This document shows, piece after piece, positions 1 through 64,000 of a DNA stretch of 64,000 nt. The position numbers were made by a program, and so were the translations under genes. The notes beneath the pieces were generated by a model. That model searched no databases. It was not told the DNA's origin and was given only the letters and a program-made list of their open reading frames with translations. The stretch's first letter is position 1; each line of letters starts with the position of its first letter. Location of the stretch: contig OZ241832.1 in the NCBI GenBank assembly GCA_965202585.1, forward strand, positions 23,250,001-23,314,000, written 5' to 3'. Source of the stretch: Thalia democratica (taxonomy: Eukaryota).

Positions 1-494
1 AAAGATAGAAATAGTTCTTTTTTATCATTAGTTCTATTTAATTTATTTTGCGGAGTTGGCATTTTTTAAAAAATCAATGTATTAGAAACAATTTTATTAC
101 ATTTATTTTAATAAGTTTATTCCCACCTATATAAAATTTTTGTACTAAAGTCTTTTGTAATTAATAAAAACAATCATTCTAACCATTAGCTTAAATTTAG
201 TAGCCTAATACTAAATAAAATTTTGCTTTATTATAGGTTAAAATTCAATGCTATAACTCTACAATAGTGAATGAAAGTTTTTTTAATAAGAATTAATGCG
301 GAAAATAAAAAAATTATACTATTTTTATATAAAGATAACTGGTATAAGTTCTGTTCTAGTTTTGACTTAAAACGAGAGAAAAGTGAAGATGAGAGAACAT
401 TTTTGTCACTAGTAGGCGCTCTTATTTTCTTCTAGCCGAGGTTCGTAACTATAGAATATATTTTGACACATCTTCAAATTCTTATTCATAGACA

Positions 495-660
495 TTAGCA
501 GCATCTAAGGGTAGCAAGAAAGTGGTAAAAGACGTCCCAGCTAAGGTAGCTAAAAAAAGTGCAAGTTTCATTGTAAGGAAAGCTTCAGCATTAACGTGTA
601 CAAAGTGCTCATGCAAGTACACCCTGATACTGGATTTCCAGCAAAGCTTTGAGCATCATA
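495..660 (+). pseudogene. H2B: Histone H2B pseudogene, 3'-truncated (copy A)
   Basis: Translates with frameshifts to [48 protein letters not shown] (H2[28 protein letters not shown]). ATG replaced by TTA; the match stops after SII. Confidence 0.9.
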
Positions 661-1075
661 GAGTATTTAGAAGTAGGAGTTGAAGGTTAAAAATATTTAG
701 AGCAGCACTGTGTGTTAGATTAGCAAAGATCTATTTTATTTAGTGAGTTAATGAATTTTTATTAAACATTTTTATAACTGTTTTTCATCTATATCAAATT
801 TAGGTACTAAAATTTGTTGTCAAGATAGAAAAAAATCATTTTCATCATTAGCTTTGTTTTATACAGTTTTTAATTTTAGAAAAAGTTGCCATTTTGTAAT
901 TAAACATATTAGAAATGAATATCAAAAAAAAATGTTTAATTATAACTAAAGTAATTTAAGCCATTTTTAACGAGACAACATATTTTATCACTTGTGGGCG
1001 CTCTTATTTTTATTAGCTGAGGTTCATAAATATTGGATATAGTGAGACACATCTTGCAAAACTTGTTCATTGACA

Positions 1076-1360
1076 ATAGCGGAATCCAAAGGTAGCAAGA
1101 AAGTAGTTAAGGACGTCCCAGCTTAAAGTAGCTAAAACAAAGTGTAGGTCTCATTGTAAGGAAAGCTTCAGTATCAACGTGTACAAGTTTTTCAAGCAAG
1201 TACACCTTAATTACTTGATTTTCAAGCGAGGCCTTGAACATCATGAAGTCTTTTGTCAACGATATGTTCGAGCGCATTGCCACCAAAGCTACACATTTGG
1301 CTCACTACAACAAGCGTTTAACCATCAGCAGCCGCAAAAATTAAATATGGTGTTCGTCTA
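1076..1360 (+). pseudogene. H2B: Histone H2B pseudogene, near-complete histone fold (copy B)
   Basis: ..[16 protein letters not shown]..(frameshifts)..[35 protein letters not shown] matches H2B [37 protein letters not shown]. Start ATG>ATA; the C-terminal helix is missing. Confidence 0.92.
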
Positions 1361-1777
1361 AGAAAGCTGTGTGGTTTTTACCTAATTCAAAAATTCAAAA
1401 CTTTAGGGTGTCAATTTTCCATTCAAAAATAGATTACTTTGATAAAATAGGATAAATAAATTTTAAGTTAAATAACCATTGATATTTGCTGTAGGCAGTT
1501 GGTAATATCAATTGTTTGTAGATGAGCTAGCGATAAGAACCTAGTTTTAATTAACTATTAAGGGTAGATTTTTATTTATTTAAAGTCAAGCTAGACAGAC
1601 TAAAATGTTTTAACTCTTATGCATTTTCTTTTTTTTTATTCTTAAGTTATTGTCAAACGACTAAAATCCTATCTTTTAACTGCTATTTAATTAAATTTTT
1701 TTTTATATCTAATGGTATTTAGTGTTTATTTGTATTGTAACTAGTTTAATATTTCAGATATTTAAACAAAACAAAAT

Positions 1778-3320
1778 ATGGAAAACATTTTGAGACTAAC
1801 CATTGGAAAGAATAACATTGATGAAGGTTTATTAAAGGCACTTCTAATAAGCATGTGGCCAAAAATCAAGAAAGTTCACATTACTCAAAAAGCCAGTTAT
1901 GTGGTATTCTCAACTGTTGAAGAAGCAAAACAAATGCTGGATTCCAAATCAATGAATCTTGAAGGTTACTTGGTAAAAGTAGAGAAGCTAGATAGAAAGA
2001 CAAGAAAAGATTTCAAAAGTTTAAGCAAGATTGCTTCAACTGAAAATAAATGTGACACGCTATCAAATGAACTTACCTGTTTACAAACGCAGATTGAAAC
2101 AGAGACTGTTTCTGACAAAAGTAATCAAAACAATAATAAAAAGAAACGTGCCTACTCATCGGTAAGCATTTATATTATACATCAAAGTATAACAAAGTAA
2201 GATAAAACATCATAAAATTGTTTGTTTTCTTAATTGTTTACAGTTTTTTAAGTCTATATAGTTTATGACTTTGGTTAAAATATTAGAAACAGACTAAAAA
2301 TTTATAATATTATATTTAGCATTTAGTAACGCTTAACACTGTCTTATATACAATAGAAATAGGAGTATAATTGATTTTAATTTATCAAACTATTTATCTT
2401 TATAGATATTACGAAACAATACCAAAACAATGACAACACCCAAAGTTAAGAATAGACGTATAAGTAAAAACTATACTCAGTTGTTTTCAAAATTAAAAAC
2501 AAACAAGTATCTTGAAGAAATCGAAACATCAAAATGGTTGAAATGTTTAAACAACTCAATGAAACAACATACTTGGCACCAAAATGTTATGCAAAGTTTT
2601 GTTAAAAAAGACCAATTTGCTTCTATTCAAATGAGTTGCAGTGATCTTTGGTCAATAGCAAACGAACAAAGCTACATAGAAGATCCTGTTTTAGACGCAG
2701 TCCTAAACGACAGTTTTAAGGTTCACAAACAAATAGGGTTTATTGAAACAAGTGTTTTTAATGCAATTGAAAACCCTTACTTCAGGGAAACGACTGTAAC
2801 TCCTTTCAAAAATGATAAAGACGCGTACGTTGCCGTCAAGAACATCAACTTTTTAAACAAAACACTTTATGTTGTGGATCCAAGGCAAAATGATAAGCAG
2901 ATAAAAACAGCAAGAAAAGTTATGAAAGCTTTTAAACAAGTGCACCATAACGAAATCAATGCAATTGAAACATCGAAATGGAACTTTATGAGCGATGAAT
3001 GGAACTTTGATTGTATTCAGCACAATATTCAGAGAGATTGTGTCAACTGCGGTATTTATTGCATGGAATACGCTTTGAAAGTTAAAAATGATTTTCCTAT
3101 TAAACCTTCGTACTTACTCGTTGAAAGTAACTTTAATGATAAAAGGCAGTTTTATACCGCAATGTTACTAAACGTTTCAAAACCAAAGCTTAAAGTCGAT
3201 AATGAAACAATAAAAGAAGAAGAAAAAGAATTTATTGAACATCCTTATTATGTGAGTAAAAGTTTAGATGAAGACGGATCAGGATTGGTTATAACATTAA
3301 AAAGAAAAAAAAAAACTTGA
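1778..3320 (+). CDS. RRM-like + Ulp1/SENP (peptidase C48) protein, copy 1, lacking the catalytic His; join(1778..2161,2406..3320), 432 aa
   Basis: Exon 1 has an RRM-like pattern (LRLTIGKN..KVHITQKASYVVFSTVEEAKQML..GYLVKVE). Donor TCG|gtaagc at 2161 and acceptor tttatag|ATA at 2406 are both phase 0 and in frame with the 2430 ORF. Exon 2 has VVDP and QRDCVNCGIYC, but a 30-nt in-frame deletion at 2845/2846 removes NNNHWIFVFL relative to copy 2. Confidence 0.75.
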
Positions 3321-6300
3321 AAAACGAAAGTAGAATCTGAAAGAGATATTTTTTAACTGGTTTATTTTATTATGTTTTATGAAACTTAATTTTTACTCAT
3401 TTTCGCTACAATAAACAAAACAATTTACCAAAATAAACAATACTTGTTTTTTTTATACTTGTATAGTTTTTTACAGTAAGAAAAATAATTGCACGACATA
3501 AAGTATTTTGTTTGGGTTTATTAAACTGGTAGTCAAATGTTTTAGAAAAAATATTAGATTAAATTTAAAACTAGAGCTATAGCTTTACTTAATCTAGCTA
3601 ACTTTTAAATGTACTAGATACCAGTAGCGACGCGGGGTAATTTTGATAGGGTCGCGGAAATACTATGCAATCAGGCAAATCCCCAAATAATTGTCTTTAG
3701 CCTTGAGTGCTTCGGTTCTCGTACTCTGCACTTAATGACTTGCTTGTTGAGAAGGACTGTTTTATAAATTTCTAGCGTAGCCTGCTTATTTGATTGCTTC
3801 CCTACGCCTGCCTGCTAAGTCGCTACTTTTTTAGACTTCGAGCTGACACTGTTTAATTTGCGTGTTGCTGCTGCTTAGCTATTAGTTTCACTCGCTCGAT
3901 CGCTTCTGTTTGAATTTAGTACATATTTTATGTATAACAGCCGAAAACTAGTTTTGAAATTCACATGGTGTTAAACTTTATCAAGAATTTCGCTGTTCAT
4001 AAGAATTCTGTCATGAAAATTACAACACGTTTAAAATGCAGCTGACACAGACTAAGCTTTTATCAAACTATAGGAAAATTTCAAATATAAAGTAAAAAAA
4101 CTTAACAAAATAGTATTTAGCAGGAAAATTAATTTTTGAGCTTTACAATAAAGTTTTTCAAAATTAGTTTGACTTGGTATATTAAAAAGCAGGTCTCTAT
4201 TTGAAGCAGAGTCCTCAAAAGCTTAAACTAAACGACTAAAACTTTTTAAAACTTTATTTATTTTTTTCAGGTGTAGTAACAGCTGCAGCGTTCTGCGCCA
4301 GGCCTCTCCATTGATTTTTTAACTAATAAATTAAAAACACTTGATTATGCTTCGTAAATTAATAATACTTTTATTTTTTTTAATGTTAAAAAATATCTAG
4401 AAATCCTTAGTCAAATAACTATGAATTTATTTTAGTTTATCAAAATTAATACTTAAATAGTGACTTAATACTCATTTACTTTTTATACTGGTTTCAAATG
4501 TCAAACCTCACTTTTAAAAGGGAACGGGTCAGAAAAGCACGTGCGTCATTTTAGTAAGGGGTGATTTTTTTGCACGAATTTACTTTAGCACAAAGTGACA
4601 CTTAAGTATGGAGTAACACTTTAGCACAAAAAAAAACTTTAGCACGGCTGTCTTTCTTCAATAATGCATAACATTTTTACTGTTTTTTTTAAATCTAAAA
4701 ACATATCATGCAGTATGTAGACTAAAAGTTAAACCACTTTAAATATGTTACAAGTTAAATCTTTAACTGGAAATTCATGTTTAATTGAAAGTACAACATT
4801 TTATTTAAAAGCAAACCGTATTTTTTTTAATAAAAATATAAGACTAAATTAAAAGTTATACTAAATCAATTTACACTAGATTTTCTGGAGCTAAGAATAA
4901 ACAGCAAAAAAAAAGTCTTAGGCGTTTGTAAGGTAAATTTGAAACTTATACTAGATATTATGGTAAAAAGTAGGAAAATAGGGGTCCACAAACTGTAAAA
5001 GGGGAAGCCACTTGGCCACAATTTAAAACTTATTCTAGATATTTCGGAGTTAATGACAAGATGCAAAAGAATATTCGTAGGCGTTTTTAATGGTATTTTA
5101 AAAACTTGTACTAGATATCAAGTAAAAATACTATAAAATTTAGTAGGTCACAAGGAAATAATTTAAAACTTACACTAGATACTTTAGAGTTGATGATGAA
5201 CACAACAAAATGTCTTAAGTGATTTTAGTAATAGTTTTTGGAGAATTTTTTTTTGATGCGGCTATAGCTTTTTAGTTTTATTAAAGGCCATATCAAAATA
5301 AGTTTAGGACAACCTAGTTTAGGGTAAAAATTTGTTCACATAGTTATACCTACAAAGTGCTAACAACATTTAGCTTTTTTTTTGATAAATTTAACAAATT
5401 TTTTGTTTACTGTCTTAAAATGTTTTGCATTAGAGCTAAAGTTAAAAAAAAACTGTAAGCTTGTGAATAAAAACAAGCATGCAAACATAAAAAATGATTA
5501 TTTTCAAGTATTTATAAATAAAAGTCTAAAAGTCGCTTTAAACATACTTTTAAAGCTGAAAACCACGTTGCAGATCAGGAATATTTTCAAAACAGGAAGT
5601 CTAATAAACATGACCATGTGTTGATACTATTATATAAAACTTGTTTAGCATTAGTTAAAAAATAATAATTAATAAGTTTTACAATCTAATAAACGAATGC
5701 AGCATTTAAAAAACAGATAAAATTTATAACTGTAACCTACAAAAATGGTGTTTTTTTACCTGGCAAACACCAATTATAACCAACATTGAACTGTAGTTAT
5801 GGTTATAATGTATATTAAACCTATAAAATAACCCGTATTAAATAAATACTAAAAGTAAGCTAGCTAATACTGATATATAACAATACTTAAGGCTACTCTA
5901 TATAAAACTGTGCATAACATAAATGAACACAGTTTATATATAAAGAACATCATACTTCAGAAAACACTTTAGATGTGGTAAATATATTTAAACAAAAATT
6001 TTATCTAACAGAAATACACTTTAAGATGATTTAATTAAGATGTTTTATCCTGAGCAGGCTGGGACTATAAAAAATGTCACTGCCCAAAATCAGTATAAAT
6101 ATAGCTGAATATAGCATAAAAAACATTTCATCAGATTCGTTTCTTCTTAATGTAACTCTATTCTACATAATTTAGTATTAAATTAAATGGTAGAGCAGTG
6201 TAGCTGGTATTTCATTGCAAATTTCTACCTATACCAAACTCAAGTACTAAAATCTGATGTAAAGACTAAAAAAGTTCATTTAAATCATCAGCTTTATTTT

Positions 6301-6596
6301 TGTAGTCTAATGCTTGTTAAAAATTTGCCTTATTATAAGTAAAATCAATGCTATAAATATACAATAATGAATAAAACTTTTTTTTCTAATAAAAACTAAA
6401 GAGGAAAACAAAATCTTACACTATTTTTATTTTAAGATAGTTTGAGTCAGTTCTTTTCTTGTTCTAAATTAAAAAGAGAGAGAAAAGAAGATGAGAGAAC
6501 ATTTTGATCACTAGTTGGTGCTCTTATTTTCTTCTAGCCGAGGATCGTAACTTTAGGATATAATAAGACACATCTTCAAAATGTTATTCATAGACA

Positions 6597-6763
6597 GTGG
6601 CAGCATCCAAAGATAGCTTGAAAGTAGTAAAGGACGTCCCAGCTAAGGTAGCTAAAGAAAAGTCCAGGTTTCATTAAAGGAAAGCTTTAGCATCAACGTG
6701 TACAAAGTACTCAAGCAAGTACACCCTGATACTGGAATCCTCAGCAAAGCTATAAACATCATA
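6597..6763 (+). pseudogene. H2B: Histone H2B pseudogene, 3'-truncated (copy C)
   Basis: [29 protein letters not shown] preceded by the same [13 protein letters not shown] tail; ATG>GTG. Confidence 0.9.
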
Positions 6764-7409
6764 GATTATTCAGAGGTAGGAGCTGATATTAATGTAAAGC
6801 AGAATTGTGTTTATTTAGCAAAGATTTTCTTTATTTAGAAAGTTTATGAATTTTTATTAAATACTTTTATAATAGTTTTACACCTGTATTAAATTTAGGT
6901 ACTAACATCTTTTGTAAAGATAGAAAAAGTTCATTTTCATCATTAGTTCTATTTTATTTATTTTGCGGAGTTGGCACTTTTTTTTTAAATCAATATATTA
7001 GAAACAATTTTATTACATTTATTTTAATAAGTTTATTCCAACCTATATAAAATTTTTGTACTAAAGTCTTTTCTAATTAATAAGAAAGTTCATTCTTACC
7101 ATTAGTTTAAATTTAGTAGCCTAATACTTAATAAAATTTTGCTTTATTATAGGGTAAAATTCAATGCTATAAATTTACAATAGTGAATGAAAATATTTTA
7201 ATAAGAATTAATGTGGAAAGTAAAAAAATTACACTATTTTTATATAAAGCTAACTGGTATAAGTTCTGTTCTAGTTTTGACTTAAAACGAGAGAAAAGTG
7301 AAGATGAGAGAACATTTTTGTCACTAGTAGGCGCTCTTATTTTCTTCTAGCCGAGGTTCGTAACTATAGAATATATTTTGACACATCTTCAAATTCTTAT
7401 TCATAGACA

Positions 7410-7575
7410 TTAGCAGCATCTAAGGGTAGCAAGAAAGTGGTAAAGGACGTCCCAGCTAAGGTAGCTAAATAAAGAGCAGGTTTCATTGTAAGGAAAGCTT
7501 CAGCATTAACGTGTACAAAGTGCTCATGCAAGTACACCCTGATACTGGATTTCCAGCAAAGCTTTGAGCATCATA
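7410..7575 (+). pseudogene. H2B: Histone H2B pseudogene, 3'-truncated (copy A')
   Basis: Near-identical to 495-660. Confidence 0.9.
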
Positions 7576-7989
7576 GAGTATTTAGAAGTAGGAGCTGAAG
7601 GTTAAAAACATTTAGAGCAGCACTGTGTGTTAGATTAGCAAAGATCTATTTTATTTAGTGAGTTAATGAGTTTTTATTAAACATTTTTAAAACTGTTTTT
7701 CATCTATCTCAAATTTAGGTACTAAAATTTGTTGTCAAGATAGAAAAAAAATCATTTTCATCATTAGCTTTGTTTTATACAGTTTTTAATTTTAGAAAAA
7801 GTTGCCATTTTGTAATTAAACATATTACAATGAATATCAAAAAAAAGTTTAATTATAACTAAAGTAATTTAAGCCATTTTTTAACGAGATAACATATTTT
7901 ATCACTTGTGGGCGCTCTTATTTTTATTAGCTGAGGTTCGTAAACATTGGATATAGTGAGACACATCTTGCAAAACTTATTCATTGACA

Positions 7990-8274
7990 ATGGCAGCATC
8001 CAAAGGTATCAAGAAAGTAGTTAAGGACGTCCCAGCTTAAGGTAGCTAAAACAAAGTGTAGGTCTCATTGTAAGGAAAGCTTCAGTATCAACGTGTACAA
8101 GTTTTTCAAGCAAGTACACCTTAATTACTTGATTTTCAAGCGAGGCCTTGAACATCATGAAGTCTTTTGTCAACGATATGTTCGAGCGCATTGCCACCAA
8201 AGCTACACACTTGGCTCACTACAACAAGCGTTTAACCACCAGCAGTCGCAAAAATTAAATATGGTGTTCGTCTA
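7990..8274 (+). pseudogene. H2B: Histone H2B pseudogene, near-complete histone fold (copy B')
   Basis: Retains ATG (MAASKGIKKVVKDVPA*), then a stop and frameshifts; downstream [29 protein letters not shown]. Confidence 0.92.
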
Positions 8275-8691
8275 AGAAAGCTGTGTGGTTTTTACCTAAT
8301 TCAAAAATTCAAAACTTTAGGGTGTCAATTTTCCATTTAAAAATAGACTACTTTGATAAAATAGGATAAATGAATTTTAAGTTAAATAACCATTGATATT
8401 TGCTGTAGGCAGTTGGTAATATCAATTGTTTGTAGATGAGCTAGCAATAAGAACCTAGTTTTAATTAACTAGTAAGGGTAGATTTTTATTTATTTAAAGT
8501 CAAGCTAGACAGACTAAAATGTTTTAGCTCTTATGCATTTTCTTTTTTTTTATTCTTAAGTTATTGTCAAACGACTAAAATCCTATGTTTTAACTGCTAT
8601 TTAATTAAATTTTCTTCTATATCTTGTTGTATTTAGTGTTTATTTGTATTGTAACTAGTTTAATATTTCAGATACTTAAACAAAACAAAAT

Positions 8692-9074
8692 ATGGAAAAC
8701 GTTTTGAGACTAATCATTTGAAAGAATAACATTGATGAAGGTTTATTAAAGGCACTTCTAATAAGCATGTGGCCAAAAATCGAGAAAGTTCACATTACTC
8801 AAAAAGCCAGTTATGTGGTATTCTCAACTGTTGAAGAAGCAAAACAAATGCTGGATTCCAAATCAATGAATCTTGAAGGTTACTTGGTAAAAGTAGAGAA
8901 GCTAGATAGAAAGACAAGAAAAGATTTCAAAAGTTTAAGCAAGATTGCTTCAACTGAAAATAAATGTGACACGCTATCAAATGAAATTACCTGTTTACAA
9001 ACGCAGATTGAAACAGAGACTGTTCCTGACAAAAGTCATCAACACAACAATAAGAAAAACGTGCCTACTCATCG
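8692..9074 (+). pseudogene. Disrupted RRM-like exon of the RRM-Ulp1 gene, copy 2
   Basis: Homologous to 1778-2161, but codon 10 is TGA (8719-8721; GGA in copy 1) and a 1-nt deletion in the A-run before the donor (9074) shifts the frame. Confidence 0.8.
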
Positions 9075-9341
9075 GTAAGCATTTATATGATACATCAAAG
9101 TATAACAAAGTAAGATAAAACATCATAAAATTGTTTGTTTTCTTAATTATTTACAGTTTTTTAAGTCTATATAGTTTATGACTTTGGTTAAAATATTAGA
9201 AACAGACTAAAAATTTATAATATTATACTAGCATTTAGTAACGCTTAACACTGTCTTATATACAATAGAAATAGGAGTATAATTGATTTTTATTTGTCAA
9301 ACTATTTATCTTTATAGATATTACGAAACAATACCAAAACA

Positions 9342-10271
9342 ATGACAACACCCAAAGTTAAGAATAGACGTATTAGTAAAAACTATACTCAGTTGTTTTC
9401 AAAATTAAAAACAAGCAAGTATCTTGAAGAAATCGAAACATCAAAATGGTTGAAATTTTTAAACAACTCAATGAAACAACATACTTGGCACCAAAATGTT
9501 ATGCAAAGTTTTGTTAAAAAAGACCAATTTGCTTCGATTCAAATGAGTTGCAGTGATCTTTGGTCAATAGCAAACGAACAACGCTACATAGAAGATCCAG
9601 TTTTAGACGCAGTCCTAAACGACAGTTTTAAGGATCACAAACAAATAGGGTTTATTGAAACAAGTGTTTTTAATGCAATTGAAAACCCTTACTTCAGTGA
9701 AAAGACTGTGAATCCTTTCAAAAATGATAAAGACGCGTACGTTGCCGTCAAGAACATAAACAACAATCACTGGATATTTGTTTTCCTCAACTTTTTAAAC
9801 AAAACACTTTATGTTGTGGATCCAAGGCGGAGTGATGAGCAGATAGAAACAGCAAGAAAAGTTATGAAAGCTTTTAAACAAGTGCACCATAACGAAATCA
9901 ATGCAAGTGAAACATCGAAATGGAACTTTATGAGCGATGAATGGAACTTTGATTGTATTCAGCACAATATTCAGAGAGATTGTGTCAACTGCGGTATTTA
10001 TTGCATAGAATACGCTTTGAAAGTTAAAAATGATTTTCCTATTAAACCTTCGTACTTACTCGTTGAAAGTAACTTTAATGATAAAAGGCAGTTTTATACC
10101 GCAATGTTACTAAACGTTTCAAAACCAAAGCTTAAAGTCGATAATGAAACAATAAAAGAAGAAGAAAAAGAATTTATTGAACATCCTTATTATGTGAGTA
10201 AAATTTTAGATGAAGACGGATCAGGATTGGTTATAACATTAAGAAGAAAAAAACTTGAAAAACAAAAGTAG
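9342..10271 (+). CDS. Ulp1/SENP-family cysteine protease (peptidase C48) with intact catalytic residues, 309 aa
   Basis: NNNHWIFVFL (His 9768-9770), VVDP (Asp 9819-9821) and QRDCVNCGIYC (Gln 9972-9974, Cys 9990-9992) give the His-Asp-Gln-Cys order of C48 proteases. The ORF is uninterrupted from ATG 9342. Confidence 0.8.
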   Translation: MTTPKVKNRRISKNYTQLFSKLKTSKYLEEIETSKWLKFLNNSMKQHTWHQNVMQSFVKKDQFASIQMSCSDLWSIANEQRYIEDPVLDAVLNDSFKDHKQIGFIETSVFNAIENPYFSEKTVNPFKNDKDAYVAVKNINNNHWIFVFLNFLNKTLYVVDPRRSDEQIETARKVMKAFKQVHHNEINASETSKWNFMSDEWNFDCIQHNIQRDCVNCGIYCIEYALKVKNDFPIKPSYLLVESNFNDKRQFYTAMLLNVSKPKLKVDNETIKEEEKEFIEHPYYVSKILDEDGSGLVITLRRKKLEKQK

Positions 10272-10581
10272 AATCTGAAAGAGATAATTTTTAACTGGTT
10301 TATTTTATTATGTTTTATGAAACTTAATTTTTACTCATTTTCGCTACAATAAACAAAACAATTTACTAAAATAAACAATACTTGTTTTTTTATACTTGTA
10401 TAGTTTTTTACAGTAAGACAAAGAGTTGCACGACATAAAGTATTTTGTTTGGGTTTATTAAACGGGTAGTCAAATGTTTTAGAAAAAAATAAGATTAAAC
10501 TTTATTCTAGAGCTATAGCTATACTTAAACTAGCTAACTTTTAAATGTACTAGATACCTGTAGCGACGCGGGGTAGTTTTG

Positions 10582-11460
10582 ATAGGGTCGAGGAAATACT
10601 ATCAAAGAAAAGTTATAACAAGAGCTAGAAGTTCAACAGCTTTTAAAATGATTGGCCCTCAGAATTGTCTAGTATACTTAAAACTTCCTTACCTTGGAAA
10701 TATTTCTGAGAGGTTTTCTAAAAAAATTTCAGATGAAATAAGCCAAGTTTTCAGCTTTGTTCATTTAAGAACAGTTTTGTATACTCATCGACCTCTAAAT
10801 GGAATTTACAAAGATGTTTCTCCTACCCATGAAAAAAGTAACATCATCTTTAAATTTAGTTGTCACTGTGGTAGTGACTAAGTGGGAAAAAAATCTCAAA
10901 GGTTTCATGTAAGAATCGATCAACATGTTCCGAAAGTCTTGAAAAAGTGGTTTGATGGCCGTCTGAGAAACCAACTAAAAACTACTTCTCGGCGATTGGG
11001 CAAAATTTGTTGGACAATCCTGAGTGTGTTAAAAATTATAAAAAGGACAATTTTTCAGTCTTAGTGAGAGCGGAGAACTCTTTGCAATTGCATTTTCTGG
11101 AAGCCTTATGTATTCAATCTTTAAGGCCCAGTTTATGTAAGCAGAAAAAGTTCGTTTACCAAACTAGACTTTTTAAATCCTTATATTAGTAATTTTAAAG
11201 TAATTAGTCTCTTGTTAAACTTTATATTTAAGCATAGTTTTAATCTAAAACTTTTATCGCTTCTTTATTTAGATTGTTTTAATTCTACTGAGTTTTATTA
11301 GTATACTAAATTTGTTTAGCATTATCACTTATTTAATTTTTAACATTTAATTATTACGTCATTCTATATCTTAAAACTTTAAACTGCATTATAATTTATT
11401 TCAATTTTTATTCATTCCAATTTAGTAGGAAACTATTTCTGACGAGTCCTACTTGAAAGT
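10582..11460 (+). mobile_element. 5'-truncated Penelope-like retroelement (linker + GIY-YIG endonuclease, decayed 3' hammerhead motif)
   Basis: VYLKLPYLG..KDVSPTHEKSNIIFKFSCHCGSD*VGKKSQRFHVRIDQHVP..HLLDNPEC..FLEALCIQSLRPSLCKQK is the PLE GIY-YIG domain with a stop and a frameshift. CTGACGAGTCC..GAAA at 11439-11458. Confidence 0.85.
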
Positions 11461-13150
11461 ACTTAAATAAATTTAAAGAAAATGAAATGTATTTTGTTAT
11501 ATATTTTTAGTAAGTTACTGAACAAAAAATAATGTTTTAAACTTATGCAAAAAATTGTTTTCTAAAAATTCCTACGTATTGCTTGTAAGATACTGCTGGC
11601 TCCTGTTGTATTATTTTTTATTAATTTTTGAAACCTAATATTTAGTCCAAATAATTCGACGTATTTAAAAGTTTAGATTTTAAATTCATCAGCAGACAAT
11701 ATCTTAGAAAAGTTTATTTTATTATTTATTTGTTAGTAAAATTTGAAGTCAGAAAGCCATATCTAAAAAAATAAACAATAAAATAAACTTTAAAAAAGTA
11801 TAGAAGTAATAGTTTTTTAAGAAAATAAAGTTAAGTAGTAGCTTTTAAAAAGCTTATAGTGTTTCAATATCTTTAGTGTATAAAAATTCGTCAAAATAAA
11901 AAACTCTAGTTGTATTTGATATTAAAATTAAATATAAAAGTCAAAGAAACAAAAGCACTCAATAGCTTTAAAATAACTAAGTAACTTACATAGTAATTAA
12001 TGACTAACTAAAATATTTACAGTTTTGTTTTCAAGTTGACTCATATAATTTCTAAAAATTTCTAAAACAAAACAAAAACTAAATTATCACGGTATTGCGT
12101 TTTATAATGGTAAAGAAAAAAAAGTTTTGCAAAATGGTTTAAATTTCAGTTATTTTACAATAAACAACTCAAAGTCAAATAAGAAGAAGTTATTAGTTCA
12201 AATTTTAATTATAAAATTTAAGGAATCTTATTAAATAACATAATCTGTTATAAATTTTAAAAAAGTTTTGGTTTAAAAAAATTTAAGCTAGTAGAATATA
12301 TTCAAGTATACATTTAGGCAACTGTCTGTCATTACTATTTAGTATTGCTTATTGAAGTGATTTTTCAAGGACAAAGTTAGTGAAGAAGTAAATACTACCT
12401 AGTCTATTTAGTGTAATCTAACAAAATTATAATTTTTTATAATAATATTTTAAACCTCCGGACCTATAATTTTGAGTGTTTTTTTTTTTGTCGTTTAGTA
12501 AATCAATATAATATTAATGCATTGTTTAATAGCTTGTATAAATTGTTTAAAGCTCATACATAGAGTTATTCTCTTATTGTTACTACCGGTTGCTTATTTT
12601 CAAACTCATTATTAGTGTTTATTTAATGGGATTTCAAAACTATATTAAATTTTTGGTAAGTTTTTAGTATAACCTTGTAAATATATAAGTTAAAGTAACT
12701 AAATATTCTAAACTAAGTAAGTGAACAAATAAGTTTTTCTTTAAAATAAGAATTACGATACTATCCAACTAAGTCTTTTTACATTAGCCAGTATAAAGGA
12801 AGCTTAATGTGATTAATACGAATATAAATATATTTGACGGAACTATCGACAATTAAATTATTTAATAGAAAATATTTGGTCAATGGGAGTTTTAAATTAA
12901 GTAGAGCCTACAAATAAAAAAGATAAAACTAACCTACAAACGTTATTTTTTCAACAGTTAAACAAATGTAAACACTATAATGTATTATTTTTAGATTTTT
13001 TGTCTAAAATATAATCTTAAGCGTACAATCAAGTTAGATTTCTATTTCAATTGAATGAATTTTCGGTTAAATACAAATATAAAGTTTTAATAAATCAATC
13101 TAAATAAAAATTTAGAAAAAGATGCTAAGTTCTATATATTCTTTGCTAAT

Positions 13151-13156
13151 TTTATT
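13151..13156 (-). promoter_or_regulatory. Candidate polyadenylation signal of the 141-aa gene
   Basis: AATAAA on the minus strand ~160 nt downstream of the stop at 13314; weak evidence in AT-rich DNA. Confidence 0.35.
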
Positions 13157-13313
13157 CACGAACAAAAGTAAGTACAGTAGTACAAAGACCGATTTATAAT
13201 AGATTTCAACAAATTCACATCTCAACAAAGCAGATTGAAACAGAACAAAAGAAAGCGCTTAAACAAAACTTCATACTAGTTACCAAAAACGCGTTCACAG
13301 ACTTAACACCAGT

Positions 13314-13739
13314 TTAATTCAGATCAAAAGTTTCAAGCAGCATCTTCAGCACGACGTCCCAGCTCAGCTCCCCGTCATGCGCCTTGAACTTGCTGTGAAA
13401 CAAATTCTGTTTGAAACAGAAGTGGGTGCAAACTTTTTTCGCGTACTCCGTCAGCAGTGAGTCCAGTTCTGCGGTCCGCTTTTCCGTGCCTGGCCATCCC
13501 AGCACGTCACCGTACTCTCCTGAGTAGCCGACCGCGTCAGCGAACCTTCCGAAGTCCGAATCGAAGAGCGCCAGAGCGTGTTGGCGGGCTTCGTCGAACT
13601 CTGACTTCACGTTGGCCCAGGTCGGTTGCTTTTGTTCGGAGGCCTTGGTCAAGCGGTTGAAGACACGCTTTTCAAACTCGTCGCAGGCCTCTTTGAGCTT
13701 ACCAGCGAGATATGCATCCATTTTCATCAACTTGTTCAT
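13314..13739 (-). CDS. Single-exon 141-aa helical protein resembling the GBP/atlastin C-terminal helical domain
   Basis: Clean ATG..TAA ORF, GC-rich relative to its flanks (38/60 GC at 13441-13500), with an in-frame stop upstream of the ATG. KEACDEFEKRV..PTWANV..EARQHALALF..ELDSLL..HFCFKQN aligns by eye to human GBP1 QKAIAHYEQQM..LPT..EREAIEVF..ELAAQL..DFCKQN. Coding status is likely; the family call is tentative. Confidence 0.65.
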   Translation of the reverse strand: MNKLMKMDAYLAGKLKEACDEFEKRVFNRLTKASEQKQPTWANVKSEFDEARQHALALFDSDFGRFADAVGYSGEYGDVLGWPGTEKRTAELDSLLTEYAKKVCTHFCFKQNLFHSKFKAHDGELSWDVVLKMLLETFDLN

Positions 13740-14710
13740 TGGAAGCGTTTAACAACAGTAAAATGCTTGTTAAAAATTGTTTGTTAAATATCATTTGAAA
13801 TTTGTACCAAAATAAAAACTAACAATTATTGTAAGCATGAGACTAAAAATGAAATGATTCAGTATTTGTGTATTAATATATAGTATACTGTTTAAGTCAA
13901 TATAAAGTTACTACATATTTTAACTCACATTTTAAAGATACAATTTAAACTAATATCAAACATTAATTAACCTAAAAATAATAATTTAATCACACTAAAA
14001 ACACACAACAAAAACTAAGTTTAAAAAGTTGCCAGTCTACACAATTAGCTAGTTTTTATTTTGTTATTCGATGAAAAGACTACATTTAGTATTTTTTTTT
14101 TGTTTTATTAAACGTGCATATAACTTTCGCCCAACCAGTATTTTAAAAACTGATAAAAATTTCTTGCCATTATACTTTAAAGAAACTTTTTTTCACAAAC
14201 TTGATATTTAAAAAATATAAATAAAACTGATGCGAATAATTTTTAATCAACAAGAATAAATTTTTAAAAACTAAATAATCTTTTAAAAGAGATAAGACTA
14301 ATGCAAACTAAGAAACAGCATACAATGGTATTTAGACTGTTGTTTTAGAGACTAAGGTGATTCGGTACTAATAATATTTCAGAATACAACTACATTTAAC
14401 CTTAAATTATTGAATATAATGTTGTAGTAACAAAAAATTTCCTGACAGTTAAAGTTTAGAAGCCGTCATTTTACTTCACTCTAGCTTTTGTTTTTAGCAG
14501 GGCTTTTCAAGTTCGTCTAATTAGTCGATGAAATCGCCCATTTAAAAAACTTCATTTTTAATCGAATGTATACTTAACTATATATTTCAAAATCTTTATA
14601 TAAATATTTAGCATTATCTTTTTTTTTTATTACTTTAAAAACACACAATCAAAATTAAGTTTACTGAATTTCGTTCGTGATTTAAAAAAAGACAAAATCT
14701 GATGTTTTAC

Positions 14711-14737
14711 TATATATATATAAATATATATATATAT
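14711..14737. repeat. (TA)n microsatellite next to a short hairpin
   Basis: TA run followed by the ACGGGTA-A-TACCCGT inverted repeat at ~14741-14755. Confidence 0.8.
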
Positions 14738-15810
14738 AAACACGGGTAATACCCGTTTACTTAGAAAAACCGTTGATCTAGTGACCAGGACTTCATAAAT
14801 AAACTGCCAACAATACAGTTTAAAATATAAAGCATTCACCCATAATGATCGAACTTAAATTTAACTTATGTTTTAAATGTAACATGCTTCTTACACTTGT
14901 CTAGTTGAAATGTTATAAACGTTAGTAGTAACATTTAATTACAATGCTCAATTCTACGGCTAGTTGAAAGTTTTTGAAAATATAAGACTGAAAGCTTAAT
15001 GAAATTTAGAATAAAAAATATAAGTAAACATCAATTATTTTCTTTGAAAAAATAAAAGTTTTCTATGCAGAATACTGAATTAGAGTAAGTAATTTTATTT
15101 ACAAGAATGTGTGGATAGATAAAAGTACCTTATAAGGATTAAATTATTTAAAATAAGCTTGCAAACTTCTTTTACTAAAGTAAATTGTACGTCATTTATA
15201 GGTTAAGCTTAAAATGATAAAAATGTAAATATTTTATATAACGTCTATAAAAGTATACAAGTGTTTCTTTTAAGCTCCATACATTTTCAAACTAAATTAT
15301 ATAATTTAAGCGTTTATTTTTCTACAGTAATGCCTATTCATGGCTAAGTAAAAAACAGTTGTTTATTTTTAGTTTAAAAACAGCACTATCCGCTAAGTAG
15401 AGCATGCAAATAAAAAAATACTGTTTAAATTTCTTACTTTTCAAAGTGTAAAAGTTGTTATAATTCAAATATTTTGTTGTCCATTTTAAATGATAATGTA
15501 TTTAATTTTTAAAACCCTTAACACCAGCAAAAAAATTCATAGCAAAATCATTAAACAAAAGCAATTTTACTTATTTAACTAAAACTTAACCATTTTATAG
15601 GAAACTTTAAATTGTTATTTCCTAATATCCTACTATTTGATATTCAGTTTTTTAAAACGTTACATACTTATATGATATATAATATCTTTTTTATATCTTA
15701 CACAAACTATCAGCTGAACACTACATGATTAAGCCTAATTTAATTTAACTTTAATATAGTTATACAATGATGTTTTATAGATCAAGTAATAGTTTTATAA
15801 TGGTTTATAT

Positions 15811-15900
15811 CAGGTGTTGGCAGTGCTTCATAATTGGTAGGTCAATTTTTATAGAAAAAATTCTCGCAGGCTGCAGTACATAGAAAAAATTCTTTTTTGG
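15811..15900 (+). mobile_element. Solo hAT (Charlie-like) left-end remnant
   Basis: CAGGTGTTGGCA preceded by GTTTATAT, like the other hAT ends and targets in this window; no matching right end found. Confidence 0.35.
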
Positions 15901-16623
15901 GCAAAAGTAATTCAAAACAACTGTATTATTCAATACAAAAATAGAATTTAAAAGCATAATATGTTAAAACAAGCAATTATGATGCTAGTAATTATCGATT
16001 ATTGGAAGTTTAGCCTAATTGTCAGTTTTTACTTTGTTTTTAATATTTAAAAAGTGTGTTTTAGTTTTACAGTAACATGCTGATACAGTCTGATGATTCT
16101 TGATTTATATTACAAAAAAAAAATGTTTTTAAAATTTCATTAAAAAACCGTAGTAATAGTTTTGACATGACGTATAGAGAAATAAATTTAATGATAATTA
16201 GAAACAAATATTTAAAAAATTGTTTTGTTATTTTTGACTTAATACAGTATAGTGAACTAATAATTATAACTGTACAGAGTATACACAAAACAAATACAAT
16301 TTGTGCAAATTTGTAGTACTGACAAATGAAAGTAAAAACAAAATTGTAATACTGAAAAAATTGGTACAATTCAAAAAAATTAAAGTATTGACAATTAAAG
16401 TACTAAACAAAGATGTAATACTGAAAAAAAATACTAAAAAGTTGTAGTATGTAATGACAAACAAAGTACTGAAAATTTAGTTGCAATTTAAAAAGTATAC
16501 TAATTACAAAAAGCTCAAAATTAAAGTTATGAATTTTTTATGTTTAACAACTTCAACGTTTTAGTGGTAATAAAATGCGCATTTTCGGTAAATATGGCTA
16601 TAAATGTACACACAAAACAAGTA

Positions 16624-19600
16624 TTAAGCAAGTTTGTAGTACTGACAGATGAAGTAGGCTGACTTCTTGTAATCGTACACTGTTCCGTACTGCCAACAGT
16701 TCTTCTTGCAGCTCATCTGCATCCACAGGTAGCTCTTAGGGTATCCCTTGTACCAATCATAAATGAAGTTCTTGGACATTGGCAGGTTGTCCGCCCTGGT
16801 CCACGCGGATTGTGGGTTGTCACGTGAGAACCCGATCCACACGTAAGAGTTGGATATTCCCACGAGTCCGCACAATATCCTGTTTTTATCAGTTTGCAGA
16901 AATTTTAGTTTATTTAGTACTTTATAGAACTTTACATCTACAAATGTACTGCGATTATTTTTTATATTTTTAGAATCAGTACTTAGTTATGCACAGTACA
17001 GTAGATTCAGAAGAAAGCAAAACATTTAAAAATATTTTAATGCTACTTCAAATTAATAGAAAATTGTAAATTAGTTGAAAAAGTTCTTCAAGTATTTTGA
17101 CCTTACTAATTTCTTTTTTGCATAAGTATGTTTGAAATATCTTAAACCAATTATACAAATTGAAATTTAGATCAGTTTACGAAGTAATTTTTACAAACGT
17201 TTTTTATAGTTTTTATAAAAGCTTGGCTAAGACAGAGTTTCTAGAGACATTTATTTAAGAAGATACAAAATCTACATTAGTATAATGTCTACATTTTTAA
17301 CAAAAGAAATCTAAAAACAAGAACAAACACGGCAAAACAAAACATAAGTTAACTTACAGAAGTTGTTTTAAAGGTTAGCTAACTAAAAATGTTTAAATTT
17401 ATTCTTCACGTCATGGCGTATTTTTTGTGATTATTTAATGTTATTTTGCTGTTTGCTTTATGTTGTTCTGATGAAACACGTAATGCATAGAAACTATAGT
17501 AAACAATACGAATAGTTGTTGTTTTTTTGTATAATTATTACAATGTTTTTGTATTTTTTCCTTTAAAAGTTTTTTTATTTTTGAAAACCCGTTTTGCGTT
17601 GAAATCGATTGACTAACAATACATTTGTATATAGTATTTATAGTTTTAAATAATACGTATATTTAATTTTTTCTACTAACTTTCTATCAATCCTGGTACT
17701 TATTCCGTCCATGACCAGGTTTCCATTATACGTGGACACACAATAGGCCTGGGCTGCGTTCCAATTCGTCCATTTCTTAACAAACACGTAACTTAACTGT
17801 TCTGAAAATGATAGTTTGTACGTTTTATAATGCAGAAATAAACATAAAACTGAAAGTAAGCGTTGTAAAATGTTTTTTAAAATGTAACTAAAAAAAAATT
17901 GTTTTTTTTTTGTCCAATAATTTTTAAACGCATGATGTTTGTTAACTTACTGTAAAGTAAAGAAAACTTAAAATATTTGAGCGTCTAACATGAAGGTTTT
18001 AATTATACTAGTTTTATCATCAAACCGCAAGCTTTTAACAGACTGATTTCGTTCCTATTGAAACTCGTCAGTCGGCAGCAAGTTTCAATGAGAACGAAAC
18101 CCGAGTCTACGTTTACCGAAAGTTTGTGGGCTGTTGATTGAATTGGAATGGTCAAACCTTTATGTAAGCCTAAGCTTGTCTCACGGAATACGAAAGTTCA
18201 GGCTTGGGCTGTTTAGACTTTCGCCAATGTTATCTTTGAAAAAGATGTAGTTAAAAACTTTAGTTTATTTAATTACTTGAATTATTTAAGTAAACAGTTT
18301 TATAGACAATTTCAATACTAAAACAAAAGCTTACAACAATTTTAAATAGTATTGTATGTTGTGTTTTAAAAAGTTTGAATTGCAAAACTAACTTGTTTGT
18401 TTAAATGAGATTTATGAGAAAACGAAACATTTTAAAGTAGAAATTATTAAATTTCTAAAGATTTTTATTTTTTCGGTGTAAAACTATATATCAACTAAAT
18501 ATTATAAATGTATAAGTGTAAGGTTTTGTTGTATACAATCAAAATGTATTTTAAATTCAAGTGTTTTTATCTAGTAAACTTTATATTATACCAATAAAGA
18601 AAAAACAGCCCCCGAAAAAACTAAACTTGTTTTGTTGCTCAATCACCAACAAACTATTCTTTTGTTAAATAAGTTTAATTATAAAACCAATTAAAACCAA
18701 TTATAAAGCAAACTAACGGCTTCTACACACAAAAGGACTTGCAATCAAACTGGGTGTTAATTGTCCAAGTAAACATTGTCTTACAGCGACACCTTGTGGT
18801 TGAAGTAAATTGTCACAAGTAAACATTACAACCTCATTGTTACGTAATAATAAGCTGGTGTTTGTACTCACATTTTCGATCACTGGTATTCTACAACCTT
18901 GAATAAAAAAACATAACATTTTTGAACAAAAAGTAGTTAAAAAACCTTACAACTAAACACCTCTTAATTTTTAATACAATTATAACAGCTCTAGTTTTAG
19001 AACGATTTTATCAGTAATTAACTTAAATATCTTTAAAAATAGACAATTCAAATAATTAATATAAATAAAGATTTTGCATTAAAAAAACAAAGATAATTAT
19101 TTGATAAAATACACAAAAAAAATTGTTGTGCTTATCTGCTTGTACAAGACGTTGCAAAATTTAAACTAGTTCTTTAAGTAAAGTAGCTTTACCGCAAATA
19201 AGCTTAAATTAAAATTTTGAAACGTTTCACTAATTTTTTACAGACATTAAAGTCTAAGCGACACATCCGTCTATCAAAGTAAATTATTTTGTTTAGCTTA
19301 TTTTTTTTTTACTTTACACAAGTCAAGTAGTTGATTTTTAATGTTAAAATTACCGTAACAACTTTTGTGTCTACTTTAACTAAAACAATATATTCAAGAA
19401 TTTATAACTTCTAAATTAATGAGAACTTTTCAAAATTTGTTGAAATTGTTCCTACCTGTTAGAAGCGCAATGATTCTTTCAAGTTGCTCGATTCTGGCTA
19501 CCAGTTGAGCTGTAGTAACTGTCGATGTACCAGGTATGATGTTATTGCTTATAACTACATCCTGACCATTTATCTGTACCGGACGTGTCAGAACGCACAT

Positions 19601-19633
19601 CAGTAGAATGAACAAAACTGCAAACTTTGTCAT
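16624..19633 (-). CDS. Secreted CCP (sushi) + C-type-lectin-like protein, paralog 1; complement(join(16624..16879,17681..17801,18718..18897,19456..19633)), 244 aa
   Basis: Four exons with GT/AG and phases 1,1,2 give an open frame: signal peptide MTKFAVLFILLMCVL, helical VARIEQLERIIALL, CCP GCRIP..FTC..QC..FVC, CTLD WTNWNAAQAYC..YVWIG..W..YFIC. Exon lengths and phases match paralog 2. Confidence 0.9.
17983..18170 (-). ncRNA. Imperfect ~190-bp palindrome with a minimal hammerhead-ribozyme-like core (intronic)
   Basis: Minus strand 18071-18041 reads CUGACGA-GUUUC-AAUA-GGAAC-GAAA-U-CA-GUC (core, 5-bp stem II, cleavage triplet GUC); stem I pairs poorly. Arms ~17983-18066 and ~18080-18170 are diverged inverted copies. 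Confidence 0.55.
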
Positions 19634-20742
19634 AATGACTTTCTATTTGTTAAATTTTAAACAAGGCTGTCAAAAAAAAATGTTTGATTAGCTTTATATT
19701 TTTGTCGGTATTTTAAATTTTGGGTCAAAGCTATAATATTGTAAAACACATGTAAATCCAAAAAAAAAAAGAAATGAACAATGTTTTAAAATATCTCGAA
19801 AAATAAAGCTTTTGTAAGAACTTTCTATGATAGTTAAGTATTTATAACAATAAGGTAAACCTAACAGCATAAAAAAATTAAAAAAGAAAGTAAAAAAATG
19901 CTTTTGATTAATCAAAATTGAAATACTTTACAAAAAACAAATTAAACCGTAAATTCTTTACGTTTATATAATATGTTTTACTTTTATTTGATAAATTAGC
20001 TAACTAATCTTTAAAAATATAACTTTTAGGTACTTTTTACAAAAATACACAATACTTTTTACTAAAATCTTTAGAAAAAAGTAATTAATGGAAAACTTAT
20101 CGAATTTAATGAATCTATAAAAGTAAATTTTTACTTTAGAAACGCTTTATATTGAATTTGATTTAATGCATTGTAAACAACAGACAAAAAAAAGTTTGTA
20201 TGTATAAGTTTTGCGATTCACGATAAAATTTATTAAGTTACATATTTTGATTACGAAATGAAAACTACTGATAATGTTTATTGTACTATTTTACTCTAAG
20301 CGTCGACAGCAGCAATCTTTTTGTTTTATATGTAAATGAGTACTTTTTTAAAACTAGTTGCACTCAACGATAGCCATTAATACCGAATGCCATTAATATT
20401 AAAAAAGACAAGAAAAATATATAGCTGTCAATTCAAAAAAAGGAAAACAATTAGTTACAATTTATAAGTTCACAACAAAGATTATAAACAAAAAAAAAAC
20501 TTTAAAGTTTTATTTGTGAAAAGTGTCATAAACTATAAGCACTTAAATCTATTCAAATGTAGTGATAAATCAGTCAACATAAAGCATAAATGTGGTATTG
20601 ACAGATTAAGTATTCAACTTTCTAATATTTATAAACAGTGCCGTTTTAAATTTACAAGTTAACAGTACAGCAAAGATTAAACCACACACTAGTACCTACC
20701 ATACTATACAATACATACACATTATCTTACAATAAATCAACA

Positions 20743-23653
20743 TTATTCATAGTCCTGATATTGGCAGATAAAATATTTAGCTTTCTCGTAATCGTAAACA
20801 GTCCCATACGAGTCCCACTTCTTGCAACTCAACTGCAGGTACTTGTAGTTTTTAGGGTAGTTTTCGTACCAGTCAAATTCGAAATTGCTCATGTCCCCAT
20901 TGTCGATTCTCTTCCACTCGAATGATGGGTTGTCTCTTGATATTCCGATGTGAACGTACGACCTCGATATTCCAACTTGTTTGCATACTTTCCTGGTAGA
21001 TAAAGTATTTTCATTGTAAAAAAATTAGATAAAGCTTGCTTTTTTTAACATTTTTACTTGCTGTGTTCTCGCAAAAACATACAATAGAAGTTATACATAA
21101 AACTGTGGATAAAATAAACTAATGAAATTATAAATCAGAATAATTTTTTGTACTCTAATGCTTATTTTCTCAAAATTGAAATCAAAACAACGTTTATAAG
21201 TTTTATTCCATGTCCTTCTATGTGACGAAGCGATTAAACTGCTACAGATTAAAATAAAAGTATTAACTTTTTTGTAGTCAATATCGTTTGTAATGCAACT
21301 AGAAAAGTATAAACTTAAGATAAAAAAAACTCTTCTTAAAGTATCTTTTAACTTGTCTGCATTGATGATAGTTTAAAATTAAGCTTTATGTGTTATAAAA
21401 CAAGATCAAAACGTATGTTTGGCACATTTTTTGTGTTTTTAGTTAAGATACGAAAATATCAGATTTAAAAATAAATCTGTTAAGTCCTGGAAAATAACTG
21501 TATCCAAGTGATGTACGACTCGAAAACCGATACGTTATTCGTACACCAGATCCTTAGACCAAGTTTTTTGAGCGCTTTTTTGTTATTCAAAAACAAAAAA
21601 GTAGGTTTTAAATTTTAAAACTTAGTTTTTACATTGTAGTCAGCTGAGTTTATTTAGTAATTTTTTGTTTCCTGTTAAGGTGTCTACTGTTAACGTGTTG
21701 TTTTAAAAAGTGATTAATTATTTTTCTTTCAGTTTATATAAAAACAAGATATTCGTGACCATACTAATAAAAACGTATGAAACTAAACTACTAAAGACTA
21801 AGAATGTTTAGTGTCTATAAAGGCTTTAAGCTGCTTGTGGTTCAGACTAATGTCTGTAAAATTTGATTGTTAAAAAGTCTTTAACTTTAATTTATATACA
21901 CAAAGTTGTATAAAGCTACTAAATATTTTTTTAAAGCAAAAAAAAAAGGAACTAACATTTTCAAAAAAAGTATTGTAAAGTCCGTCATAAAGTTTTTTTC
22001 AGTTTTTAAAAAACTCGTCTGGTTTAATACATACAATTTTAATGAAAAAGTATTATCTTAAAAAAAACTTTATTCTTGTTAATGAAAAACTAAAATTATA
22101 ACATACCATTTTACATTAAATTTCGAGGCAAAAAAATTCAACTTTTTCATTTTTGATAAATTAAAAATATATTAATACAATGTCACTTACTTTCTGCCTT
22201 CTTTCGTGTCTATTCCGTCCATGAGTAAATTTCCATTATATTCAGAAACACAGTAGGCCTGAGCGTCATTCCAATTCAACCATTTTTTGACAAACACATA
22301 GTTCAGTTGTTCTGAAAAAAAATATTGTATAACAAGACTTCAATATAAAAATTTATACAAATAGAAAGTTAAAAAAATTGCTCGACTAATGTAATATAAA
22401 ATACTAATTAATTTTAAACTAAAATTTTGATAAGCTCTATTAATTGTAATTCGTTATACGTATAGTAACAAAAATAATATAATATTTTCTAATAATTACA
22501 ATAAGTCTTACATATGTTTAAAAGGAGTATCAAAATTAATTTTCCTTGATTCAAGTTATTAATGTTTACAAGTTTATTTTTGCTAGAAAAATTTGAATCG
22601 TTTAAAAATTTTTGTAAAAACACTTTGTGACCTACGAAAACACTACAAAAAACAAGAAAAAAATTAAGTAAAATGTTTTAATAACTATAAGTTTATATCT
22701 TAGCCTTGACCTTAAAACAATCTACAATTTTATTTTATTGGTTATAATTGTAAATAATTTTTGAGGTTTTTTAAGAATTTAATATTTTTTTTTTGTGTAA
22801 TATCGCGATGCCTCCTTGAAAAACAAAGTAGAATATTTACTTTTAATCAACATGAAAACCACGAAGACTAAATTCATAATAACAAGTGCTAAATTATTCT
22901 ATTTTTAAAAATAATTTCACAACAAAAAGTCGTAACATCAATTTTTCTTGAAGGGCCTTTTACATTTTTTAAGAAAAACTATACAAGTTGATATCAAAAT
23001 TTTAAAACAATATTAATTAACAAACTAACGGCTTCTACACACAAAAGGACTTGCAATCAAACTGGCTGTCAATTGTCCAAGTAAACATTGTCTTACAGCG
23101 ATGCCTTGTGGTTGAAGTAAACGGTCACAAGTGAACATCACGAACTCATTATTACGTAATAATAAGCTGGTGTTCGTACTCACACTTTCGATCACTGGTA
23201 TTCTACAACCTTGAATTAAAAAAATATTTTTATGACTAATTCTGAATGAATAATGATAATGAATTTTATATAAAGATGAAATATTACAGTAGACTTAATC
23301 AAAAGTTGATTTATCACAATACTCGAATTTAACAAAACTAAAAAAAGTCCTGAGTGTAATTATAATTAACGTTTTTAAGTATTTCCGTATGGTATAGGTC
23401 AAAAACCTTAACTGAATAATTAAGTTTTGTTTGTTTTCTAACTAACCACAAAATATTTTACTTTAATATGTTAAAAACTCAAATAAAATTTAAAATATTG
23501 CTTGTTTTTTAACTTACTTGTAAGTAGCCCAACAATTCTTTCCATCTCTTCGACCCTAGCAACTAAAATGTTACTTACAAACTGACCATAACTCGGTACT
23601 ATACTTATTTGAAAGCAAACAGTAAAAATAAACAGTATAGAATGCTTTGTCAT
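20743..23653 (-). CDS. Secreted CCP + C-type-lectin-like protein, paralog 2; complement(join(20743..20992,22191..22311,23030..23209,23518..23653)), 228 aa
   Basis: Same 4-exon structure (180-nt CCP exon, 121-nt first CTLD exon). Translates without stops: MTKHSILFIF..VARVEEMERIVGLLT-SCRIP..FVCRS-QQLNYVFVKKWLNWNDAQAYC..YVHIGISRDNP..WYENYPKN..YFICQYQDYE*. Confidence 0.9.
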
Positions 23654-26315
23654 TTAAATTCTTCTGGTTATTAAATATGGAAATGTTGACAAAATAATCT
23701 AGCTGTTGTTGTTAAACTAAAATTTTATTAAACTAAAAAGTTTAAACATTTTTTTTTAATTTAAAAACTCTACTTTATAACTAGTAGTCAGAAAAAAGAA
23801 GTTAATTTTTAAGTCTTATCATTTGTCTAATTGAAACAAAGCTGCAATAAACAAAATAAAACTTTAAGTGTACGGTAGCTTAAAAGTTAAAAGTACTTAT
23901 AATATTAAGTTATTTATTTTAATTCCTAATTTAAAAGCTCTAATTCGTATTTTAAATCTTTACTGTATAGTTTTTACACAGTGACTCCATACAAAATCAA
24001 AAAATTATATTATAAAATTTGTTTTGGTTACTTAAGCAATGTTAAATAATTAAAAAAAAAACTATATTTTAGTCAATACTCTTCGAGACACTAGCTACAA
24101 ATTACTGAACTAAGTGCTTATACTTTGCAGACCTACTAGACCGCCAAGGGCTATATCAAAGTGCTGTTGTGCTGATTGATTCGTAAACCTAAGTTATTTA
24201 AGTTGTTAAACATATTGCAGTTAAAACTTTAATCACTAGATTTAAACTATAAACTGTCAACGGGTTTTTGATATCTTTTCAAAATAAAAATACCAAATGA
24301 GCTCACTGTAAAAATTTTATTTAGGATAACCTTTTGTTTATTTAAAGTTATTTTTAATTAATCATACTAATTCATAAGAGTAATATTTTGTATTATAATC
24401 TTTTTAAATTAAACATAACTAACTTTATGCCAGAATTTGATAGTGTAAAGCTATGTCAACATTTATATAGCAAAACGGTTTGTGGCTATTCAAATTCCGT
24501 TTTCTTCGGAAATAAAAATAAATTTCTGAAAGGCATAAATTATATCACTTAATGTTTAAGCTACTTTCAAAACAGCTACCAGTTACCGTTTGAGTATACC
24601 ATCTACATTTAAACGTTAATCCGTATTGATTAAACGCAAACCCAAATTAAAGCTTATTTATATTTGCAAGCCAGCGTACTAAGTGGCACAGCTACCTTAA
24701 ACATCATTAGTGTATGTTATGCGGTATAAAAATATTATGTAAAATATTTTCTAATGTTGATTAACGAGAGGATTGTTTGCGTTTTATGTAAACTCGAAAA
24801 CATTATCTTCATATACTATTTTTCACATAAGTTTATTATGAGTTTTTTGATTTCCATGTTAGTTTTTGATAAACGTTAGTTTAAATTATTTTAGAGTACT
24901 ACTAGTTTATTACATTTTTGTACATAGTTAAGTTAAACTAGCAATGTTCTATTCAAAGGTATTATTTACCCAACATATTTTTTTCATTTCTGTTAAACTT
25001 TTTTTTGTATACATATTGGTACTTACACTTGTTTATAGATTTATAGTTTATTATCTTTAACAATTATATTAACTATACACTTTGTAACACTTCAACAGTG
25101 TTTTTCTTTCTTTCTTTTCTCTAAGTATTCAAACCACTTAAATTTAGTAACGTGCTTGTTTTGGTGAGTTAGTTTTTAGTATCTTAGTGATAAAGCCTTA
25201 TTGCTTGCAAGTGTTGTGTTCGCATCGTACTGTTTTTTATATGAACTTTTGAATTAAAGTAGTTTATTTGTACAGTTTGTTTTATTGTGATTTCGCGTTT
25301 TCTATTCATCGTAATACAGCTTTTTGTTTCTAAGACTCGATTTCTTTATATACTATTAGTTTAAGCATTCTAACTACGTTATTACTTTATTAGGCTAAGC
25401 TTAAATGACAGTCTAAGTTTGAATTTGCGTTTTATTAATCGACTTAGCTAAGTCAACTCTAAACATTTAAATAACCGTCACCGATATTGTTATAACGCGT
25501 TAAGTCAGTTAATATCCAGTTTCGTGTAACTAAGTAACAACTAAGCATCGTGTGATCGGCAAATGGTGACCCGGACGTGATTCAAACTTCAAAGCTTTAA
25601 TCGTAAAGCGGTATTTTGATAACAGATACAATGATGTAAAAATTTTTTTGCAAAATGCTAAACATAACAAAAATATTAATTGAGTTAAGCAAAATTTTGA
25701 AATATCTGTGAAAATAATAATTTTGAAATTGTTACTTCATAAGATAATGACAACAACTATTTATTATTTTTGAAATTAATTCCATATTTTTTTGTCTCAT
25801 TCACAAAAGTTTACTCATAAAACTTAACGTGTAAACCTTGTATTTGTTCAAGATTTTTTTTGCGTTAAAAATGTCTTATATAACTTTTGAAAATTAAGTT
25901 TAGAAACTAAAATAATAATTTAAAAAAATTTAGTCAAAAATTTTTAATCCTTAACATAAGGAAACTTTAATAGTTGCTCTACGATTAGAACTTAATAAAG
26001 TAATACTAAAGTAAGTATATTATTGTATTATAACAAGATTACTGTATAAATGTATTAAAATTATTATAAAAATGTTATTTAACTCAAATTTCAAAACCCT
26101 TTTTACCTAATTTTACTACACTTTTTAAAACAAGAGATTCTATATAATATTCTACAGTCTATGAGTTTTTTATCTTTTTTATTCATTAACATTGTTATAA
26201 ACTTAATTCTAACTAGTTAGGTGAAATAACTACTTTAACCTTCAATATTAACAACACATAAAGTTTATTTTAAAATGACATAAACAAAAAGAGACAAAAA
26301 GAACTAGTTAATGTA

Positions 26316-28490
26316 TTATAATTCCTCAACACATTTTGGCATTGCAGACCACTTTCCATCAGATTGACATTTAATCACCTGAGGGCCGGCTCTGTTTGAA
26401 ATAGATGTTATTGCTTTTTTGTAAAATAAAAAAATAAATCTTTGATTTCTAAAGAATTTACGTTTTAGTTGATACTTTGTAAAGTTTGAAAGTATTCGAA
26501 AACCCTTTAAACCAAACTTTCTTTTAACCAAACAAGATAGGTAGATGTAATTGCGCACAATAAACGCGTAACTAAAAGACAATTTAACTAACAATCATAA
26601 GTTTAACACTTAAAAAAAACCTTTCAAATCCCGACTTGCAGAACACACTGAGTTTCTCATTGTATCGGTAGGGTCTCGGCTCTTCGAGTATTGGCTGGTA
26701 GGGTCCCTCTAAAATCATGGTCTTCACGTTAAGGATGTCGTGGGGTTCTTGGCTGCATACTATCGGTTTGCATTCGGGTATTTCACCTACCCATTGACCA
26801 TTTTCGCCGCAAACTGTTGTTTTGAGTTTTGCTTTGTTGATTTGTTATTTTTTGATAAATAAAACTATAGACTGTTTTATGATTATCTCCAAAATAGTCT
26901 TTTTAAAACTAAAACTTGTGCTTTACATATATAAACTAAAATAAATTAACTAATGAATGTTGTTGAATAATATAGGGATTGCAAGAACATTTGACGGTAA
27001 ATTTTAAAACAATCTTTTTTTATACTTCAATTTCACAGGTTTAAAAAGAAGTAAACTTTAAGACTTAAGTTTTTAATAATAACTTAACTAAACTTAACAT
27101 AACTTAACAACTTAATTAAACTATTTTGGTGTATTTGTAACAAAGTTATCAGATTTTAAAAATAATTTTTATGATTGCTTTTTTTAAACTTAACTTTTGA
27201 GTTGTATAGTATAATAACTGTTATTTAATTTCAATATTCAAAATAAACATATACTTTTTTTTTACTAACCAACAGTGTTTGTTTCGCTACTAATTTCGAA
27301 CCCACTCTCACAAGAGTAAGTGGCAACGCTGCCTATCTTTTTTTCAACTGAACCTCCAACATTTACTTTTCCGTATTTTGGCAAAACTGGGGAATTTTTG
27401 CATTTTATCTCTTCGCATGTAGGTGTGGGATTTGACCATTTTCCTGCAATAAAATTATAATGAACATTAATTTTTTAACTTTATCTAAAAAATGATACCT
27501 ATGTTTTTTCAGTTGAAAATGAAGACTTATTTGAAACTAATATATAAGTTTATCTATTGTCAAAGCATTTACATGTGCTTAAAATGAGTATCTTTACAAA
27601 ATTCTTTGAGCATTCAGGCTCTATTTACAAAGATGAAAAACTAAGTAGTTTTTATTGTGGAAGAGACAGTGTTAACACAGAAAATTACTAATTAGTCATG
27701 CTTTTGTGAATTTTATGGAATTTAGTATATAAAAAGATAAAAAAAAAGCAACTTATTGCATAAAACGATTAATTTTATCAAGTTTTTTCGAATTATTGAA
27801 AACTAACCATATTTCAAACAAGTTGCTTCGCTTTCGCCATTCAACTTGAATCCTTTTTCGCAGGAATACTTCATAACACCTCCTTGTTTAAAGCTCTGAC
27901 CTTCTATCGTTCCATCCACTATGTAACCAGGTGAAGGGCAATCTTTTAAAATAAAGTTTTAGTGAATAGCTGTAAGTTATGTTTGTTGTAAAGAGCAAAC
28001 ATTGTAACTAAGTTTATAACGTATTACTACGTATGGATATTTAATTAAAATCTTCTTTTGGTAGTCATTTCAACTTTTCAGTGTTGATAAATAGTTTCAA
28101 CAACTGTTAATAAATAGTTATTGGTAGTAGGTATTCTCTGTTATTCATTAAAACTAGTAAATTGAAGACTATGCTTCATAAGATATAAATCAATAACTAA
28201 AAAAATACATTATTAAATTTTTTTTTTTTTATTTCACGTATATAACTCAAACCTTTATTCATTAAACGCTTATCTTCTTCTAACTTTCTACAGTTTTCTC
28301 TCCTTTGAATTTTTCTGCATCCTGTAGTAAAAAAACCAAGGGCCGCACAAGACTGCAGTTGTTTTTTGAATCTCGGCTTGTCGGTTCCTATTAAGTCTTT
28401 CGCAGTGCATTGCTTCTCACGTACAGCACTAGCCGAACTCAACAGAACGAAGAAAAGAATAATACTCAACAAACAAAAATTTACTCGCAT
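26316..28490 (-). CDS. Secreted protein: basic 4-Cys N-terminal domain + 3 CCP domains, paralog A; complement(join(26316..26391,26621..26813,27270..27443,27808..27942,28253..28490)), ~271 aa
   Basis: Signal peptide MRVNFCLLSIILFFVLLSSASA; CCP motifs CPSP..YSC..TC..W..PTC, C..YSC..VC..W..PEC, C..FC..KC..W..PKC; no TM segment. Exons 2-4 equal paralog B in length (135,174,193). The exon-1 donor is ambiguous (28253 GT versus the homologous 28274 AT). Confidence 0.85.
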
Positions 28491-29524
28491 TTTTTATTCC
28501 AAAATATTAATACTTTTTTAAATCTAAAAGAGTAGTTTTATATAAAAGAATTTTTATATTAGAAATATTTATTTTTATAGGTATTAAGTAGGTTAAACAG
28601 CAGTTTAAGAGCTTAAGTACTTATAACATAATTCAAGGTTTATCAAGTTTATTGAGACATAGCTTTATTACCATTATAAGTAATTAGCTTCTACAAAACT
28701 TAGTTATATTGACACTATATACTAATTTTAATACATATGCCTAGTACAACTATTCTTTTATTAAGTAATTAAGATCATCAAGCTCATTGTGAAGTAGAGT
28801 ACTATGGATATGACATAATAAACTGTTTTTTAGTACACTAAAGACAGATAAGTTGTTTAAAAACAATACTAAATATTCATTGAATGTTTTCAAAATTATA
28901 TAACTCCAATTAATACGTTTTACTGTCTTTGTTGATATTTTTAACTAAGCTTACTTAAAATTATGATCTTAACATATTAGTGAGAGTAGTTTGCTAAAAA
29001 CGTACTTATAGTTTTAGAAGTCAATAGAGTAACAAACTTCACTATGAAAATAATTCAAATTTAAAATTAAACAATAAAAATTTTTCCAGGTGTGTAAGTC
29101 AAAAAAATATTGTTCAGGTATTGTAGTTTACTTATAATATTTACGTCCGATTCTCACTGTAAATATTTTTACATGCAAACGTTGTCAGCGATTACAAATA
29201 TGATGTGCTCACTAACCTGGATTCTAATGGTAAATGTTAAGGTATATATAAAACTAGCATGACAATAAAAGGACATGTTGTATTAAAGTTGCAAACACTA
29301 ACAAATAAATAAAGAACATAAAATTTAAAAATTACTCTAAATGAGGTCAAAAATTTTACACAAGAATTAAATCTAACAGTAATTATACTTTGAGAATGTT
29401 TCAATTATAATGATAACTAACTGTTTAAAACTAAAACTATAAAAAAAATATGAGAAGAAAACAATGTTAAATAAAAACTTTACACAAAACAATCAAACAA
29501 TATAAATGTCTACCCTTGAACATG

Positions 29525-30507
29525 CATGGTTGCCACTGATCAAGCTGAGAAAAATTTCCTGACTTTTCCTGACTTTTTACCAACATTTTCTAAATCAGTT
29601 ATACTTATATAAATTGTTCACTTAGTTTAATAAAGTACTACCCAAACTATTTAATATAAAATCCTTAAATTAAAAATCAATTAAAAAATAATATACTTAA
29701 GTAACTATGAAAAAAAGATTTGAAAAAGTAAGCTATATATCTGTTGTATAAAATATTTCCTCTTATCATTTAGTAAAAATTTGTAACAAATAATATACTC
29801 TTATTTACTTTAAAAATCTAGTTACTTTACAAAAAATACAAATAATAAGTAAACTTAATCTTAGCATATACCTCTCTTATAACTTAATTTATAAATTTAA
29901 ACAGCTTTGAAAAAATTATAAAGATGTAAAGTATACACATTAACTTGTTACATAAAATACTAAACTAGCTGCTTAATTATAAAGAACTCAATTATTTAAA
30001 CAAAAACATTTTGATTCTAAAATTATGCTAGATAAACTTTTGTGTATACATCACAGTTTCACTATGGAAAGGTTCTTGCTACAGATCATCAATACTAAAA
30101 AGCTTACAAAATCTAGTTGTTCAAGTAGTGTACTTGTTCAATATGTTAATAGAATTTTTTTGCAGTTATATAAAGGATATTTTACTAATTTATACTAGGT
30201 GAAAGCATTGTAAATAAAATTAAATATTTTTGTAAATTTCTAGGAAAGTTTTGGAATTTTTTTTCTTACTTTAAAGGACTTTTAATTAATTTTTACCATT
30301 TGAAGGCTTTGGAAAACAAAGAATTTTGTAAATTTAAACTAAAAAAATCAGACTTTTTTTTTTTAATTTTATCAAACTTCATGACTTTTCCTGACTTTTT
30401 TTCAAAACCCCCCATTTTTTTCTGACTTTTCCTGACTTTTTTCATTAAAAAAAGTTTTTCTGACTTTTCCTGATTTCCTGACTTTTTCTGACCGAGTAGC
30501 AACCCTA
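29525..30507. mobile_element. Non-autonomous TIR element (~980 bp, GGTTGC-type TIR)
   Basis: Ends CATGGTTGCCACT / AGTAGCAACCCTA with subterminal TTTTCCTGACT repeats at both ends. Flanked by AACATG on both sides; the empty site is seen at ~32500. Confidence 0.75.
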
Positions 30508-31439
30508 AACATGTTTACTGCAGCAGGCTGTGGCTAGAATGCCCCGACCACCTCTATGGCTGGTTTATATAACAATGTTCTTAACTCTATTCTATATAAC
30601 ATCAGAAATTTCTTATCTGCTCTTTATTTTCTCCTTATCTTAACTTGCATCAGTAAAACACTTGACCTTGCGAGCTTTCTCTTAAACGCTTGGATAAACA
30701 AGGATTTTAGCTAAAAACTTTCCATAAAATTTAAACATTTATTAAGTGCAATTTGATATCCCTTTACAAAGTAAATTTAATTTTCTATAAGTAAATTTTT
30801 CCTTATAAAAATTAAATAAAAAATAGTATTTTGATATGATTAATCTTATTTTCTAATGTAAAACTTTTTTTAGCCTATTAGCAAACACCAGACAAGTATT
30901 TTTCGCCTTGAACTCATACTGTTATACTTTCTCATCTTTCACTTTTTAAATAAAATATTCACTCTGCATCTCCTCTGCATTTTTTATGAAAACAAACACT
31001 AACCTTCCTTCATAAACTAGAAAAAAATGCATCATTTCAAAAAAGTTATTGGCTCAAAATTACTATTAAGATTTAAAAAAAAAGGCTAGAAAAAAAAAAA
31101 TTAAACATTTTTTTTTACAAAAGGCTACTAGCTCTAAACAGTTTTCCATTACTAATAATCCAAAAAATCAGATGTGTTTACCAAGCTTTAACAATTCACT
31201 TTAACTTTTAAGTAATTTTAAACATGTGTCACAACCTACTTTATAAATTGGAGAAATTGAAAAACAGATACAAAATAAAAACACAAAAAAGTCACTTCAA
31301 ATGTCATACCTATGCAAAATCCTATGATATAAATTCCTAAACATTATAGCAAGTTACTGGATTTTGCTGTCTTAGTTACTTATAGTTGTTGTCTTGTTCT
31401 ATTAAGATTTAAGAGCCTCACATAAATTTAATATTATTC

Positions 31440-31630
31440 ACTTTTTGGACTAAATTTTGTCAGATCTACTTTGAATTTATGGACTAAACTTTTTCAGTTC
31501 TACTGTGAGTTTTTGAACTAAATTTTTACAGTTCAATTTTGACTTTGTGGACTTTAAATTTTCCAGTCCCTCTTTGACTTTTTTGAGTAATTTTGTCAGA
31601 TCTATTTTGACTTTGTGGTCTAAAACTCGG
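31440..31630. repeat. Degenerate ~35-36-bp tandem repeat within the 2-kb unit (second copy ~33280-33470)
   Basis: Repeated TGGACTAAATTTTGTCAGATCTACTTTGA-like units. Confidence 0.7.
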
Positions 31631-34355
31631 GCAAAACCCTTTGTAATTTATTTGACCTAAACTTTGTCACTTACTTTCTGTGGCTTAAGGACTTATATTG
31701 TGTCTTTGTACCTTTGTGGTTTAATTGTCACCTACTTGTGTGACTTGAATACTTAAACTGATTCAATACCCTTTGTGGTTTACCTTTTAATTTTACTGTG
31801 GCATGTTTACCAATATGACCAATTATTGCCTGATGTTATTTTCAAGCCCCTATGTTTTTATAGTTATGGTTAAACCTAAAGGGCTTCTAACAGAGCAGAT
31901 AATAAATGTAAGTATAGTTTCTTAAAAATTAAATTCATGCTTTATTGTAATTTTCTCCTCTACTGTTAAATAAATTGCGCTGAACAGTAAAAAAAGACAG
32001 AATATAATAAACATGTGATGAATACTACCTTAAAATTAAAGCTTATACACTAGTAAAATTTAATTGGGTAAAATTTGTCTTGGTCTTATTTAACTCTTAC
32101 TTTAAAAGTAATTATTTACCTGATGACACCAATTGTAACCCATAGGTGTAGATTATTTAAATATTAAACTTGTACTATTATGCTAGATGCTGATATTAAA
32201 CAATACATAGGGCTACTTTATATAAACTATAAGTGACATGAAAGAGCATAATGTAGTAAAGAACAATTGCAAACACTAACAAATATATAAAGAACATCAA
32301 ATTTAGAAAGTACTTTATATGTGGTTAAAACTATTTCACAAAAATTATATCTAACAGTAATTATACTTTGAGAGTGTTTCAATTAGAATGAGAACTAACT
32401 GTTTAAAACTAAAACTATATAAAAATATGAGAAGAAAATAATGTTAAAAAAATACTTTACACAAAACAATCAAACAATCTTAATGTCTACCCTTGAATAA
32501 CATGTTTACTGCAGCATGCTGTGGCTAGAATGCCCCAACCACTCTCTATGGCTGGTTTATATAACAATGTACTTAACTTTATTCAATATTTCATCAGTAA
32601 TTTCTTATCTGCTCTTATTTTTCTCCTTATCTTAAGTTGCATCAGTATAACACTTGACCTTGATCCGAGCTTTCTCATAAACGCTTGGATGGACAAGGAT
32701 TTTAGCTAAAAGTTTTCCATAACATTTAAACAGTTATTAAGTACAATTTGATATCCTCTTACACTTTCTCATCTTTCACTTTTAAAATTAAATATTCACT
32801 CTGCATCTCCTCTGCATTTTTTTATGAAAACAAACACTAACCTTTCTTCATAAACAAGAAAAAATGTATCATATCGATAATGTTATTTGTCTTAAAATTA
32901 ATATTAAGGTTAAAAAAAGAAATAAAACAAGACCAGAAAATAAAATAATTAAACATTTTTTTACTAAAGACTACTAGCTCTAAACAGTTTTCTGTTATTA
33001 ATAAAAAACAAATGATGTGTTTACCAAGCTTTAACAATTCACTTAAACTTCTAAGTAATATTAAACATGTGTCACAACCTACTTTATAGATTGCAGAAAT
33101 AGAAAAATAGATACAAAATTAAAACACAAAAAAGTCAGTCAAATGTCATAATTATGCAAATCCTATGATATAAATTCCTAAACATTTTAGCATGTTACTG
33201 GTCTTTGCTGTCTTAGTTACTTATAGTTGTTGTCTTGTTCTGTTAATATTTAAGAGCCTTACATAAATTTAATATTATTCACTTTTTGGGCTAAATTTTG
33301 TCAGATCTACTTGGAATTTATGGACTAAATTTTGTCAGTTCTACTTTGAGTTTTTGGACTTAATTTTAACAGTTTAATTTTGACTTTTTGGCCTTTAAAT
33401 TTTCAGTTCCTCTTTGACTTTTTTGAATAATTTTGTCAGATCTATTGGAACTTTGTGGTCTAAAACTGGGGCATAACCCTTTCTAATTTATTTGACCTAA
33501 ACTTTGTCAATTACTTTCAGTGACTTAAGGACTTAAATTGTGTCTTTGTACCGTTTTGGTTTAATTTGACTGAAACATTGTCACCTACTTGTGTTACTTG
33601 AAAACTTAAACTGAGTAAATACCCTTTGTGGTTTACTTTTTAATCTTACTGTGGCTTTATTATCAATACGACCCATTATTGCTTGATGTTATTTTGAAGC
33701 CCCTATGTTTTTATAGTTATGGTTAAACCTAAAGGGATTTTAACAGGGCAGATATTAAATGTAATAAAAGTTTCTTAAAAATTTAATTCATGCTTTACTG
33801 TAATTTTATCCTCTACTGTTAAATAAACTGCCCTGAATAATTAAATGAAAAAATATAATAAACATGTGATGAATAATAACCTATGAATAATAATAATAAT
33901 CTATGAATAACTACCTTAAAATTAAAGCTTATACACTAGTAAAATTTAATTGGGTAAAAATTGTCTTGGTCTTATTTAACTCTTACCTTAAAAGTAATTA
34001 TTACCTGATGACGTCAATTGTAACCCATAGATGTAGATTATTAAAATATTAAACTTGTACGGTTATGCTAGATGCTGATATTAAACAATACATAGTGCTA
34101 CTTTATATAAACTATAAGTGACATGAAGGGCATAATGCATTTAAGAACATTTGCAAACACTAACAAATATATAAAGAACATCAAATTTAGAATGTACCTT
34201 AAATGTGGTTAAAACTTTTTCACAAGAATTAAATCTTATAGTAATTATACTTTGAAAATGTTTAAATTAAAAAATTAAAATGAGAACTAACTGCTTGAAA
34301 CTAAAACTATAAAAAATTATGAGAAACAAAATTATGTTAAGTAAATACTTTACAC

Positions 34356-37300
34356 CAGTGGTCGGCACGGTGTACACGAAATTTATTTTGGGGTGCACGA
34401 AACTTTTAGAGTACACGAAAGTCATTTAGGGGTGCACAAAATTTTGAGATTACACAAAACTTTTTTTTTTGTCTTAATTTTATTATATTTATTTAGTTTA
34501 AGCGACATACTTAAATATTTAAGTTAAATCTAGCCCTGGTGTTTAGTTTAGCTTTTAATTTATTGGCCATTTTACTCTCATGATCTATTTTGGTATTGAA
34601 AATCACATAACACTCTTTATATCAACATTGAGGAAGCAGTTTGCATCTGAAAGAATTGAGAGAAAGCTCGAAGATCTTGTGAAATCAGTTGGCTGATGTG
34701 GAGGAAGCTTTCATCCAGCTAAGATCATGAATATATTAAAAGGTTAGTATTTTTCTTTTTACTTACAGTATTAGTAGATTACAGTATTTTGCTTAGTGAA
34801 GAAAGTTTCTTTTATAAATTATTAATACTACCTACTTTTAAAACTAAACAATTATTTCTTTAAAAATATTCACATGATAATTATAATATTTTTATACTTA
34901 AAGGAAAATTAAAGAATTTATGTTCAATAAAAAATACTTAAATAAGATAAAAACAGTTAAAATATATTAAAAAAAAATTCTAAATAGATTCATAACAGTA
35001 GTAATGAACAAGTTTTAAGTAACAGCTTTAAGTTTTGAATAACATAAGTTAAGTAAATATTATACCTTTGAATTTATTTTATTATTTAATTAATTAACCA
35101 ATCCATAATTGAATAGTACATATAAAATTTGAAGAAAATATAGGCTTAAATTGACATTGAGTTGCCACCTACTGAGGATAGTTTAAATTTTATAAAAGTT
35201 TTTGAAAATCTCAAGATGGCTAGAACTTTTCTGTTCTTTTTCTTAATCTCAGGCTAGCTAGGTATGCTTTTTATTAAACTACTTGTTACTAAAATTTATT
35301 GACTTTAAAAATTGAAAATTTTATTCTCTTAATTATTTTATTTACTAGCTATTTTGATCTGTTGGTTTAACCAAATATGTCGTATCTGTTGTATGATTCA
35401 AGGTTGCCACACACTCAGCCTAAATGTTTTTTTTTTATTAGAAATAAAGTCTTATTAAGCATGTTATTTTTCTTGCAAAAGTTAGTCTAGTTTTGGACTT
35501 GTGTAGAATATTTGAATGTATGTATGATTTTTTTTTTGAAATATAAAAAAATTATTTAGTCATTTATCAAAATATTAATTTAAGTATACTGCTACTTTTG
35601 AGCTTTGAATTTCTCTTTTCTTTATTAAACTCAAAATGACCAAGGCTAGTTTTATTGTAACTAATACAGAGTCCTACACTTAGTGCAACTCAGGACAGTA
35701 TAAATATTTTACAATTCTCAGGATAATTTGTTTTTTGAATCTTTTTCCAATATTTTCTATTTCATTAAATAAAACTTCTTTGTTGTAGTTTCAAATTTTT
35801 TTTTTAAAATTCCAATTTTGATGAATAACCTGAGTTGTTTTTTAAACTTTAATTATATTGAATATTTATATATGATGTTTTATAAAAATTTTAAAGTTAA
35901 AGAGTCACTATAGTTTTTTAACTCAAAGAGTAACAACAGTGCTAATGCTTGATCTTTAATTTATGAATTAAACTAAGCAGTAATTTAATAGTTTTGTTAG
36001 AAGAGTTATAGTATGTGTTTCTAAGATGTAAATCTTTCTTTATGCCTACCAAACATTTAAAAAAAGACTAAACAATTTTGTTTAGAATTTTATAATAATT
36101 TATAATTTTATATTAAAAACCAAAAAATTATTATTTGTGTAATGTTAAGCTAGTTTTTTTCTGTTTTAGTTGTGCTTATTTGAAAATAGTTTTTTTTTAA
36201 ATGTTTTAAAATGATGTACATATCCTCAGTTGTTTTACTTAATTTGAATATTTTGAAAGAAAACACACTGTTAATTGATATCAATTTCATTTTTTCTATT
36301 ATGTAAATGCAACAATATAGACAATATGATAATATTTTAAAGGTATTATGATACTTTATCAAAACTTAGACTAGTAAGAATTTAAAAAACACCCATTTTA
36401 GGTTAGAATGTTTTTCCTGAGCTTGAGCCTGGTTTTGATTTTTGATTAACAACCCTTTTTACCTTAAAACTATAAAAGTAAAAGTAATTTTTAAAACTAG
36501 TTTAAAAATGTATGTTTGTTATAAATTTGATATTTCAGGTTATCAAAAAGTTTGCCACACAATCAGAATAATCCTGGATGCTTTAAAATTTTGAAAATCT
36601 CAGTATGACATAAGATAACTTAGAAAATTTTGAATTTGTTTTTTAAACCCAGGCTGACTCAAGATAGTTTTTTTTTAACTCAGTATAGTTTTAAGATTTC
36701 AGGCATTTTTTTCCTACATTTTGAATGAGATATAGTTAATATAGTCCCAATGATTTATTTTGTAACTTTTAGTATTTTTTGCTGAAGATGTATGTTTTTC
36801 TTGCCTTTGAAAATAAAAAAATTAAAAAAACTTAGATGACTACAGTTCAGTTTAAAGTCATTCAGGACAGTCTTGATCTGTCAAATCAGTTTTAACCAAA
36901 AGGATTAAAATGCTGTCAAGCTTATTCAACAGTACCTACTTTAAATGTTTGACATAAGAAAAAATGTTTTTTGTTTCAAAGAGGAGCAACTCTGGTCTTA
37001 ATATAATTAAATTCTTTACTTTGCGAATTATTGATTGTCTTTTTGACTTTTTTCTTGCATTTTACAACTTTTACATACTAGAACTCTGACTTTAAATATA
37101 ACTTTTATTTAACTAAGCTAAAAAAAATATAACACAAAAATAATTTTAAATATTTACAGTAAGATATCAAATTAACTGTATAATACTTATCTTAAACCAA
37201 ATGTTTTACTTGAGATGGTTATTTATATTTTTTATAGATATAAAAAGTTTTGTAAGTTAAATCAGCACAATTTTTTTAAAGCTATAAAGTTTTTTTTTAA

Positions 37301-38930
37301 TATTGATTAAACTATATTAGAAATCAGTAATGACATTAGTTTTTTGATAAAATTTTTACACACTCAAACTACTTTGGATAACTCTTATGCTATTTTAAAG
37401 GTTGGAAAACTTTGGCAAAGTAACTTTTTAAAAGATACTTATGCTGAGACATTATACTTCAATTGAAGAACTTACTTGACAAGTTAAACCACAACCCAGT
37501 AGCAGTTCCAATAAACAGCTCATTATGGTAAGTTAGTTTTAGAATAATAGGTCTCTTGGTATTTTAGTCTCTTATATTACACTTAAAAAAATTAAAAGTC
37601 AATGTCTCTTTTACTAATATTGATTAAAGTGTAAAATTTTTCGAAAATGATTTATTCATTTTTATAGGTGCTTAATAACTCTTGAGAAAAATCTAATTAT
37701 TAATATGTAAATTTAATTAATTTTCATTAATTTAATTGTTTTTTTTTTTGTAATCATAAACATTTTATTTAGTTTAAAAAATTACTTGTTTTTATTAGTA
37801 ACAGCTTTGTTTTGCTTTTTTTTTTTGAACATTGTAGTTTTATTTTTTTTATGTTATAGCTCATTTTTATTCTTACTTATTTTAATAAGTTGAATAGTAT
37901 AGTCCAAATCTTAAACATACTTTTTAAAACTTAAATATTTATAAATTTTTTTTTAAGACATGTAAAAGATTAAATTATTGATAAATTTTAAACTTAAAAA
38001 CATTTCATGTTAAAACTTTACCTTTTAACGTAAAGTTCAATATAGATTTTATGTGTGTATGATGTTAGATACTATTATTTAATTTTTTTTTATTGATATT
38101 TTGTTCATAAAAAATAGTTGATGTTTTAAATTTTAATAGTCTCATTTTAAAAAGTTTTTGTTTTAGAGTTTGATTTTAACTGTTAAGTATTTTTATAATT
38201 TTTTAGCTCATTATAAATTTGATTAAAGTTGGGTATGCAACTCGATGACCGAGAGGTCTTTTTGTGTATCCAGGTCCTTCAACAAAAAATAATTTTTGAG
38301 CAATTTTTTCAATAAACCTCATTAAGACCTGAATTATTACTAAGCATTAACTTTAAAATCTTAATTTTAGGTTTGATCAGATTCGTGCAAGCAACAAGAC
38401 CAACACATACAGTTCCAGATCAAAAAAACGGATTTAGCTAGGATAATATTTTCATGTCTTTTTTGTCGTTACTTTTTGGTGTAATTTTTGTTTCCTTAAT
38501 TTTTTCGTGGCAATACATTTGTTAAACACATATAGTAATCGATTAATAAAAAATCATTAAGTTAAGTTAACTAAATAATTAAATTTACCATGCAATAAAA
38601 AGTACCAAGACTGCTGATTGTTAATTGGGATTGTGGCAATGTATTAAATTAATCTAGTTAGTATTTTAGACCTGGGTGATACAAGTAAAATATTGTTGTA
38701 ATAATTATATCACCGGTAGAATTTTTTTAAAATGGATAGGGTTAAGTGAACAATTTTAAGTTATCTTCTAAAAATTAATTGGGTATTCCCGAATTATTAG
38801 TAAAAAAATCGATTTAAAGTATTTACATATTCTTCAACACTAGCGGCGCTAAAGAATGGAAATTGGGGTGCACCAAATTTTAATTTTGTGATTTAGGGTT
38901 CACGGATTCAAATTAGCGTGCCGACCACTG
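34356..38930. mobile_element. hAT (Buster/Charlie-type) element, 4575 bp, no intact transposase
   Basis: Perfect 14-bp TIR CAGTGGTCGGCACG / CGTGCCGACCACTG; exact 8-bp TSD CTTTACAC (34348-34355, 38931-38938); inserted into a tandem unit whose empty site is visible in the neighbouring units. Confidence 0.95.
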
Positions 38931-41900
38931 CTTTACACAAAACAATCAAACAATATAAATTTCTATTCTTGATTAACATGTTTACTGCCGCAGGCTATGG
39001 CTAGAATGCCCCGACCACTCTATGTGGATGGTTTATATGTTCTTAACTTTTATCAATATTTCATCAGGAATTTCTTATCTGCTCTTTACTTTCTCCTTAT
39101 CTTTACTTGCATCAGTATAACACATGACCTAGCGAGCTTTCTCTTAAACGCTTGGATAAACAAGGACTTTAGCTAAAAACTTTCCATTACATTTAAACAG
39201 TTATAAAGTGCAATTTGATATCCTCTTACAAAGTAAATTTAAACTTATATAAGTATATTTTTCCTTATAAAAATTAAATAAAAAATAGTATTTTGATATG
39301 ATTAATCTTATTTTGTAATGTAGAACTTTTTTTTAGCCTATTAGCAAACACCAGACAAGTACTTTTTGCTTTGAACTCATACTTTTAAGCGCCTAAAGTT
39401 CGTACTAAATACCACTGTATTGCGATTACTATATTGAGTTCAGTTATAAACATTTTATTTAGTAGAATCTAAATTATTACTAAGTTTTTAAACTTAAATA
39501 TGTTGATTGGGCGTAGGTAAAGCTGCATGCAAAAGTCAAACTCCGTGTTAAAGCGTCGCTGTACAATTCTAAAACGCACCTGAAATTTTACTGTAAGTTT
39601 AGGATCTTACTAGACGTTTGTACAACTCTAAGAATCAAAAACTGTGTATGAATTTTCATATTTGTCAATCAACATACCCTTTTTTCAAGTTTCATGGGGC
39701 CCAGTAAACCCAAAATAAATAATAATTGTATGACATTCTAGTACGATTAAAAAGTTTGTGTATATTTCGTAACTATATATGTTGTAGCTTTACTAAAAAC
39801 AAATTTATAGGTATAAGACATACGTAGGCATAAAGGAACAGGGATTACATTATTTTCAAACAAAATTATTATTTACATTTGCTAAATAGTTTAAAGCAAG
39901 ATACCACTTGTAAATTAAACAGTTTTACAACTATTAAAAAAAATCGGCCGGACATTTAAGATAAATCAAAAAACATTTTATAGTACTCAGTAGTCAGCTA
40001 CACAGCAACACTGGCATTCTGACGACTCTGGTTTGAAGAACATGATATAAGAAACCTTTTATAAGATAAAAAATTCGAGTTTAATTTATAGTTAAATTCA
40101 ATTTTCTAGAAAAATATATTTAAGTACAAATATATTGATCTACTTTTTTTCTTTATCAAATCTATTAGTAAGTAAAAAAATCATTAAACTTTAGTATAAG
40201 TATTTTTTTAGCGAGAGACCTTTAGTTTTTTAAAAATATTCTTATCAGTATTTTTAATTAAAACAAAATTACTTTAAACTTAAAAAAATTCTAAAGGTGT
40301 TGAGCGTATCTAAGAGAATTTTTTTGTTTGATTAAAGGAAGGTATCGCTTTTTTAAATACCTAAAAAGGGTTTTATAAACATTTTCAAGAAACCCTGATA
40401 CAGTGTAACCCAGTTTCATTTTTAAAAAGTTACATAAGCGACAGATTTAAAAGTAGTTTTTTTACTTATATTTAATTGATATTCTATAATTCAAATTAAT
40501 TTGCTAAAATAAGAAATTTTACTTCGTTTAAAAGCTCTTTTTTTCATTGATAAAAAAGTTGAAAAACTTAATTGTAAAATTTTGCATCAATTATAAATAT
40601 TTATTATATAATTCTTTAATTCAAAAGCTGTAAATATAGACTTACATAAGTAAAAAAATGTCAGTTCAGTTTTTGTTTATAAAAAGTAAAACTAGGCAAC
40701 TAAACTTAGTCTTAGATTAAGCTTAACTTACATATTTTATTATTAATTAGACAATATTATGGGATTTAAAATTTATTAAATTTCAAACAAATATTACTTA
40801 AAACAAATTCAAGTACTCGTTTATTTGCGAATAACTTCATTCGTTCAATAAAATGTCACATAAATTGCTTTAAAGTATCTTCCTTTAGATCCCAAACATT
40901 TTTGTGCTGTTTACCTAACGTTGATGCGTACATTATCTGTAACTACCAGTTAAGTTTACAAAATTATAACTTTATACTAACTTTAACAAAATAACTGTTA
41001 AAAGTTTACCAACAAAGTTAATTTATTCAGCTATTTTTTGCTGAAAAAATTTAAATTATTAATTTTTTTATTTCCAAAACAAAACAAGTTCTAACATTAA
41101 AACACTTTTGTACACTTTTTTACTTTAATATATACAAAAAAATAACTATTTTATGTTTTTACTTAAATTTCCTTATCAAAGTAGTTCAAATTCACTTTAC
41201 AATTATGCTTTAAAAGTTTAAAGATGTTTAAGTTTTGTGAACATAGACTCATTTAATCTATCTTTTATATGTTTTTTGTAACAAAATTTATTACATTATA
41301 TAAAGAGTAAAACTTACAAACTACTTTAAGTATTTAAATCAGATAACTTAAACTACTCCATTAACTTTTAAATTTCTAAATAGTTTATTATTATGATTTT
41401 CGATCGCTTCTTAGGTTTTGCAAATTGAGTATTTTACAACTGGGCTGCTTTTTATGGAGCAAGCCACAACTTTGAGTTGATTTTTCTTTTATCTGATTGT
41501 TTTATAAAAGTTGATAAAAAAAACTGTAATGAAAAAGTACAGTTTATTACAAAAAAAAATTATTGATAAAATCATTTATAAGATTAGTTTAAGCAATAAG
41601 TCATTTTTATTATTATATCAATGAGTTTTTGTTAGAATTGTGCAAAAACTAGGAAGTATATTAAAGGGTGAAATATTTCATAATAAATATTACAACTTTT
41701 TTTTCCTAACGTTTTTTGTCCAACAATATTATAAGTTGTTATAATTTTTGTTAGTTTTTTTTCAACCAAATAAATTTAGTTTTTGAAGAGTTTTCTAAGA
41801 AAAATATTTTTAAAAATGTTCAAAACTATTAAAGAAACTGTTTGAACCTTAGATAAATTGTTGTGCTGTTCCTTATAGTACTGTGAGTTTAATTAAGTTA

Positions 41901-42920
41901 ATACAATTTAAAACTTAAAGTTCAATACTTTCAAAAAGTTGATAGTATTATAGAAACGTTCTTATGAAATTAAAACTAAAAAAAAATTTGCAATAAAAAG
42001 TTGTTTTTTTACTAAGCAACCACTTTGTTTTGATAAGTCAAAATTAAAATATATATGTTAAGTTTTATTTTGTTTTCATCAATAATTAAAAAAATAAATG
42101 ACTAGTATGATTAGGTCAAAAGCCCTCTGAGAGAAATTCTAGTTGTGAAGTAATTTGTTGTTTTAATTTGTTTAAAAATTTTCTAAAGCCTGTATTTCAA
42201 AAGTTTTATAACTTTTATAAAAAGTCTTAAAAATTAAAAACATTTAGGCATCATGTAATTTTAAGGTTGAAAGGCCTTGATAAAAATGAAAGCTTGTTTT
42301 GCAATGTTTTTTAATTATTTACAAACTTTTGAACAATACACTTCCTTTAATCTAAAAAGATTATAGTTTAAACAAAGCGTACTTTTAAGTAAAAATCATA
42401 CAGTAGTACTAATTAAATAAAGTTTATTTAATTAATTAACTGCTATTACAACATTAAAAACTCGAAACAGTTAACCATTTATTTCTTATTATCATTATCC
42501 AGCTTATCTAATTTTTAGTGCTATGTACAATGTTTTACTAAACTTTCACGTGCTTTTAATGTACTCAATCAGTTGAACCGATTTATAAAGTTGTGCTGTG
42601 CTATATATCATTTGTATAAAACTGTATTTATTATAATTACTATTAGTATAATAAATTTACTAACCAGGTTACTATTTCTACTAAGCCAGAAAGAAATCAG
42701 CGTTTTACACGACTGTTATTTGATTAAAAAAAGCTCAGTTTTGATATAACTATACAGATTTTTAAGTAAGTTTCGAATTAATTTCATAAGTCCATAAGTT
42801 TATAAACTGCTTATAAGCTTGCACAAAGCAAAGTAAGATAATAATTTCGTAACAAACTTTGGTTATACACTAAAAGTTAGTTTTTTTTTACTACAGACAT
42901 AATTTTATTATTATACAAAA

Positions 42921-45900
42921 ATGCGAGTGAAATTTTATTTATTGAATATTATTCTTGTGTTGGTTCTTCTGAATTTAGTTAGTGCTAGACGAAAGAAACA
43001 ATGCACTGCAAAAGATTTAAAAGGAACCAACAAAAAGAGATTCAAAAGTAGACTGCAGGCCTGTTTTGTTGTTGACTTTATATCTAAAAAATGCAGGAGA
43101 ATTCAAAGGAAAGAAAACTGTAGAAAACTATTAAAAGGTGAACGTTTAATGAACTTTGATTTGTGTATTTATATATAAGATATAACGTTAAAAGACGTTA
43201 AATCCTGAAGATCCTGATAAGTTAAGCTTATCGGAATACATACCTAGGATGTTTTTGTGTCAAAACTTTATTCCGACTAACGGCGTTTCAATGCTCTCAA
43301 ATAAATTTAAGAACAGATCTACGGAGTCTATAAAGTATTAACACACATTAGAAAAAAAACATGTATAATTATGTATAATTTTTATGTGAGTAGTAACTAT
43401 AAACGAACTTTATGGTTAAAAACACAGTTTGGAATAAAAACATAGAAAAAAAAAAGTTGTCTACGAAAATTACAAATTTAATAAAACCTCAAAAAAGTTC
43501 TGAGAATAGGCAAGTTTATAAAAGTGAAAATAAAATTATTCTGTTTTAAATAACTTGTTTAATTTGTTTTTATTTATAAAAAATAATTCTACAGAGGCCG
43601 CGTGCCAAGGTTCAGCTTTTAAATCAAACGATCCGGGTTTAATTCCCGGTAAAAAAGAAAGTGGTGTAAAACTCGATAACCGAAAGGTTTTTTGTTCACC
43701 AGGCCCTTATGCCAAACATTTTAAGCATTTTTTTATGGTTCATTAAACAATATATATGTTACAAGCAATTCCTAATCAAAATTTAATTTTTAAAAGATTG
43801 CCCTTCACCTGGCTACATAGTGGATGGAACGATAGAAGGTCAGAGCTTTAAACAGGGAAGTGTTATGAAGTATTCCTGCGAAAAAGGATTCAAGTTGAAT
43901 GGGGAAAGCGGAGCAACTTGTTTGAAATATGGTTGGTTTTTGAATTTTTTGAACAATCATATACTCAGAGTGCTTATTAAATATGGTTTAGGATAAAATG
44001 TACATAAATATGTACGTCATTAAGTTTAAAGGATTCAAAAAACAAAACAGTTTTAAGAAATTTTTGTACTTTAATTAAAATAATCAAAATTTTTGATTTA
44101 TCGCTCGAATTGATATCTGAGATAAAATTCTTCACTTTATTAAGGTAAATGGTCGAATCCCACGCCAACATGTGAAGAGATAAAGTGCAAGGGTATGCCA
44201 GTTATACCAGAACATGCAACTGCGAATCTTCGGAATTTAGTTGAGAACAAAGTTGGTAGTGTTGCTACTTACTCTTGTCTTAGTGGGTATGAAATTAGAG
44301 GTGGAACAAACACTGTTGGTTAGTTAGAAAAATTAGATGTTCTATTGCTAAGATTAATGTTGAGAAAAGCATTTTAAGGTTACAAGTGTCAAAGATAAAT
44401 AAAATGCTCTTAAGTTTTAACATGTATAGAGGTGAGAAAACAAGAAAAATAGTTTCAACTTTGTTTAATCCAGGGACGTAGCTAGCTCAAAAAAGTTACG
44501 AATGTGCAAAAACTAAAACATCTGAAATAACACGTCCTAGCGGGAACACAGCAATTTAAACTACCTCTAATATTATTGAATTTAATCTGAAAAAATGCAG
44601 TTATGTCAATACATCAAAAATTGAATGTTGAAGTACGAGTGATAACTGTATACAAGTCAATTTATTTTGCTCCACACCCCATATGACTTTTTATGTCATG
44701 CCACTTGTGTAAACCCAGAAAACATTCATTAAAAAAAATTACAATTTAACTCAAAAACATTAATATTGTTTTTATTCAAAAATTTAAACGTATAAAGTCA
44801 AACATTTAACGTAGTCAATAGTAACAACAAGTTATGCAAATTTTTGTAACATAAAATTGTATGATTTTGATTTTTGAAGCTACAGCTTTCAATAGGTTTA
44901 ATTTTGCATTGTAGCTTTTTGACAAAACAAAGCTTTAACGCGCTAAATGTTACAATTTGGATGTACTTAATTCGTTCAATTTTTTTACGACACTAAAAGT
45001 CCTAAAGAGTACATATATGTCAAAATTATCTCTCAGGAGTGCATAACTAAGCACAAATGAATACTAAAAGCTAAGAAAGCCGAGTATTTTCAAGCTGAAA
45101 TAAAAGCAAGCTTTTTTGCACATAAGTATACGTTTCTGTAGATTTGCAGAAACGTACCAAGCCACGTCCCTGGTTTAATCCTTTATTAGTTTTTCAATTA
45201 TTCTTGTATATAGTTTTTTTTAAACATTTTGTATAGACTTTGTTTGTTACTTTAAATATTATAAAAGTTTATAAAACTAACTTAATTGCTACATGCCTTT
45301 TACTAAGTAAAACGTATTTTTTATATAAAAGCTGTCAAACTAGAATTTTATAGTTTGTAGCAAAGCAATAGTTTTAAAGTTTCAGACTAGTTTAAAAACA
45401 AAGAAAGACTTTCCCATAAATATTTTTTTCTTTTGCTAGGGCTGTGTATGACAATTTATAATAAACGAACTTACTTAATTTAAAAAAGATTCATTTAGAA
45501 AACATTTTCTATAAAAAGTCGTTGTTTTTAATCTTGTTATAAAATATTTAGACGAAAATTAACAACAAAACAATTAAACGTGTAACCTTAACAATCTCTT
45601 ATACTTTGATAATATTATCATTAGACAAAAGAAGAACTTGTTTACTATATGTTATCTATCTTTTTACAGTTTATTAAACTAATACCTTACACTTTAGAAA
45701 TGAAGCTTGGAATGTTAACGTTCATAACAAAAGTCTTGATAGTCTCTTTACTAGTACATGAAAATATGGTTTTTCTATAATCTGCGAAACAAAACAAATT
45801 GTAACCAACAACTTTATATCTTTAACATAGAAATTAGTTTAACTCTTTTTTATTGCACATCATTCTTGCAACCCTTGTATTAACAAAATAAACTAAACAA

Positions 45901-46436
45901 AATAATTGAAAAATCTGTAAACAGTTTGCGGTGATAGCGGAGAGTGGGTAGGTGAAGTCCCTGAATGCAAACCAATAAGATGCAGCGGTGAACCCAGCGA
46001 CATCAAAAACCTGGGGTTCATAAGTCTTGAGACCCCGTACGAGCCAATAATTCACGGGCTGATTCCCTTCCGCTACAAGGACAAACTTAACTTGTTCTGT
46101 GAAAGAGGGTTTAAAAGGTTGCAGTTATTATTTGACTGTTTAGTTTTAAGCTGAGTAATATAACAGTTTTGTTTGCATTGCATGGAGTATTTAAATTTGT
46201 CTTGTGCCACTGTTTTAACTAACTTTTTAAACAGATAAAAAGTTTGTTTCAAAGTATTTTAACAGGCGTTCAAGTTTCTCAAACATTTAAATAGTAAATA
46301 ATGAACAATATGCTAACTATTAAACTTTTAATAATTGTAAAAATTTTGTTTTAACAGAGTCGGACCTCAAGTAATTAAATGTCAATCTGATGGCAAATGG
46401 TCTGCAATGCCGAAATGTGTTCCAAAATTATTTTAG
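42921..46436 (+). CDS. Secreted protein: basic 4-Cys domain + 3 CCP domains, paralog B; join(42921..43137,43797..43931,44145..44318,45925..46117,46358..46436), 265 aa
   Basis: All introns GT..AG with phases 1,1,1,2 and an open frame to VPKLF*; homologous exon by exon to the minus-strand gene at 26316-28490. Confidence 0.9.
43595..43700 (+). mobile_element. tRNA-derived SINE-like remnant in intron 1 of paralog B
   Basis: CAGCTTTTAAATCAAACGATCCGGGTTTAATTCCCGG resembles a tRNA anticodon arm + T-arm/B-box; absent from the paralog-A intron. Confidence 0.4.
44471..45172. mobile_element. hAT MITE, 702 bp, intronic
   Basis: TIR CAGGGACGT / ACGTCCCTG; exact 8-bp TSD GTTTAATC (44463-44470, 45173-45180). 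Confidence 0.92.
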
Positions 46437-48914
46437 ATACTTTTCTGCGTTTTTCTTTTTAATAAACTATCAATTTCGAGATAAAGTATTTAGAATTTGT
46501 GCTAAAATTAAAAAAAAAGTTTCTTAAAATAATTGATGATAAAATTGATGTGTTAAAGCACAAGTGACAAAAAAAAAAATAGAAAATAAAACGATATTAA
46601 AACAATAGTACCCACATAAATTCATTCGACATCTTTATATCGTTTCTTGAACAAAAAAAAAAGCACTCAAAAATTGTTTATAGCTGGCTTACAATATTTA
46701 AGGGTTTAGATAAGTATAACGTTGTTTTATTTTTGTTATAATTAAATATAGTAATATTTTTCCAAGTATTACAAAACTACTTTAAAGCAACTATCTCAGA
46801 TTTACTTACAGTATTTTTAAGCGTTTTCTAAATATTTTGCTGTTTCAGAATTAAATTATTTTACATTTCTGTAAATGTATAATATAACTATTAAAAATAG
46901 CTTTAGAAAACACCATTTATTATACGCTTTAGTCTAAACCTAAATACATACAAGTTCTTATAATCTAATTTCTTAAGGAGTACAGTTTTATAAAATGGTT
47001 TAAAATTTGAAAATTTTATTGTATAACGTTTGTGTGAAAAAGTAAGTTTTGTAATGTCTTGTGAAAGTTTAGTATTATAAAATTTTTATAAACTATAAGT
47101 TTCTCAAATATTTAGTTTATTTTTTATTTTATTTTACTTTAAATTTTCTCTAAAAATTTTATCTTAGTTTTCTTTTAGCCACATTTTGAGAGTTGTGATT
47201 TTTTTCTTGAAATGAGCTAGAACTATACAAAAAATTATTTGTAAAAAACTTAATATAAAATGCTACAAAATTGTAAACACTTATCTAAGTTAAGTCAAAA
47301 ACTCTGCAGAATTATTAGCTTTAGCGGAAAAATTTCTTATGACAAATGTATATTTTTTCTTATAGGGAATTACAAGTTACTCCATAACATTAGTGACTTA
47401 TGGAAATCTAAGTAAGATTTTTTCGAAGATAACTAGACTAGGACTTCCTGACCTATCAATAGATGTTAAAGTTGGCTGAAAGTTAGTGCAAAGGGGAAGA
47501 CTTCTTTACTTTAATCTTACTTTAGATATTTGTAATTAAAGTACACACTTTCTAAGCACAACTTATACTGAATGTTAAATTCTTTTCTGCTGAAAAATTT
47601 TAACGATAGTTGATCTTAAATATTTTATTTTCTACTAGATAATACACTTATTTGTTTTCGTGTTTCAAACCGTTCAATTATTAAAAAATTACAATAAACA
47701 TTAATAAGAAAATAAAAAGAAGAGTTTATTACTACTGTTTTTTTTCCTAATATTGTATAGCTAAACTTTGTAAACAGGGGTTTCTTTAAGTATGTGTTAT
47801 CGCCCCTTTGGAGTTATTACTAGTATTAGCGATAAACTAAATAGGTATTTAACTAAAAAGAATTTTAATTTCAAATATCCGTCAGTGGGCGGTATTAAGA
47901 AGGAGCTTGGAATTCTTGCTATAAGCAAACGTGGGCATTTAGTAAGATTATTAATTTTAAAAAAATGCAGTAACCTTTTGGTCTTATAAATTATTAAAAC
48001 AATTAAAACCTTCATTTTAAAAGTTTACAGAACAAAACCTAAAATGTTTTTGTTTTATCTTACAACGAATAAAGAAGTTACTTAGTTGTTACGTATGTAA
48101 ATAAAAACATACAAGATCTTTTTTAGTAGCGTAAAACCATATTGAGCCAACTTTCACCTTACAAGGTAAAAATAACGACAAAATAAATGTTAGTTAAGTT
48201 TTCCACAATATTCATTAACTTTAATAATTAAAAAACGTGAACCAGTTTTATATTTAAAAATGTTTTTAATAAAGATTTTCAAAAGTATTTTGTTTAAAAA
48301 TTCGGTGATTAGAAACATATTTAAATTGATGCTCTAATTCCAGCTTACACTTATTACTTTTTTGATAGCTTAGAAGTATTTTTGAGGTTAACGACTAATC
48401 AAGCTCTGTTCAAACAAGGTATGTTAGTTCAGTATTATTCTAGCGTTTCTGACTGTTTATTCTTTCGCAGATGTTAGGTCTTTTAAAACTTTTAAAAGAT
48501 TGAAACTGTTTACTATAAAATGTAAGATTTAAACTTCATTTAAATTAAGTAAATTAAAAAGTAACACTTTAAGCCTTTTGTTTTTTTGCTAAACTTACTG
48601 CTTTAAGTATACCATATTAAAGTTGGCTTTGATTTTATATACTAGTCAGACTTGTAATAATAATCATAATGTTATATTTGCACATAAAGCTTGATTAGGT
48701 TTTATCAGTTGTAGCTTAGTAGACAAAGTATTTACTAAAAGCTAAACAGGCATCAGTTATTTATGACAAATTTTTATAATAATGCAAAAAATAAAATAAA
48801 ACAAAAATTGTTTCTTTTAGATTCTATCTTTTGACTTGTTAGCGTTTTTAAAGCTTGTTTTGAATTAGATAAGTATATCCTGCAAAAATACTTAAATAAA
48901 TGTTTTATTTTCAG

Positions 48915-49224
48915 TTTTATTTTGATTCGACTTTATATTCATACAATGGAAGTTTGTTTCGGAGTCACTCCAATGGAGACTTTTCCTATTTTCACTCCCA
49001 ACGAAGAAGATTTTGAAGAGATGCTGGAAATCTTTCGCCAGATGAGGATAACTGAAGACAAACAAATGGAAGTCAGCGAAGCTTCTAATGAGATGAAATC
49101 AATTTTGCTGAAGAGGAAAGTTTGTATCAAAGTAACGGCATCAGCTAGAAAAAGGTTAAGTGAGTTTTCACGTCTCACCACGTGCAAAAAATACAAAAAG
49201 GATCCTGCAGAAAAAGTGCTTTAA
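48915..49224 (+). CDS. Uncharacterised coding exon/ORF (ATG at 48946), possibly with a premature stop
   Basis: GC-richer open frame after a strong acceptor ttttcag (48914); plausible charged protein (MEVCFGVTPMETFPIFTPNEEDFEEML..). Coding-like sequence continues in frame after TAA 49224 to 49290. Confidence 0.5.
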
Positions 49225-50386
49225 GATTCACGAAACAAAATGATTAGTTTTGCGCCGAGGAAAAAGGTCGTGCGAAAATTGAAGATGTAAGACAAATGAC
49301 ATTTAATAATATTTCTTTAAGTTATTTGTAAATTTGTTTCGTTTATATGTTCGTACTTTGTTTTCTCATTTTCAGGTTTTGTGTTCTATTAACAACTTTG
49401 TTTATTACTTAACTATTAGCTATTCAAAACGTCTTTAGCGAAATTCCGTATTTAATGTTTTACCTTTAAAAATCTTATTACTTATGTTTCAATAAATGAT
49501 AAAACGTAAGCGCGTTATTTTGTACTTGTTGTGGTTTATAACTTTAAACGAATAAAAAAACAGTTTTAAAATAGAAGACCATAGTTAAGATTACAATTTT
49601 CAGCCATGAAATTTTAAATCTACTCTTCAGATTATACTTTTTAAAACTTTAAACTTAATTACATTTAAACCTCAAAGTCTCCAACTTCTGCTTGAGTTTT
49701 TATTCAGATCTAACATAAAACAAAAATCGAGTTTAGACTAAATTTTGAAAGTATTTATGAAAGGCTCATAAGCATCACGCAAGAAATTCTAAATTTATCA
49801 AAAAATCTGCTGTTAAACTCGTATTGTTAACAGCTATATTTTGTTTATTGTAGCGATATGTAGTGTTCTATAGGTAACAAGTTTCTGAAATTATAAACAA
49901 GTTTACGTGATAAATTTTGAAATATTGTACTATGCATCATGTATTATTATATAATAACATTGTCTTCTGTTCTGTATTTAATCATTTTACTACTTCATTT
50001 GCAGAATAAAATTATTTTCAATTTTTTAGAAACTTTACGTTATAGAACGAAGTCTATAGGTAGTTAAGTATGTTACAATGGGTTTTTAACAACTTTCAAA
50101 ACTACTTCAGCTGTATGAAAACAGTTTTTTGTAACAAAAAAAACTTAATAAAACGTACAGGATTTAATGAGAAAAAATTGATTTTGATATTTCATTATAC
50201 TTGTTAATTTTAGAAGTCCTTTGAATTTGCCCACGCGGTTTTGTTTTTGTTTTGTTTTTTACAACGTTAATGTTGTTGTGAATCGTATATTTTTAAATAA
50301 CTGTTTAAAAAACTATTTATGGTTTAAGAAACATAGTACTTATGAAATGTATGTGTATTGTGTACTTATTTTAAAGATGGTTACAT

Positions 50387-50774
50387 CAATAGGTTCCTTA
50401 TGGGAGGCGAAAACTAAAACGGCGAATAAGTAGAAATTATTAAAATCTATCTCCTTCTACGTTTTTTGAGATGACTACCTTAAATTTTGGGGAAATGTTC
50501 CTTGAAATATTTAGAAAACTCTTTTGGAACAACATTTGAAAATATTAAAAAGTGAAAGTTTTATAAAAAAAAAACAAAAAAAATTTTTTTTTTGTTCATT
50601 TGTATAGAAAATTTAATTTTTTTTTAATTTTTTGCAACAGAATTTATAAATATTGCAAGGAACATTTCCTGAGAGTTTGAGGTAGTTATTTTAAAAAACG
50701 TAGGAGAAGATAGATTTTAGTGCAATAGTCTATTTCTGCTGTTTTAGTTTGCGCCTACCATAAGGAACTTATTG
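50387..50774. mobile_element. Foldback/long-TIR MITE (~390 bp, ~125-bp arms)
   Basis: CAATAGGTTCCTTATGG..AATGTTCCTTGAAATATT is the reverse complement, with mismatches, of AATATTGCAAGGAACATT..CCATAAGGAACTTATTG. Confidence 0.85.
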
Positions 50775-52809
50775 TTGCCTCAGACTTTGACCAACTACGA
50801 CTTAAAAATATTTTGAATTTTTAAAATATGTGAAAAGCAACTAGTAGCCTAGTAAAAACTATATATAATAAGATGAAATTGTGAAAAAAAAAAGTTTTAC
50901 TTTAACCTATGCCCTTAAGTTAATAATTGTACATTTTTGCACTACTTTGAACTTAAATACTAAATTTTATTATTTCTATTAACTGCAAGATTATATATAA
51001 AGCGTTTAATTTCAAAAGTAGAAACATTACTTACAATCAAAAGGTTGCTTGTGGTTAAATTTTTTTATAACAGTCCGAGCTTAATAGTAAAACTAAACAA
51101 AAGTGTAAGCAATTACTGTTTTACAAATGCAAAGTTTTTTAATAAAACGAGCTATACATACACTTGTTTTTTATAAATATTAGCTAACAGATAAGGTTTT
51201 TATCATGTTATGGCTGACTTCATTTTTTTATACAAACTATTTAATTTAAAACAGTTAATCAAACTCAATAAAGTTAGTTTTAACAAAGGGGTAATTGTAA
51301 ATAGTTTAATTAAATTATTTTAAAACTTTTTATAAATATTGTAGTATATAAAATATTTTTGAACTTATCACACTAATGTAGATTTTATTTTCATTGTTAT
51401 TCTTAAGTTAAGTAACATGTACAAATGAATGAGATACTGTTACTTAAAACAAGTTATCAAAAAGTGCTAAATAAAAATAAATATTTATAAGATATATACA
51501 ATTATTTAAAAAATTAAGTTTTTAAAGTTTAAAAAGTATTGTTTTTATACGAAAGTTACACACAAACACCAGAAGACTGTAAAAATCTTTAATTAATGCT
51601 TCAGATATAACAAAAATTGTTTTTAGTTTTTGTTTAATCTTATCACCATTTGTTGTAACAATTTATCTTTACATCTTACAATCACTGTTGTTTGGCTTGT
51701 TCATTGAAAAAAATTTTTGTAGAATAATGCGATTTTTTTATTGTTTACGTAGATATTTGTTTTTAAAACGTTGTAATAACTAAATTGTTTTAAACATTGA
51801 TATAAAACACGCTTTTGTTCCAAAATATAAGGTAACAGAAAATAGTATACTATGTGTTTATACTATAGCATTTAAAAAACTTGTTATTAATCGAAATGTA
51901 AAACTATATACTGTATTTCAAGTCAGTTTAAATAACAATAAATGAAAACAAAATTAAAGTAACAACATTATTTCAGTTGTAAGACTTAATACAAATAATA
52001 AACTAAAATTCAAAAATATTTGTTTTTAAGTGTAAGTAAATACTTCTGCATGACACCTAGTTCCAATGTTATCGCGAAATTTTGACATTTGTTCCTTTCT
52101 TAAAAAAAAAATTACTAAAGTATTTTCAAGTGAAAACCAGTAATCTATTTAAAATTCGTTCTGTTTTATAACAAAAATACTATGTTTAAAATGAATAACA
52201 TAGTGATTAGTTTTAAAAGTTTTTAAAACATTATATATAGATTATTATTTTTTTAATTTATTGATTAGAAAATTGAACTCATGAACTCAAAAGTGTATAT
52301 TATATGATTTTGTTTAATTTTTTTGTTTTATTTTGTAATAGAACAAAAAATTATTGTTTTGTTTATCTTAACAGGAAATAAGTAAAGTTGTGGTTGAAAG
52401 ACAAAAAGTAATCTCCTTGTAATTTTCCTTGTTTAAATGTTAGTAAAGTTTAATTTAACATTTATTAGTAATAAGGAAATATAAAATTCTAAATCCTTTC
52501 TAAGTATTGTTGTGTTTTGTTCAAAATTTTTTGTCAATGTTTTCTTGTTAAAACAGTATAAAACCAACATGAAAATGTAATTAATGTTCATTAATGTAAA
52601 AATAGTAGATAGTTTGTTTTCAATTATAAAATAGTACGTTTACTTTTTCTAGTAATTATTCTACTAATCAATGATATTACGTTTGATATTTTTGGCAAAG
52701 TATAATAAAATTACCAACTTGTAGTAACAAAAATTACTAGTATGTACTATAGAACATACTTTACTAAACCATTTTTTTTATAAGTTTAAAATATTTATAT
52801 TGTTTATTT

Positions 52810-54146
52810 CAGGGGCGTGTTTTGACTAGTTTCCTGTTTCTTATGAACCCCCTGATAAAAGAAAAAAAAATTCTTAGAACATCACTAAAAACGTTGTTTA
52901 TTGACTTTGTTTTGGTTATTTGATAAACTTTGAATAATGAATGTTGAATTTATAACACTGAAATATTAAAAAGTTGCAGTAAAAAAAATGCTCGTTTTTA
53001 CCCAGCTGAAATAGATTTTAAATCGAATTTTAACTGTGACGTCATAATAGGTAAAAGTTTTTTTAGTAGCATTTTTTCTAGGAAACTTTTTACTAAGATG
53101 CTCTTTTCCGTTATAAATTGTTACTTAGTGAAATATCTTTTGAGTACTGTTTTTCAATTTATAACTACAATTTTACTTTTGAAATGTCCAATATAATCAC
53201 TAAAGTTTTATTTTACTTAGTTTATTGTATATAATAATGTTATGTTGTTATACAATAATGTTGTGTTTGTACTTAAACGTTAATATTTTTGTTTATGTGT
53301 CAACCAGCTGGGCTTAAAACAATAAAATTTCAATTCAGAGAGTTTTCAAAATCATCTTTAAACAACTACACCACCTGGAAATTTATTCTTTTATCATTTA
53401 ATGGTAATTTAATATTTTTATTAAAGTTGTTTTATTTTTTTATATCTGTTGGCAACCAAGTTGAATCTTGATTTTTTTAAATTTTTAATTCAAAGAGATT
53501 TTAAAACCATCATTAGAATCCCTGCACTATCAGGCATACATTTAAATAAAACTTAAAAATATTTTAATTTAATTGTAGAAGTCTAAACTTTTTTTTAGTG
53601 GAGTATAAGTTTTTATAGACTAAATTATTTGAATTTTTTTTTTATTGTAAGTAGATATATAAATGTAAAAAGTTTAAATTTTAAAAGAAAAAAATTGTAA
53701 AAACTCCTTCTATACTAACATTTAAAACAAAATTGAAATTCTTTTTATAAAAGTTTATTCTAGTTTCAATTATTTCATAATATTGTTTCCTGATTAAAAG
53801 GTTAAATTTTATAGAGTTAGTTAGTTATGTCGGTATAATTTTGTTTTAATAACAGATTTGAATTTTGATATACAATTTGTAAGTTCTTAACTTTTTTCTG
53901 GTTCTTTTTGCTTTGATTTATTTAAATTTAATACAGTATAATAAAAAAAAATAGTATTTTTCTACTACTACTTATATGTTTTTTTTTGTATTTCTGAGCA
54001 GAAAAAAAAATTTAAACACAGAGTTTTTCGGCTAAATATTGCGTACTTAACTGGCAGTGCATACCTAATTAATGGGTACTTAAGCGGCAAATTAAGAACA
54101 AAAAAAACTGTGAACCCCCTTTGAAAAAAGTTTAGACACGCCCCTG
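52810..54146. mobile_element. hAT non-autonomous element, 1337 bp
   Basis: TIR CAGGGGCGTGT / ACACGCCCCTG; 8-bp TSD GTTTATTT / GTTTAGTT (7/8 match). Confidence 0.88.
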
Positions 54147-54278
54147 GTTTAGTTAAACTAAAAAAATTGATGCAACATTTCACTTTACAATCATTTTTAA
54201 AATAATAAAAAAAGGCAGTTTAAAAGTCTTAAAAAATTAAAAAAACAATAATTTTATATGTAAAAAAATTAATATTAA

Positions 54279-54285
54279 TATAAAA
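54279..54285 (+). promoter_or_regulatory. Candidate TATA box of the prepropeptide gene
   Basis: TATAAAA starting 54 nt upstream of ATG 54333. Confidence 0.4.
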
Positions 54286-54332
54286 AACAGTTGCAGTTTT
54301 GACATATTAAACATTTAAAATAAGATATTACT

Positions 54333-55081
54333 ATGATGTTTAAAACCGGGAAATCTTCTACTTTGTTTTTTATTGGCTCAATTCTGGTTTTTCTTTTGGT
54401 TGTACAGAATTACGAAGTTGAAGCTAGAAGGTTTGTTTAATTACTAACATGTACATCACAATACTTAAGCAAAAAACTAAAAAACCATGTTTCTAAAATT
54501 TATATAAATCGTACAAGATCTGAAGTTTTTATAGTCTATCCACCGATAAACCTTTAAAAAAATATTTTACTATGTTATAGTATTTTTTTAAATTGAAAAT
54601 TTTAAACCTATGTCAAAAATTATCTCTATAAATTTAAAAAATAAAGTAAAAACAGTATCAAAATAGTTAATAGAGCTATATGTTATTAGTTTTGTTTAGT
54701 TGTTTAACAACCACGAAACAATTTATATGATTCGTAGACTAACATTAAGAATGTTGAGAAACATGAGTGTTGAACAACTACGCAATGTGAAATGTGAGGG
54801 TAGAATGTTAAACTATTGCAATTACATTGGATCATGGTGCACTGCAGAAATATTAACCGTTCGCAGAAAAAGAGATACTGGTAACTTTTGTTTGTTATAT
54901 GTAAAATGATAGAAGCATTAGGTTTACTTTAAGGTACCTTGACTAAGATAATGTATAAATTTTTATTGAACGATAAAGAAGCGCTTAAAAATTTTGCTCC
55001 AACGACATGGTGTACAGAAAAAAATTTTGGTTATCGAGTCGTACACCACACTTTTTTACATTTTCAGATGAGCTAGAATAG
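54333..55081 (+). CDS. Small secreted Cys-containing prepropeptide; shortest model join(54333..54430,54738..54880,55068..55081), 84 aa
   Basis: Signal peptide MMFKTGKSSTLFFIGSILVFLLVVQNYEVEA; phase-2 intron (AG|gtttgt..cgtag|A) into RRLTLRMLRNMSVEQLRNVKCEGRMLNYCNYIGSWCTAEILTV-RRKR-DT; phase-1 intron (G|gtaact..ttttcag|AT) to DELE*; AATAAA downstream. The exon-2 acceptor and the choice of last exon are uncertain. Confidence 0.65.
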
Positions 55082-57237
55082 AATGAACTTAAAAATAAAA
55101 ATTTTTAATCCTTGAGAAATAAAACAATGAATAAAATTAAATAGAAGAAAAGAAAAGTATTTTTTATTTAACAAAATGTTTTAAACCTTGAAAGTAAAAA
55201 TAAAAACAATAACATTTTTTGTGAAAAAAAAAAAAAATGAAACATATTTATTTAAAATCTTAAGAACATGTTTTAATAACTAGTTTAAAGTTAAAAAAAC
55301 ACTACATTATTTAACAACAATGTAATGTTTCAGTTGGCAAAAAGAAAAACAGAATTTGCAAAATATGCAGAGAAGTTTGTTACAACAAAGATTATTGGTT
55401 CTGAGCAAGTTGAAAACAACTTCTGTTATGACTGAAGCATCAACTATTAAAATGTTGTTTATAAATTTTTATATTTTTGTATAAAAAATACTTTGATCAG
55501 TAGCTATACTGTTTTATTTACATATAAATATAAGTGACTTTGTTTTTTCGGAAAATAAACCGTAAATGTTGACCATTTGTTACCAAATGAACTTTTTTTT
55601 TATGTTCATACTTTGCTTATAAGTGAAATAGATTCCACATTCAGATAACAACTTTATCAAAATACTTATCTATTTCAAATTTATTATTCAGCTGTAAAAC
55701 TAATATTTTTTAAAAGTTTCAGTAATTTAAACTAGCTCTAAAAGTTGTTGTAATGTTATTTAATAAACTATTTAGTTTTCACTGAAAAAAACTCTGTTTT
55801 AAACTAAAACGTTTCTTTTTGCCTATTCGTAGTAAGACATAAACATTTACATTCCATAACAAAAAGCGTACTTACTAGATACTGTTACGAAACTACAAAA
55901 AAAAAACATTAAACAACTTTAAAGTAAATGATTTTCATTCGTTATATAAAGTAGTACTCTATCGTTTAGTTTTACTACCTAAATCAGACAAAATATATCT
56001 TTTTGTATAAAAGAATTTAACTACGATGTAATATAAGATAGCTTAGCAACAGAAACTTATTATGCGTAGTTTACTTTTGTTTCTATACTTGAGCTAATTC
56101 GTTTGTTGTTTAGTTTTTGTCTGTAACAAAGTACTATTTGTGCTAGATTAAAACAATTTAAGCCAATTTGGTACCCCTGTTTAAGTTTAAATAACATTTG
56201 TAACTAACGTAAATAAATTCATATGCTTTCCAATAGTAAAAATAAGAATATTAAGGATTAAGATTCATAGTTACTAAATGTAAATAAAAAAAAAATAATA
56301 TATTCATATATATAAGAGTTTTTAAACTTTACTTATAATGTAACTAACATATAATCAAATTTTAATTATCTGTCTTAAATTGTTGTACTTAAGATTAAAG
56401 AAAAATAATAAATTAAGTTACTTATAAAAAACCATTAATGTTTTACTAACTTTTACAAATGTAAGGTAACAGATAAAGGTGGTTGTAACTACAACTATTT
56501 TTTGATTGTATACATATTTAAATGCTTTAATTTAACACTTGCTAATAAATCTACTAAACTAAATGTTGTAGATATTCTTAATAAAAGTCTTATTTTTTTT
56601 TATAATATTTGGTATAGCTATGCAACATTATTTAATAACTATATTATTATTTTAATATAATTATAGTAGGTACATGATGAACTCTAAATAAATTCAAAAC
56701 AGAAAACTATCTTACGTTTGTGTAAAACTAACTTGATAAACACTGTTATAAGCATTATACTAGTGTAGACCCAATTAAAAATAAATATGTTCATACTCAT
56801 TTGTAAAAAAATGTTTATTAACGTGTTCTTCTAAAAAACATATTTTCAGTTATTTAAGTTTTTTATTTAAAAAACACTTTAAACTGGTGTTAAAAAAAAC
56901 TAATATTTTGGAAAGTACTCGTTTATTTATAAACCAAAAACACATTAGTACTTGTATCCTATTGCTTTTTATACAATTCTTACAAATATTTTATTCACGC
57001 TACATGCGAAGTTTTCAACTTAGTGGTGAACCAAATATCTTACTGTAACATTTCAACATTTAAGATTTTAATGATTTTTGCTGTTATTAAGTACTTATGA
57101 AAAAATTAAAATGCAAAGTTTTACAGATCATTCTCTAAACAAAACTTCAAAGTTAACATGACATAGTTTTAGAATGTATTTTACTTAAATTATATTATTA
57201 TTCTTAAAGTTATCATTTCTACAGTTTTATAGGTTTA

Positions 57238-57600
57238 CTATCATTCCTAACTCGCTATCATTTCTAACACGATCTTTTCCAAACAAATAACTTCTAACCC
57301 GATCACTTCTAACCCGATCATTTCTAACCCGATCACTTCTAACCCGATCACTTCTAACTCGATATCTTCTAACCCAATCATTTCTAACTCGATTACTTCT
57401 AACCCGATCACTTATAACTCGGTCATTTCTAACCCGATCACTTCTAACCAGATAACTTCTAACCAGATAACTTCTAACTCGATCATTTCTAACCCGATCA
57501 CTTCTAAAACAATCATTTCTAACCCAATAACTTCCAACCCGATTATTTCTAACCGTATCATATCTAACCTGATCTAACCTGACAATTATTAACCTGATCT
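57238..57600. repeat. 15-bp minisatellite (GATCACTTCTAACCC)n, ~20 copies; probable terminal array of a MULE-type transposon
   Basis: Direct head-to-tail 15-mers with point variants and no unique spacers; grades into CTAACCTG repeats and then transposase-like remnants. Confidence 0.85.
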
Positions 57601-57949
57601 GTATAAATATATTTGTTTATTATTTTTTTAAATAAGAGTTTATTTTAAAAACAAATTGATATCAACAAAGTTATATTTTTTAACGGAATTTAGTTTCTTT
57701 TGTTAAAATAAAAAACTTAATGTTCAGAAAGCTGTTGTTAAAATTTAATTTTTGTTATTTATTGCTTTTGGAAGTTTTTTATCATACGCTAGACCCATAT
57801 ATCAAAATCTGGGCCACTTAAACTGAATGACACTTAAGAAAGAGACGAAAATTTATATATCTAAAATCAAAAAATGTAGTTTTATCTATTATTTATAGAT
57901 TAAAAGCAAAAGAAATCAACACTATAGTATAATACTAATTGACTTATTT

Positions 57950-58670
57950 AAGATTTGAAGGATAAGGTTTTTAACAAATTTGGTTTAAACAAGATAATAA
58001 GAAAGCTTAACATCAATTCTTTCATCGATCAGTGAATTCCAATAAAACCAAACACTGCTGCATAATCTTTCAATTTAGAATTAACTTCCAATTTCTTTTC
58101 AACAAAAAACCTTCTCTTAAAAATTCACCGACACATATTGAGACGATTTAGTAAATTATTTTAATGATTTTAGTGCAGCAATCAGCAAAATAGTCTGAAA
58201 CACGCACTTCTTCATTAAAGTACGGTTCATGGTTACTTTTATAAAAATAATTTTGAACATACTAGAATGTCAGAATTCAAACAAACTCGGACGCTCATGA
58301 ATAAAATTTATTCTTGTTCAAACATCAACCGGATATACACATCCTAACATTTAGAGTTAGGTACTGTACATTTTTGCAACCGTTTAGTATTTCATTGTTT
58401 TTTTATCAATTATTTTTGTCGTTTTGCTAAAGAATAATCGGTACAATTGAAATAAACATTATAGGAATTAAGGTAAAGACAAATTGAAAAATAAATCAAA
58501 AATTTAAGTGCGTTGACTAACCACTAAATTTTAAATTTAAAGTACAAAGCTCATTAAGAATACAGGTCAAGTAAATACCTATCGAAAGTATTGAAAAACG
58601 GTTTATTACTTACAGAGGAAAGGCGCTGCTATTAATATCAAACTATAGAATGAACCAAATTCTACATATT
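57950..58670 (+). mobile_element. Highly decayed MULE (FLYWCH-type) transposase fragments
   Basis: RIQTNSDAHE*..VQTSTGYTHPNI (~58266-58350) resembles the MULE C-terminal TNN..E..HPNI motif. ITYRGKALLLISNYRM (~58605-58655) resembles the start of a FLYWCH domain. Multiple stops. Confidence 0.45.
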
Positions 58671-60184
58671 AAATCAATGGTTTATAAGCTTAAAAAGTTT
58701 TTAAATTACTGATAGTTTCTAATATAAAGTATCTTATCTTAATGAAGTAAACTTAAATCATAGTTGTTCAATTTTTTCTAAAATTAGTTTTGTTTTAAAG
58801 CTAATTCCACATTTAAACTAAAAGATAATTATGACTTCATGAATTTTTCGATTTATTTTCGTGTTAACTAATTATTTTTATAAGGTATGGATTATAAACT
58901 AATTTTAATTAATTATTTTTAAAAAGCATTAGGAAAAGTATAATCTTATGAAATTTAAAGATTAAGTATTAAGTTTTGATAATCGTCAATGTTAGAAATA
59001 TGATGAGTATTGCAGCCATTGAAGACTACTCCGGACTTTTTCTTTTAAGAGATTATATATGGTTAATAAATATTTTTAAAGTATGGAGACCAGATTGGCA
59101 AGTTGCATTCAAGTTTAGGGCGATTTTATATGTAATAAAAATTTTAAAGAATACTAATATCAGTATATATAAAACTTGAAATAACACAGTTAATAAAACT
59201 TAGTAATCCTAATTAGTATGGTGATTTAATTTCAAACTATCATCATTAAATTTTAAGTTCTTAAAACGAAAGTGTTCACTGTTTAATAAGTTAATTTAAA
59301 ACCTGTCAATTACTAGAACTTAAATTTAATTTTTTTTTTTTTTAGCCAGTGGTAAACTATAATTAGAGATTAAATAAAATATATTATATAACAAACTTAA
59401 CTATAAAAGTTAAGTGTCAAAAACTTATTATTTTGCTTATTTTCTTTCAAATTATGATGTATATAGAGAAAAATATACATTTATCTTTAAAAGTTTTCAA
59501 CATTTGAAATTTCAAAAACAGCTTCTCACGGTCAATAGTAAAAAATTTCTTAATATCTTTTAAAAGTTATATGTTTCACAGGTTTCCAAAAAAAAAAACA
59601 AACACTTAAGATTATTTATTGATATTTAAATATGAAAAAAACTATAAGTAGTTTAATTGATTATATAATTTCAAAACTTATAATAAAATTTGTTTGTATT
59701 GTGAAACTCTAATATAGGTTTAAGTTTCCAATGGATAAAAAAATCATGACATTTGTAGAAATTTAGAGGTACAAAAAAACACCGAGAATAAAGTCAATAT
59801 ACTTCAATCTGGCTTTACTGTAATGTTTAAAAAGTAAATATGTTGCGTGTAATTGTCGTTAGAAAAAATAGTTGATTAAAGGAAACAACGAATTTAATGG
59901 CGTATTTAGAAACTTTTGCTTTTAGCTATACTTAATTTGACTATAATTAATTTATTACTCTATTTCGAAATTTCTTTACAGTACTTATTTTGTTTTAACC
60001 TACGTTTTTTCAATTGTTCATCATAAAGTAGATTTTAAATAATTTACTTTCGACTAAAATACTAATTTAAGTCGTAATTGAAACATTTTGTATATTATAT
60101 AAATTTAAGTAAAGGTTTTAAATTACCTTGGCGAGATTTGATTAACCTCTGACTTGTTGTACAAATAGACATTGCTGTTTAATT

Positions 60185-63100
60185 CAGGTGTCTGCAAACT
60201 GCGGCCCGCGGGCCAATTGCGGCCCTCGAAGGGTAAACCTGCGGCCCGCGAGCACGTTATTTTTTTGAATGGAATGGGGCCCGCGTAGGAAAATTTTGTG
60301 GCCTGCGAGCATGTAAATGTGACCCGCTGAGCAAAAATATATAATCAAGTTAATTTTTTTTCGGTAAGATGATTTAATTTGACTAGTTTGGTTTTAAGTC
60401 TCTGTATAACATTTTAAATAATTAGAATAAATTACTGCTTTAGTTTGAAAATATTAAAAAAGAGAGATAAGCATTCTAACAGGATATTTTTCTCAGTTTC
60501 ATAATAACCTCTTTCTTACAATAGCAAGTAATTATCTGAAAAAAGAGTGTAAAGAGTGCTTGAATACAATAAGTTAGCTATATAATACCTATTTGTTAAA
60601 TAAACGAAATGCAAATGTTTTGTATTTTGTACAAAAGTAATGCACAGTAATTAACTAAAGTGTCGTTTCTTTATAGCTTAGATGTTCTTTTTCAATTTTT
60701 TATACCTAAGTTTTTTTTATAGATGTTTTATTTGTAAATGTTACATTTTAGTGTAAAAAAATTTCAAATAACATAGTAATAAGAAATAGGTTTATTTGAT
60801 TTTTGTTTTGACACATTTTAAATTTTAAGAAATTTTCTCTACACTTTAAATTAATTTTGATGCACACCAACTTAAAAAGATGCTCATATTTTAAACCACT
60901 TTTTTTTTAGTACTTTAGTTAGTTTAAGTTTAGTTTATGTATAATTTTTTAACATTGTTGTTTCTACATGTAGTATCTAAATTTGTACAGACACATTTAA
61001 ATCAATATATACGATATAAATTAATATAGTTTTTGTTAGGTATACATTTTCATTTTTCAAACATTTTTTTGTCAAACTAAATTAATTTTTATGCCTTGTA
61101 CATCATTACACACAATTGCTGTTTTTTGGAGCTACCTATTTAATATAAACTAGATTTAAGGATAGTAAATTTATTAAGTTTGTACATTGTTAACCAAAAT
61201 AGTTTTACTTAAGCAAATAAACAACTAAACATTGACACACACTTAATTTATCACTATTTGAAGACTTAAAATCTCAGGCCAACTAAGTCATTTTAAAAGA
61301 TTTTGTATAGAATTACTTTTTGTATACAAAAACATCAGGAATGTTTTTGTTGACTCAGACTGTCTTTTTTGGTTATAAGAGTGGCAAATTAAACTTATGA
61401 TGTATGTTTTGCTCAATCCACGGTGTTAGTTTTAGTTATAATATATGTTAAATTTTAAGTCTTGCAGCTGATAAAATTCTAAAATTTTTTAATGTTATTG
61501 TTAACATTTTAATGTGAACAATCAGTGTTGCCAAAAAACTTGAATCCCGGAAAAGCTTTGAATTTGAAAATTTAAGCTTAAAAATTCTGGAAAAAAAATT
61601 TAAATTTGAGAATTTTTGAAAAAACCTAGAATTTCAGACAATTTTTACATGCAAAGTAATGAAATTTCGAATTGACACAAAAAATTTAGCAAATAAACAT
61701 TTCTTTATTATAAAATATATTTAAGTAGCTTAACAGTATTTTTTAATATTGATATATTTTTTAAGACATTTTTTAAACTTTAAATAACTTTATACTATAA
61801 ATAAAAGAAAGAACTGTACTTCCAAAAACTTTGTATTGGTTCATTGCACCTTTACTTGTAAAATTTTACCGATTGTGTGCTTCGCGTTGGAACTAAACCA
61901 AAAATTCTACTAAAATACCAAAGTTAGTGAAAACATGTCTAATAAAAATTATCAGATGAGCAAAAGTTATTCTATCAGTGTTCTCATGTTAACAGATTGA
62001 TTAAAGTCCTAGTTTGATTTATGCGACTTTATAACCTTAATGCATTTCCTAAACACGACTTCTTGTTGTCGTTGAAGAAATAAACAAAAGTTTTTCATTA
62101 CTGCTAACATAAATTCTTTAAAAAGTTGTCAATTACAAACGGTATCTCATTTTAAGTAATAAATTTTGCTACTTTATAACTTGCCTTAACAATTTTTTCT
62201 GATCATTCTGTAGTTACTGAAGACAATCATGTGCTTTGTTGGAACTGACTTTGGTGATTTGTTTTTGATCGTTTCTCGCAATAACTCCTAACTAATGTTT
62301 TTTTTTTGTAGCTCGTCTTATATTTTCCAATTACTATTTTTAAATCAAATATTCTTATTGCAGATAAATAGTTGCTATAATGCTTAATAAAAAATAAGTT
62401 TTTCTACTTTCCTAATGACTCAATAAAGTGTTATACTTTTCTTAAATTTATTTAAGAAACTTAATTGTCTATTCCAGCTGACTTATATTTTTGGCATGTA
62501 ATTTATTTACTCTTAACAACCTTCGTCATTTCTTTATGTTAAGAACTTTATTTTAACTGGGTTGCTACACAAAAAGGCAATTTCAAAAGCTTGAAAACTC
62601 AGGTGTGAGTGAAACTTTTATTTCAAACACTTTAATGAAATCTTTTAATTCTCAGAATACTTTTTATGACTGTAGTGTAGTTTACTTATTGTAATTTTTT
62701 CTTGTTTTCTTACACTTTTTGATAATGATGATATTTTAACTAGGTATTTAAGCTTTATTAACAATTATTTATCAGTTTTTTAATTTTTTATATTTTTAAT
62801 TGTTTTAATTTTTTATATTTTTAATAAACTTAGGCTGGATTGATACAACTTAGACATTTTTTCTTTAAAAGTGGCAACCATGTAAAGGACTAATCACTAA
62901 TAAGATATTTTATAAAGTGTTCCAGAATTAATTATGTTAAAGAATTTGTTCTAGCTTTCTGGAATACAGGTATTAATATTATTAAGTTAAATAATTACTA
63001 ATTTTTTTAATTAATATAAACTGTTTAACACGCAAAAACTTTTTTTGAAGTATATGTTCTGAGAAATATAAAAAAAGGGTTGATTTTATAACAATGTATA

Positions 63101-63455
63101 AGAGTAACCCAAAAATTATCTTTCAAGTTTGGTTTTTATAGAGAGTTAAGATGTAAGTAATATTACATAAGTATTAAGTTTAACTTATTAAGTGCTTATG
63201 AAAGTACATAGTGTCTTAACACTTAAGTATATTAGCCAATGTAAATTCTATTCTAACGAATACTAATTTAAATAAGCATTCTATATATACATAAAAGTCA
63301 TTTAAAATAATAAGGTGAATAAAAGTAAAATTGTTTTTCTAGTGTAATTAAAACTAAAATAAAAATATTATTCAAATGTCAAATAAACTGCGGCCCGCGA
63401 AGACTTTGGAATTTTAAAATTTTGCCCGCGACCACCAACTGCCTGCCGACCCCTT
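60185..63455. mobile_element. hAT (Charlie-type) element, 3271 bp, decayed
   Basis: Left end CAGGTGTCTGCAAACTGCGGCCCGCG, right end GCCTGCCGACCCCTT, with GGCCCGCG subterminal repeats. Exact 8-bp TSD GTTTAATT (60177-60184, 63456-63463). TDCVLRVGTKPKI at ~61870 resembles a Buster transposase C-terminus. Confidence 0.92.
62557..62882. mobile_element. Small GGTTGC-TIR element nested in the hAT
   Basis: Ends CTGGGTTGCTAC / GTGGCAACCATG, the same TIR family as 29525-30507; TAA on both flanks. Confidence 0.5.
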
Positions 63456-63772
63456 GTTTAATTATTAGTGATATTTTTTGCTCTAGGACTAAGTAGGAAT
63501 TTATTAATGATTTGAAATCAAGACGGTCAATCGACTTAACATACTTTTGCGGTTTGTTATATAGAATAACTGTTTTAATATCTAGGTTATACATAAAAAT
63601 CATTCTTTTTCACTTAATATAACAAAAGTATTTGATTTTTCTTAGTGTTTGTTTGAATTCCATTATCTTATTAGGTCTTTGAAAGTTAATAAAATAATAA
63701 TTTGTAAAAGTTACTAAAATAAAACTTAAAACAAACCTACTGTAAAACGTTAATACATTAGTCAGCAAACAT

Positions 63773-64000
63773 TAGTGGTGTACCGGAACCGGATCCGGAC
63801 TTTTTTTTTAAATTAGGATCCGTCCGGAACGGAATCCGGATTTCTTTTCAAATTAGGATCCAGCCGGAACCGGACCCGGATATTTTTTTCATATCAAGAT
63901 CCAGCCGGATCCAGATATCAGACAAACATGGCAATATCCGGCTGGATCCAGACCCGGATAGTGAATCATATTATGAAAATTATGTTATATTATATATTTA
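63773..64000 (+). mobile_element. Left end of a DNA transposon with CCGGATCCGG-type subterminal repeats (runs off the window)
   Basis: TAGTGGTGTACCGG followed by repeated GGATCC/CCGGA motifs in ~40-bp units; the other end is not in the window. Confidence 0.6.

Follow-up and report, generated by a model that had tools for sequence, protein, structure and literature searches.

The window analysed here (64,000 nucleotides of Thalia democratica DNA, contig OZ241832.1, positions 23,250,001 to 23,314,000) contains two copies of a cassette in which units derived from histone H2B stand upstream of a two-exon gene, with a predicted Ulp1/SENP-like domain in the second exon. Positions 1-3666 and 6916-10602 are 96% identical, with 6.91-6.94 kb from start to start, and all the H2B-derived relics are found on the + strand (Table 1). 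The joint of the spacer and the unit array falls at 6221/6222. Searches were run exon by exon, the exons being joined just for frame continuity and substitution counts. The flanks of the young copies, the canonical H2B genes, a paralogue cluster at C1:31.04 Mb and a frame at 53.3 Mb of C8 were placed by coordinates only.

Table 1. Features of the two cassette copies and their surroundings (positions in the window).
Feature	Positions	Strand	Remarks
Short unit U0, copy 1 (tail end)	1..42	+	Starts left of the window; locus L035
Short unit U1, copy 1	54..863	+	Relic 495-646: N-terminal tail and alpha1, truncated after '...SKALSII'
Long unit U2, copy 1	864..1400	+	Relic 1076-1341, reaching approximately H2B '...[12 protein letters not shown]'; stops and frameshifts
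Exon 1, copy 1	1778..2161	+	128 codons; possibly RRM-like N-terminal domain (weak assignment); open frame
Intron, copy 1	2162..2405	+	GT..AG, phase 0
Exon 2, copy 1	2406..3320	+	Predicted Ulp1/SENP-like domain
3' flank, copy 1	3321..3666	+	Common to both window copies and the older family
Spacer completing the 6.9-kb period	3667..6220	+	Without long ORF; located behind the gene in no fewer than 7 further young copies
Short unit U0, copy 2	6221..6957	+	Relic 6597-6763
Short unit U1, copy 2	6958..7779	+	Relic 7410-7561
Long unit U2, copy 2	7780..8300	+	Relic 7990-8255
Exon 1, copy 2	8692..9074	+	TGA at 8719-8721 (codon 10); 1-nt deletion near 9050-9056
Intron, copy 2	9075..9317	+	–
Exon 2, copy 2	9318..10271	+	Predicted Ulp1/SENP-like domain, open; His143, Asp160, Gln211 and Cys217 present
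3' flank, copy 2	10272..10602	+	Homology to copy 1 stops at 10602/10603; loose ends at 10602 and 10609
Downstream DNA of a larger duplicated block	10603..17570	+	Opens with a 5'-truncated repeated element

Histone H2B relics upstream of the gene

Tandem H2B relics are present in each copy, on the same strand as the protease gene, as a preliminary description of this DNA had claimed, and they lie directly upstream of the gene in 14/14 young and 10/14 old copies. In U1 copy 1, the tail and alpha1 are in different frames and the ATG has been lost, and U0 copy 1 (C8:23249240-23250042) has 80% identity to unit positions 54-863. Because frameshifts break the units, the pieces of the H2B tail, alpha1 and alpha2 are found in three different frames. 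The frameshifts are common to all young units, a stop (MAASKGS*KVV) is common to the old ones, and the short units have one identical cut point in all. A matching tail is carried by an H2B at C2:52803085 whose 122-aa frame is intact. All of the H2B pieces are truncated pseudogene relics, unable to encode a histone. This sets aside the divergent H2B variant that had been described, every piece being truncated and broken by stops or frameshifts, and lends no support to the suggested germline chromatin module, since the units cannot encode a histone.

No H2A-, H3- or H4-like ORFs were found in positions 1-11500, and a scan of positions 1-20000 for the histone 3' stem-loop (Rfam RF00032) was empty even at E ≤ 1, in agreement with the lack of both that had been remarked on before. 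Canonical histone clusters are located elsewhere, on C2, C7, C8, C9 and C10. With broken units, missing partners and stem-loop, and canonical arrays elsewhere, the earlier view that this is not a histone locus holds. Histone orphons and pseudogenes are single copies that have left the tandem histone repeats. Like orphons, the units described here are H2B-only, stand off the canonical clusters without partners or 3' stem-loop, and carry disabling lesions; unlike orphons, the 5' third of H2B has itself been multiplied, in arrays of 2-6 units, and then co-amplified with an unrelated gene.

A different role for the array, which is considered unlikely, would be that of a multi-start promoter/leader for the protease gene, made of TATA-bearing promoter stubs and short transcribed pieces, with the leader removed by cis- or spliced-leader trans-splicing at a ..TTCAG/ATAC acceptor 22 nt before the ATG. 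The same-strand position directly upstream of the gene would suit this role, as would the AG acceptor, kept in 13/14 copies, and a core of 275 bp, comprising the promoter stub and the 5' coding part, whose identity between paralogous units is 0.83 versus 0.64-0.70 for the flanks, though it is non-coding. Spliced-leader trans-splicing occurs in tunicates, according to PMC5174732, which also counts for a leader. However, orthologous units in cassettes that were duplicated recently differ as much in the core as in the flank, and on such comparisons a present constraint on the core was rejected. Also, the last unit is kept no better than the intron, no histone octamer of the kind reported for canonical promoters is present, and copies L011 and L012 have intact frames despite having lost the entire array (from 420 nt upstream of the ATG). 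It is proposed instead that the cassette spread only after the 5' part of one stray, orphon-type copy of an ordinary H2B gene had been amplified head to tail, and that the relics would now be carried along as upstream non-coding DNA.

The two-exon gene and its protease domain

All 14 aligned copies retain the splice sites, phase 0 and a frame that stays open over the junction, and the change of an internal ATG of exon 2 to ATA in two copies fits a spliced gene. The gene is predicted to be spliced and expressed. The three runs that contain the stretch look like genomic DNA, their contigs crossing the donor site unspliced and without the 9074/9318 junction. Both window copies are disabled: copy 1 is without the catalytic His, an in-frame 30-nt deletion at approximately 2844/2845 of its exon 2 taking out the catalytic His-Trp, and copy 2 has an early stop (position 8719 is G in other copies) as well as a 1-nt deletion. 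Approximately half of the other copies have an open 435-aa frame under the predicted splicing; both exons are stop-free in 7/14 young copies, and 7 of the 12 sequenced old copies are intact.

In the product, a C48 domain (exon 2) would follow a small domain at the N-terminus (exon 1) that is possibly RRM-like. For exon 1, the Pfam hits were DUF4283 and RRM_fung, at a non-significant E of 0.06-0.12, and the best Atlas match, with a score of 0.80, was to an RRM_1 cluster and counts just as a lead. The PDB sequence search with exon 1 gave nothing. Its homologues are near-identical copies, plus a 41% match within a 669-aa frame at C8:53306746. The RRM-like assignment is thus a weak one, and exon 1 may tentatively be called RRM-like on these profile and Atlas matches.

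The exon 2 protein has no match to Pfam PF02902, its best hit being a sub-threshold one to YopJ, PF03421 (clan CE), with an E of 0.011, and close relatives reach 18.5-19.6 bits with PF02902, below the gathering cut-off of 20.7. The family profile collects 87 proteins, of which the distant ones pass PF02902 at 28-51 bits. In PDB, neither the single-exon search nor a 10-sequence profile gave a usable match; a wider profile matches SENP2 and Ulp1 at an E of 1e-18, a match that is partly transitive since this second alignment included true C48 proteins. An AF2 model from the wide alignment has a pLDDT of 87 and a pTM of 0.83 (an earlier model from a shallow alignment had a pLDDT of 37), and its top Foldseek matches are SENP2, SENP1 and Ulp1, with E from 4e-9 to 1e-7 and TM (target) of 0.65-0.73. 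His143, Asp160, Gln211 and Cys217 show little or no variation in alignments of 10 and 62 sequences, and C48 was assigned in 26/30 Atlas matches. The profile, the structure model and the conserved His-Asp-Gln-Cys support the prediction that exon 2 encodes a divergent, catalytically complete domain of Ulp1/SENP type (C48, clan CE), and they bear out the C48 protease that had first been recognized.

Like the Ulp1/SENP proteases (MEROPS C48; PF02902), the domain has the predicted fold, the order of His-Asp-Gln-Cys and their positions on the secondary structure, and a profile that reaches SENP structures. Unlike them, it falls below the PF02902 threshold, carries approximately 130 additional helical residues ahead of its core, has an N-terminal exon of its own, and is found only in Thalia democratica and in marine metagenome contigs; the family also has many copies, where true SENPs exist as conserved single genes. 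The related proteins in ENA marine metagenome contigs have 37-96% identity, and these contigs (≤1.8 kb) contain neither exon 1 nor H2B. The scan of JGI metagenomes gave no relative, and neither SUMO proteases nor histones come up in the two salp genome papers.

The intact copies evolve under purifying selection. Between copies chosen for being intact, pN/pS is 0.41 (four independent pairs; counting test, Fisher p 7e-12), and identity between copies is 95-97% in the exons versus 88-91% in the intron and flanks. These results, together with the catalytic residues, which no intact copy has lost and which persist in relatives of as little as 20% identity, argue against the whole family being neutral duplicated DNA, with a dying gene copied passively and without a working product. 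This reading, which would draw on the disabled state of both window copies and of approximately half of all copies, and on the youth of the copies (dS 0.02-0.24), since open frames could persist by chance in young copies, is regarded as very unlikely. The intact state of approximately half of the copies elsewhere and the purifying selection suggest that the family as a whole most likely makes a working isopeptidase of SUMO or of a ubiquitin-like protein.

Extent and arrangement of the duplications

The cassette had been described as amplified from the two copies of the window, and the genome search extends this to far more, with approximately 30 copies overall and at least 29 that are full or near-full. 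The chromosomal copies are all on contig C8, in the approximately 5 Mb between 23.25 and 28.4 Mb, and three copies are on the unplaced contigs C34, C68 and C1229. The copies span 0.6% of the genome and occur in both orientations. Copy-to-copy identity in the family is 81-97%, and the sub-family of the window, at C8 23.25-24.0 Mb, has 92-97%; in this sub-family the 6.9-kb period is a two-copy tandem.

Homology stops at differing points from copy to copy. Three stretches are each common to subsets of copies, namely the 2.55-kb spacer, a downstream one of at least 7 kb and an upstream one of at least 1 kb, and the DNA at 10603-17570 has 85-92% identity to that behind the copies at C8:23713957 and C8:23793406. 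A gene for a six-cysteine secreted peptide is co-amplified at a constant 13-16 kb upstream, and a multi-gene amplicon of approximately 60-65 kb encloses both the 6.9-kb tandem and this gene. Flanks that match over variable distances and a co-amplified neighbour gene point to nested segmental duplication; clustered copies of high identity, common flanks of variable length and co-duplicated neighbours, as in segmental duplications, are all found here.

Two observations on repeats concern the DNA around the gene. Fragments of dispersed repeats are found inside the spacer at approximately 4520-5316. The ORFs at 10579-11189, which we took to resemble Penelope-type GIY-YIG, had no match in Pfam, and this assignment was not retained.

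The cassette had also been proposed to be a cargo-carrying mobile unit. Ulp1-like proteases are carried by plant KI-MULEs, and Ulp1-PHD proteins by Mutator, Foldback and Ginger2 elements. That the cassette is cargo of a large non-autonomous DNA transposon (Mutator/Foldback, Ginger2, Zisupton or Helitron), moving mostly over short distances, is held to be highly improbable, although Ulp1-like domains ride such elements, the distant matches of the family profile include a MULE+PHD+C48 protein, and the copies are many and in both orientations. The only inverted repeats are 18-24-nt AT-rich chance matches, none of them at the unit edges, and no other ORF of at least 60 aa in positions 1-11500 has a family match, so that no transposase was found there. 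Further against a transposon, all copies are confined to that small part of the genome, their boundaries vary by copy, flanks and neighbour gene are co-duplicated over tens of kb, and the family is without PHD finger, its nearest relatives being stand-alone genes. The mobile unit is not supported, given this absence of TIRs and transposase, the one-region distribution, the variable ends and the co-amplified neighbour. The gene belongs to the same protease superfamily as the transposon-borne Ulp1 proteases, but unlike these it has neither transposase, PHD finger nor terminal repeats, and in place of dispersal it has a 5-Mb region with flanks in common. The protease domain may ultimately derive from a transposon.

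Origin and meaning of the family

Here it is proposed that the locus is likely to hold a lineage-specific Ulp1-like gene which, with dead H2B relics alongside, was multiplied by nested segmental duplication. As regards the mechanism of duplication and the substrate of the enzyme, we infer both: nested segmental and tandem duplication, most simply by unequal or non-allelic homologous recombination, would have led to the approximately 30 copies, and the substrate would be a conjugate of SUMO or of a ubiquitin-like protein.

Ampliconic families are known from mammalian sex-chromosome amplicons, from Stellate/Su(Ste) of Drosophila and from Dox-type arrays. The present family resembles them in that one region holds tens of copies with 81-97% identity, in blocks of both orientations, with multi-gene units nested in larger ones and a mixture of intact and broken copies. 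It differs in that it is not known to be linked to a sex chromosome, germline expression or genetic conflict. Salps are hermaphrodites. A further reading, to which we give a low probability, sees in C8 23.2-28.4 Mb a true ampliconic domain, where dosage selection or a genetic conflict (an arms race of drive/suppressor type) would maintain many active copies of a newly assembled, chimeric SUMO-protease-like gene; as part of the same improbable whole, the chimera would consist of a borrowed N-terminal domain, the C48 domain and an H2B-derived promoter/leader array. If true, tunicates would thereby have their first described example of such a system.

Under the preferred reading of nested segmental duplication, a false lead, that of a new mobile element or a histone-variant module, is removed. 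What is found is a young, lineage-restricted family, in which a divergent protease, predicted to be of Ulp1/SENP type, has a new first exon and has been amplified approximately 30-fold together with histone pseudogene debris. Its 5-Mb ampliconic region will probably be collapsed or mis-called by annotation pipelines, and its intact and broken paralogues provide a clean set for studies of gene birth, dosage and decay.

Cassette layout and genomic distribution

In the 801-Mb genome (26% G+C) of Thalia democratica, the window contains two direct repeats of about 96% identity (copy 1, 1-3666; copy 2, 6916-10602), 6.91-6.94 kb apart. Each copy has the same order on the + strand: short units of ~0.8 kb that stem from the 5' region of a histone H2B gene, a single longer unit of H2B origin, ~430 nt and a predicted two-exon gene. 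No H2A, H3 or H4 frames and no histone 3' stem-loop were found in the cassette region of the window, confirming the preliminary description of decayed H2B sequence upstream, on the same strand, of a spliced-type Ulp1-like gene without these companions.

Exons and introns of the two-exon gene in the two window copies
Feature	Position in the window	Strand
Exon 1, copy 1	1778-2161	+
Intron, copy 1	2162-2405	+
Exon 2, copy 1	2406-3320	+
Exon 1, copy 2	8692-9074	+
Intron, copy 2	9075-9317	+
Exon 2, copy 2	9318-10271	+

The proposed amplification extends beyond these two copies, as a whole-assembly search recovered 29 or more complete or almost complete cassettes, confined to 23.25-28.4 Mb of C8 (the contig of the window, OZ241832.1) and to C34, C68 and C1229, which are small and unplaced. 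A young group of 14 copies (92-97% identity, 23.25-24.0 Mb) includes the window and has three places with two copies 6.9 kb apart. The old group (24.39-28.37 Mb) is 81-88% identical to the window and 88-98% identical among its own copies, whose orientation is + as far as 24.39 Mb, - at 25.43-27.36 Mb and + again at 27.68-28.37 Mb; these blocks suggest large inversions or a palindrome-like structure in the ampliconic region of C8.

Mode of duplication

The repeat takes in the 2.55 kb that separate the window copies (3667-6220), since seven or more further young copies have this sequence after the gene. DNA downstream of copy 2 (10603 to ~17570) is also present downstream of two further copies; single copies have in common 1 kb or more ahead of the H2B array, and in the old group the length of downstream homology varies among pairs, between 0.2 kb and over 4 kb. 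A six-cysteine secreted-peptide gene (window 54333-55404) was co-amplified with the cassette on C8 23.2-24.1 Mb, its copies recurring every ~58-68 kb, at a steady distance of 13-16 kb upstream of one cassette after the next. No inverted ends were found at any cassette boundary, nor any transposase-like frame in the cassette region. Because the shared flanks are variable and the peptide gene is co-amplified, and inverted ends and transposase are missing, the pattern is one of segmental duplication and not of transposition: a 6.9-kb tandem nested within a 60-65-kb multi-gene amplicon. The same evidence leaves the earlier reading as a cargo-carrying mobile unit without support, and the alternative of a germline chromatin module is likewise not supported, the H2B units being all broken.

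Other repeated sequence is also present around the cassettes. Part of the spacer (4520-5316) has 71-81% identity to hundreds of sites on all chromosomes, corresponding to dispersed-repeat fragments, and a weak Rfam match to mir-4012 at 5891-5950 on the - strand is most probably due to chance (29 bits, gathering score 80, E 0.03). Directly behind copy 2, three short broken ORFs (10579-11189, +), which had no Pfam match, resemble the terminal GIY-YIG endonuclease of Penelope-like retroelements. Many contigs diverge before 10609, so this is where a repeated element with a truncated 5' end begins.

H2B-derived units

On three-frame translation, no two of the H2B tail, alpha1 and the beginning of alpha2 ('SSKALSII') share a frame in any window unit, and the long unit extends past the alpha2 start with further stops. 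All 60 units examined (window and 16 other loci) are broken. Two frameshifts are common to the young units, an in-frame stop ('MAASKGS*KVV') is common to the old ones, which often have 'HPDT*' too, and all short units stop at one point, at about residue 60 of H2B. From these shared lesions and the identical end point, all units would descend from one already truncated H2B copy, whose head-to-tail multiplication (2-6 units per cassette) probably preceded the spread of the cassette. The tail of the relics is also that of an intact H2B frame of 122 aa in a canonical cluster (C2:52803085), so that the source was an ordinary H2B and not the divergent variant proposed before.

Between paralogous units, a non-coding 275-bp core has an identity of 0.83 against 0.64-0.70 in its flanks; when orthologous units from cassettes of recent duplication are compared, this excess is absent, core and flanks being equally conserved. 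Since, in addition, the long unit is conserved no better than the intron, the octamer reported for canonical histone promoters is absent from the units and the array is gone entirely from 3-4 old copies, including two whose frames are intact, it is read as a passenger; a function as promoter or leader is the less likely alternative.

On C1, two H2B-like fragments 468 bp apart (31042861-31042926 and 31043329-31043394, -), 77% identical to the alpha1 piece and in 97-aa open frames, are found ~4 kb away from a Ulp1-like paralogue (39% identity) of another cluster (near 31038122-31038871, +). The H2B/Ulp1-like neighbourhood may predate the C8 family; alternatively, the C1 case may be a coincidence.

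The two-exon gene

All aligned copies retain the donor G|GTAAGC and the acceptor (T/C)AG|ATATTACG, with phase 0 and a reading frame that stays open through the junction. Two copies have ATA in place of the ATG inside exon 2, a change that speaks against a protein start in exon 2 in the predicted gene model. The complete 435-aa frame was found in 7 of 12 sequenced old copies, and both exons lack stops, by coordinates, in 7 of 14 young ones. In copy 1, 30 nt are deleted in frame, with the loss of 'INNNHWIFVF', including the catalytic His; copy 2 lacks 1 nt and carries TGA as codon 10, and contigs from other copies have a G at 8719. A pN/pS of 0.41 (four independent pairs of intact copies, Fisher p 7e-12) and the better preservation of exons (95-97% identity) than of intron and flanks (88-91%) indicate that the coding sequence is under purifying selection.

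In searches run exon by exon, exon 2 alone had no Pfam C48 match and no PDB match. A ten-member family profile against 1.8 billion representative proteins retrieved 87 proteins, the more distant of which pass Pfam PF02902, one being a MULE+PHD+C48 transposon protein. In a 62-sequence alignment His143, Trp144, Asp160, Gln211 and Cys217 are kept; its profile matches SENP2 and Ulp1 structures (E 1e-18), and the AF2 model built from it (pLDDT 87) has SENP2, SENP1 and Ulp1 as best structural matches. The wide profile, model and catalytic residues support the C48/Ulp1-like assignment, with which a language-model atlas agrees.

The RRM-like character given to exon 1 stands as a pattern seen by eye, with weak scores only. 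Its sole match outside the family (41% over residues 1-87) is at C8:53306746-53307012 (+), within a 669-aa open frame, from which the N-terminal domain may have come. Exon 1 is absent from the Ulp1-like paralogues on C1, C2, C4, C5 and C6 (20-49% identity) and from all database relatives, so, judged from these comparisons, the gene seems to be a recent chimera. In public data, close relatives of the protein come solely from marine and Tara metagenome contigs. A separate large family is found on C6 at 74.7-81.3 Mb; its open frames, 840-913 aa long, contain two distant Ulp1-like stretches apiece (20-33% identity).

The cassette and its gene family are real, and the present analysis contributes their genome-wide map, the amplicon structure, a selection test and structural support for the gene family.

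Follow-up and report, generated by a model that had tools for sequence, protein, structure and literature searches.

Insulin and relaxin prohormones carry, behind a signal peptide, six cysteines on two helical segments that are joined by a variable connecting stretch with basic sites; separate exons encode their two chains, which end up linked by interchain disulfides, and their cysteines are divided 2+4 between the chains (C-x11-C and CC-x3-C-x8-C). The precursors of endothelins and sarafotoxins combine a C-x7-C spacing with the motif C-H-x-[DE]-[IV]-[IL] after a cysteine, a furin site R-x-K-R downstream and a C-terminal Trp, endothelin itself being a single chain of 21 amino acids that ends in Trp and holds four cysteines in the order C-x-C-x7-C-x3-C. 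Among tunicate peptides, clavanins and styelins are linear, cysteine-free and helical, with acidic C-terminal extensions in their precursors. To our knowledge, the peptide repertoire of the thaliacean tunicates is almost unknown. In mussels, the MgCRP-I peptides are reported as short secreted precursors with six invariant cysteines, encoded by a lineage-restricted multigene family that was missing from annotation (PMC4558851).

The locus analyzed here lies in a 64,000-nucleotide stretch of the genome of the salp Thalia democratica (the window, contig OZ241832.1) and is a real, unannotated three-exon gene that, by its sequence, encodes a small, predicted secreted peptide with six cysteines. Its exons span positions 54292–54430, 54738–54880 and 55334 to about 55930 on the forward strand, and the encoded precursor of 103 amino acids consists of a putative signal peptide, an N-terminal half that carries three cysteines and closes with RRKR, a short linker of basic character, and a C-terminal half with the spacing C-x2-C-x3-C. 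The precursor shares with insulin and relaxin the six cysteines, a putative signal peptide, two cysteine segments predicted to be helical and encoded in different exons, the variable connecting stretch with basic sites and the expected two-chain product, but its framework is 3+3 and the family has expanded to about 40 copies, and the likeness is one of architecture only. The insulin/relaxin framework occurs in none of the 35 family sequences examined, and neither Pfam (P0001 and P0005 as queries, E up to 10) nor the PDB profile search gave an insulin-family match. The family also resembles the endothelin and sarafotoxin precursors in its C-x7-C spacing, the C-H-x-[DE]-[IV]-[IL] motif, the downstream R-x-K-R and an aromatic residue near the C-terminus, but it has no C-x-C, a spacing of x6 in place of x3 and an additional three-cysteine half; the endothelin framework is missing, no Pfam endothelin match was found, and we treat this likeness as coincidence. 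A ShK-type (ShKT) domain ends in C-x3-C-x2-C, whereas the C-half here reads C-x2-C-x3-C and has no Pfam match. Compared with MgCRP-I, the salp family differs in that the core of the N-half is the most conserved part, the linker is variable and an internal putative convertase site splits the cysteines 3+3. Like clavanins and styelins, the salp peptide comes from a tunicate and is cationic, with a putative signal peptide. The analogy drawn earlier to their acidic extensions falls, because its only basis is the DELE tail of a non-conserved, repeat-derived pseudo-exon.

Direct reading of the sequence located the ATG at 54333, the donors at 54430 and 54880 and the acceptor at 54738, together with the C-x7-C-x6-C spacing, the RRKR motif, the AGs at 54934, 55068 and 55334 and their C-terminal tails, all as an earlier sequence-only reading had given them. 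Exon 1 (54292–54430) comprises a 5' UTR (54292–54332) and a coding part (54333–54430) that ends at the donor AG/GTTTGT in phase 2. It encodes the putative signal peptide, with a basic N-region, a hydrophobic core of 14 residues (LFFIGSILVFLLVV) and a V-x-A motif, all of them conserved; the peptide ends EVEA-R(R). Intron 1 (54431–54737, 307 nt) is bounded by GT..AG in 8/8 close paralogs. Exon 2 (54738–54880, acceptor TCGTAG/A, donor CTG/GTAACT, phase 1) encodes the N-half, with cysteine codons at 54793–54795, 54817–54819 and 54838–54840 and RRKR at 54862–54873. After intron 2 (54881–55333, 453 nt), the coding part of exon 3 (55334–55404, acceptor GTTTCAG/TT) supplies the basic linker and the C-half, with cysteine codons at 55357–55359, 55366–55368 and 55378–55380, the aromatic residue following them and the stop TGA at 55402–55404. 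The probable 3' UTR (55405–55930) contains AATAAA at 55554–55559 in a block kept in close paralogs and in a homologous transcript (L051, described below), which aligns to about 55923–55991 at 66–72%. Rfam and internal repeat scans of 53000–56500 returned nothing relevant, and a Pfam scan of the neighboring single open reading frames gave no matches.

Comparison among paralogs agrees with this gene model. All four splice sites are conserved in the paralog alignment, the acceptor and frame of exon 3 are conserved in 8/8 close and 3/3 divergent paralogs, and distant paralogs keep the three-exon plan. Between close and divergent paralogs, identity is 89% in exon 1 versus 64% in intron 1, and exons 2 and 3 are equally conserved (0.78), against 0.64–0.72 for the introns. 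The earlier proposal of an unannotated gene for a putatively secreted prepropeptide is supported.

Six spliced environmental transcripts of homologs were found, and in 6/6 of them the N-half exon is joined directly to an exon of the 55334 type. The nearest one to the window copy, L051 (protein P0001), is only about 80% identical to it in exon 2. It carries the 16-nt leader ATTCTATTTGAATAAG at bases 6–21 and contains neither intron. After the leader it aligns with the window from 54289/54292 on: bases 20–151 correspond to 54289–54429 at 80% identity, bases 163–289 to 54754–54880, ending exactly at the donor, and bases 289–906 continue from 55333. A second transcript (L061, protein P0023) matches the genes L038 and L047 on C2 in three blocks at 93–97% nucleotide identity, and 99 of its 100 amino acids are identical to the L038 gene model. 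The same join of N-half to C-half is seen in P0005, P0022, P0025 and P0028. These contigs come from metatranscriptomes, indicating that homologs are expressed in the ocean. The leader is the Ciona spliced leader (PMC1488885), and followed by GT it occurs 358 times in the genome versus 0 times in the control; three other homolog cDNAs begin without it. Judging from L051, the aligned AG at 54290–54291 in the window copy is the probable trans-splice acceptor, which would place the mature 5' end at 54292; the block CAGTTGCAGTTTT is kept in all 11 aligned paralogs.

The plan C-x7-C-x6-C ... C-x2-C-x3-C is present in all 35 family sequences examined, with a linker of 10–42 amino acids, and the three N-half cysteines, one Gly and the Arg residues at P4 and P1 of the basic motif are invariant in an alignment of 19 rows. 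In the AlphaFold2 model, which is of low confidence (overall pLDDT 57), the linker forms a disordered stretch between helices around the basic site (pLDDT below 50), and the genome holds convertase P-domains (P_proprotein) at three or more loci. With a conserved R-x-K/R-R motif in a region that the model predicts to be accessible, in a genome that encodes convertases, the product is a putative convertase-processed propeptide. The most likely product, by inference, is a convertase-cut, disulfide-linked two-chain peptide. The precursor would enter the secretory pathway and fold with three disulfides, exon 2 contributing a predicted helical N-half and exon 3 the C-half, preceded by a short basic linker. 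With an odd cysteine count in either half, at least one disulfide would have to bridge the N-half and the C-half. A furin-type convertase would then cut after the conserved R-x-K/R-R and, in members with long linkers, probably also at further basic pairs, freeing a connecting peptide and leaving two chains held together by disulfide; in the window copy the C-chain would be shorter than 30 residues. The combination of exon 2 with the exon at 55334, which had been proposed earlier as one of several products, stands as the real one; its two-chain form is plausible, given that the conservation of the R-x-K-R motif is what one would expect of a convertase site.

A different outcome would be that RRKR stays uncleaved and the six cysteines form one compact single-chain domain, with the basic stretch as a surface loop that might, for example, bind polyanions. 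In the window's subfamily the linker is only 10 amino acids long, and the net charge of up to +19 in the linkers of the C2 subfamily could itself be functional. Against this, P4 and P1 are Arg without exception and P2 is Lys or Arg in nearly all cases, although the subfamilies compared are only about 40% identical to one another; convertase genes are present, and the linker varies freely in length and sequence while both cysteine cores are fixed in spacing, as expected of a connecting segment that is excised or tolerated. We consider the single-chain domain rather unlikely. Taken as a whole, the three-exon gene with its 103-amino-acid precursor and predicted convertase-cut two-chain product is an account in which we have good confidence.

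The family comprises about 40 paralogous loci in the genome, in tandem or segmentally duplicated arrays on C8 (23.2–24.1 Mb) and C2 (4.2–4.6 Mb), with smaller groups on C5, C10 and C4. In such an array the window copy could be a silent or decaying duplicate of a family that is itself functional. Three sequencing runs aligned to the window yielded no splice joints, and because they cover introns and intergenic DNA alike they represent DNA contigs, so that no RNA was found for the window copy in them. Damage is seen elsewhere in the array: in L018 the fourth cysteine codon is replaced by TGA, L023 no longer has a stop, and a copy near C8:23.875–23.880 Mb is interrupted by about 4.6 kb. The window copy, however, retains an open frame, four canonical splice sites, all six cysteines and RRKR, and an equally intact copy at C8:23.637 Mb is 99% identical to it in DNA. 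The family-wide dN/dS also lies below 1 (0.44 among seven close paralogs, a figure with few substitutions behind it). That the window copy is silent or decaying is improbable.

Intron 2 contains the two other candidate acceptors, A (54934) and B (55068, with the tail DELE), which had been proposed to open alternative last exons. A dispersed repeat of about 200 bp (54955–55160) supplies most of the frame of A and the acceptor of B. Its start at about 54955 was placed by alignment with 10 genomic copies; query bases 645–860 match many chromosomes at about 75% identity (839 first-look candidates), and contig depth over the repeat is about 39,000 versus about 600 in the neighboring bins. Candidate A reads into this repeat, and B is a mutated piece of it: at the position of B, the 10 aligned copies read TTTCTTACGAGCTA, without AG. 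The resemblance noted earlier between SWCTAE and TWCTEKNF is a coincidence. The second string belongs to the repeat, and its CCTGGTGTAC core recurs in other copies across the genome. At the AG of B, 4/8 close paralogs read CGG, and the divergent paralogs lack the AG. When close paralogs are compared with divergent ones, the A segment reaches an identity of 0.66 and the B segment one of 0.33, versus 0.78 in the real exons, placing both candidates at or below the level of intron sequence. The exon at 55334 and its splice site are kept in 8 close, 3 divergent and about 20 distant paralogs, whereas A and B are not. Neither candidate occurs in any of the six homologous transcripts, and the gene has one true last exon.

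One could still suppose, on the same gene model, that 55068 serves as a minor or cryptic acceptor in the window copy and in the three paralogs that keep its CAG, yielding a truncated product that holds only the N-half and ends in DELE. The sequence at this site, TTTTTTACATTTTCAG/AT, makes a strong acceptor that precedes the true one, its polypyrimidine tract in the window copy scores 0.87 versus 0.53 for the true acceptor, and AATAAA motifs follow at about 55119–55137. None of the homologous transcripts supports such use, however, the site is unconserved, AATAAA is frequent by chance at 26% GC, and a three-cysteine product without a partner half would leave one cysteine unpaired; we therefore think minor use of 55068 unlikely. 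That the donor at 54880 is spliced alternatively to 54934, 55068 and 55334 to choose the partner left after furin cleavage is very improbable: all three AGs exist with open tails and B has a good polypyrimidine tract, but the interval 54900–55420 contains 31 AG dinucleotides, any of which gives some C-terminal tail, so that frame compatibility of a last exon is uninformative, and the repeat origin, the poor conservation and the homologous transcripts all stand against A and B. More generally, frame-compatible alternative last exons are expected by chance in AT-rich introns, and comparison with paralogs is needed as a test.

The earlier suggestion of a new peptide family agrees with the database searches, in which no known relative was detected in Pfam, PDB, Atlas or fold searches. 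With P0001 and P0005 as queries, Pfam yielded a single match at E up to 10, which was weak and unrelated, a PDB sequence profile search with A5 gave no match, an Atlas feature search gave no usable match, and Foldseek against PDB likewise gave none, which is weak evidence given the pLDDT of 57 of the query model. A word-index protein search found nothing with the exon-2 open reading frame and only P0001 itself with P0001. Searching metagenome contigs with the protein profile and with a 24-nt pattern from exon 3 found nothing, and this collection evidently does not include the metatranscriptomes that L051 comes from. The relatives we describe were obtained by a HMMER representative search and a profile search; none is named, and the assemblies that hold them are without exception environmental or unannotated. 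The entries P0004 to P0020 other than P0005 and P0013 are long bacterial proteins (404–1103 amino acids) with 4–6 weak matching stretches each, and the six that were scanned are of beta-propeller, DUF285 or Lon type; we rejected them as spurious repeat matches.

The strong conservation of non-cysteine residues in the N-half (CNY[LI]GSYCHA[ED]) favors a specific ligand or inhibitor rather than a generic membrane-active antimicrobial peptide. Tentatively, the family may be an undescribed tunicate family of two-chain, disulfide-linked peptides that follows an insulin-like precursor logic on an unrelated 3+3 framework, the N-chain being followed by a basic connecting peptide that is excised and then by the C-chain. 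Genes of the C10/C5 type, with the orthologs P0025 and P0028 in GC-richer species, would represent an older form whose connecting peptide is long; in salps this form would have been amplified to about 40 variants with short and basic linkers, acting as signaling ligands or defense effectors.

Thaliaceans are tunicates of ecological importance and are closely related to vertebrates. The family described here is large and prohormone-like in build, yet none of the searches run in Pfam, PDB sequences, Atlas and Foldseek reveals it. Should the two-chain product be confirmed, the family would represent a new cysteine framework among the processed peptides of animals and would be a tractable system for studying how linkers are remodeled during tandem expansion.

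The coding sequence starts with an ATG at 54333 on the forward strand, and its signal sequence runs from a basic N-region through the hydrophobic core LFFIGSILVFLLVV to EVEA. Exon 1 ends at 54430 with the phase-2 donor AG/GTTTGT. Exon 2 (54738-54880) encodes C-x7-C-x6-C and then RRKR (54862-54873), and is closed at 54880 by the phase-1 donor CTG/GTAACT. Direct reading located every motif and splice signal listed in the sequence-only reading, including the AG dinucleotides at 54934, 55068 and 55334 that give its three tails. The window has a GC content of 26%, and AG dinucleotides are common in DNA of this composition. Very high-copy repeats lie immediately upstream of the gene (53300-54235), with a contig depth of 250,000-360,000 at 54002-54118 against ~600 across the gene, and bound the promoter region about 100 bp from a conserved 5' block.

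The three tails had been read as alternative last exons. Each of the 31 AG sites between 54900 and 55420 gives some tail before a stop, so frame compatibility is uninformative about the last exon. A search of the 801.8-Mb genome for copies of the entire 1.15-kb locus returned eight close copies at 92-100% DNA identity (contig C8, 23.23-24.04 Mb, and contig C34), several at ~70-80% and many distant ones. In an 11-way alignment of locus copies, close and divergent copies shared an identity of 0.89 for exon 1 and 0.78 for both exon 2 and the exon at 55334, 0.64-0.72 for the introns, 0.66 for the candidate exon at 54934 (candidate A) and 0.33 for that at 55068 (candidate B). All aligned copies retain the acceptor TTT(C/T)AG preceding 55334 and, through C-x2-C-x3-C, the reading frame. 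The CAG of candidate B is CGG in four of the eight close copies, and the divergent copies have no counterpart. Positions 54955-55160 belong to a dispersed repeat with matches of ~75% identity on many chromosomes (839 first-look candidates) and a contig depth of ~39,000 versus ~600 in adjacent bins. Alignment with 10 other genomic copies indicated that most of the reading frame of candidate A, including 'TWCTEKNF', comes from this repeat, and that the position of candidate B reads TTTCTTACGAGCTA, without an AG, in all 10. Because the repeat supplies the frame of A and its other copies lack the AG of B, both candidates are judged from these alignments to be repeat-derived intron sequence. The apparent choice among three last exons thus arose by chance in intron DNA rich in repeats; only the exon at 55334 is conserved. 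The analogy to the acidic extensions of clavanins and styelins, which rested on the DELE tail of candidate B, was dropped.

Three sequencing runs found over the locus cover introns and intergenic DNA alike, indicating that they are DNA rather than RNA. The peptide of exon 2 was searched exhaustively with HMMER; this and a later profile search matched a few unnamed environmental proteins, and marine plankton metatranscriptomes were the source of the homologous transcripts. Six of the proteins (P0001, P0005, P0022, P0023, P0025 and P0028) are spliced full-length precursors, and all six join the exon-2 peptide (N-half) directly to the linker and the C-x2-C-x3-C peptide of exon 3 (C-half), leaving splicing-selected post-cleavage partners unsupported. 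For another six (P0002, P0003, P0013, P0024, P0026 and P0027), the ORF is an unspliced read-through from a metagenome assembly, and none of these counts as isoform evidence. The contig encoding P0001 (L051; 1071 nt, JGI sample 3300018893) has no introns. Its bases 163-289 map to window positions 54754-54880 and its bases 289-906 to 55333-55923, so the homologous mRNA passes from the exon-2 donor straight to the 55334 acceptor. Its last segment (917-1071) is a dispersed repeat with copies of ~80% identity on many chromosomes of the present genome, and repeat families are therefore shared between both species.

The contig encoding P0023 (L061) aligns with two genes on contig C2 (L038 and L047) in three exon blocks, whose nucleotide identity is 93-97%, and P0023 is identical to the L038 gene model at 99 of 100 amino acids. 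A family gene with this three-exon plan is therefore expressed in the present species or one very close to it. P0005 shares 81% identity with the gene at 17.42 Mb of contig C5, and its junction is the one predicted there. L061 and two further environmental contigs, L062 and L063, start with ACATGGGG, presumably a remnant of cDNA template switching, and L062 ends in poly(A). Bases 6-21 of L051 are ATTCTATTTGAATAAG, the Ciona spliced leader (PMC1488885), and the sequence following it aligns from window position 54292, directly 3' of the AG at 54290-1. The leader followed by GT has 358 exact copies genome-wide versus none in a reversed control, showing that the genome is of a tunicate with a Ciona-type leader. 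Such copies recur on contig C26 (7129-84046) at a regular spacing of 15,085 bp, with one step of 16,560 bp, and are also clustered on contig C4 (80.16-80.42 Mb).

The N-half profile detected ~41 family loci in the genome, located on C8 (23.23-24.09 Mb), C2 (4.23-4.58 Mb), C5 (17.42 and 60.83-60.87 Mb), C10 (32.38-32.40 Mb), C4 (80.85 Mb) and the small contigs C34 and C384. Models built semi-automatically for 29 loci make 35 sequences together with the six transcripts, and every one of these fits a single plan: a signal peptide, a short pro-piece with a basic end, C-x7-C-x6-C, a basic site, a linker and C-x2-C-x3-C. The site, [RK]-x-[KR]-R, sits 8 or 9 residues past the first motif, the linker after it spans 10-42 residues with a net charge of -3 to +19, and a Trp or Tyr lies near the C-terminus, after the second motif. 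The N-half consensus core is CxGRxxKICNYLGSYCHAEVL, and a 19-row alignment left the three N-half cysteines, one Gly, and the P4 and P1 Arg invariant. Each half has an exon to itself, as the boundary lies two to four codons past the basic site. The seven close copies that are intact give a dN/dS of 0.44, and their dS is near the intron divergence. Two species of higher GC content, represented by L060 (Logan SRR6713271; 45% GC) and L062 (JGI 3300019010; 52% GC), carry orthologs nearest the C5/C10-type genes, with long (33-42 residues), partly non-basic connecting stretches between basic pairs, a C-terminus at exactly Cys-Trp and 3' UTRs of 1.3-1.4 kb.

Some copies carry damage. At 23.363 Mb of C8 (L018), a TGA replaces the codon of Cys 4 and truncates the C-half; at 24.039 Mb (L023), a change in the last codons abolishes the usual stop and adds 19 residues with two extra cysteines. 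A similar C-terminal read-on is seen for the source species of P0001. In the member at C8:23875260-23880581 (partly in L030), ~4.6 kb separates the exon-2 region from the intron-2/exon-3 region, and this copy was probably disrupted by an insertion.

Elsewhere in the window, two paralogous ORFs pointing apart (28197-28490, reverse strand; 42921-43178, forward strand) each encode a signal-like start and then a very basic four-cysteine stretch (..KQCTAKDL..), with no Pfam match as single ORFs. A duplicated cassette (1778-3320 and 8767-10271) bears a 296/309-residue ORF that has Ulp1/Peptidase_C48 clusters as its feature neighbours in the Atlas (score 0.94) but no Pfam match at E 0.01; it looks like two copies of a transposon-type protease gene.

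The peptide family gave no match in a Pfam scan, no relative in a PDB sequence search and no usable neighbour in an Atlas search. The proposal of a new peptide family is supported, with no match in the databases searched. Endothelin is partially similar, with C-x7-C and then C-H-x-D/E-I/V, but fails on framework and in the profile search. The architecture resembles that of insulin-type prohormones, whereas the 3+3 cysteine framework fails the insulin-family definition. From sequence features, we class the family as predicted convertase-processed, cysteine-rich secreted propeptides.

The family comprises small precursors that are conserved and expressed, with a signal-like N-terminus and two fixed three-cysteine cores on either side of a convertase motif. 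The precursor would be secreted and form three disulfides; since each half has three cysteines, full pairing would put at least one bridge between the two. A furin-type convertase may cut after R-x-K/R-R, and convertase P-domains are encoded at at least three loci of the genome. The AlphaFold2 model of P0001 residues 24-97 is weak (pLDDT 57) and found no match in Foldseek; an exposed cleavage site would fit its helices on both cysteine cores and its low-confidence stretch on the basic linker. Where the linker is long, additional cuts at basic pairs would release a connecting peptide and yield a two-chain peptide. The two-chain 3+3 arrangement suggested earlier is reasonable, apart from the partner choice by splicing attached to it. 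The strong conservation of non-cysteine N-half residues would argue for a specific partner, with the peptide acting as a ligand or inhibitor, and a role as defence effector would also fit the copy number and the highly basic linkers.
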